From the NCBI GenBank assembly GCA_018663245.1, contig JABJEI010000014.1:3436-67435 (forward strand): 64,000 nucleotides of DNA, read 5' to 3'. A program made the translations under genes and the position numbers. The DNA is from a bacterium (GTDB lineage Bacteria > Babelota > Babeliae > Babelales > JABJEI01). Under the pieces are notes generated by a model. That model did not search any database. It saw only the letters and a program-made list of their open reading frames with translations, and was not told the origin of the DNA. Positions 1-64,000 of this stretch are shown here, piece after piece (position 1 is the stretch's first letter; each line of letters opens with the position of its first letter).

Positions 1-705
1 CGTATCGTAGAAATTAAAAATATCCTTTGCACCCTGCCATGCAAGTGCACCTGCAGAATCAAAAATCGCACGACTGATCGGATTGTTTTCGGCCGAACCC
101 TGAACCTCGGTAATGTCACCAGAGCGAGTAAAGACAAAATTAAGATCAGCATCTACAGTGCTATCCTCAGCATAATCGATATCAAGAAGAGCCTTCTGGC
201 CGACAATGCCAACGGCTACAGCAGCAAAATCTTCTTTTAAAATTGGAGTACGTATCAAACCTGATTCAAGCCATTTAGCCTGCGCTATCTTAAAAGCAAT
301 ACAGCTACCAGAAACAGCTGCCGTGCGTGTACCGCCGTCGGCCTGCAAAACATCACAATCCAGATAAATTGTACGCTCACCAAACCCGGTCAACATCACA
401 AGCGGACGAATACAACGACCAATGAGACGAGAAATCTCAACAGAACGACCCGAACGACGAACGCTACTTGATTCGCGAGAGGTTCTTGTCTGTGTCGAAC
501 CCGGTAACATCGCGTATTCAGCAGTAAGCCATCCACGTCCCTTACCGCGCAAAAAATGTGGGACACCATTCTGCATGGTTATCGAACACAAAATTTTTGT
601 GTCTCCCATCTCAAACAAAACTGAACCGTTCGAAAATTTTTGGACGCCGAATGTGGCATTTAAAGATCGTATCTGACTTGTTTCTCTTTGGTTTGCTCGT
701 ATCAC
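1..705 (-). CDS. rph: ribonuclease PH (C-terminus cut by window edge)
   Basis: Absent from ORF track because it runs off the window. The minus-strand frame ending at nt 1 is open for 235 codons from GTG at 705-703. It reads ..GDTKILCS..VPHFLRGKGRGWLTAEYAMLPGST..GRSVEISRLIGRCIRP..GERTIYLDCDVLQADGGTRTAAVSG.., the RNase PH signature. Start codon is uncertain. Confidence 0.85.
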   Translation of the reverse strand, partial: MIRANQRETSQIRSLNATFGVQKFSNGSVLFEMGDTKILCSITMQNGVPHFLRGKGRGWLTAEYAMLPGSTQTRTSRESSSVRRSGRSVEISRLIGRCIRPLVMLTGFGERTIYLDCDVLQADGGTRTAAVSGSCIAFKIAQAKWLESGLIRTPILKEDFAAVAVGIVGQKALLDIDYAEDSTVDADLNFVFTRSGDITEVQGSAENNPISRAIFDSAGALAWQGAKDIFNFYDT

Positions 706-756
706 GCCTGATCCTACTCATGAGTGTGTAATTTTTTTACATGATTTAACATTACT

Positions 757-797
757 ACAAAAAGCAAAACAGGCAACCACACAAGGTGATTGCCTGT
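757..797 (-). terminator. rho-independent terminator downstream of pnp
   Basis: Minus strand reads ACAGGCAATCAC-cttgt-GTGGTTGCCTGT followed by TTTTGCTTTTTG, 37 nt after the pnp stop. Confidence 0.6.
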
Positions 798-833
798 CTT
801 ACAACTATAGTCAGATAATAGGATTAATAACCC

Positions 834-2933
834 TTAGTTATCTTCATCTTCGTTAACAAACTTAAGTTTGATACGGCCGGTGCTTGGATCGTAACCCATA
901 ACAATAACGGTAACAACCTTGTCACCAGGATAATCCTGGGCCATGCTTGCTTGACGTTCTCGTTGGATCATAGAAATATGTACCAATCCATCAACACCAG
1001 GTGCGATTTCAACAAAGATACCAAATTCGGTTACTCGTTTAATCTTACCGTGGAAGACATCGCCGCGATTGATGTTGCCACCAATTACTTTGATCCAGCT
1101 AACTGCTTGATCTGTACCAGGACCTTTTTGTCCAAATACGCGAACTGTTCCATCATCGTCGATATCAATTGATGTACCGGTTTTTTCGATGATTTCTTTG
1201 ATGATTTTACCACCAGAACCAATAACTGCACCAATTTTTTCAACTGGTACTGAAAGTGTTATTGACTGAGGTACATCGCCAGATAATTCTTCGCGAGGTT
1301 CACTCAACGTTTTCTTCATTTCTTCCATGATTGTTAATCTTCCTTGACGGGCTTGTTCAAGCGCTTGTTCTAAAACTTCGCGACTTAAGCCACCCTTGTG
1401 TTTAATATCCATCTGTATAGCCGTAATACCTTCTGGGGTACCGGCAACCTTAAAGTCCATCAGACCTAAGGCGTCTTCCATTCCTGTAATATCGGTTAAG
1501 ATACGGAATGAGTTTTCTGCTCCCTGAACTAATCCCATAGCCACACCACTGACCATGTTCTTAATCGGCACACCAGCATCCATCAGCGCAAGCGTCGAAG
1601 CACACACAGTGGCCATCGACGAAGAACCGTCAGAAGCTAGAATGTCGGAAACAATTCGCAAAGTGTACGGGAAGTCTTGCTTGGACGGCAGCTGTGATTC
1701 TATAGCCGTCAATGCAAGATAACCATGACCTACTTCACGTCGACTAACACCGCGCAGAAAACGTACCTCTCCAACCGAAAACGGAGGAAAGTTATAATGG
1801 AGCATAAACGATTTCTCGTAATTGCCACTCATTAAATCTTCCATGCGTTGCTCGTCTTGACCGCTACCCAATGTTGCCGTTGCTAGGGCCTGCGTTCCAC
1901 CACGTTGGAAAAACGCCGAACCATGCGTACGAACTAACATCGGAGCTTGCGAAGTAATGGTACGGACCTGATCAAAATCACGACCATCAATACGCTTATT
2001 GCGTGCAAACATATTAGCCGTCAGCTTCTTTTTGAAAATTTCATCAAAAGCAGACTTAATAATTGTTGTAGATACCTCTAGGCCATCGACCATGCCATCG
2101 ATTAGCTGAACGAAACCTTTTTTCAAAGTTTTCTTAGCAACTCCACGTGCGGCCTTGTCTTCGACCTGAACTGTATCAAGTTGTTGCTCTGTTAAGAACG
2201 AATCCGCTTGAGCTGTTAAAGAATCCCATGAAGGATCAGCAACAACAGCTTCTTTTGGAACGCCTATTTCTTGTGCAATTTTTTCTTGCCAAACAACCTG
2301 CTCCTTAATCAGATCATGTGCTTTGAATAGTGCATCAATAAAATCTGATTCATTCATCTGATCGATAGCACCTTCGACCATGCAGATGCCGTCAGCTGTT
2401 CCCACAACAATGATTTTTCCGTCAGATTTCTCTGACTCATCGTATTTTGGGTTAAAAACAAATTCGCCATCAATTCGACCAATCTGTACTGCACCAACCG
2501 GTCCTAAGAACGGAACGCGCGAGATAGTCAAAGCAATAGATGCACCCAACATTGCAAGCAAGTTTGGCTCATTTTTCTGATCGACCGAATAAACGGTATT
2601 CATGACCTGAATTTGATCAAAGTAATGATGTGGAAATAGTGGACGAATCGACCTGTCGATAAGACGCGCTGTAAGCACTTCTTTGTCGCTTGGACGGCCT
2701 TCTCGTTTAAGATATCCACCAGGAATTTTACCTGCTGCTGCCAATTGCTCTCGGTAATCAACCATAAGAGGCAAGAAGCCAGGAAATTCCTTTGACTCTG
2801 AAGCACAAACTGTTGATAGTACTTGCGTACCACCCTGTGTTAGTAAAACAGAACCATCGGCCTGATCGGCCAAACGGCCAATGCTAATCTCAATATCCAG
2901 ATCAGGAAACGTATATTTTCTTTCAGTCGTCAT
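834..2933 (-). CDS. pnp: polyribonucleotide nucleotidyltransferase (PNPase)
   Basis: 699 aa with two RNase PH-like domains plus KH (GKIIKEIIEKTG) and S1 (GKIKRVTEFGIFVEI) domains. Located directly downstream of rpsO, as in most bacteria. Confidence 0.97.
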   Translation of the reverse strand: MTTERKYTFPDLDIEISIGRLADQADGSVLLTQGGTQVLSTVCASESKEFPGFLPLMVDYREQLAAAGKIPGGYLKREGRPSDKEVLTARLIDRSIRPLFPHHYFDQIQVMNTVYSVDQKNEPNLLAMLGASIALTISRVPFLGPVGAVQIGRIDGEFVFNPKYDESEKSDGKIIVVGTADGICMVEGAIDQMNESDFIDALFKAHDLIKEQVVWQEKIAQEIGVPKEAVVADPSWDSLTAQADSFLTEQQLDTVQVEDKAARGVAKKTLKKGFVQLIDGMVDGLEVSTTIIKSAFDEIFKKKLTANMFARNKRIDGRDFDQVRTITSQAPMLVRTHGSAFFQRGGTQALATATLGSGQDEQRMEDLMSGNYEKSFMLHYNFPPFSVGEVRFLRGVSRREVGHGYLALTAIESQLPSKQDFPYTLRIVSDILASDGSSSMATVCASTLALMDAGVPIKNMVSGVAMGLVQGAENSFRILTDITGMEDALGLMDFKVAGTPEGITAIQMDIKHKGGLSREVLEQALEQARQGRLTIMEEMKKTLSEPREELSGDVPQSITLSVPVEKIGAVIGSGGKIIKEIIEKTGTSIDIDDDGTVRVFGQKGPGTDQAVSWIKVIGGNINRGDVFHGKIKRVTEFGIFVEIAPGVDGLVHISMIQRERQASMAQDYPGDKVVTVIVMGYDPSTGRIKLKFVNEDEDN

Positions 2934-2959
2934 AGACTTTCTTTTCTTTCTACTTACGA

Positions 2960-3235
2960 TTACTTACGTAAGCCAAGACGCTTAATTAAAGTTTGATACT
3001 CAGCGCGTCCTTTACTGCGTATCAAATAATTCAACAGTCGGCGACGTTGGCCAACCAATTTTAGCAACCCACGTCGGGAGCTTTTGTCTTTAGGAAACTT
3101 CTTAAGATGCTCATTCAAGCTCAAAATACGGTTTGTTACCAGGGCAATTTGCACTTCGGTACCACCCGCATCACTAGGATGCAGACCGTATTCATTCTTT
3201 ATCGTTTCTTTATCTTGATCACCAATTTGTGACAT
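2960..3235 (-). CDS. rpsO: 30S ribosomal protein S15
   Basis: 91 aa with ..[48 protein letters not shown].., typical of S15. Confidence 0.97.
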
Positions 3236-3313
3236 AAAATACCTTCATCAATTCTTCAATAATATGCCCATAATCACATGCAACTCACGAGCACAACCAC
3301 CAACTATAAAGCC

Positions 3314-3388
3314 TGGTAGGCACGAGCGGAATTGAACCGCTGACCCCTGCTACGTCAAAGCAGTGCTCTACCCCTGAGCTACGCGCCT
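3314..3388 (-). tRNA. tRNA-Val(GAC)
   Basis: Minus strand AGGCGCGTAGCTCAGGGGTAGAGCACTGCTTTGACGTAGCAGGGGTCAGCGGTTCAATTCCGCTCGTGCCTACCA folds as a cloverleaf. Anticodon loop is TTGACGT and CCA is encoded. Confidence 0.9.
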
Positions 3389-3412
3389 AACTCATCAGAA
3401 TGACGTCACAGT

Positions 3413-6400
3413 TTAATCCTGCTCCGCCTGCTTCTGCTCCTGAGCCGCCTGTTCTTCAAGGCGTGCTTGTTGCTCAAGTTCACTGATACCGCTTCCCAGA
3501 TATTTTTTTCTGAAAGACTCAACACCTGTTCCTGCAGGTATCAGTTTACCAATAATAACATTCTCTTTCAATCCGTATAAATGATCCATCTGACCAGAAA
3601 TGGCAGCTTCGGTCAAAATGCGGGTAGTTTCTTGGAAAGATGCGGCCGAAATAAAGCTTTCTGTTCCCAATGATGACGGGGTAATACCCATCAATACAGG
3701 CCGTGCTTGCGCAGGCTTCTGACCATCGGCAACTAATGCTTCATTTACAACTTTAAAATGCATCCTATCAACACGATCACCCATGAGGAATTCACTTTGT
3801 CCAGGATCGACGATACGCACTTTGCGTAACATCTGACGGACAATTAGCTCAACATGACGATCATTAATGTTAACACCCTGAATACAGTAGATCTTTTGAA
3901 TCTGATTAACCAAGTAACGCTGAACCGCATCCATACCCTTTATACGAAGTATGTCATGCAGAACAGGCGAACCTGTTGTCAATTGATCACCAACAGAAAC
4001 AACCTCACCAGGAACAACATTTAGTTGTTTACCACGAGGAACCAAGTAATCAAAAGTCTCTAACTTATTCACGACCATAATCTTACGAAGACCACGATGC
4101 ATGCCACCAAACTCAACAACACCATCAGCATCAGCAATAATAGCCGGATCTTTTGGAGAGCGAGCTTCGAACAAGTCGGTAATACGTGGCAAACCACCAG
4201 TAATATCTTTGGTCTTTGACAAATCACGTGCCATCTTGACTAAAATATCACCAACGGCAATTTTCTGCCCGTCTTCAACAACAATGTGCGAACCTGTTGG
4301 TAAATAATAGTTAGCAATTTCGTTACCACCTTCGTCAACAATGCTGACTGCTGGTTGATACTTATCGCTCTTTTGATCCAAAATTATTTTGAATGATTGA
4401 TCTGAACCTTCATCATAACGCTCTTGAAGCGTTACGTTGTCGATCATATCAATATACTTAACAGTACCAGCTCTGTCGGTCATGATAACACGGTTGTGCT
4501 CATCCCAAGTAACCAGCTTGTCGCCTACGCTTACAGATTGTCCATCTTGGAAGAAGATTTCTGCGCCGTATTCAACTTCGTAACGCTGAAGCTCTCGTCC
4601 ATCATCTGAGACGATGTACAGCTTAGCCTTACGACTGAAAACAATATTCTGATCTTTACTGTTCTTAAGAGCGCGAATACCACGCCACTGAACAGTACCC
4701 TTATGTTTGGCTGTAAAACCTGAGTGCGTAGCAACACTAGCCGTACCACCAACGTGGAACGTTCTCATAGTGAGCTGCGTACCAGGTTCACCAATTGATT
4801 GTGCTGCTATAATTCCAACAGTTGCACCGATATCAACAGGATCACCCTTTGAAAGATCAATACCGTAACAGCAAACACAAACACCACGCTTAGTCTGACA
4901 CGTTAGTACAGACCGAACCGCAATTTTGTTAACTGCTGAAGCATCAATTTTTGCAACGAGATCCTTGAGTACGTAATCACCTTGCTTACCGATGATATCA
5001 CCGGTAACAGGATCTTTTAAATCTGTTGCCAGACTTCGTCCGTACACCCTCAGCGATAGTGGTGTAATAATATCACCACTCTCTTCCAAGGCCTCAATAA
5101 CAACTGAACCAAGTGTTTTACAATCATTGGCCGTTATAACCACGTCCTGAGCCACATCAACTAAACGTCTGGTCAAATAACCAGAGTTTGCGGTTTTAAG
5201 CGCTGTATCAGCTTGTCCCTTACGGGCACCGTGAGTTGAGATAAAGTATTCGAATACGGTAAGACCACCACGGAAGTTAGACTTAACCGGAATCTCCATA
5301 ATTTCACCCGATGGCTTAGCCATCAGACCACGCATACCAACCAACTGCTTAACCTGGTCAGTAGAGCCTTTAGCTCCTGACTCAAGCATCATGAAGATCG
5401 GATTGTATGGTTTGAAATCTTTATCCTTATTAACAAACGATTGCTCATTCTGAGACTCAAGATCACTCATCATGTGGGTAGCAACATCAGATGTTGCCTG
5501 ACCCCAGATACTGATAATCTTGTTATAACGTTCACCGTTAGTAATTATACCATCCATATACAGGTCTTCAATTTTTGAAACAGCTTTTTCGGCTTTTTCA
5601 AGAATCGATTTTTTATTCGTAGGCTCAAGTAAATCTTGAATACCAATCGAAATACCTGCACTGGTTGCAGTTTTAAAACCTAATTCTTTGATACGATCAA
5701 GACAGGCCACAGTTTCTGGACGGCTAAATCTGTAGTAGATTTTTTCAATCATACGTGCCAGATCAACCTTTTTAACAACCTTGTTAACCCACTTAAATTT
5801 GGAGCCAACCGGAAGCGCCTCGTACAACAGAACTCGTCCAACAGTAGTCGAAACGATATCATCGTTGATACGAACCTTAATCTGTGCGTGCAAGTCAACC
5901 GCATTTTGTTGATAAGCTGTCACAACTTCTTTGGTGCTGGCAAAAACTGTGCCTTGACCTTTTGAGTTTTGACGAGCCTTCGTGATGTAATGCAAACCCA
6001 AGACCATGTCTTGTGATGGAACAGTTAGAGGACGGCCGTTAGCAGGCGAAAGAATATTCTGCGTAGAGAGCATAAGCTCTTTTGCTTCTATAACCGCTTT
6101 ACTGCTCAACGGAACGTGAACAGCCATCATGTCACCATCGAAATCAGCGTTAAACGCGTTACAGACTAATGGGTGCAATTTAATTGCCTTACCATCAACC
6201 AAAATCGGGTAGAACGCTTGAATACCAAGCCTATGCAATGTTGGAGCACGGTTCAAAAGTACCGGATGCCCATCAACCACATCAGCCAATACATCCCAAA
6301 TTTCAGGTAAACGATCATCAACCATGTGTTTTGCAACACGTAAATTAGCGGCTAATTCTCTGTGAAGTAGTTCTGCATAAACATGCGACTTAAATAATTC

Positions 6401-7534
6401 CAAAGCCATTTCTTTTGGCAGCCCACACTGATCAAGTTTCAGTTCTGGATCAACCACAATAACGGAACGACCGGAGTAATCAACACGCTTACCAAGCAAG
6501 TTTTGTCGGAATCGTCCTTGCTTACCACGTAACATCTCACTCAATGATTTGAGAGGACGCTTGTTGGTACCACGAACAGGCTGGCCACGACGACCATTGT
6601 CAATCAAGGCATCAACCGATTCTTGTAACATTCGTTTTTCGTTCTTGATGATGACCTCAGGGGCCTCTATATCCATCAATCGCTGTAAACGAATGTTTCT
6701 GTTAAGTACGCGTCGATAAAGTTCGTTTAAATCGGAACTTGCAAAACGTCCACCCTCAAGTGGAACAAGCGGTCGCAAGTCCGGTGGAAGTACTGGCAAA
6801 ATGTCGAGTACCATCCACTCAGGCCGTATTTTTGCTTGCGCAAGGCCCGAAATAACTTTAATTCTACGCATAAGCTTATGCTTGGACGCAATCGCATTTG
6901 TCTTTTTGTAAGCTTGATCTAATAGCTCAAGCTCTGCACTAAATTCAATCAATTGCAACATTTTACGAATAGCCAATGCACCTGTATAAGCAGCAAAGTC
7001 GTAATCCTCAGTATGCTCTTCAACATACTGATCATGCTCACTATTGCTCAGCAACATTTTGCGCGTGTACGGTGATTTGCCAGGATGAATCACCATGTGC
7101 GCATCATAGTAAATGACGCGCTCAAGGCTCTTAACCGGCATATCCAAAATCAAGCCTAAATAGCTTGGAATACCCTTAAGGAACCAGATGTGACAAACCG
7201 GAGCGTTAAGCTCGATGTGTCCCATTCTCTCACGACGAACGCGAGACTGTATAACCTCAACACCGCACTTTTCACACGTAACACCACGATGCTTCATGCG
7301 TTTGTACTTACCACAGTTACATTCCCAGTCCTTAACAGGACCAAAAATGCGAGCACAAAATAGACCATCCCGCTCAGGTTTGAGCGTACGATAGTTAATT
7401 GTTTCTATTTTTTTAACTTCACCATACGACAAAGAACGTATTTTTTCTGGAGAAGAAATACCAATCTTGATCGCATTAAACTGGTTCGTATTAATATATT
7501 CCCGGAAACGGGATAGCATACTATTAATCACCAA
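3413..7534 (-). CDS. rpoC: DNA-directed RNA polymerase subunit beta'
   Basis: 1373 aa with the Zn-binding [23 protein letters not shown] and the catalytic [12 protein letters not shown] motif. The track start at 7534 is TTG. GTG at 7531 (6 nt after AAGGAGG) or ATG at 7519 are equally plausible starts. Confidence 0.96.
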
Positions 7535-10500
7535 CTTCCTCCTTGCCGCTCTTTAAAAGATCAAGCCGCAAGCCAAGACTTTGCAGTTCTTTAACCAATA
7601 CATTAAATGACTCTGGTAATCCTGGATCAGGAACATCCTCACCACGAACGATAGCTTCGTAAACCTTGTGTCGACCACTCACGTCATCAGACTTGTAGGT
7701 CAACATCTCTTGCAACGAATAAGCTGCGCCATACGCTTCAAGAGCCCAGACTTCCATCTCACCCAAACGCTGTCCACCAAGTTGGGCTTTACCACCCAAT
7801 GGTTGCTGCGTAACAAGCGAGTAAGGACCGACTGAACGAGCATGCAATTTGTCATCAACCATGTGATTAAGCTTCATCATATAGATGTAGCCAACCGTAA
7901 CAGGCTGATCCAAACGCTTACCGGTTCTGCCGCTGTACAAGGTGTAACAACCGCTCTGAGAGCCGTCGCTTGTTTCAAGGATAGGCTGAATATCTTCTTT
8001 GAAGTCAGCACCATCAAAAACAGGAGTCTTGTAATGAATACCACGCTTAGCTGTTTCTCGAGCTAGTTCCCAAAGACCATCTTTTCCATAGTCTTTTTCG
8101 TACGTGGTGACAAATTCTTTTGAATAGCTTTGACTCAAGAACTTCTTGACTTCGCTATGGCCCTTGGTATCAATCAACTTCTGTAGCTTATCGCCCAGTT
8201 GTTTTCCTGCAAAACCAAGAATCGTTTCAAGAATTTGTCCAACGTTCATACGAGACGGAACACCAACAGGATTCAACACGATATCAATACCGGTTCCATC
8301 CTGTAGATATGGCATATCCTCACGCGGAACGATGTTTGAAACAACACCCTTGTTACCGTGTCTACCAGCAATTTTATCACCGACGCGAATCGGACGCTTC
8401 ATAGCAATATAGACTTTAACCATCTTGATAACACCTGAAGGAAGCGGATCACCCTTCTTAAGTCGGGCAATTTTACCTTCTTTTAGGTGCTCAAGAATAC
8501 GTAATTGATTCGTATACATCGTTCTGATGTTAACCAACTCGTCGTTCAACTCTTTAGCCAAAGCTTCAAGTGTAAGCAACGCCTCAAATGCACAAGTCTC
8601 AAGACCGTCCTGACTAAACTTCTTTGATTTGGCCAACGGAGCTTTTACGCCCGGTCCAACAGCCTTACCAGAAATAGTATTAATCAAGTGACGGCGAATA
8701 CCATTTTGCAAAGCTCGCACATGATTTTGATACTCTTTATCAAGCTTAGCAGTCTCCTGAGCCACGATATCTTTATATCGTTTATCTTTACGGATACCAC
8801 TTCGCGAAAAGAGCTTAACATCAACAACAGTTCCCCGGACACCGGACGGAACACGCATTGATGTATCACGAACTTCACGTGATTTTTCACCAAAAATAGC
8901 TCTGAGCAACTTCTCTTCAGGAGAAAATTGCACATCACCCTTAAGTGTAACTTTACCAACCAGAATGTTACCTGGCATAACACGCGTACCAATACGAATG
9001 ATTCCATCCTCGTCCAAACCAGCAAGAGCTGATTCACTGACGTTAGGCATATCACGTGTAATTTCTTCAGGTCCCAGCTTAGTATCACGGGCCTCAACAA
9101 CGTATTCATCAATGTGAACCGAAGTCAAAACATCCTCAGAAACAAGCCTTTGAGAGAGCACGATAGCATCTTCAAAGTTGTACCCATGCCAAGGCATAAA
9201 TGCGACTAACAGATTAGAACCCAGTGCAAGTTCACCATCACGGATAGCAGAACCATTACTCAGGACATCACCAACCTGTACACGATCACCGGCCTTAACA
9301 ATAGGCGACTGATGAATCCATGTGTCATAACTTGAACGTTCAAATGTACGCAAATGGTACACATCAACAGCACCCGAAACCCACTCATCAACATTTTTGA
9401 ACTGATCGCGATCTACGGCAATAACAATTCTGTCAGAAGAGACGTAATCAATTACACCCGGACGACGCGCAACAATAGCTGCACCCGATCCAACTGCAAT
9501 CTCACGCTCCATGCCAGTACCAACGATTGGAGGCTGTGTATTAATAATAGGAACAGCTTGACGTTGCATGTTAGAACCCATCAACGCACGACTAGCATCA
9601 TCATGCTCAAGGAACGGAATTAACGCTGTTGAAACAGAAACAAGCTGCTTAGGCGAAACATCTATAAGATCAACACGGTTAGTATCAGATTTTACAAAGT
9701 TAGCGTCATGGCGAACAAAAACGCTGCCCTTTTTAAGCTGATTCTTACCAGGCTCAATAGCATCATCCTGTGCAATATAACGCTTAGCTTCTTCAAATGC
9801 GTCCAAGAAGACAACATCATCCAAAACTTTACCGTTTTTAACTGGATGATAAGCAGTTTCGATGAACCCCAAATCATTAACCAAGGCATAAGTTGCCAAA
9901 GAAGAAATCAGACCAACAGTCTGGCCCTCAGGAGTCTCAATAGGACAAATACGACCGTAGTGAGAAGTATGCACATCACGAATTTCGTAAGTTGCACGAT
10001 CCTTCATCACACCGCCAGGCCCTAGAGCCGACAAACGTCTCTTATGAGCAATCTCTGCCAATGGGTTGGTTTGATCCATAAATTGCGAAAGCTGACCTGT
10101 GCCAAAAAATTCACGAATCACAGCCGAAAGTGGCTTAACATTCAAGAAGTCTTGGGGCATCAAAGCTCCATGTTGCTCTTGAATCCTAAAGCGCTCACGA
10201 ACAATTCGCTCAATACGCACAAGACCAGTGTAAATCTGATTATTCAGCAACTCGCCAACAAGACGAACACGCCTGTTACCCAAGTGATCAATATCATCTA
10301 GCTCACCCTCACCACGCTCACGCATGTTGACTAGGTATCGCATCGACGCAATGATGTCTTCTTGTGTTAGAACTGTAACAGATTGGTCAATGTTTAGACC
10401 AAGCTTACGGTTCATACGAGTACGACCAACACGTGTCAAATCATACATACGAGGATCATACAACGATGCTCTCAACTTATCTTTAAGATCTTTGAGAGAC

Positions 10501-11849
10501 GAAGTATCACCAGGCCAAATTTTTGCATGAATATCACGCAAAGCTTCATCCTGATTCATCGCTTTATCTTGACTCAGAGTCAAGGCTAAAGTTGGCTGTA
10601 AAACGTACCCAGACGATTTAACAAGACCAAATGATAGGCCAGGCATTGCTGAAATTAATTCTAAGTTTTCTTGATTAAGTTGCGAACCTTGCAATACAAC
10701 AATTTCACCCGTTTCTGGGTTAACAATATCGCGAGCACAGACTCGTCCAACAATCATTTCAACGCCGACAACAACTTTTTTGATCTCTAGCTTCTTTAGC
10801 CTTTTGATAACGTCATTTGTAATACGCTTACCAGCCAAGGCAGCAGCCTTCTTTGGAAGAATATCTTTATCAAGACGCCATCCAAGCAGCGACGCACCAA
10901 CCTCAATGTCCAACTTACCCTTCTTGTTAACCAAGAAAGTATCTAGATCATAGAATGATGGAATAATTTGGTCGCGTGCAATGCCAAGAGCTTGCAAGAA
11001 AGTTGTCGCAAGAATTTTTTTCTTTTTATCAATACGAACATACAGAATGTCACTTGAGTCATACTCAAAATCAATCCACGAACCACGCATTGGAATAATG
11101 CGAGCAAGGTAGTATGGTCGACCACGAAGATCTTTTACTTTTTTGCTATGTGAATACACAACACCTGGAGACCTATGCAATTGACTAACAATAACACGAT
11201 CAACACCATTTATAAGGAAAGTTCCTAAACTGCCTAATCTAAAGCGACCCTTATCATCATATAAATTTGCCATCACAGGAATATCTACAAAGAAAATATC
11301 CTGCTCTTTGATGTCACGAACAACTCGTTCACCTGGGTTACTATTATCCCAAGAAACAAGCTGAATCTTAACACGCAGAGGCATAGAAAAGGTCTGACCA
11401 CCAGCCCGACACTCTTCAAGAGATAAAGCTAAATTAACAGTCACTCGAGAAAAACAGTCGGAACAAACACGATAACGTGCAGCTTCGGCCTTACACTCAG
11501 GGCACTCAAAATTTTGATTCAGACGAGAACAACCTGATGCATCACACGAACCACAGGACCAAGTGTATCGAGCATGAACACCGGTAAGTTTACCACATGT
11601 ACATGTCCAATTACCAAGTTCATAACTAACAAATTCAAGCGACATTTTGTCGCCATAATCAATGGGGAAAATATCGCGAAAAGCCTTTTGAAGGCCAATC
11701 ATCGACCGTTCTTCAGGCAAATAATCCAGTTGTACAAAATCGTTAAACGACTTAGATTGTACCTCTATAAGATTGGGAACTGGAACAATATCTTTGATTT
11801 TTCCAAATGATCTGCGGGGAATACCCTTGCCCATACGCAGGCTCGACAT
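7524..11849 (-). CDS. rpoB: DNA-directed RNA polymerase subunit beta, with a Cys-rich N-terminal insertion
   Basis: 1441 aa with conserved beta motifs ([28 protein letters not shown]). Canonical rplL-rpoB-rpoC order. The insertion is described in findings. Confidence 0.97.
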
Positions 11850-11907
11850 ACAGACAGCTCCTCGTAATACCTTTTTCTACCAAATACCACCGTGCACTAT
11901 TGCACCC

Positions 11908-11975
11908 AAAAAAAGTCAATCAGGTGGGACGCGTAATCTCATGACACATACGGCCTTGATCTGCGCGTCCACACC
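11908..11975 (-). promoter_or_regulatory. possible rplL-rpoB intergenic attenuator hairpin
   Basis: Minus strand GGTGTGGACGCG..(about 30 nt)..CGCGTCCCACC is followed 8 nt later by TTTTTTT. The position matches the partial terminator known between rplL and rpoB in E. coli. The long loop and distant T-run make this weak. Confidence 0.3.
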
Positions 11976-12001
11976 TTTTTAACTTAAGTTCTCAAAAAAC
12001 G

Positions 12002-12382
12002 TTAAGCAACCAAAACTTTGGCGCCAGCGTCTTCAAGTGCTTTTTTCATTTTATCAGCATCTTCTTTTGAAGCTGATTCAGCAATAACAACTGGTGCACT
12101 TTCTACCAGCTTTTTAGCATCAATCAAAGAAAGCTCTTTGTTGATGACACGAACTGCCTTAATGACCTTAATTTTAGCAGCACCTGTTTCTTGCAGGGTC
12201 ACCTTAAATTCAGTCTTTTCTTCAGCTTGTACAGCATCGCCACCGGCGACAGCTGCTGCTGCAACGGGCATAGCCGCTGAAACACCAAACTTATCTTCTA
12301 GAGCTTTTACCAAATCAGCAAGCTCTAAAACAGACATTGAACCAATTTCACTAATCATATTATCAAATGACTTTGCAGACAT
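12002..12382 (-). CDS. rplL: 50S ribosomal protein L7/L12
   Basis: 126 aa with an Ala-rich hinge and C-terminal [37 protein letters not shown]. Confidence 0.97.
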
Positions 12383-12448
12383 TATCTTCTCCGCCCACTA
12401 ATCACAAAAAATATTGTGATGAACTAATCAAACAAAAACAATTTCAAT

Positions 12449-12976
12449 TTACGAGGAAGCTATTTTGCTTTCCTCAATACGCTTGAGCACCCACAAAAGG
12501 CGGACAACGAGTTGATGCAGAACCCGCACAAACCCAGAAATCGGCGCATTCATTGTGCCACAAACCTGTGCCAACAAAATTTCTCTGGATGGCAATGAAG
12601 CAATACGCTCAATGTCAAACTTGCTTATAAGCTTAGAATCAAAACAACCGGCAAGGAGTGAAAAACTCTCATGCTCTTTACCGAATTTTTTCAATGTCTG
12701 AGCAATGGAAACACCATCATCTTGCGCAAAAATAAGCGCAACCTGATCGCTCAAAAACTCATCTAAACTACACGCACCATCAACATTTTCGATGGCAAGT
12801 TTAATAAGACGAATCTTTGCAACCTGCATACGACCACCTTGCATTTGCAAAGCTTTACGTAATTCAACAGTTTCACCAGCGCCTAATCCACGATAACCAA
12901 CCAGAAAAGAGGCTGCGCTATTTTTAAAACCTTGCTTAAGCGACTCTATAACTGCAACTTTTTGCTGTTGATTCAT
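12449..12976 (-). CDS. rplJ: 50S ribosomal protein L10
   Basis: 175 aa located between rplA and rplL, with the L10-like N-terminus KVAVIESLKQGFKNSAASFLVGYRGL. Confidence 0.93.
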   Translation of the reverse strand: MNQQQKVAVIESLKQGFKNSAASFLVGYRGLGAGETVELRKALQMQGGRMQVAKIRLIKLAIENVDGACSLDEFLSDQVALIFAQDDGVSIAQTLKKFGKEHESFSLLAGCFDSKLISKFDIERIASLPSREILLAQVCGTMNAPISGFVRVLHQLVVRLLWVLKRIEESKIASS

Positions 12977-13000
12977 TTCTTAAAACCTTCCTGGCAACAG

Positions 13001-13690
13001 TTACAGATCGTCAACATTGACTTGAACCCCTGGGCCCATAGTCGATGAGACAGTCACTTTTTTAACAAACTTACCCTTTGCTACAGCCGGTTTGGATGCA
13101 ACTAGGGCCTTAATAAATATCGCAACATTTTCATAAAGCTGGTCAATTTCTAGCGATTTTTTACCAATCGACATGTGAATTGAGCCACCCTTGTCATTTC
13201 TGAAAAACTTACGCCCCTGCTTAAGCTCTTTTACAATACCCATATCAAATGTGACTGTACCCAACTTTTTGTTTGGCAACAATCCCTTTGGTCCGAGTAT
13301 TTTTGCAAGCTTACCAACACCGGCCATTACATCCGGTGTTGCAACAGCAAAGTCAAAATCAAGCCATCCCTTGGAGACCTTTTCTAAGAGATCGTCCAAG
13401 CCCACATAATCGGCTCCAAGATTTTGAGCTTTTTCAGCGTGCTCACCTTTAGCAAAAACCAAGACACGAACAGCTTTGCCCGTACTGTGCGGTAATGTAA
13501 CCGCACCACGAACAACCTGATCGCTCTTAGTAGCATCAATGCTCAAATTTATGTCTATATCAACAGACTCATCAAATTTTGCCGTAGCGCGCTCCTTGAC
13601 CTGTGCAAGACCTTCGCGCAATGGTAAAATTGCATCCTGCTCAAGGCCCACTTTGGCCTGCCTGTATCGTTTACCGTGCCGTATCATCAA
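13001..13690 (-). CDS. rplA: 50S ribosomal protein L1
   Basis: 229 aa with ..FDESVDIDINL..DQVVRGAVTLPHSTGK..RVLVFAKGE.., typical of L1. Confidence 0.97.
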   Translation of the reverse strand: MMIRHGKRYRQAKVGLEQDAILPLREGLAQVKERATAKFDESVDIDINLSIDATKSDQVVRGAVTLPHSTGKAVRVLVFAKGEHAEKAQNLGADYVGLDDLLEKVSKGWLDFDFAVATPDVMAGVGKLAKILGPKGLLPNKKLGTVTFDMGIVKELKQGRKFFRNDKGGSIHMSIGKKSLEIDQLYENVAIFIKALVASKPAVAKGKFVKKVTVSSTMGPGVQVNVDDL

Positions 13691-13705
13691 TATCCTCTAA
13701 CGCAA

Positions 13706-14131
13706 TCAGTCAACAATTTCTATACCCATTCTCAGGGCGGTTCCCGCAACAATTTTCTTGGCCTGCTCAACATCAATAGTGTTGAGATCTGGAAGCTTTA
13801 TGTTTGCAATTTCAGTGAGGTCATCCCACGTCAATGTGCCAACTTTTTCTTCCTGAGGCCGCGAAGAACCCTTTTTAATACCTAACTTTTTGCGCAACAA
13901 CTCCGAAGTTGGAGCTGTTTTAAGGATAAAGTCGAAACTTCGGTCCTTGTAAACCGTGATAACAACAGGAACGGTTTGACCTTTCCTATCGGCGGTTTTG
14001 GCATTAAATTGCTTGCAAAACTCCATGATGTTGACGCCTTGCTGGCCCAACGCAGAGCCTACCGGTGGTGCCGGCGTTGCCCCGCCTCCCGGTATTTGCA
14101 ATTTAAGTTTGCCTTTGATCTCTTTTGCCAT
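13706..14131 (-). CDS. rplK: 50S ribosomal protein L11
   Basis: 141 aa with [34 protein letters not shown], typical of L11. Confidence 0.97.
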
Positions 14132-14159
14132 TATGCAGTCCTTACTTGGAACAAGAGTT

Positions 14160-14735
14160 CTAGTGCTTTACTTGATTAAAACTAAGCTCAACAGGTGTCA
14201 TGCGACCAAAAATAGTCACCATAACCGTTAGCTTTTCATTTTCCGTATCCACTTTCTCTATAAGGCCAACAAAGCCAGAAAATGGACCTTCAACAATATC
14301 AACCTCGGAGCCGATATCAAATTCGACAACCTCAGTCTTAATAACAACTTCACCCTTCATCTGCTTGACGACACGTTCAACTTCTTTCTTAGAAAGAGAT
14401 ATTGGATCCGTACCACCAAGAAATCGCAAAACGCGACGGGCAGTGTTTACAACCTTTATAGCCTCAGGACATGAAATCATTTCTACCAAAAGGTAGCCTG
14501 GGAATAATTGCTGATCCTTGCTGTCTTCTTCGGTAAAAAAACTTTTTACGCGTGCAGACGGCACAAGAATTTGCCCAAACATATCTTGAACACCTGCATC
14601 TCTGATGCAGCATTCAATTTCTTTTTGAGCAGCAGCTTCATACCCAGCAAAAACCTGAGCAACATACCAGCGCTTAACTGGTTCTGTAATTTGTATATTT
14701 TCTTCAGCCCTAGACACTTGAAAGCACCTTACCAA
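14160..14735 (-). CDS. nusG: transcription termination/antitermination factor NusG
   Basis: 191 aa with [13 protein letters not shown] (NGN domain) and a C-terminal KOW ([18 protein letters not shown]). The track start at 14735 is TTG; GTG at 14717 is an alternative. Confidence 0.95.
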
Positions 14736-14904
14736 TACCTAGCGCTAGCAAAGTATCAACACCACCGAGATAAACAATAAAAAAAGAAACGAGTATTAAA
14801 GTTATAACAGTCGAACCAATTAAATCTCTATATGTCGGCCATTCGACATGAGAAAGTTCAACTACTACTTCAGAAAAATACTGCGTCAGACCCTTTATGG
14901 ACAT
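14710..14904 (-). CDS. secE: preprotein translocase subunit SecE
   Basis: The track ORF 14710..15033 is over-extended across tRNA-Trp. From ATG 14904 the 64-aa product MSIKGLTQYFSEVVVELSHVEWPTYRDLIGSTVITLILVSFFIVYLGGVD.. has the single-TM SecE architecture. Canonical tRNA-Trp-secE-nusG synteny. ATG 14916 is also possible. Confidence 0.8.
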   Translation of the reverse strand: MSIKGLTQYFSEVVVELSHVEWPTYRDLIGSTVITLILVSFFIVYLGGVDTLLALGIGKVLSSV

Positions 14905-14953
14905 CACATACCACATATCGTCTACATTGACGTTTATAAAATACCGTACAACA

Positions 14954-15029
14954 TGGCAGGCCAGGAGGGACTCGAACCCCCAACCGGCAGATTTGGAGTC
15001 TGCTGCTCTACCAATTGAGCCACTGGCCT
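14954..15029 (-). tRNA. tRNA-Trp(CCA)
   Basis: Minus strand AGGCCAGTGGCTCAATTGGTAGAGCAGCAGACTCCAAATCTGC..GGGGGTTCGAGTCCCTCCTGGCCTGCCA. Anticodon loop is CTCCAAA. Confidence 0.9.
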
Positions 15030-15168
15030 CCATTACATTTCACCCTTGATCATATATAATTCTATCAAAAAAGAATCGCTTAGACCACCACATTTCGACA
15101 TATTTTGATAAAAGAGTCGAATATTGCGCCCTAAAAGGGGCATAGCCACACCTTAGAACGGTGAAGCC

Positions 15169-15244
15169 TGGAGCCCACGACTGGATTTGAACCGGTGACC
15201 TCTCCCTTACCAAGGAAGTGCTCTACCAACTGAGCTACGTGGGC
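15169..15244 (-). tRNA. tRNA-Thr(GGT)
   Basis: Minus strand GCCCACGTAGCTCAGTTGGTAGAGCACTTCCTTGGTAAGGGAGAGGTCACCGGTTCAAATCCAGTCGTGGGCTCCA. Anticodon loop is TTGGTAA. There is one C-A mismatch in the T stem. Confidence 0.85.
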
Positions 15245-15453
15245 ATCATACACAACTCTGTTCACCAGAGTACGCAAAAAGCGCTCTGCTTGCAAACAAC
15301 AAAACGTTTGTTAAGAATTTGATTCAAAACTAAAAATGGTTTGAAAAATGAAAAATTACTTAAAAAATTTCATCTAAGACTATATTTGATTAAATTACCT
15401 CGCGAATGCGAAGATCAAATTTTGGCTTACCGGGCTTAGCTTTACGCCAAACC

Positions 15454-15529
15454 TGGAGCTGGCGATCGGATTTGAACCGATGACCTGCTGATTACAAATC
15501 AGCTGCTCTACCAACTGAGCTACGCCAGC
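15454..15529 (-). tRNA. tRNA-Thr(TGT)
   Basis: Minus strand GCTGGCGTAGCTCAGTTGGTAGAGCAGCTGATTTGTAATCAGCAGGTCATCGGTTCAAATCCGATCGCCAGCTCCA. Anticodon loop is TTTGTAA. Confidence 0.9.
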
Positions 15530-15539
15530 CACCATAAGA

Positions 15540-15616
15540 TGGTGCGGAAAGCGGGACTCGAACCCGCAGCCTACAGCTTGGAAGGCTGTCGCTCTAGCCA
15601 ATTGAGCTATTCCCGC
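15540..15616 (-). tRNA. tRNA-Gly(TCC)
   Basis: Minus strand GCGGGAATAGCTCAATTGGCTAGAGCGACAGCCTTCCAAGCTGTAGGCTGCGGGTTCGAGTCCCGCTTTCCGCACCA. Confidence 0.9.
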
Positions 15617-15722
15617 AACAATCTTTTACATTCTTCGCTTTTTCAGTTAGCAACATTACTGTAACAACTAACAATAAAGCCTTTTTAAGTATGGCCTGCC
15701 ATTCCAAGCTTTACGCGAAGAA

Positions 15723-15807
15723 TGGTGGCGAGGGTAGGATTCGAACCTACGAAGGCTGAGCCAACGGTTTTACAGACCGTCCCCTTTGACCGCTCGGGAA
15801 CCTCGCC
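15723..15807 (-). tRNA. tRNA-Tyr(GTA), long variable arm
   Basis: Minus strand GGCGAGGTTCCCGAGCGGTCAAAGGGGACGGTCTGTAAAACCGTTGGCTCAGCCTTCGTAGGTTCGAATCCTACCCTCGCCACCA. Confidence 0.9.
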
Positions 15808-15915
15808 ATTAATTTTCACACTTTATTAGAGGCATTTACAGCTTACGCGATTTTAACCGCTCTTTCAACAAGAATAATGCTTTGCTTAAATGATGGCAAC
15901 TTCACAAGGCAACCT

Positions 15916-16140
15916 CTATTTTTCAAGCTCTTCGCGAACAATATCATGAACCTCTTCAATACAGCTATTACAACCAGTACCAACACCTAAAATATCAGAC
16001 AAGTCCGCAAAAGTTGTAGCGCCATCTTTAATAGCGGTAACAACTTCTGAATGCATAACCCCCATACAGATACAGACTAGATAATCAGGTTTTTGTTCCA
16101 ATGGACTATGCATTCGGGATCTCCGAACTACAAGAAACAT
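15916..16140 (-). CDS. BFD-like [2Fe-2S]-binding domain protein
   Basis: Reads ..YLVCICMGVMHSEVVTAIKDGATTFADLSDILGVGTGCNSCIEEV.., which has the CxC..CxxC spacing of bacterioferritin-associated-ferredoxin-like domains. The start may instead be ATG 16113. Confidence 0.7.
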   Translation of the reverse strand: MFLVVRRSRMHSPLEQKPDYLVCICMGVMHSEVVTAIKDGATTFADLSDILGVGTGCNSCIEEVHDIVREELEK

Positions 16141-16552
16141 TCATAACTCTAGATTCAAGACCGTCATATTCAATACTAACTTTGCATACCCGACCAACTA
16201 GTATTGATTGAATAACCCCGGGCCATTCAATCAAGCAAATCGAACCGGGCTCTTCAAGCATCTGATCAAACCCTAGCTCAACAAACCGCTCTACACTGTC
16301 AATACGATACAGATCAAAATGATGGAACAACAGGCCATCAACTCTATAGCTGTTAACGTATGCAAACGTTGGTGAGCTAACTACCTCTTTAACCCCACAA
16401 GCTTTAAGTAAATGTTTTATGAGCGTAGTTTTCCCTGCACCCAACTCGCCTTCAAAGGTTAGAATTGCTCCGGGCTTGCACTGATTCTTTAGCAGTTCTA
16501 CTGCCCTAGCAACCTCTTTAAGGCTATATTTAAGTTGTAATGGCATTGTCAT
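16106..16552 (-). CDS. tsaE: tRNA threonylcarbamoyladenosine biosynthesis ATPase TsaE
   Basis: 148 aa with the P-loop GELGAGKTTLIKHLL, then SPTFAYVNSY and HFDLYRI, which are YjeE/TsaE hallmarks. Confidence 0.88.
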   Translation of the reverse strand: MTMPLQLKYSLKEVARAVELLKNQCKPGAILTFEGELGAGKTTLIKHLLKACGVKEVVSSPTFAYVNSYRVDGLLFHHFDLYRIDSVERFVELGFDQMLEEPGSICLIEWPGVIQSILVGRVCKVSIEYDGLESRVMNVSCSSEIPNA

Positions 16553-17142
16553 AATTTATCCCAAATTTTGAGCAAAGCGCGATCTTTTTTTGACCGTCGG
16601 CCTTTGCCCCCGACTCCAGACTCAACTTTGATCATATCGCTGTTTTGCTTGTCTGGGGCATGCATCTCAGCAGCCTCTTGCATCAAACTATCAATGTCTA
16701 AATCTCGCTCTCCGGTCGTTTTAACAACATTAGTTTCTGGCTTTGATTGAGCATCTTTAGACTTTGAAACACTTGGTCTTGTTATTTTTTTATAAAAAAG
16801 CGGCGGATCAACGCAAATAACTTTTGACCTGCCCACATATTCGCACAAGGCGCGATCCTGACTAACAAGAACAATCTCTTTGGCTCCCAGCTCTTTTACG
16901 TGCTGCTTAATATATTCGTCAGCCGACATCGTCGAGCCAGCATATACAACTTCAATACCATGATGGCGTTCTTTTTCTGGATAGTTGCTGTGACCGCCAT
17001 CAAACACAATTACAATTGAATGGCGAGTTTTAGCATGATACTTGGCAACTTTCTTAACAAATGCATATCGTTCTTTTTCAGAAACATACACATCGTTGGT
17101 GAGTTGCTTTAGAATATTATAGCCATCAATAATAATAAACAT
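16549..17142 (-). CDS. YacP/Rae1-like NYN-domain ribonuclease
   Basis: N-terminus MFIIIDGYNILKQ.., then IVIVFDGG.., VVYAGSTMSADEYIK.. and VLVSQDRAL match the YacP-like NYN pattern as I remember it. Confidence 0.65.
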   Translation of the reverse strand: MFIIIDGYNILKQLTNDVYVSEKERYAFVKKVAKYHAKTRHSIVIVFDGGHSNYPEKERHHGIEVVYAGSTMSADEYIKQHVKELGAKEIVLVSQDRALCEYVGRSKVICVDPPLFYKKITRPSVSKSKDAQSKPETNVVKTTGERDLDIDSLMQEAAEMHAPDKQNSDMIKVESGVGGKGRRSKKDRALLKIWDKL

Positions 17143-17261
17143 ACTTCACTACTCCTTCCCTAAAGAACCCCCGTTGCCCTACACTTTTTAGTGTAGCGTA
17201 GTACATTACTGTATTGCAAAAGAAAAAACATAGCTGTACGCTTAAATAGCGGAGATTTAAT

Positions 17262-18134
17262 ATGTCACAATTAATTCAGATGAGACAGCGAATTAAAGCT
17301 GTCCAGACGATAAAAAAAATTACTCATGCAATGCGTCTTATTTCTATGTCGGTGCACTCTCGCCTTCGTACGAAGAAAGAAACCTTGCTTACATATCAAG
17401 ACAAGCTGATGAGTTTGCTAGATACAATTCGTGCAAGCGGAAAAGTTGTACATCCTTTTGTTGAAAGCGATCTACCAACAGCAAATCCTAAAGTAAAGAG
17501 TCTGATTATCATTATCGGCTCCCACAAGGGACTATGCGGAAACTTCAACACACAACTTTTTGATCATCTGATTAAAGAAATTGAGATTGATTCGTTACGC
17601 AAGCAGTATGACTGTATCCCAATCGGCCGCATGGCTATTGAGTTTGCAAAAGAACACAATCTAAAAGTTCTGCAACAATTCCGTGAATTAAGCGTCGCGA
17701 CTCTGCAGAACCTTTCTCTTGATATTTCTAAATCTATTTTTGATTTTGCAAAAACCTACAAAACTGTGACCGTTTACAGCAATAAGTCAAAAAGCTTTTT
17801 TGTTCAGACACCAAAAACAACAACTATCATTCCGTATAAAGAAGAAACAAAAACAGAAAACTCTAATCAGCAAATTTATGCTACCTGGCCACATGAGCCA
17901 CAAGAAATTTTCAACCACGTTCTAGGCCAATCGCTTGCAACTCACATGTATTACATACTGTTTGAATCATTGCTCTCTGAGCAGGCTGCACGTTTTGTTT
18001 CCATGGACAGCTCCACACGCAATGCTAAACAAATACTTGAAGATATGCAGTTGGAATACAACAAGCGACGTCAGGCCGACATCACTAAAGAATTAACTGA
18101 CCTTGCTGGTGCTCTAAGCGCTGAAAAGAAGTAG
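17262..18134 (+). CDS. atpG: F-type ATP synthase gamma subunit
   Basis: 290 aa with RIKAVQTIKKITHAMRLIS at the N-terminus, GLCGNFN, and the C-terminal SEQAARFVSMDSSTRNAKQILEDMQLEYNKRRQADITKELTDLAGA. Confidence 0.9.
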   Translation: MSQLIQMRQRIKAVQTIKKITHAMRLISMSVHSRLRTKKETLLTYQDKLMSLLDTIRASGKVVHPFVESDLPTANPKVKSLIIIIGSHKGLCGNFNTQLFDHLIKEIEIDSLRKQYDCIPIGRMAIEFAKEHNLKVLQQFRELSVATLQNLSLDISKSIFDFAKTYKTVTVYSNKSKSFFVQTPKTTTIIPYKEETKTENSNQQIYATWPHEPQEIFNHVLGQSLATHMYYILFESLLSEQAARFVSMDSSTRNAKQILEDMQLEYNKRRQADITKELTDLAGALSAEKK

Positions 18135-18145
18135 CAGTATAACCG

Positions 18146-19492
18146 CTACTTCTGAATATCATTTGTTACACTCAATTGGCCAACTACACAAGTAGAGCCA
18201 GATTGCGTATCAGATTTTGCTACTCTACTTTCTGAAATATTTGCACCAAGCTTACGAAGCTTCCCTTCAAAATTGGCAAATCCACGATGTAGATGGTCAA
18301 GCCCTGTTACAGTCGTAACACCTTGTGCAACAAGACCTGCTATAACAAGAGCCGCACAAGCACGAATGTCTGTCCCGATTACCGAGGCTCCGTACAATTT
18401 ATTCACTCCGTGCACATGCGCATACATGCCCTCATGCCTAATTTGAGCGCCCATTTTTTGTAGCTCACGTACGTGAATCATTCGATTTTCAAACACTGTT
18501 TCGCAAATACTACTCTCTCCCTTAGCTACAGCTTGAGCAACCATCATTGGTGCCTGCAAGTCAGTTGGGAATCCTGGATATGGTGATGTTTTAAACGAAA
18601 CAGCTCGTGGAGAGGATGTCGCTGTTAAATGAACTCCAACTCCATCACAACTCTCAACAACCACATGGCCCATTTCACGTAGCTTCTCAAGAAAAACACC
18701 CATCGAGTGTACTGGCGCATCTGGTATAGTAATTGACCCCTTTGTAATAGCAGCTGCAATTAGCAGCGCTCCTGCTTCTAGGCGATCAGGTATAACCGAA
18801 TGCTCAATGGGCCTTAGCTCTTGAACTCCCCGAACTATAATTGTTGCTGGAACCTGAACCGTAATATCAGCACCCATTTTTTTGAGCACTTCAACTAGAT
18901 CCAGAACCTCGGGTTCAACAGCCGCATTAACCAAAGTTATACTGCTGTTAGACAAAGCTGCAGCCATTAAAGCATTCTCTGTTGCACCAACACTTGGGTA
19001 CTCAAGAATAAGACGCGCATCACCAACCCGGCTCTGCCACTCAGCTTGAACCTTATTGCCGGACAATGTCACTTGAATTCCAAGTTGACGAAAGAGTTTA
19101 ATATGGAAGTCAATTGGACGGGAACCGATTACACAACCCCCCGGCATCGAAAGTTCAGCTTTGCCAAATCGAGCTAAAAGTGGACCCATAACCAGCACAG
19201 ATGCACGCATTTTTTGCATACGATGTTCAGATATACTGTGACCAAACACCTTAGAGGTATCAATATCTAGCACACCTAAATCGTGATCAAAAACAACCGC
19301 TGCGCCCAACTCCTTAAGCACCTCAATCATCTGCCACACATCACAAGAACTTGGCACATTGGTCAAACGCGATTTACCACGCGTAAGCAACAGTGAAGCC
19401 ATGATTACTAAAACTGCGTTTTTTGCACCCCAGAGACGTGTGGTTCCACGGAGTGGTGCCGATTCTTGTACGACCAGTTGCTGCTTACACAT
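18146..19492 (-). CDS. murA: UDP-N-acetylglucosamine 1-carboxyvinyltransferase
   Basis: 448 aa with GAKNAVLVIMASLLL, the active-site loop MPGGCVIGSRPIDFH, and PGFPTDLQAPMM. Confidence 0.95.
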   Translation of the reverse strand: MCKQQLVVQESAPLRGTTRLWGAKNAVLVIMASLLLTRGKSRLTNVPSSCDVWQMIEVLKELGAAVVFDHDLGVLDIDTSKVFGHSISEHRMQKMRASVLVMGPLLARFGKAELSMPGGCVIGSRPIDFHIKLFRQLGIQVTLSGNKVQAEWQSRVGDARLILEYPSVGATENALMAAALSNSSITLVNAAVEPEVLDLVEVLKKMGADITVQVPATIIVRGVQELRPIEHSVIPDRLEAGALLIAAAITKGSITIPDAPVHSMGVFLEKLREMGHVVVESCDGVGVHLTATSSPRAVSFKTSPYPGFPTDLQAPMMVAQAVAKGESSICETVFENRMIHVRELQKMGAQIRHEGMYAHVHGVNKLYGASVIGTDIRACAALVIAGLVAQGVTTVTGLDHLHRGFANFEGKLRKLGANISESRVAKSDTQSGSTCVVGQLSVTNDIQK

Positions 19493-19678
19493 GAAAATAC
19501 TTTCAGGAAGAAATTGGACCTATACCCTTTGCTGCTCAGGGTACACCGACAACTGCCCCCTTACAAGGGGCAATAGAAACTTTTATTTTTTTATAAGAAA
19601 ATTTGCAGATAGTTCCTACTTAAACTACAATTTTAGAATCAATTAACATCATCAACACACTCGAGGAAAAGCAGCACC

Positions 19679-20494
19679 ATGCGCAAATTACATATCATTT
19701 TAACCGTGCTTGTTATGGCCTTTTTTGTATCAACAAGCGAATCTACGCGTCGCATAAAAAAGTCGCATACAAATACGACAAATAACGTCTGGTCTATATG
19801 CAGAGCGATAGCAATTATAGAAAACAATAATCCTACAAATGATAATTATGCTCTAGCTTGTGCTTATCTATTTAGTCAAGATCCTAAAAAACATGGATCT
19901 AAAAAAGCAACCATAACACTTTACAAATCAATGACAGCTCTAAAAATAATTACTTCAAACTCACACAAGCAAATCAAAAAACAGACGAAGCTTTTTGATA
20001 GGCTCGCTATTCAAGCAGAAAGTAACGGACTATCCGATATAACCAAGTCCCTAAAATTTTTCAAAAAAAGTATACAGAAACCGTTCCAGGAGCTTACCTT
20101 TCAACCGATAGATCAAAAGCAATCAGAAGCAGATATCCGGCCTCCAAGTACAACGAACTACTCGTATAAACAAAATCAATCAAAAGCCAGTGCCCTACTT
20201 CCAAGTCCAACTAATTACTCGGATGAACAAAATAAAACAACTTTTAGAAAGTTAAAAATTGGAGAAGAATACAACAAAAGCCCTAAATATACCGAACATT
20301 TATCAATTACACTTAAAGCTATTATCGACTTAAGAAAGAATATGCTTGATTTAAAACAATCAAGTATGAAAATTCATACACAAACTGAATATGCATACCT
20401 ACAGACATATATCTGGGGAGAGCTTCAGTCTTTGAACCCCAAGTCTTATTCACAAAATATAAAAATCAGCTTCTCGGATGAGCCAAAAAAATAA
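19679..20494 (+). CDS. hypothetical secreted protein (K/N/Q/S-rich)
   Basis: Signal-peptide-like N-terminus MRKLHIILTVLVMAFFVSTSES. Contains the internal repeat PPSTTNYSYKQNQ / PSPTNYSDEQNK. No recognisable domain. Confidence 0.7.
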   Translation: MRKLHIILTVLVMAFFVSTSESTRRIKKSHTNTTNNVWSICRAIAIIENNNPTNDNYALACAYLFSQDPKKHGSKKATITLYKSMTALKIITSNSHKQIKKQTKLFDRLAIQAESNGLSDITKSLKFFKKSIQKPFQELTFQPIDQKQSEADIRPPSTTNYSYKQNQSKASALLPSPTNYSDEQNKTTFRKLKIGEEYNKSPKYTEHLSITLKAIIDLRKNMLDLKQSSMKIHTQTEYAYLQTYIWGELQSLNPKSYSQNIKISFSDEPKK

Positions 20495-20511
20495 ACTTAC
20501 TTGAGCAATTC

Positions 20512-21426
20512 TCAGACCGACTCACGCTTAGCCTTAACTCGCAACGTTCGTAATTCATCAAAGTAAAAAATACTTAACCCGATAAGCACAAATAACACAG
20601 CCAGGGCAAATGTCCACGAAAGTGTCTCGTGCAAAAAAAGAACCCCAAAAACGGCTATCCATAAAGGCCTAGTCAGTGAGGCCAACGACATAAAAGTAGC
20701 ACTGTAGAAACGATATAAGTAAGTGCACAGGGTATAACCGATTACATTGGTTATCAACACAAGCCCTATCAAAAACTTACCACCATAGTACCATTCAGAT
20801 GGTGCTGGTAGTGGTGCAAAAAATGGAATAGCACAAACGGTAATAAGACCTCCAACAAGCATCATAACGCTGTTAAGTTCCTTTGCACCGCATCCGGTTG
20901 AGCGCACAAACTCTTGAATTCTTAACCATCCATACCGGTTGGCAACATATGCAAAAACCAAAAGAGCCTCCGCCCACGAAAAACGTCCAATCAGCATCAA
21001 GCCTTCGCTGCCACCTTTTTCTAGCAAAACAATCAAAATGCCGCCCGAGGCAACCAAAATTCCAATAAACTGCTTAAATCTAATACGCGTACCGTACAAG
21101 CAGTAAACCAAAAAAACAGTAAAAATTGGATCTATAAAATAAAAGAACCCGACCTTTACGCTGGTCATGACCCGCAACAGTGCAACTTTAATAACTGGAG
21201 AAGTTACGGTAACAAGTAAAGCCAATTTAAAAATTGAGAACGGATGACGCGCTAGAAGGCGCAATGGATTGCTACCATGCATCAAGCGATGGAGAATAAA
21301 AAGTATCGTCCCGCCAGCTAATGAGCGAACAGCCAAAATAATTAGTGGGTGGAAATAAAAAACCGCACATTTCTGCATTGTCATGGTTGATGCAGCAAGA
21401 GCATACAATAAAAATACTAGTCCCAC
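20512..21426 (-). CDS. EamA/DMT-family transporter
   Basis: 304 aa with about 10 hydrophobic segments and a two-fold EamA-like layout. Paralogous to 22462..23388 and 41833..42762. Confidence 0.8.
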   Translation of the reverse strand: MGLVFLLYALAASTMTMQKCAVFYFHPLIILAVRSLAGGTILFILHRLMHGSNPLRLLARHPFSIFKLALLVTVTSPVIKVALLRVMTSVKVGFFYFIDPIFTVFLVYCLYGTRIRFKQFIGILVASGGILIVLLEKGGSEGLMLIGRFSWAEALLVFAYVANRYGWLRIQEFVRSTGCGAKELNSVMMLVGGLITVCAIPFFAPLPAPSEWYYGGKFLIGLVLITNVIGYTLCTYLYRFYSATFMSLASLTRPLWIAVFGVLFLHETLSWTFALAVLFVLIGLSIFYFDELRTLRVKAKRESV

Positions 21427-21542
21427 GGAACCTCTAATCGACCAACAAATACAATATACTTACGAATTTATAATAACGTTGTTCTCCTTACCAAGCAAAA
21501 CAAGTCCAAACAAAATATTTAATGATAAAACAACTAAGCCTA

Positions 21543-22385
21543 TTACTTTTCCAATTGAGCAAGAAGCTCACGTGCATGGTCCTTCATTGTTCCATCATCA
21601 GCTGTTGAAATTACTGCTTGAAAAAGCTTACGAGCTTGCACATGATCAGGCCGATCCATACCGTGCCCATACGTATACATTGTACCCAGAAGAGACTGTG
21701 CGCCAATTTTTGATTTGCTACAATGATTTTGCATAGATGCTGCCTGAAATAGCTCTTTAGCCCATACATGATCCGGCAGGTCCATACCTTTGCCATACAG
21801 ATACATCATACCTAGTTTATACTGGGCACAAGCCTTCATTTCCATATCGAAATTCTGATCAGATACCAAATCAAACAGTTTAAACGCTTGTGAATAATCC
21901 GGCCTATCGGCCCCAAGGCCCAGTTCATACATTTCACCCAGGCGACACTGAGAACCAATCTTGGCTTCCTTACTATCATCTTGCTCTGCTCCCGCTTGGA
22001 GCATAGCCAACGCCTGTACATAATTCGGCTTGTAGATACCAAGTCCCCAAGCATACATTTCACCCAGACGGCACTGAGCATCAGCCTTTGCCACCTTGTT
22101 ATCATTTTGTCTTACAACTTCTTGAAACAACGAAAGCGCCTGTACATAGTCCGGCTGCTCCATTCCATGACCAAAAAAACAGATTAGGCCAATATTATAT
22201 TGAGCAAGAGCCTTAATACTCTTATCATCATTTTGTGCGGCCACATGCTGAAATATCGCCAAAGCCCATTCGTAGTTCGGCTTATGATCTTCATCACCAG
22301 AAAAGTAGGCTACAGCAAGATCATACTCAAAAATAACATTACTTTTTTTGTTATAACTTTGCGAATCTTCTTCTTGAAACATCAT
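21543..22385 (-). CDS. Sel1-like repeat (SLR/TPR-family) protein
   Basis: Six or seven roughly 36-aa repeats of the form A(Q)..LG.MY..G.G...(P)(D/N)Y..A...(F/L)Q.(A)A.Q.., which is the Sel1 repeat signature. Confidence 0.85.
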   Translation of the reverse strand: MMFQEEDSQSYNKKSNVIFEYDLAVAYFSGDEDHKPNYEWALAIFQHVAAQNDDKSIKALAQYNIGLICFFGHGMEQPDYVQALSLFQEVVRQNDNKVAKADAQCRLGEMYAWGLGIYKPNYVQALAMLQAGAEQDDSKEAKIGSQCRLGEMYELGLGADRPDYSQAFKLFDLVSDQNFDMEMKACAQYKLGMMYLYGKGMDLPDHVWAKELFQAASMQNHCSKSKIGAQSLLGTMYTYGHGMDRPDHVQARKLFQAVISTADDGTMKDHARELLAQLEK

Positions 22386-22461
22386 AAACTCCTACTGACT
22401 ATCTTAAACAGCGATCGCTTAAAGCAACTCCCTGTCGAACATAGCGAAAAGTTAGAATAGA

Positions 22462-44929: not shown

Positions 44930-45379
44930 ATGAAGAAAAAATTAAGTCGCTTAGAAGCGATAAGGCATCTTGTCTCAACACGTGCCCTGCACTCGCAAAC
45001 AGAATTAGCCGAACTGCTTAAGAACTCGTTCCACATCGACGCACATCAGTCGTTGATATCACGCGACTTACGAACCTTGGGTATCGTAAAGGTTGTGGAA
45101 CAAGGGAAGTCGGTATACCGATTGTCTGCAAGTAACCCCGAGCAAGAGATCCTAAAAAAAGCTATCGTCAGTATTAACCACAACAATTCTATGATTGTGG
45201 TCGAGACCATGGCCGGCTTGGCCCCGTTTGTGGCCGATCAAATAGACTTAATTCGTGACCAGATCGGCGTTCTGGGAACACTTGGAGGCGAGAATACAAT
45301 TTTTGTCGTCCCACAAAAAATTAATAACATCCAAGCTGTGTGCCAATCATTGCACACACTGCTCAAACAAGGAAGCTGA
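44930..45379 (+). CDS. argR: arginine repressor
   Basis: 149 aa with an N-terminal winged helix (QTELAELLKN..HQSLISRDLRTLGIVKV) and the C-terminal oligomerisation block GTLGGENTIFVV. Confidence 0.85.
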   Translation: MKKKLSRLEAIRHLVSTRALHSQTELAELLKNSFHIDAHQSLISRDLRTLGIVKVVEQGKSVYRLSASNPEQEILKKAIVSINHNNSMIVVETMAGLAPFVADQIDLIRDQIGVLGTLGGENTIFVVPQKINNIQAVCQSLHTLLKQGS

Positions 45380-45381
45380 TT

Positions 45382-46146
45382 ATGTTCAAAAAAATAACCG
45401 TCCTTATCGTAGTTTTATTATCACTTACTTTGACCTGGTATATTCGTCAGTACAACAGCAAGCACACTAGTGCACAAATTGGCAAAACGCTGATTGTTGG
45501 TACAAGTGCCGACTACTACCCATTTGCATTTATAAAAGATGATGAATACGCCGGATTTGATCTTGATATCATCAAAAAAATTGGCAACATTATAAACAAA
45601 GATATAATCATAAAAAACATGCCTTTCAATACACTCTTGATAGAACTTCGATTAGGGCACATTGACATGATTGCCGCAGGCATGACCCCGTCACCAGCAC
45701 GAGCACGCAAGATACTCTACACCAATCCATACCTAACAAACGACCCGCTCATTGCTGTTTCAATGCCCGAAAATTTAATCTCTAGTGATCCAAATAAATT
45801 GTTGGACAAAAAAGTTGTAGTGAATCTAGGATACACAGCAGACAACTACCTTACCCAGCAACTAAAAATGGAACCATTGCGACTGGATACAATCGGAGAC
45901 CTGTTCCTCGCACTGCAAAACAGACATGCCAAAGTTGTCATTGGTGCAAAAAGCACTCTTACTCCTTACCTAAAAAAACATATCGACAAACAATACAACG
46001 TTGTACAGCTGGACGCACCCTCAGAGACGTATGCATTTGCCGTCTCACTAACTGATAAAAAGTTAGCAACACGAATCAACCAAGCATTGCAAACAATGCA
46101 AGAGAATGGGATTTTGAAGGTAATTAAAAATAAATGGGGCTTCTAA
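45382..46146 (+). CDS. polar amino-acid ABC transporter substrate-binding protein (family 3 SBP)
   Basis: Trimmed to ATG 45382 (MFKKITVLIVVLLSL), 3 nt after the argR stop and behind AAGGAAG. Contains GFDLDIIKKIG and IDMIAAGMTPSPARARKILYTNPY. Confidence 0.85.
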   Translation: MFKKITVLIVVLLSLTLTWYIRQYNSKHTSAQIGKTLIVGTSADYYPFAFIKDDEYAGFDLDIIKKIGNIINKDIIIKNMPFNTLLIELRLGHIDMIAAGMTPSPARARKILYTNPYLTNDPLIAVSMPENLISSDPNKLLDKKVVVNLGYTADNYLTQQLKMEPLRLDTIGDLFLALQNRHAKVVIGAKSTLTPYLKKHIDKQYNVVQLDAPSETYAFAVSLTDKKLATRINQALQTMQENGILKVIKNKWGF

Positions 46147-46802
46147 TGATAATCGATTTTCAACTAATTTATCACGCGCTGCCGCAGCTTATGCGAGGCG
46201 CGCAAATAACAATCCTGATCGGCCTAATCTCATGCATCATCGGGTTGGCTCTGGGTACCATGTTTGGACTGGCCCTAGAATCAACCACGCGCACCCTAAA
46301 GTACCCAGTTTATCTGATTACAACCGTACTGCGTGGAACTCCGATGGTAATCCAGATAGTTTTTATGTACGCATTTTTGCCAATCGTAGGCATAAACTTG
46401 CCACCCTTGTGGACGGCGATTATCGCTGTTGGCATGAACAGTGCCGCATACATCAGTAGCATCGTGCGCTCAGGAATTAAATCGATTAGTTCAGGGCAGG
46501 TTGAAGCAGCAAAAGTACTGGGATTCAGTAGACTGCAAACTCTGTGGTATATAATTCTTCCACGCATCATGCGAGTTATGCTTCCACCTCTGGGTAACGA
46601 GTTGATAGTCTTGGTTAAAGACTCAAGCCTTGCCTCGTTCATCGGGGTAACTGAACTCTTTAAACAAGGGAGCATAATAACTTCCACAACCTACGATGCT
46701 CTGTCAGTGTACGCAGCAGTAGGTGCCGTTTACCTACTAATCACCGGCACACTAACCATGGGACTTACAGCCCTTGAAGTGAGGTTAAACCGACATGCTT
46801 AG
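46146..46802 (+). CDS. amino-acid ABC transporter permease
   Basis: The start ATG 46146 overlaps the SBP stop (TAATG); ATG 46134 is an alternative. Contains the EAA loop VEAAKVLGFSRLQTLWYIILP. Confidence 0.85.
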   Translation: MIIDFQLIYHALPQLMRGAQITILIGLISCIIGLALGTMFGLALESTTRTLKYPVYLITTVLRGTPMVIQIVFMYAFLPIVGINLPPLWTAIIAVGMNSAAYISSIVRSGIKSISSGQVEAAKVLGFSRLQTLWYIILPRIMRVMLPPLGNELIVLVKDSSLASFIGVTELFKQGSIITSTTYDALSVYAAVGAVYLLITGTLTMGLTALEVRLNRHA

Positions 46803-47505
46803 TTTAAAAAATATAACCAAGAAATTTGGCGACAAGCGAATTATTGATAATGTCAGCTTTGAGGTGCAGCCAGGAGAAGTAGCCGTATTACTTGGAGCCT
46901 CTGGCGTAGGCAAATCTACTATTCTTCGTCTTTTGAACAATCTTGAAACGCTTAATCAAGGCATTGTCACTTTTGAGGGTAAAAAACTTGATCTAGAAAG
47001 TATGCACACAAATCAAACAATCGGTATGATTTTTCAGCAATTCAATCTGTTTGAGCATTTATCAGTGCGTGAAAACGTTACAATTGCTATGCGTACAGTA
47101 CTTGGCAAATCAGCCAAGGCAGCCGATAAAATCGCCAATGATCTCCTAAAACGATACGACCTGACCGACAAAGTGGACAGCTCTCCTTCGGCTCTGTCTG
47201 GGGGGCAAAAACAACGGCTGAGCCTTGCTAGAGCGCTCGCTATGCGACCAAAAATTCTTTGTATGGATGAGCCAACTTCGGCACTTGACCCGGTACTAAC
47301 CGGCTACGTAGCTCAAGAGATAACCGACCTAGCAAAAGACGGTCTTGTAGTATTAATCGCAACACACGACATTAAACTGCTTGAGCAGCTTGCCTGCACT
47401 GTTCACCTGATGGATAAAGGCAAAATTGTTGAATCTGGAACCATGCACAGTATCACCTCCTCACCAAATAAACATCCCAAGATCAGTGCGTTTATCAAGG
47501 GGTAA
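46795..47505 (+). CDS. amino-acid ABC transporter ATP-binding protein
   Basis: Has Walker A GASGVGKST, the signature LSGGQKQRLSLARAL, and Walker B ILCMDEPTSALD. Confidence 0.93.
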   Translation: MLSLKNITKKFGDKRIIDNVSFEVQPGEVAVLLGASGVGKSTILRLLNNLETLNQGIVTFEGKKLDLESMHTNQTIGMIFQQFNLFEHLSVRENVTIAMRTVLGKSAKAADKIANDLLKRYDLTDKVDSSPSALSGGQKQRLSLARALAMRPKILCMDEPTSALDPVLTGYVAQEITDLAKDGLVVLIATHDIKLLEQLACTVHLMDKGKIVESGTMHSITSSPNKHPKISAFIKG

Positions 47506-47507
47506 TA

Positions 47508-47939
47508 ATGAAAAATAATTTACTTATCAAAGATGACATCGTCATTCCCGGCTACGAGCTTGAGATAACAACGAGTAGATCAAGTGGAGCGGGCGGCCAA
47601 CACGTAAACAAAACCGATACACGGGTAACCGTGAGGTGGAATGTACGAGACACAACCGTTTTGAATGATTCACAAAAAGAACAAATCAACAATAAACTTC
47701 AGGCTAAATTAACCAACGATGGTTACCTGATTGTTCACGATGGATCATCACGAAGCCAGCTACAAAACAAGCATAGCGCACTGGATCGACTTGCCGCTCA
47801 GGTTCGCAGAGGCCTTGCTTGCCAAAAAAAACGGATGAAAACTCGTATTCCAAAATCAGCAAAAGAATCTCGTTTGCGCTCCAAAGCACACCGCAGTAAC
47901 TTGAAAAAAATGCGTAGCAAAAACATCCAAGATGACTAA
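47508..47939 (+). CDS. arfB: alternative ribosome-rescue factor ArfB (peptidyl-tRNA hydrolase, GGQ domain)
   Basis: 143 aa with SRSSGAGGQHVNKTDTRVTVRW and a basic C-terminal tail (KKRMKTRIPKSAKESRLRSKAHRSNLKKMRSK). Confidence 0.85.
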   Translation: MKNNLLIKDDIVIPGYELEITTSRSSGAGGQHVNKTDTRVTVRWNVRDTTVLNDSQKEQINNKLQAKLTNDGYLIVHDGSSRSQLQNKHSALDRLAAQVRRGLACQKKRMKTRIPKSAKESRLRSKAHRSNLKKMRSKNIQDD

Positions 47940-48019
47940 AGAGTCTCGGCTAAGTTTTACCACAAAGCCAATGATTACAAAGATTATGACTAAAAAAGTG
48001 ACGCCAAAGAAGTAGCTGC

Positions 48020-48055
48020 AAAAAAATAGGGGCAAGATTTTTACACCTTGCCCCT
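48020..48055 (-). terminator. rho-independent terminator of coiled-coil paralog 1
   Basis: Minus strand AGGGGCAAG-gtgtaaaaat-CTTGCCCCT followed by ATTTTTTT. Confidence 0.7.
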
Positions 48056-48078
48056 AACGTTAAATTACTTCTTACTTA

Positions 48079-51000
48079 TTAAGATCCATCCTGTGCCACA
48101 GCCAACAAGGCCGATGGTAAAGTATTATCTTTTTTAAGCACACCTTGTAGTTCATTTAGAACTTTAGCTCGCTTGCCAGCCTCTGAGTCTGTTTCGACCT
48201 TATCAAGTGCCTTCTCATTCTCTGCACTCAACGTCTTGCCTTTTTTACTGAACAAGTTCTTGATCCAGTCAACAACAAAGCGAACACGTTCTTTGAACGG
48301 TTTTTTGACAATCTGGGCCTTACGCGCGTCAATCGCTACCTTAACCTCGTTAAGCCTTTTCTCGAGCTGCTTTACATCTTTGGCCGCATCCCTGAAGTCT
48401 GCACTTTTTTGTTCAAATTCTTCGGCCCGAGTCCCATATTTATTTTTATAAAGGCTTTCAACTTTATCTAAGCTTTTACCACAAGCCTCTGTTTGTAGAA
48501 CTTCAAGACGTTTTGCAAAGGTATCAACAAACGTAATATATTTGCTACCAGCAAAATGGTTATCATGATCAAACGATGGTACCGTGCCTTGATTAATCAA
48601 TGTCTCAAGAGCAGACCTGAACTTACCTAATTTTTCTTGATCGATACTTTTCAGCTCATAAGGCTTACCAGGAACTTTTTTCCCTACATCAAAGGCCACA
48701 AGCAGCTTAGGGTAGCGCTTTTCAGCTTTACTTACAAAATCCAAATCATTCGGCTCAACCTTACCGTTGGTTCCGTTAACTTCAAGACCTTTAACAGCGG
48801 TCAAAAGATCTCGTAAAACAACATCCGCATTTGCGAAAATATAAAAACCATCAACAACCTTCTTGTTGGTATACTCAGCATCAAATTTTTTGGTTAACTC
48901 AGTTACAGATACATCAGTAAACCCTAGCGTATCAAGAGCCTTAAGTGAGTTAACAATTTGAGACGAATTCTTTAGATCATGATCATTAAAGTTTTTGATA
49001 TATCGCTCAAGTTGGCGCATTTTTGCACGTGCTTTAGAAGCATCACGACGCAAGTTCTGTAAATCTTCCTTTGTATTCAAGTCGGATGTCTCTGATTTAA
49101 GCTTGTCTGCCTCATCACGTACCGCCTCCAGCTCCTCTGTAGCCGTTACAGCATCGCGAGTTGTAGGGTCAAGAGGTGCATCCTTATCTACGGCTTTGCC
49201 GCGACTAGCCCCTTTGTTCCTCAGCCAGCTCATCAACTTATCAAGTGGACCACCTTTTTGAGTAAATTTGGCGATATTGTTGCGCATAGACTCAAAAGAA
49301 TTTTGCACTATCTGCTTTACACTCTTAGCCTCTTTACCAGGATCAGTGTCAGAATTAGACTTAGAAACCTTGGCCTCAGTCATTTTTTTATCCAAAGCAT
49401 CAAGAAGCTTCAGAAATTCTTCTGTAGCCTTGTGCGTTACTTCACCTTTATCTAATTCAATAAACGCATCAAACTTTTTAGCTTCTTCACGCGTAATAAC
49501 ACCGTCAGTTTTTGCGTCAGACTTAAGCGCATCGATAACTTCGGGTAGAACCCTCATCAGCTTTTTGTTGTCAAGATGATATCGCCGTTCAATATCTCCT
49601 CGCTCTTGCACTCCAGAAACAGCTTCAAGCTTCTCTAACTTTTCGGCCGAAGCGGTATCATCGACTTTTTGTTGCTCCTTAACATCGCCGAATGCCTTCT
49701 CGATAACCGTACTGAGTTCTTTTTTATCAGCCTCAGTTAGAGTGGCTTCACGATTAGACTTCTTCAATAACTTTTGTATTTCTTCAACATCACCCTTAGA
49801 AATAGGTGAACGTTTTTTAAGTTCAAGTTGTTTTGCAATCGCATCTTGCACTGCTGTCAGCTGTTCACGCAATTCAGGTGTAAGACTCTTACCTTTTTGC
49901 GATCTATCAAAACTTGCTATGTCCGAATTCAATTCAGCTAACTGGCCATCAGAAACTCGAATGTTACGGTGCTCACGGACTTCGAGACCAAACAAATCTT
50001 CAACTGCTTCCAGCTTGCCGGGCTTAATTTTACGGGCATTATCCCAGGCCCAATTAAGATGATCTGTTAAAACCTCTTCATTAACCGCAAGCCTACCACT
50101 CGTATCTCGCGTCAATATCGACTTAGAGTCAACAGTTTTCATCGCAATAAGTTCTTGAATCTCGGTAATATGCGTCTCGTCACTACCCGGCGGATTCTTT
50201 GTATAAAACTCACCATCACTTGCATAATACGCTTCAAGACTTTCGCGAACCTCAGTAATTTTATCTTGAGGAAATGAACCCCATACCTTTTCTTCAAAGT
50301 CTTTGACTACATCAATCGTAATTCCACGCTCTCGTAAAGCATCAACTACCCGATATCGAGCATCAAATCCTTTTCGCATTTCTACAATACTACCCTTCTC
50401 CACATACTTCTTAGCATCTGAATCTAGATATTTATTCTTAAGCATTTCAGACTTAAGGTCTACCGAAACTGAATCTAATTTAGCTTGTGAAAAATTCGCA
50501 TTTTCTCTACCAAACAAGCTACCAAGCCTATCAGCAAATCTGCCTAACTTAGCTTTAAGCACAAATAAATTATCACGAATCTCGCTAAGCGCCTTACGGT
50601 ACTTTATCGACCTCTTATGCTTACTTGCATCTAAACTTTCTTTCAACTCGGTTAGTTTGTCCGACAATTTGCTTCTTAAGCTCAAAACTTGTTCTTTTAA
50701 TGTATTTGCCAACTCTTTGGCTGACGGAAATTGATCTTTATGCGAAGCTATATCTCTGAACGGCTTAGTTATTTTGTTAAGTATTTTGGCAGCCTTTGAA
50801 TTACCCGATTCGTTAAGATCGGCCTCTAGTTGCTGCTGAGCAACAGTTTTTGGCTCAAATTTTGCATCTTTAGAAAGCTCTACAACTTCCCCTGAATGCT
50901 CTTTGAGACTGTCATTAGGAGAAAAACCGGTATCATTTTGTGACATTTGCGCATCAATTATAGCTTGCGAAAAATTCTGCTGTATTTTCTCATTAATCGG

Positions 51001-52830
51001 ATCTTTTATAACCTCTTTTAACCATTTTGCAACCTTTTGCATTGCCTCCTCAGAAGGTCCGAGTGGACTTGGCTCTCCATTTATTAAATGGCTTTCATCT
51101 ATAAGACCGTATACTTCATCAATGTCATCATAATTCTCTTCAGACACATCAAAGCTATCATCCGCTTCCAAATGCTCTGTTTTTTTTAATTCTGCTTCAA
51201 GTTTATTAAGCGTAGACTGTTTAACTGGCTCGTGAGCGGGTTCACCTGGTGAAGCATGCTTCCTGTCCTTGAAACTCTCAATATCTACCTTAAGCTGCTC
51301 AGCTGCCTCTTTAAACGCCGATTTTTCTTCAGCTGTTTCGGACGCATCGCGCTCTTGCATAACCGTATCAATATTCTGTTTAAATCTATCTACCTCATCT
51401 AGAGTTAAAGGCACGGTTCCTTCTTCAAGACGAATCGTAGAAAGCAAATCTTTAACAAAAGTTCGCAAATCATTGGACTCAACTTCAGAACCTGCATCCT
51501 TCATTTCTGAAAGTATTTCACTGCGCAAACGTATATTAGAAGCGCCATCCATATCTTCCAAATTTTCTTGCAACTCTAATTCATTTACGTCTCTACGTAT
51601 GCTTTCAAGCGATTTATGTGAAACATCTTCGTTATATTCTGCTTCCTGCTTGCGTGATAACTTATCACGCCCTTCAAGAGCCTCAAATCGGGCTGAAATC
51701 AAGTCAAACTCTAACTGCTCAGTATCTGAATCAGATGGAGTTTGCAAATTTTCAAAGTTTTTTATTTCCTGCGATAGCTTCTCTAGCTTGTCTTGACTAG
51801 CTAACAAATCATTCTTTGTTGGATCATTTTTCGATTTCTCTAGGGTTTCCTTCAGTTCTCGAACATCAGCCTGTGAATCAGGTGATAATTTTGTAAAATT
51901 ATCTGACTTTATCAACTCATCAAATACTTTTACAAATGCCTTTGCTTCATCTTTACGATGTTCTATTACATGCTTTTTGGGCGGTTCATTTTTACTCAAC
52001 TCACTCAGTTTTTCATTCGCACTCTCCTTCAACTCCTCCAGTTCAGGATCAATATCAAACAAATCATCATTCAAAGAATCTGTTTCAGCCATAGCCTCAT
52101 GCAGCTCATTCATGGCCTCTTTGCTTAGAGCTTTTTTACCACGTAAATTATCTAAAGCATCACCAAAGTCCTTAAAGAACTTCTTAAGCGCATCTATAAA
52201 AGCAGCTGGCGCCTTCTTTAATTTCTCCCCAGTCCAGCTGGAAATACTCTTCAATGTCTCGCGTAATTTATTAAGAATCTTAAAAGGCTTTTTCTGAGCC
52301 TTTGTCATATTTTCATCAATAGGCTTAGGGTCCAATCCTATCTCTTTACCGTACTTCAACATATCGTCAATAAGCTTCTCACGCTTAAATTTTGTATCTT
52401 TATCTTGCAAACTATCTGTTAGCTCGCCTTCAACTTTTTCTAATGATGAAAGCTGTTTCTTAGCCTCGTTCAAGCCTTTGCTAGCATCTTCAAGACGTTT
52501 TTTGCCGATATCCGTATCTTTAACATCCTCAGCCTGCTTTAAGTCTTTCTTCGTTTGATCAAGATTATCTTTGTACGCCTCAAGATTTTGTTGTAGCTCT
52601 CTCAAGCGTTCTTGTTCTTGCTTATCTAAATCTTCTCGCTTTTCAAGCTTATCACGCTCAGCATCAAGCTTTTGCTCTTCCTCTGCTTGCTTTGCATACT
52701 CATCTTTTGCTTCTTCAAGCGTGTAGGTTTCTTCATCTACATGCACGGGTTCCGCGCCATCCATTGCATACAAAGTCTGACAGCCAAACAGGCCAGCAAA
52801 TAATAAACTTATAAATATGAGCTTTTTCAC
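48079..52830 (-). CDS. giant secreted coiled-coil protein (leader family paralog 1)
   Basis: 1583 aa from a GTG start. Leader is MKKLIFISLLFAGLFGCQTLYAMDGAEP (a possible lipobox LFGC). The rest is E/K/D/L-rich with no recognisable catalytic motif. Confidence 0.85.
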   Translation of the reverse strand: MKKLIFISLLFAGLFGCQTLYAMDGAEPVHVDEETYTLEEAKDEYAKQAEEEQKLDAERDKLEKREDLDKQEQERLRELQQNLEAYKDNLDQTKKDLKQAEDVKDTDIGKKRLEDASKGLNEAKKQLSSLEKVEGELTDSLQDKDTKFKREKLIDDMLKYGKEIGLDPKPIDENMTKAQKKPFKILNKLRETLKSISSWTGEKLKKAPAAFIDALKKFFKDFGDALDNLRGKKALSKEAMNELHEAMAETDSLNDDLFDIDPELEELKESANEKLSELSKNEPPKKHVIEHRKDEAKAFVKVFDELIKSDNFTKLSPDSQADVRELKETLEKSKNDPTKNDLLASQDKLEKLSQEIKNFENLQTPSDSDTEQLEFDLISARFEALEGRDKLSRKQEAEYNEDVSHKSLESIRRDVNELELQENLEDMDGASNIRLRSEILSEMKDAGSEVESNDLRTFVKDLLSTIRLEEGTVPLTLDEVDRFKQNIDTVMQERDASETAEEKSAFKEAAEQLKVDIESFKDRKHASPGEPAHEPVKQSTLNKLEAELKKTEHLEADDSFDVSEENYDDIDEVYGLIDESHLINGEPSPLGPSEEAMQKVAKWLKEVIKDPINEKIQQNFSQAIIDAQMSQNDTGFSPNDSLKEHSGEVVELSKDAKFEPKTVAQQQLEADLNESGNSKAAKILNKITKPFRDIASHKDQFPSAKELANTLKEQVLSLRSKLSDKLTELKESLDASKHKRSIKYRKALSEIRDNLFVLKAKLGRFADRLGSLFGRENANFSQAKLDSVSVDLKSEMLKNKYLDSDAKKYVEKGSIVEMRKGFDARYRVVDALRERGITIDVVKDFEEKVWGSFPQDKITEVRESLEAYYASDGEFYTKNPPGSDETHITEIQELIAMKTVDSKSILTRDTSGRLAVNEEVLTDHLNWAWDNARKIKPGKLEAVEDLFGLEVREHRNIRVSDGQLAELNSDIASFDRSQKGKSLTPELREQLTAVQDAIAKQLELKKRSPISKGDVEEIQKLLKKSNREATLTEADKKELSTVIEKAFGDVKEQQKVDDTASAEKLEKLEAVSGVQERGDIERRYHLDNKKLMRVLPEVIDALKSDAKTDGVITREEAKKFDAFIELDKGEVTHKATEEFLKLLDALDKKMTEAKVSKSNSDTDPGKEAKSVKQIVQNSFESMRNNIAKFTQKGGPLDKLMSWLRNKGASRGKAVDKDAPLDPTTRDAVTATEELEAVRDEADKLKSETSDLNTKEDLQNLRRDASKARAKMRQLERYIKNFNDHDLKNSSQIVNSLKALDTLGFTDVSVTELTKKFDAEYTNKKVVDGFYIFANADVVLRDLLTAVKGLEVNGTNGKVEPNDLDFVSKAEKRYPKLLVAFDVGKKVPGKPYELKSIDQEKLGKFRSALETLINQGTVPSFDHDNHFAGSKYITFVDTFAKRLEVLQTEACGKSLDKVESLYKNKYGTRAEEFEQKSADFRDAAKDVKQLEKRLNEVKVAIDARKAQIVKKPFKERVRFVVDWIKNLFSKKGKTLSAENEKALDKVETDSEAGKRAKVLNELQGVLKKDNTLPSALLAVAQDGS

Positions 52831-52877
52831 GATCTTTTCCTTGTATTACGTCACAATATTTTTATTCATATACTATA

Positions 52878-52907
52878 ATAATAGACTATTTGCAACTATT
52901 AAAACAA
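52878..52907 (-). promoter_or_regulatory. putative sigma70 promoter of paralog 1
   Basis: Minus strand TTGTTT-(18 nt)-TATTAT. The geometry and flanks are the same as upstream of paralogs 2, 3 and 4. Confidence 0.4.
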
Positions 52908-52941
52908 GGGTTTGCGTAAATTATTTATAAAAAATAGGCAC

Positions 52942-52967
52942 AAAAAATGGGGACCCGAAGGCCCCCG
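52942..52967 (-). terminator. rho-independent terminator of paralog 2
   Basis: Minus strand GGGGGCC-TTCG-GGTCCCC followed by ATTTTTTG (UUCG tetraloop). Confidence 0.8.
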
Positions 52968-52994
52968 ATTGAATTCATTGATCAAATACTTGTT

Positions 52995-53960
52995 TTAGAG
53001 ACCACCGTCTCCGCCACCACCACCGTGGCCAGAAGTACTATTCGCATCGTTTACATGAAGAGCGTTATACAAATCTGTAAGTGATATATTCCTCATTTTT
53101 TTATTAAGCGAACTTATGTAATCGTTAAGTGCTTTAGAAATCTCATCTGCATTGATAAGCTTTGGAGTTGAGTCATCGATAAGCTTTTGAATTGAGTCAT
53201 CGCAGATCTCTATGAGCCTGGAAACGTCGGGACCCATTGCTGTGCGGATCTTTTTAAGTCGCTTCTCTTCCTTTTCAACCTTTTTTGATCGCTTCTTTTC
53301 CTTTGATTTTTCTATTTTTTCATCTAACTTTTCAGCAAGCTCTACTATTTTAGCTTTTAAATCAGGGCCTTTTATGTTTTTCACTAAATCAAAAAGATCA
53401 ATAAATGGCTTAATAAAAGTTCTTTCAATAAAGTCTCTAAACTGACGATTACTGTGAATTTTACCATCATTAGAAACCTCAGCGACTTTTCGATCGATAG
53501 AATTCATTGCTTCATTGCCCCTGCTTATCAGCTCCGCCCTTGCTGTATCTGCTGCTTTATCAGAATCACCAACAGCTTCTGTCCCCGAAAGAGCTTCCAC
53601 TGCTTTATCCAGCTTTGTAACTATCGAATCTGCTTCATTCATAGACTTATCTGCTTGATCTAAAAGAGTTTGGTGATCGTCGACTGAATTCTTAGACTGG
53701 TCAAGAAGGTTCTTAGCTGATTTAATCTGTTCTTGATGCTCACGAATCGCCTTGTCAAGCAACACTAACCGCTTTGAATCATTATCCATGTTCGCATCAT
53801 TACGTTCACTTATCAGTTCTTTTTGTGTAGCTTCTTCATCGGCAATCCTGGACTCAACACTAGTTTCTGTAACCACCGGATCTCCAGCCTCCATGGCAAA
53901 CAATGCCCACGAACCAAGCAGTCCCACAACAAGCAGGCTTATTAATAACTGTTTCTTCAT
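52995..53960 (-). CDS. secreted coiled-coil protein (leader family paralog 2), C-terminal GGGGGDGGL
   Basis: Trimmed from TTG 53987 to ATG 53960 (MKKQLLISLLVVGLLGSWALFAMEAGDP), the start shared with the other paralogs. Confidence 0.85.
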   Translation of the reverse strand: MKKQLLISLLVVGLLGSWALFAMEAGDPVVTETSVESRIADEEATQKELISERNDANMDNDSKRLVLLDKAIREHQEQIKSAKNLLDQSKNSVDDHQTLLDQADKSMNEADSIVTKLDKAVEALSGTEAVGDSDKAADTARAELISRGNEAMNSIDRKVAEVSNDGKIHSNRQFRDFIERTFIKPFIDLFDLVKNIKGPDLKAKIVELAEKLDEKIEKSKEKKRSKKVEKEEKRLKKIRTAMGPDVSRLIEICDDSIQKLIDDSTPKLINADEISKALNDYISSLNKKMRNISLTDLYNALHVNDANSTSGHGGGGGDGGL

Positions 53961-54007
53961 CTTTTTATCCCTTTGCGATGAATACAATATTTTTATCTCT
54001 TACAGTA

Positions 54008-54037
54008 ATTATGAACTATTTGAAACTACTCCTGCAA
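54008..54037 (-). promoter_or_regulatory. putative sigma70 promoter of paralog 2
   Basis: Minus strand TTGCAG-(18 nt)-CATAAT, followed by the conserved 5'UTR ..TGTAAGAGATAAAAATATTGTATTCATCGCAAAGGGATAAAAAG-ATG. Confidence 0.45.
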
Positions 54038-54142
54038 TGGTTAGCGTAAAAGTCGGTACATAAAATATGACTCTTTGTAGCAAATATTTACAAAGTGTAA
54101 CAACAAAAAATAACGCAACCTCTATTGCTATCCAATGAACTG

Positions 54143-54181
54143 CTGAAAGACTGGATCCCCGTTCAAAGCCGGGGATGACAA
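54143..54181 (+). repeat. REP-like palindromic repeat (ATCCCCG-N8-CGGGGAT), 39-nt unit
   Basis: ctgaaagactggATCCCCGttcaaagcCGGGGATgacaa is identical over 39 nt to 61145..61183. Confidence 0.8.
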
Positions 54182-54252
54182 AAGATTAATTTCTTCATAA
54201 CTGGCGACAACTAAAACTGTCATTCTTATTTTGTATCCAAGGTATAAGCAAC

Positions 54253-54280
54253 AAAAAAACGAGGACCCGAAGGCCCCCGC
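54253..54280 (-). terminator. rho-independent terminator of paralog 3
   Basis: Minus strand CGGGGGCC-TTCG-GGTCCTCG followed by TTTTTTTG. Confidence 0.8.
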
Positions 54281-54307
54281 TATAAATCCATTGATCAAAT
54301 TATAAAA

Positions 54308-56350
54308 TTAAAGGCCACCGTCTCCGCCGCCACCACCAGATTGCCCGGTAGTTACACTAACGTTGAATAAATTTTTTGTAAGACGTGGATGCTTGTCAGC
54401 CAAGACTCGTACAGCATTACTAATATTCGCTGTGTAATCACGCAGTTTGGCTTTGTTGACCTCAACTTTTTGGTCAGCACCATCACCAACAACAGTTACA
54501 ATATCATTGGCAACAAGTACATTGTATGCCTTGTTTTTTTCTAATGAAAGACGAGACAAGTCCATACCTTCCAATCGATTGACGGCATTGTAACGCTCCT
54601 CAGCTGTGATTCCTGGCCAACGGGCTGTGATTTTGCGACCATCAACAGAGAAGTCGACACCTAAGTCTCTCAACGCATTTGTAACAGGACTAGTCTCTCG
54701 ATAGCTCTTCTTTGCGATTCTACGCTCGTACGTTTCTGGCATAGCTTTTTTGGACAAAAACTTTTTGACTGTTTTTTCTTGACGCTGCTTAGTCGTAAGA
54801 GGGTCATCCATGAAGACGGCATCATAAATGTCCTTAAACGATAAACTTTTGTTAATTCTCTTACCAACTGCGTCGCTGTAATCATTAATAGATTGATGGA
54901 TATCAGCAATAGATGAACCGACATCATCATGCGTTTTAGCCCCACTATAAAGATCCTCAGTAAGTTCTTGTAATCGATCAGACTCTCTCTTTACGAATGA
55001 GACCTCGTGATCACTCATTGCTTTACGGATCTTCTCTAACCGCTTTCTTGTTCGGTCTGACAACACTTGCTCTTTTACGTTGCCTTCTGATTTTTGATCA
55101 AGGTCTTTAAGAATCAATCTCTTTTTATCTTGAAGAGTATCATTTAAACCGGTACCAAACTTCTTTTCACCAGCCGTATCACCTATAAAACTGTAAACTT
55201 GGGCAAACGGCTCAACAAAGATCCCCTTGAAGAACTTATTAAGCTTACGACTTGTATTGTCAGTTGCCTTCTGAACTTTGCTAATATCCTGATCAAAATC
55301 TTTTACAAATTGCTCGTTGTTTGACAATACTTTACCAATGGCTTCTTTGCGCTCTGCAGAAGTAGAGGCGTCATTCAATTCCATTTTGAGCTCATCGATT
55401 TCAACTGGCAACATATCTGCCTTGGCAACTTCAACATCGCCCAGCTCACGACCACTCGGATCACGAAACTCAATTATTTGGTTAAGAACCTCTAGCCCAT
55501 TCTTACGACTTTTCAGAAGCTCTCGCACCTCAAACAACTTATCCAAAACCTTATCAATACTACCCTTGGCACTAAGCGTTTCTATATTTTTTTTGGTCTC
55601 TGCATCTGAAGAATGTCCTGGAGAATCATCCTCAACAATACTATTAAATTCCTCAATAACTCTGTCCTTCATGTCCTCAAAAGCGTTTGCTGCCTCTTCA
55701 GGAGTAGCATGTTCTGGAACATCGACAACTAAATACCGAGGTAAACCTAAATCCCAAAAAGCATTCAATAACGACACGCCGGTCTTAGTCGGCTTATGAA
55801 GCTGCTCGAAAATATCTTTTACCGCCGGGCCATGCTCGTCGGTATCAAACTGCTCCTCGGCCTCTAACAGGTCTGGATCTTGAGATAACTCACCAGTATC
55901 GCTATCTTGATCGTCATTGTCACCAGAATTGTCCTCAATAGCTGAAAGCTTTTTCTCTACCTCTTGTATAATTTGCTTAACAGTCTCAAAGGAGTTCCCA
56001 ATGCTACCTAACTTCATTACAGCTTGATTATGGGCGCTATTTCTCTCTATCCTACTTTTATCCATATCACGAGCTGCATCCACAAGCTTCTCAGCATCTG
56101 AAAGCCTTTTTGCATTCAGCTTTTCAACTTTCTCCATTTCTTCTAACTGTTTTTGCTCATCAGCATCCAGCTGCCCATCCCGAGCCTCTTTAGCCTCGAG
56201 TTTAGCCTTCGCATCTTCCAATTTTTGCTGATTCTCTTCTTGTGCCTTGTACTCAGTCTCGATAGAGTTCTCACCCTCAATAGCGAACAATGCCCACGAA
56301 CCAAACAATCCCACAACCAGCAGGCTTATTAATAACTGTTTCTTCATCAT
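54308..56350 (-). CDS. secreted coiled-coil protein (leader family paralog 3), C-terminal GGGGGDGGL
   Basis: 680 aa beginning M-MKKQLLISLLVVGLFGSWALFAIEGENS. The second ATG at 56347 aligns with the paralog starts. Confidence 0.88.
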   Translation of the reverse strand: MMKKQLLISLLVVGLFGSWALFAIEGENSIETEYKAQEENQQKLEDAKAKLEAKEARDGQLDADEQKQLEEMEKVEKLNAKRLSDAEKLVDAARDMDKSRIERNSAHNQAVMKLGSIGNSFETVKQIIQEVEKKLSAIEDNSGDNDDQDSDTGELSQDPDLLEAEEQFDTDEHGPAVKDIFEQLHKPTKTGVSLLNAFWDLGLPRYLVVDVPEHATPEEAANAFEDMKDRVIEEFNSIVEDDSPGHSSDAETKKNIETLSAKGSIDKVLDKLFEVRELLKSRKNGLEVLNQIIEFRDPSGRELGDVEVAKADMLPVEIDELKMELNDASTSAERKEAIGKVLSNNEQFVKDFDQDISKVQKATDNTSRKLNKFFKGIFVEPFAQVYSFIGDTAGEKKFGTGLNDTLQDKKRLILKDLDQKSEGNVKEQVLSDRTRKRLEKIRKAMSDHEVSFVKRESDRLQELTEDLYSGAKTHDDVGSSIADIHQSINDYSDAVGKRINKSLSFKDIYDAVFMDDPLTTKQRQEKTVKKFLSKKAMPETYERRIAKKSYRETSPVTNALRDLGVDFSVDGRKITARWPGITAEERYNAVNRLEGMDLSRLSLEKNKAYNVLVANDIVTVVGDGADQKVEVNKAKLRDYTANISNAVRVLADKHPRLTKNLFNVSVTTGQSGGGGGDGGL

Positions 56351-56393
56351 CTTATCCCTTGCGATGAATATAATATTTTTATCTCTTACAACA

Positions 56394-56423
56394 ATTATGA
56401 ACTATTTGAAAAAGACAAAACAA
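56394..56423 (-). promoter_or_regulatory. putative sigma70 promoter of paralog 3
   Basis: Minus strand TTGTTT-(18 nt)-CATAAT plus the conserved 5'UTR cassette. Confidence 0.4.
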
Positions 56424-56456
56424 GAGTTTGTGTAGGTATAAGAAAAAATTAGACAC

Positions 56457-56485
56457 AAAAAAAGCGGGAGCTCGAAGGCCCCCGC
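56457..56485 (-). terminator. rho-independent terminator of paralog 4
   Basis: Minus strand GCGGGGGC-cttcga-GCTCCCGC followed by TTTTTTTG. Confidence 0.8.
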
Positions 56486-56511
56486 TTAAGTACGTTTATC
56501 AAATGCTAGAA

Positions 56512-57591
56512 TCAGAGATTTTTGTGCCCACCGTTGCCACCTTGATGTTGTTTTTGCCATTGATCATTATCGTAATCATAAGTTGTGTCATAATCATCTT
56601 GTTCTATTTCTTTTTCGACCAATTGGTCAGTAAAGTATATGGTTGCATCGTCGGGAAATGCAGGTAGATTTTCATGATCCTCCTCATCTGCATCAAAACG
56701 TTCTCTAACCTCATCTGCATACTTTATTTTAGCTTCGTCCGCCGCATCACCTGCCGCTCTTTTCTGCTCTGGTGCATCACGAATCTCTTTAATAAACGCT
56801 CCAGTTTTACCGAATTTACTAAACAACTTACCAATTGTCTTTGCATAAAAACTCTTAACGTTATTTTTAATCGTTTCTAAAATAAAACGAATTTTTGTTA
56901 TATATTTTCTCTCTTCTTTCTTAAGATCAGCTTTTGTAGCCTTAGGATCCTCAGCAATATTTTTTAAGTTCTTTTCAAACGTATTATTAGTTTTATTTAC
57001 ACTATCCACGATCGTTTTAGCTTCAGGGCTTTTTAAATCACTAGTATCAATCGGACTAAATATATTCTTTGAATCATCCGAATCTATTCCTGAATCATCA
57101 TCAGAATCCTTGAATAGATGTTCATCAATTAAATCCAAAACTTTTTGAGACAGAGGGGTTGATTCCTCATCGATGTCATCAGAGGTCTCTATATCATCAA
57201 GCTTTTCTAGCAATTCATTTCTAGTGTCCTCACTTGTATCAAGTTTACCTTCAACAGCTTCAATATCGTCGGCACTTTTTGAGGTCTTAGCCTTTTCAAG
57301 TGACGTATTAGCCTGTTCTAATTCTTTAGAATACGTCAAAACATGCTCTTGTAATGCTTCGTACTGCTCTTGCTGCTCAGCAGTGAGATTTTTTTCGTCT
57401 CTAAGTCTATCTCGCTCATCTTCCAAAGCTTCAAGCGATTTTTTCTGCTCCTTATACTCGTTCTGCGCATCCTCTAAACGAGTCTCAAGCTGCTCCGGCG
57501 ACTCTGCTGGCCCTTCACCTTCCATGGCAAATACTGCCCATGAACCAAGTAACCCGATAGCCAACAGGCCTATTAATAACTGCTTCTTCAT
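56512..57591 (-). CDS. secreted acidic coiled-coil protein (leader family paralog 4)
   Basis: 359 aa beginning MKKQLLIGLLAIGLLGSWAVFAMEGEGP. Has a very acidic body and the C-terminus ..QGGNGGHKNL. Confidence 0.88.
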   Translation of the reverse strand: MKKQLLIGLLAIGLLGSWAVFAMEGEGPAESPEQLETRLEDAQNEYKEQKKSLEALEDERDRLRDEKNLTAEQQEQYEALQEHVLTYSKELEQANTSLEKAKTSKSADDIEAVEGKLDTSEDTRNELLEKLDDIETSDDIDEESTPLSQKVLDLIDEHLFKDSDDDSGIDSDDSKNIFSPIDTSDLKSPEAKTIVDSVNKTNNTFEKNLKNIAEDPKATKADLKKEERKYITKIRFILETIKNNVKSFYAKTIGKLFSKFGKTGAFIKEIRDAPEQKRAAGDAADEAKIKYADEVRERFDADEEDHENLPAFPDDATIYFTDQLVEKEIEQDDYDTTYDYDNDQWQKQHQGGNGGHKNL

Positions 57592-57637
57592 CTTTTATCC
57601 TTTTGCGATGAATACACTATTTTTATTACTTATAGCA

Positions 57638-57667
57638 ATTATAGACTATTTAAAACAGTTGCTGCAA
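57638..57667 (-). promoter_or_regulatory. putative sigma70 promoter of paralog 4
   Basis: Minus strand TTGCAG-(18 nt)-TATAAT plus the conserved 5'UTR cassette. Confidence 0.45.
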
Positions 57668-57702
57668 TGGTCCACATAAATATAGGAAAAAAATTAAGCA
57701 CT

Positions 57703-57729
57703 AAAAAAGCGGGGTCTTTAAGCCCCGCC
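57703..57729 (-). terminator. rho-independent terminator of paralog 5
   Basis: Minus strand GGCGGGGC-ttaaaga-CCCCGC followed by TTTTTTAG. Confidence 0.75.
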
Positions 57730-57754
57730 TTAATTCGTTGACCAAGCTATCAAC

Positions 57755-58180
57755 CTAGAGACTTTTATCACCACTATTGGATGGTCTAGAACCATTCGAT
57801 TTATGTGATCGTTTGGCAATAGCTTCATTGGCTAACTTAATCTCATCAGAATAGTCCGGTGTCAAAATTTTATTTCTGATATCCGAAGGAAGTTTCTTGA
57901 TAGCACGTCCAACTTCTGTAAGCTCTACTACAAACTTCTTTAAGCCTTTTATAGCATCATCCCCTAAAGCAGAACCCTGGTCCTCAATACTCTCAAGTGC
58001 ACTTCTGACATTACGCCCAAAGTCATTAAAAGCTTGGGCAACAGCAGAGGTCGTAACTTGCTTATTATTTTGCTGCGTCTTGTGCTTAGTCCCAACGGCG
58101 CTCTGGCCTTCAATGGCAAACATCGCTCCTGTAACAAGTAATCCCGAAACAAACAGGCTGGTTAAAAGTAATTTCTTCAT
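57755..58180 (-). CDS. small secreted protein (leader family paralog 5)
   Basis: 141 aa beginning MKKLLLTSLFVSGLLVTGAMFAIEGQSA. Its body aligns with the C-terminal module of paralog 7 (A.NDFGR....A..S..D.G..L). Only 18 nt separate it from paralog 6, so the two are probably co-transcribed. Confidence 0.85.
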   Translation of the reverse strand: MKKLLLTSLFVSGLLVTGAMFAIEGQSAVGTKHKTQQNNKQVTTSAVAQAFNDFGRNVRSALESIEDQGSALGDDAIKGLKKFVVELTEVGRAIKKLPSDIRNKILTPDYSDEIKLANEAIAKRSHKSNGSRPSNSGDKSL

Positions 58181-58198
58181 TTTTTATCCTTTTTTAGA

Positions 58199-59266
58199 TC
58201 AACTCAAAATAGAGCCAACCCTTCTTTTTAAACCATCGAGCATATTAAAAACTTTACCAACGCGTCTTCCGTATAAATTCTCATTAGTTAAAATCGTGTT
58301 GCTATTTACATATCTTGACAACTTTTCTCTAGAGTTTTTTAATATCGGATCTGCTTTATCAAGATATGAATTACGACTTTCGCCGGTAATTCGTTGCCTC
58401 ATAGCATCAAAAACATACGGCTCAGATTTTTGAAGAAGGTCGTAAACTTTAACTACTCCCTTATGTAATTTATTCATCCGTTGAGTCTCGTCTACAGTCC
58501 GCTCACTATCTCTCATTTTATCAAGCCTTAACCATTCGGTTTCTGCACTATCTAGAATATCCATCTGAGAAAGCCATTCTCGCTTTACACTCTCAAGGCG
58601 TGGATCCTTGGCCTCTCCTGACTCAACTGGATCGAACAAATCTGGTAGCGGTTTCCACATTTGTCGTTTACCAGAATCAAAAAGCGTTCCCTCTAATCTC
58701 TTTTTAATATCATCAACTTTTTGATCAGAAAGTTTGTCATCCGTAGATTCCGAATCACTTTCCATGTCTCCAAGCTTCTTCTCTACCTTAGCTACGATCT
58801 CTTTGACGCTATCAAAGGATTTTTGGGCCTGATTTAGAGAATTCTCTGCTCTCCCGCTAAATCTTGCTATGTCCGCATGCAGCATATGATCGTTGGTATT
58901 AGTAACAAAACTACTTCCGTCGGAACTATGAATGGCCATTGCTTTTTCTAAAGCACTTTTAGCCTCTTCAACCTTTAAAAGCTCTTTCAAATTCTTCTTA
59001 GCATCTACAAGCCTCTCTGCATTCTTACGTGCTACTTCTCTCATTTTGTCTAACTGTAATTCCTCGCCTACACTCAACTCTCGCCCTTTTTTGGCCAATT
59101 CAGCCTGTTTAGCCTCAAGCACATCCCTAGCACTTTCCAACTTTTTCTGATTCTCTCTCTGCGTACTGTACTCAGACTCATAAGCGCTCTCGCCTTCCAT
59201 GGCAAACATTGCCACTGTACCCATTAATCCTGCCACAAGCAGGCTTATTAATAATCGTTTCTTCAT
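58199..59266 (-). CDS. secreted coiled-coil protein (leader family paralog 6)
   Basis: Trimmed from TTG 59293 to ATG 59266 (MKKRLLISLLVAGLMGTVAMFAMEGESA). Its N-terminal roughly 170-aa module aligns with paralog 3. Confidence 0.85.
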   Translation of the reverse strand: MKKRLLISLLVAGLMGTVAMFAMEGESAYESEYSTQRENQKKLESARDVLEAKQAELAKKGRELSVGEELQLDKMREVARKNAERLVDAKKNLKELLKVEEAKSALEKAMAIHSSDGSSFVTNTNDHMLHADIARFSGRAENSLNQAQKSFDSVKEIVAKVEKKLGDMESDSESTDDKLSDQKVDDIKKRLEGTLFDSGKRQMWKPLPDLFDPVESGEAKDPRLESVKREWLSQMDILDSAETEWLRLDKMRDSERTVDETQRMNKLHKGVVKVYDLLQKSEPYVFDAMRQRITGESRNSYLDKADPILKNSREKLSRYVNSNTILTNENLYGRRVGKVFNMLDGLKRRVGSILS

Positions 59267-59377
59267 CTTTTTATCCTTTTGCGATAAGTCCAAAATTTGC
59301 GTAATTACGCAATAACTTCATAATATTTAAATAATCAAAAATAAGTTCATGCATAGATCTAAAAAAAATTAGGTAAA

Positions 59378-59403
59378 TAAAAAACGGGGCCCAAAGGACC
59401 CCG
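59378..59403 (-). terminator. rho-independent terminator of paralog 7
   Basis: Minus strand CGGGGTCC-ttt-GGGCCCCG followed by TTTTTTATTT. Confidence 0.75.
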
Positions 59404-59419
59404 CCTATTACGCACTCAA

Positions 59420-60304
59420 TTAAATACTATTGTTTCCAGTATTGGATGATCCAGCATTAGGCCTGTTAGGAGCTCCCTCATCATCGCCAAACAACGCCTT
59501 GTAATTTGAATCTGCATCCGGATTTCCATCAAACGAAATTTTCGCTTTGATTGAAGGAAGATTTTCAATAACTGTTTTCAAGCTTTTCCAGCGCTCATTA
59601 ATAGCATTCTTAGCCTTTTCACTCAAAACAGTGCCTCGATCCTGCATACTATCAAAGGCATTTTTAAGATCACGTCCAAAGTCATTAAGGGCATTAACGA
59701 TTTCCCCTATTTTTGCTTTTGTATCGCTCACAATAGACTTCAATTTTTTATCTAAATTTTCGAATATGTCCAAAACTTTTCCAATATGCTCTCCATAGAG
59801 ATCTTTACTGGTGTATTCTGGCTCCCTGGAAAGCTCCTTCCTGAGATCGGCTATTTCCTTCTTAGAAAGTTCGTCATCCGTAGATTCCAAATCACTTTCC
59901 ATACTTGTAAGAGCCTCATCCGCTTTAAGAGCAGTATTTGCCCTATCTAAAGCTTCTCGTCCCTCAGAAGTATTACCTTCACTTTTAGCTGTCTCAATAT
60001 CACGACTAGCTTTATCTGTTTGAACTTTACTATCAGCTAAAGATTTTTTAGTCGCTTCTAGCTCCTCGCGCGCCTCTTTCCGCTCTTCTTCTGTTAAGCT
60101 CTCATCTTTCTCTCGCTGTTCAAGTTCATCTCGCTGCGACTCAAGCTCAGCTTGCTTTGCTTCCTGATTATCAAGTTCAGTTTTTGCATCTTCAACAGAT
60201 GTTTCAAATTCTGCCGACGTTGGAGCTTCACCTTCCATGGCAAACATCGAACCTGTACCCATTAATCCTGCAAATAGCAGGCTAGTTAAAAGTAATTTCT
60301 TCAT
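59420..60304 (-). CDS. secreted coiled-coil protein (leader family paralog 7)
   Basis: Trimmed from GTG 60337 to ATG 60304 (MKKLLLTSLLFAGLMGTGSMFAMEGEAP). Confidence 0.85.
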   Translation of the reverse strand: MKKLLLTSLLFAGLMGTGSMFAMEGEAPTSAEFETSVEDAKTELDNQEAKQAELESQRDELEQREKDESLTEEERKEAREELEATKKSLADSKVQTDKASRDIETAKSEGNTSEGREALDRANTALKADEALTSMESDLESTDDELSKKEIADLRKELSREPEYTSKDLYGEHIGKVLDIFENLDKKLKSIVSDTKAKIGEIVNALNDFGRDLKNAFDSMQDRGTVLSEKAKNAINERWKSLKTVIENLPSIKAKISFDGNPDADSNYKALFGDDEGAPNRPNAGSSNTGNNSI

Positions 60305-60351
60305 CTTTTTATCCTTTTTTGATGAATATAAATTCACAACTACACAATTTA

Positions 60352-60381
60352 ATTATACACAAAACGCAAAACATTTCACAA
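60352..60381 (-). promoter_or_regulatory. putative extended -10 promoter of paralog 7
   Basis: Minus strand TTGTGA-(18 nt, ending TGTG)-TATAAT, about 48 nt upstream of ATG 60304. Confidence 0.45.
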
Positions 60382-60559
60382 GGGTTGGGGTATAGTTTTT
60401 TATGAAGCAAAAAATAGAGCTACATAAAGTTGAAAAACAACAGCCACATTGACCCATCGTAAACATTGTCCATAAAAAAATGAAAAAAGATTTAAAGCGA
60501 ATATTAACCGTATTGCCAAAAGAAAATAGCTCAGCCCATTTTGAGCTAAAAAAAAGGAC

Positions 60560-60588
60560 TTGACTCTCACCATGCGAACTGCTAAAAT
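60560..60588 (+). promoter_or_regulatory. strong sigma70-like promoter with no downstream ORF
   Basis: TTGACT-(17 nt)-TAAAAT, preceded by an A-tract (GCTAAAAAAAAAGGA). Confidence 0.55.
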
Positions 60589-60594
60589 CCCGTG

Positions 60595-60715
60595 CAGACT
60601 ATCCTGATAAGGAACCAGTAGAAAATTTACAAGGGTCCCTAAGCGAGCAATACCTATAAAGTATTGTTCACCCCCCTAGCCCTTCAACTTGTCCTAAGTT
60701 GAAGGGACTTCTTTA
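60595..60715 (+). ncRNA. candidate small RNA of unknown class (about 120 nt)
   Basis: Bounded by the promoter at 60560..60588 and a hairpin CCCTTCAACTT-gtcct-AAGTTGAAGGG (60680..60706) followed by ACTTCTTT. No ATG-initiated ORF. Contains an internal hairpin CAATAC-ctataaa-GTATTG. Confidence 0.35.
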
Positions 60716-61020
60716 ATCCGTCTTCGCTCTTTTAGCTTCGCCGAGACAGAGGGGTATACCCCTTAACAATCCCATATAATTTTGAAACTTAATTTCTTAT
60801 ATATCTTCTAACAACAATTCTTATTTTTCTTGAAAACAAATCTTTATCTAACTTTTTTTTCATTAGTGGCTTGATACAAAAACCCTTTTTTTAGCAAGGG
60901 GTTGCTTGTCCAACCCCTTGCGGACAAGGACACCAAGGAGGGCCTTGGAACCCTACGCAAAAAACGTTGCAACCAAGCCCCTGCCCGGCCAAGCTTTACG
61001 CGAAGCCTTTGGCGAAGAAG

Positions 61021-61052
61021 GGTCATCCTCGTGAATACGGGGATCCAGGACT
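61021..61052 (-). repeat. divergent inverted copy of the REP-like unit
   Basis: Minus strand GTCCTGGATCCCCGTattcacgAGGATGACCC compares with GACTGGATCCCCGTtcaaagccGGGGATGACAA. It faces the copy at 61145 about 90 bp away. Confidence 0.5.
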
Positions 61053-61144
61053 ATAAGTTTTATCCGTTAAATACAATTCCACAGTTCATCTGAAAAAGTA
61101 CAATCATCAAGCAACCGACATACCCCATTCCTCAAAATGAGTTT

Positions 61145-61183
61145 CTGAAAGACTGGATCCCCGTTCAAAGCCGGGGATGACAA
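61145..61183 (+). repeat. REP-like palindromic repeat (ATCCCCG-N8-CGGGGAT), 39-nt unit
   Basis: Identical over 39 nt to 54143..54181. Confidence 0.8.
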
Positions 61184-61337
61184 GGAAAAAAACTTTTATC
61201 AGCCTTTACAGCGAAGAAGGGCCACGGAAAAGCCGAAAGCATGAACGAATAAAAAAAAGAGAAGCTTGTTTGTAAGAAAGGTTTTTGTTGGAAGAATTAG
61301 AAGTATTAGGGGCAATTAAGCCCCTAATAAAAATGAC

Positions 61338-62543
61338 TTACCAGAAAGAGGCTTTTGTCCATTCAATCGGGTCAATAGGAGTGTTATTAATTCGGCACTC
61401 CCAGTGAAGGTGATATCCTGTGGCGTAACCAGTTTTACCTAGTGTACCTACCGGATTTCCACGTTTGATAGGGTCCCCGACGTTAATGTCGGCAAATTCT
61501 TCGAGATGGCAAAGCATGCTTGTAACACCCCAACCATGATCTATAACAATCGTATTACCCGTCTGCACAAATCGGTCCTTGATTACCACAATGCCATCCT
61601 GCGGCGCCCAAACAACACCTCTTGGTGCATCAACAACATCAACTGCTTTGTGGGCATACAAGCCCTTCTGCTGCGACGTCCTAATCTGACCAAACGGCGT
61701 GGTAATCGCTCTGATGGTTACAGGAGCAAAGAATCTACCTCGCCAAAGTTTTTTGTGCGGTGAGTCTTGTGAAATCTGCACCATTAACTGCTCAAAGCGC
61801 TGTTGAGAAATTCCAACCTTATGCTCATGCTCAACCTTATCTTTGTTCAAGGTGATGTGGCTTTTTTTGAATGGAAAGGCAACAACCTGAAATTTGCTTT
61901 CAAGCCTTATCGTGTTACCAACACCATCCTCAATACCTACACCCAAAAGATATTCGTTTGGTTGTTCTTCACAAAGAATTGGTATGAAGCTCTCATACAC
62001 ACGTGAATTGCGGGCTTCTGGGAAGCATGGATACTCCTGCGAAAACGCACTAACAACCGCAGTCTTGATAGGTTTATTGACCTGGAACTGCAAATGCAGT
62101 GTTTTACCCTGGAAAACTCGAGCATCTGTTTGACTCACAAATGAGGCCTGTAGAGGCTTGTTGTCCGTAAAAAATTCGTAAGTTTTTTGTGAAACATGAC
62201 CATGATAAGTACCGTCGTACAGTTCTACCCTAAGCTTGTGTTGACCATCAGCAAGGGTATGCGCAGGCAACTCAAAGGTATGATCAAACAAACGCTTTGC
62301 TATACGATGTCGATGAACCAATGATTTACCATCAAGCCAAAGTGAAAGTGCTGCAACCTTATAACGGTCTGACCCGTGGATTGTACAACGAACATCTCCA
62401 GCGTAGCAACCGCCCTCTTGCAAACCTTCGATAGAAAACGTTGGTTTACCAGCATCAAAAAAATAAAGATATGAGCGCCAGCCAACAAAGCCAACGACAA
62501 CAGCACACAACAACAGAAAAATGGAACGTAATTTACCAGACAT
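61338..62543 (-). CDS. M23-family peptidoglycan metalloendopeptidase (membrane-anchored)
   Basis: The C-terminal LytM domain reads HKAVDV.., GNTIVIDHGWGVTSMLCHL.., GKTGYATGYHLHWECRINNTPIDP (HxxxD and HxH). Trimmed to ATG 62543 (MSGKLRSIFLLLCAVVVGFVGW); the track start 62633 is possible. Confidence 0.85.
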   Translation of the reverse strand: MSGKLRSIFLLLCAVVVGFVGWRSYLYFFDAGKPTFSIEGLQEGGCYAGDVRCTIHGSDRYKVAALSLWLDGKSLVHRHRIAKRLFDHTFELPAHTLADGQHKLRVELYDGTYHGHVSQKTYEFFTDNKPLQASFVSQTDARVFQGKTLHLQFQVNKPIKTAVVSAFSQEYPCFPEARNSRVYESFIPILCEEQPNEYLLGVGIEDGVGNTIRLESKFQVVAFPFKKSHITLNKDKVEHEHKVGISQQRFEQLMVQISQDSPHKKLWRGRFFAPVTIRAITTPFGQIRTSQQKGLYAHKAVDVVDAPRGVVWAPQDGIVVIKDRFVQTGNTIVIDHGWGVTSMLCHLEEFADINVGDPIKRGNPVGTLGKTGYATGYHLHWECRINNTPIDPIEWTKASFW

Positions 62544-62703
62544 TGAACAAATCCTTACACAGACTTCCCGTGGAATAGCCAGCCTCAAAAGCCATTTGAG
62601 TATAACAATTCCTACGCGCAACGCTACGCTCATGAAAAAAACTATTGCTCAAGGAGTCAACACGCACCTAGAGTGACAATCAAAACCTTAAGGAGAATTA
62701 CGG

Positions 62704-64000
62704 ATGTCAACCATAAAATCGGTTATCGTGGCTACTGTTATGCTGATAGGCGCAACTGGCACCACACTAGCAGACAGTTCCAGCTCGGCTACACCGGCAA
62801 ACGAAAAAAATTATATATCTGGAGGCTACCTGTCAACTAGCGGTGGTCGCCCGATAAAAAGCAGTAATTCTGCATACACTACACCTCCGGCAACTAGCGA
62901 CATGGGCAAGAACTCTGCCATGTCGTTTTTTAGAAAAGGGCTACACAACTTCCCAATTTATCATGAATCAGGATCTTCACTATTCCCTAGTGACAGTGGA
63001 ATCGCAGGGCTTTTTGACACCTTCATCGGCAAACTGAAAACACACGGCACTTTTGTACATTATTTTGAAAAGCTTCAACTGGCTATCCTTTACAAGCTGT
63101 ACGATTACCTAGTCAACCTGTACACCAATCTCAATATCACCTTCAGCAAGGACATTTGGGACCATTTACGTATGGAAGAAGAGTACAACCTAAACACCAA
63201 AACACTCATCGTAAATCATTTACTTGCGCTTGTTTCGGGTCAAATTGACTCATTTATTGCCGGTTCATCCAAAAGTTTACACAAAGCAACGCGCCTGTTT
63301 TCTGGCAAACGCCTGCTTAAGCATGACTACAACAGCTCCTTCAACATATTTGTTTTGCAAAGCGAAAAGGAGTTTGTAGATGCCTACACACAACCAATCA
63401 CAAAGGGCTACCAAAAATCTGTGGCCGCAGGACAAACAACCCCTGATCATGTTGCAAGTTCAATCCAAAAAGCCGCTTCCAACCTCAATGACTTCCGAGT
63501 CCAAAGCCTGGATGTTCTAAAGGCATACCACAACTTCATGCAAGGCTATACTGGAACACTAGTAAGCAAATCAGGTACAACAGAAAAAAATGTTTTTAAA
63601 CAACTTGCAGCAGATGTGCACAAGGCGGTTAGTGGCACAACAAAGCCACAAAGACCGGGAGTTTTTTACTACAGCCAAGAAGCTCTGAGAGCTGTAGAGC
63701 TTATCCCTCGATTATGCGATGACATAACTCCTGACAGCAAAAAAATAGGTTGGCAAAAAAATGTTATTGATGCAGCTAAAAATGACACATTAATAGAAAG
63801 CAAAGATGGCAACATACCGGGCTCGCCAATTGCGTACATGACCGTACAAGACCCAAACAACCCCACAAAACGCATCGTAAAAACCGACACCCAAGACCCA
63901 ACCTCAAAATTGCTCTTAAACATGATTGTAAGCAACGCTGTCCACGTGCAAGAAGTACTAAAAGAGCCCGACTGGCTTAGTTCCAAAGAAGGCACAATCA
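62704..64000 (+). CDS. hypothetical secreted protein (N-terminal 432 codons; continues beyond window)
   Basis: Absent from the ORF track because there is no stop in the window. ATG 62704 lies 8 nt after AAGGAG. I checked the frame codon by codon to nt 64000 and found no stop. The N-terminus MSTIKSVIVATVMLIGATGTTLADSS looks like a signal peptide. Confidence 0.85.
   Translation, partial: MSTIKSVIVATVMLIGATGTTLADSSSSATPANEKNYISGGYLSTSGGRPIKSSNSAYTTPPATSDMGKNSAMSFFRKGLHNFPIYHESGSSLFPSDSGIAGLFDTFIGKLKTHGTFVHYFEKLQLAILYKLYDYLVNLYTNLNITFSKDIWDHLRMEEEYNLNTKTLIVNHLLALVSGQIDSFIAGSSKSLHKATRLFSGKRLLKHDYNSSFNIFVLQSEKEFVDAYTQPITKGYQKSVAAGQTTPDHVASSIQKAASNLNDFRVQSLDVLKAYHNFMQGYTGTLVSKSGTTEKNVFKQLAADVHKAVSGTTKPQRPGVFYYSQEALRAVELIPRLCDDITPDSKKIGWQKNVIDAAKNDTLIESKDGNIPGSPIAYMTVQDPNNPTKRIVKTDTQDPTSKLLLNMIVSNAVHVQEVLKEPDWLSSKEGTI

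Follow-up and report, generated by a model that had tools for sequence, protein, structure and literature searches.

All Dependentiae in culture live as obligate intracellular parasites of protists and possess large Sec-dependent ORFan secretomes (PMC6561590, PMC4378268). In Chromulinavorax destructans, 44% of the coding sequences bear signal peptides, which are enriched in ORFans (PMC6561590), and in Babela massiliensis, whose sole secretion system is a T2SS, many tandem duplications (37) and species-specific secreted families were described (PMC4378268). The secreted ORFan families of both species have a presumed role in host interaction, with Sec and the T2SS as the only visible route, and consist of ankyrin, Ulp1-like or beta-propeller proteins. 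Outside this phylum, a conserved signal peptide joined to divergent, mosaic mature regions is known from the multi-copy SVM proteins of phytoplasmas, which are likewise host-dependent. In the Vsp/Vlp/Vsa families of Mycoplasma, a conserved 5' region and signal sequence precede variable bodies, and one or few genes are expressed at once; the hallmarks of these loci are a lipoprotein signal, in-frame repeats and a switching device (invertible promoter, recombinase or homopolymer tract). The lpl cluster of S. aureus also consists of tandem, exported paralogs related to host interaction; these belong to a known lipoprotein family of Pfam, have a conserved central region for recombination and vary in copy number among strains (Tsuru and Kobayashi 2008, PMC2568036).

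We analysed a window of 64,000 nucleotides (the whole stretch of DNA studied) that contains seven consecutive minus-strand ORFs at 48079-60304. An ORF check of the window located all seven genes (7/7) where an earlier note on this DNA had placed them (Table 1); the order in which that note gave their leaders was mismatched to the coordinates, as the 1583-aa gene at 48079-52830 is the one that starts with MKKLIF...YAMDG. Judging from sequence features, we propose that the array probably encodes a species-restricted tandem family of seven Sec-exported host-interaction or surface proteins.

Table 1. Coordinates of the array features in the window. Protein lengths (aa) are counted from the MKK start.
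Feature	Position	Strand	Description
g1	48079..52830	-	1583 aa; GTG start; largest paralog; leader MKKLIFISLLFAGLFGCQTLYAMDGAEP
g2	52995..53960	-	321 aa; leader ...SWALFAMEAGDP; C-terminal tail HGGGGGDGGL
g3	54308..56347	-	679 aa (680 from ATG at 56350; two adjacent ATGs, 56350 and 56347); leader ...SWALFAIEGENS; C-terminal tail SGGGGGDGGL
g4	56512..57591	-	359 aa; leader ...SWAVFAMEGEGP; tail GGNGGHKNL
g5	57755..58180	-	141 aa; smallest paralog; body similar to C-terminal part of g7
g6	58199..59266	-	355 aa; leader ...GTVAMFAMEGESA
g7	59420..60304	-	294 aa; leader ...GTGSMFAMEGEAP; tail NTGNNSI
Putative promoter/5'UTR module of g7	60305..60384	-	TTGTGA-18-TATAAT, then ...TTCATCAAAAAAGGATAAAAAG ahead of ATG
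Homologous promoter/5'UTR module of g6	about 59267-59346	-	
Homologous promoter/5'UTR module of g4	about 57592-57671	-	
Homologous promoter/5'UTR module of g3	about 56348-56427	-	
Homologous promoter/5'UTR module of g2	about 53961-54040	-	
Homologous promoter/5'UTR module of g1	about 52831-52910	-	
Intrinsic terminator after g7	59382..59406	-	
Terminator after g5	57688-57726	-	Approximate, from repeat family D5
Terminator after g4	56462-56487	-	Hairpin/T-run
Terminator after g3	54258-54281	-	Hairpin/T-run
Terminator after g2	52949-52966	-	Hairpin/T-run
Terminator after g1	48027-48056	-	Hairpin/T-run
48-nt palindromic repeat element	54134..54181	.	Between g3 terminator and g2 promoter; second copy 61136-61183

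The RpoC protein of the host is 68-72% identical to that of named Dependentiae, and all named best matches belong to Dependentiae, Babeliales or Babeliaceae. Orthologues of the M23 peptidase were found in 12 MAGs, all of Dependentiae/TM6, and the 90% clusters of the housekeeping proteins contained no named relatives. By these sequences, the host is an uncultured marine Dependentiae/Babeliales-like bacterium, and its species is present in metagenomes from Saanich Inlet and elsewhere. Because the host belongs to the Dependentiae, the "lineage-specific effector or surface-coat system" of the earlier note is a reasonable class, in which the function itself is inferred. The association that was drawn with the Sel1 and EamA genes is not supported, as both lie 5-26 kb away with housekeeping genes between and no link to the array. 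The array is bordered by M23-peptidase and amino-acid ABC genes, and in relatives 0.6-3.4 kb separates these two, in some cases occupied by other secreted ORFans; the array is thus a lineage-specific expansion in a variable location.

At least 10 independent assemblies from different samples show the genes in the same order and orientation. Among contigs that exact protein searches with g4 and TrpRS had recovered, a sample that is biased by this choice, we counted 54 segregating sites in the array versus 6 in the flanking housekeeping genes (~6-fold, Poisson p = 7e-28). The ratio of non-synonymous to synonymous sites in the array was 38:16, and its contrast with the housekeeping genes was not significant (Fisher p = 0.09). 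The most polymorphic member is g1, with 24 non-synonymous and 11 synonymous sites and a 1586-aa allele in L002. High non-synonymous polymorphism of this kind fits released effectors and a surface coat alike.

The seven genes have in common an N-terminal leader of 28 aa. A leader HMM scored 52-63 bits on the seven genes and at most 11 bits elsewhere in the six-frame translation of the window, a gap that places the sharing far beyond chance. The leader had been called almost invariant; it is indeed shared by all seven proteins, but its pairwise identity is 36-79% (mean 60%), and only M1, K2, K3, L9, G13, L14 and A22 are invariant. For identical residues, the codon is also shared in 57% of pairs of leaders, as compared to 46% in the bodies and 35% expected, which indicates that the copies are old and that the leader is held by selection; this codon usage argues against recent gene conversion as the main cause of leader conservation.

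A rule-based heuristic recognised in the leader the three parts of a Sec signal peptide, as the earlier note had predicted: a charged n-region (MKK in 7/7; net charge of +2 or +3 within the first five residues), a hydrophobic core (mean Kyte-Doolittle value of 2.28-2.84 in the best 12-residue window, residues 4/5 to 15/16) and small candidate residues at -1/-3. Hydropathy analysis of the seven proteins revealed no further TM segment, as no 19-residue window past the leader exceeded 1.6. Thus, export of the seven proteins, as predicted from sequence features, is well supported; their destination beyond the inner membrane and their target are what we infer. By the same kind of rules, which give only a guess at the site, the most likely position of the SPase I cut is between Ala22 and Met/Ile23. 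Ala22 occupies -1 in 7/7 members, and -3 is Leu or Val in g1-g4 and Met in g5-g7, the latter being atypical for an SPase I site. An alternative (-3,-1) site lies after residue 19 in g2-g7 (SWA, TVA, TGA, TGS). Cleavage at 22/23 is favoured by a phylum-wide pattern, described below, in which a small residue stands ahead of the junction Met.

The leaders of g2-g7 are without Cys and do not match the lipobox [LVI][ASTVI][GAS]-C. The sole bearer of a lipobox-like sequence is g1, with L-F-G-C at residues 14-17, and g1 may perhaps be a lipoprotein, via Cys17, instead of a soluble protein. The Phe at -2 is non-canonical, yet we take it to be permitted by the broad lipobox pattern PROSITE PS00013.

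Beyond the leader, the bodies had been described as hypervariable, heptad-like and Cys-free. They are diverged, but are recognisable paralogs with about 22-39% identity (23-39% over 150-640 aa in BLASTP), including 39% identity to g3 across the N-terminal 180 aa of g6. Segments are shared as a mosaic: the C-terminal parts of g2 and g3 correspond and both end in the GGGGGDGGL tail, and g5 resembles the C-terminal part of g7. The proteins are Cys-poor instead of Cys-free, with Cys17 and Cys1450 in g1 and one Cys in g2. The heptad-like periodicity is real but only patchy; 28-aa windows with strong a/d contrast cover 15-47% of residues versus 1-4% in shuffled sequences. The bodies are acidic and predicted to be all-helical with acidic disordered linkers; all members have an N-terminal coiled-coil module of about 100 aa, and an amphipathic helix (...G+V.D.F..L.K.LKS...) recurs in the mature proteins. 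In-frame tandem repeats were not found in the bodies, and 13.5 kb contained only three short two-copy repeats. The AF2 model of g3 (7-row alignment) was likewise all-helical with acidic disordered linkers, at a mean pLDDT of 45.8, and that of the C-terminal 824 aa of g1 (single sequence) reached 46.5, so the models yield no fold-based functional clue. A Foldseek search of the PDB with the low-confidence g3 model gave no match at E ≤ 0.001 (best 2.4).

Profile searches placed the bodies in no characterised family, consistent with the earlier note. Scans of the seven proteins against Pfam, NCBIfam, PHROGs and PADLOC returned sub-threshold coiled-coil matches only, the best Pfam and NCBIfam scores being 10-23 bits against cut-offs of 23-1000; S-layer, OmpH/Skp and apolipoprotein-like families of Pfam and NCBIfam gave nothing above the curated threshold. 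We regard the SMC/Rad50, JetC, tape-measure and spectrin matches as coiled-coil noise, and MG_279/280 scored 23 bits against a cut-off of 125. The best PDB profile match, the N-terminal SNARE motif of SNAP-25 (E = 0.005, 20 bits), was rejected as a low-complexity coiled coil, and PACSIN F-BAR (E = 0.008) as too weak and too coiled-coil-like. RTX-type substrates are marked by GGxGxDxUx nonapeptides in several tandem copies and lack an N-terminal signal peptide. In the array, a single imperfect copy, GGGGGDGGL, is found at the C-terminal end of g2 and g3 only and a signal peptide is present, so these proteins do not qualify as RTX or type I substrates.

The family appears to be confined to the host species and absent from free-living bacteria, where its common occurrence would have counted against the reading of the earlier note. 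An exhaustive HMMER search of 1.84 billion representatives returned the family's own clusters and one marginal match, P0060 (E = 8.5e-4). This protein has no more than a signal peptide and an acidic stretch in common with the family, and its gene stands singly, on an unrelated contig, among genes for the biosynthesis of aromatic amino acids and purines; it was rejected as a member. A word-indexed search with g3 returned g3 alone, 598 matches to the leader pattern among GTDB representatives yielded 0 confirmed members, and the family was absent from 91 other Dependentiae loci.

Conservation extends 5' of the leader into -35/-10-like boxes followed by a 5'UTR ending ...TTCATCGCAAAAGGATAAAAAG-ATG, and G+C-rich hairpin/T-run terminators are found 3' of g7, g5, g4, g3, g2 and g1. 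Only 18 nt without a terminator separate g6 from the downstream g5; because of this gap, the two genes are probably co-transcribed as one operon. The g2-g3 spacer is longer (347 nt) because the palindromic element is inserted there. The 3' end that encodes GGGGGDGGL is linked to the terminator in repeat family D4, and families D1-D3 connect 5'UTR and leader. The array shares its strand with the rRNA and rpoBC operons, and GC skew is uniformly negative across the window; strand, skew and the per-gene promoters and terminators are compatible with high expression.

The end of the leader, [LVM][FY]A-[MI]-[ED]G, had been noted as a conserved acidic motif. It is not special to the family and proved to be one instance of a signal-peptide junction that occurs across the phylum. 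In 915 kb from 91 other Dependentiae loci, a small-Met-Asp/Glu junction stood at the end of the signal peptide in 24 of 172 unrelated, independent signal-bearing families, as compared to ~2 expected (p = 4e-17; Dependentiae DNA only). This enrichment is very probably real in Dependentiae. The residue ahead of the junction Met was A, G, C, S or T in 39/40 cases, and a small residue ahead of the cut is the -1 rule of SPase I. RBS-like motifs preceded the leader ATG in 22/40 cases and the junction Met in 1/40, which argues against the junction Met as a true start codon. The C-terminal G/S/N-rich tails were not seen in the other loci as a general Dependentiae signal. We propose a Dependentiae export code, of which no description was found in the literature searched, in which signal peptides would often end in ...hydrophobic-[Y/F/x]-[A/G/C] followed by Met-[Glu/Asp] after the cut. 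Since delivery through Sec would cost host-directed proteins their initiator Met, one may speculate that a Met-acidic neo-N-terminus was selected. A functional junction of this kind, which would make the processed protein resemble an ordinary, N-degron-resistant protein of the eukaryotic cytosol or mark a subset of exported proteins for a second secretion step, nevertheless seems unlikely to us. There is a precedent in the anthrax toxins LF and EF, for which the N-terminal residue of the processed toxin is reported to set its potency in the host cytosol by the N-end rule (PMC2518864, PMC3755998).

For the array itself, each gene would carry the same front-end, consisting of a promoter, a 5'UTR with a strong AAGGA RBS and a signal peptide, with the exception of g5 on the g6 transcript, and its own terminator would close each transcription unit. 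The leader would route the protein through the Sec translocon, and the cut would leave a mature N-terminus of Met/Ile-Glu/Asp-Gly. The proteins would then pass out of the periplasm and work where parasite and host meet, or else remain at the surface of the cell. Outside, their probable partners would be host structures, contacted by way of coiled coils and amphipathic helices. The paralogs may have diversified by duplication, module shuffling and fast amino-acid change.

It is possible, and we hold this view tentatively, that the proteins form a cell-envelope or surface coat and are not released effectors, staying in the periplasm or on the outer surface. In such a coat, a lipid on Cys17 would anchor g1, with the smaller paralogs attached to g1 or to each other by coiled coils; the resulting layer, fibrillar or hydrophilic, would cover the extracellular infectious stage and serve host attachment or protection. 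Sec by itself reaches only the periplasm, the L-F-G-C of g1 follows a positive n-region, the shared N-terminal module could mediate hetero-oligomers, and a promoter, strong RBS and terminator for each gene on the rRNA/rpoBC strand are typical of abundant structural proteins. However, the proteins resemble no S-layer, OmpH/Skp, Lpp or other envelope family and have neither a beta-barrel nor an anchor motif or C-terminal sorting domain; most of them (6/7) have no lipobox, and their strong acidity and disordered linkers would be unusual in a packed coat.

Two further readings are very improbable. A locus of phase or antigenic variation like those of Mycoplasma (Vsp/Vlp/Vsa), switched by recombination, would share the tandem architecture of a conserved promoter, 5'UTR and leader with divergent mature parts, but here every unit has a complete promoter and terminator, the window holds no inverted gene copies, long inverted repeats or recombinase, the bodies are free of in-frame tandem repeats, a lipobox is missing in 6/7 members, and gene order and orientation do not differ among the 10 or more assemblies. 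Equally hard to credit is that the true start is Met23, that the leader is untranslated and that the products are cytoplasmic coiled-coil proteins of an SMC/JetC-like or phage tape-measure-like kind. Residue 23 is Met, exactly at the junction, in 5/7 members, and SMC/Rad50, JetC and tape-measure profiles gave weak matches; these matches, however, are far below the curated cut-offs and fall in low-complexity coiled coil. Moreover, AAGGA stands 7-8 nt ahead of Met1, no RBS-like sequence stands before codon 23, and g3 and g5 have Ile (ATT) at that position; it thus appears that the leader is translated. The protein-level conservation of the leader with a signal-peptide profile and the RBS counts from other Dependentiae also speak against a start at Met23.

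Host-interaction or surface proteins exported by Sec thus remain our preferred reading, and among described systems the secreted ORFan families of Babela and Chromulinavorax are the closest. The array shares with them the host phylum, tandem signal-bearing paralogs and the lack of outside homologues, and can be assigned to this class in a descriptive sense that implies no homology. A role in host interaction and the Sec and T2SS route are presumed here as well, although the window itself holds no T2SS gene. Other Dependentiae loci have their own arrays with their own shared leaders, e.g. L019 829-6773 and L020 3174-4649. In contrast to the Babela and Chromulinavorax families, the array bodies are acidic coiled-coil/all-alpha proteins; they show no sequence relationship to those families and are known from one species-level lineage, in metagenomes only. 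The parallel to phytoplasma SVM effectors stands as an analogy of architecture, as none of the seven proteins matched PF12113 at E ≤ 1. Further, the SVM hosts are wall-less Mollicutes in which Sec export amounts to secretion, whereas proteins of the array host must still cross an outer membrane, and SVM genes lie in mobile-unit-like regions, whereas the array has a fixed chromosomal slot and conserved order. [quoted passage not shown] Unlike lpl, the array shows no central conserved block, six of its seven members have no lipobox, and every assembly seen has the same copy number and order. The Chlamydia Inc proteins and the SNARE mimics of Legionella, also helical, heptad-rich proteins of intracellular parasites, offer a lead only: the array proteins lack the bilobed TM hairpin of Inc proteins, and their delivery would be by Sec and not by T3SS or T4SS.

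The Dependentiae are widespread parasites of protists that are represented by only a handful of cultures. The array provides a well-delimited example of fast-evolving, species-specific exported proteins in this phylum. Its defined promoters, leaders and terminators are directly usable for reporter or expression studies, and the public multi-omic data from Saanich Inlet allow expression and processing to be checked. If the small-Met-acidic junction marks the host-directed secretome or sets stability in the host, it would provide a simple rule for finding effector candidates in hundreds of uncultured Dependentiae genomes. If it merely reflects a signal-peptidase preference, it would still improve the prediction of cleavage sites in Dependentiae.

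The window's ORF listing contains seven consecutive minus-strand ORFs at 48079-60337, which we numbered g1 to g7 by rising coordinate. An HMM of their first 28 residues, the leader, scored 52-63 bits on all seven proteins and at most 11 bits on every other stop-to-stop segment in a six-frame translation of the window. This result bears out the earlier note's claim of a seven-gene array with a common leader, and within the window the leader is specific to the array. The description of the leader as almost invariant was too strong, as there are only 7 invariant positions and the mean pairwise identity is 60%. The bodies, meaning the proteins beyond the leader, had been called hypervariable; they are indeed diverged, but they are not unrelated, being paralogs with 23-39% identity over 150-640 residues (BLASTP). 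Modules are shared in a mosaic fashion, between the N-terminal parts of g3 and g6, between the C-terminal parts of g2 and g3, and between g5 and the C-terminal part of g7. Five of the seven proteins finish in a G/S/N-rich tail ending in Leu or Ile (GGGGGDGGL twice, GGNGGHKNL, SNSGDKSL and NTGNNSI).

Features of the window and of other loci (L-numbered). Protein lengths of g1-g7 are counted from the shared MKK start.
Feature	Location	Strand	Remarks
g1	48079-52830	-	1583 aa; GTG start
g2	52995-53960	-	321 aa
g3	54308-56347	-	679 aa
g4	56512-57591	-	359 aa
g5	57755-58180	-	141 aa
g6	58199-59266	-	355 aa
g7	59420-60304	-	294 aa
48-nt palindromic element, two copies	54134-54181, 61136-61183		
Gap, g7 to M23 peptidase gene	60338-61337		1 kb
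M23 and ABC landmarks	46134-62633		
rpoB ORF	7524-11849	-	1441 aa
EamA-family transporter genes (three)	20512-21426, 22462-23388, 41833-42762		
Sel1-repeat gene (one)	21543-22385		
Two ~230-aa paralogs	30786-32239	+	MKKLILVA leader, common NGSxICxxCR motif
Three ~300-aa paralogs	33389-36182	+	N-terminal NHITIALIA helix, C-terminal IGLKTDAQLQSEF
Four 130-190-aa paralogs	36321-38807	-	start MNVFKISRVLLLSSLVAAPCT (lipobox-like), further hydrophobic segments
Change cluster, same-species contig L002 (ERZ27250210)	50719-50774		g1 residues 686-704; 15 substitutions and 9-nt insertion, 1586-aa allele
Change cluster, same-species contig L001	48322-48376		six changes
P0060 gene	L011 4766-5377		203 aa
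Four 436-534-aa paralogs	L019 829-6773		own shared leader
Four 118-132-aa paralogs	L020 3174-4649		own shared leader
Leader-sharing paralog arrays	L017 15852-17327 and 17560-20667		
Leader-sharing paralog arrays	L062/L073/L078/L081		

When -170 to +240 of each array gene was aligned, conservation was found to begin upstream of the coding region. The promoter-like part consists of a -35-like TTG box and, ~17-18 nt on, a TATAAT, CATAAT or TATTAT -10 box; the 5'UTR ends in TTCATCGCAAAAGGATAAAAAG, immediately 5' of the ATG and the leader. A G+C-rich hairpin with a T-run lies 3' of g7, g5, g4, g3, g2 and g1. Because the 18-nt g6-g5 spacer contains an RBS with neither promoter nor terminator, the array appears to form six transcription units. 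Where two leaders have identical residues, their codons agree in 57% of cases; the figure is 46% for the bodies, and codon usage predicts 35%. This argues against recent gene conversion as the main cause of leader conservation and indicates that the duplicates are old and that the leader was kept by selection on the peptide. The g2-g3 spacer is long (347 nt) because it accommodates a 48-nt palindromic element with a 7-bp G+C stem (ATCCCCG-8 nt-CGGGGAT) that looks like a small REP/MITE-like repeat. Its two copies are 94% identical over 48 nt and identical over 39 nt, and among 113 loci fetched the element was confined to those of this species. The second copy sits in the non-coding gap that separates g7 from the M23 peptidase gene, where we detected no ORF and, by tblastn, no family remnant; with 8 segregating sites among same-species contigs, this gap has the top density of the region.

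The leader shows the features of a signal peptide: an n-region of +2/+3, a 12-residue hydrophobic core and an invariant Ala22, followed by [MI][ED]G. Candidate signal peptidase I sites lie after residue 22 (following [LVM][FY]A) and, in g2-g7, after residue 19 (following SWA, TVA, TGA or TGS). The mature parts are rich in E, D, K, L and S and poor in Cys and Trp, with net charges down to -48; g5 (+4) is the sole non-acidic member. By a simple contrast of a and d positions, heptad patches cover 15-47% of residues, compared to 1-4% in shuffles. AlphaFold2 predicted nearly all helix with acidic disordered linkers between, at low confidence (g3, mean pLDDT 45.8; C-terminal 824 residues of g1, 46.5), and a Foldseek search of the PDB with the g3 model gave no match at E <= 0.001 (best E 2.4). 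Searches of Pfam, NCBIfam, PHROGs, PADLOC and, by profile, PDB sequences returned sub-threshold coiled-coil matches only and placed the bodies in no characterised family.

A word-indexed search with g3 as the query recovered g3 alone. We also performed an exhaustive HMMER search of 1.84 billion cluster representatives, using a profile built from the leader and the ~70 mature residues that follow it. Seven proteins reached E <= 0.001, and six of these represent clusters to which the window's own genes belong. The other one, P0060, was a marginal match (E 8.5e-4) whose leader (MKKRLVFTLLVAVFVGSVPLYAIETEE) resembles that of the array and whose body is acidic and helical. Its gene is single, amid aromatic-amino-acid and IMP dehydrogenase genes on an unrelated contig (ENA ERZ25072999), and we did not count it as a family member. 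A search of 185,579 species-representative genomes with the leader pattern yielded no confirmed relative, and family profiles found nothing beyond faint leader-only matches in 91 other Dependentiae loci. The 90% clusters of g1-g7 comprise 2-16 proteins each, every one from a metagenome or an NCBI MAG with no label beyond "bacterium". [quoted passage not shown] Within these searches the family is confined to this species. It is new in having no homologues, and the sequences show a tandem family restricted to one species whose members share a front end for expression and export.

The window also holds an rRNA operon, a tRNA cluster, rplKAJL and rpoBC. The best RpoC matches were 68-72% identical, all named ones being Candidatus Dependentiae, Babeliales or Babeliaceae, and L7/L12 and L11 had no relatives at >=90% outside the species. 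Judged by these matches, the host is an isolated lineage within Dependentiae (TM6). The alignment of the rpoB product begins at residue 143, versus residue 81 of E. coli-type PDB chains; this ORF either has ~60 extra residues at its N-terminus or is called from a start that lies too far upstream.

M23 peptidase orthologues were found in 12 Dependentiae MAGs. In 7 of 8 sufficiently long MAG loci, the M23 gene is followed by a ~200-aa membrane protein, 0-2 variable ORFs and an amino-acid ABC operon, the exception being a rearranged locus (L021). One locus (L016) has two unrelated secreted ORFans in the interval. The M23-to-ABC gap measures 0.6-3.4 kb in other Dependentiae loci, whereas in this species the landmarks are 13.8 kb apart, filled by the array and arfB, and the ~200-aa membrane protein is missing from between them. 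In this Dependentiae genome the array is therefore a lineage-specific expansion, at a position that varies within the phylum. Unrelated tandem arrays with array-specific leaders (e.g. MNIYYKPLFLATLCFSLPLNCME..., MKKWFVFHVLLCIAGISQAMD...) occur in other Dependentiae, and arrays of this leader-sharing type seem to be a general trait of the phylum. Three further small tandem paralog arrays without Pfam matches are present in the window. Sel1 and EamA genes had been invoked as nearby context for an effector or surface-coat system, but none adjoins the array.

In relatives' ORFs, unrelated leaders end in NCME, NGME, QAMD, YGME or HAME, comparable to FAMEGE and YAMDG in the array. We examined this junction, a small residue, Met and Asp or Glu at the signal-peptide end, after using an M23 alignment to fetch a further 80 Dependentiae loci (822 ORFs, 91 loci, 915 kb in the set). 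One fixed heuristic picked 379 ORFs with signal-like N-termini, representing 172 BLAST families. Met directly precedes the first post-core charged residue in 44 of the 379, a 6.4-fold excess over the 1.8% background, and this residue is Asp or Glu in 40 of the 44. The residue ahead of the junction Met is small (A, G, C, S or T) in 39 of these 40, matching the -1 rule of signal peptidase I. Within this Dependentiae set, the junction occurs in 24 of 172 independent families, as compared to ~2 expected (p 4e-17), and its enrichment in Dependentiae is solid. Thus, the [FY]A[MI][ED]G motif highlighted in the earlier note reflects a Dependentiae habit and does not mark the family. The junction Met is not a mis-called start, as an RBS-like motif lies before 22 of 40 leader ATGs but before only 1 of 40 junction Met codons. 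Within g1-g7, Met1 is preceded by AAGGA, and two of the proteins have Ile at residue 23. Classical statistics on bacterial signal peptides give Met as rare at the +1 position, and we found no description of a small-Met-acidic junction in the searchable literature. The phylum-wide pattern argues for cleavage between Ala22 and Met23 in the array proteins.

Variation was assessed by aligning 21 same-species contigs to the window. The array (11.2 kb) had 54 segregating sites (Watterson's theta 1.57e-3), as compared to 6 (0.25e-3) in 8.9 kb of flanking housekeeping genes (Poisson p 7e-28 for site density), in metagenome consensus sequences, which under-report diversity, and on contigs chosen because they match g4 or TrpRS exactly, both of which are protein-invariant by construction. 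The N:S ratios, 38:16 and 2:4, did not differ significantly (Fisher p 0.09). Array variation lies mostly in g1-g3 and g6. The change clusters of two contigs may be either local recombination/indel variants or products of strain-mixed assemblies. These alignments indicate that the array changes fast within the species.

Four readings were each contradicted by a tested feature: a switching locus like those of Mycoplasma, membership of the SVM family, RTX/T1SS substrates, and a cytoplasmic location of the proteins. The main alternative, which we regard as less likely, is that the proteins stay on the bacterium as a coat. The lipobox-like L-F-G-C17 would offer g1 a possible lipid anchor; it occurs in g1 alone, and no TM-like segment was found beyond the leader in g1-g7. 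We consider it somewhat more probable that the array proteins are exported and act on a protist host. The leader would be cleaved between residues 22 and 23, and the mature proteins would leave the periplasm by a T2SS or vesicles and act on the host. All cultured Dependentiae are obligate intracellular parasites of protists (PMC6561590, PMC4378268). In Chromulinavorax, 44% of CDS, an ORFan-enriched set, carry signal peptides (PMC6561590); Babela has 37 tandem duplications and species-specific expanded families of secreted proteins, and a T2SS is the one secretion system detected in it (PMC4378268). More speculatively, the junction could be a functional code, either securing stability in the cytosol of the host or directing a second step of sorting. 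The array agrees with the kind described from this phylum in being a tandemly expanded, signal-peptide-bearing ORFan family in what would be an obligate intracellular bacterium.
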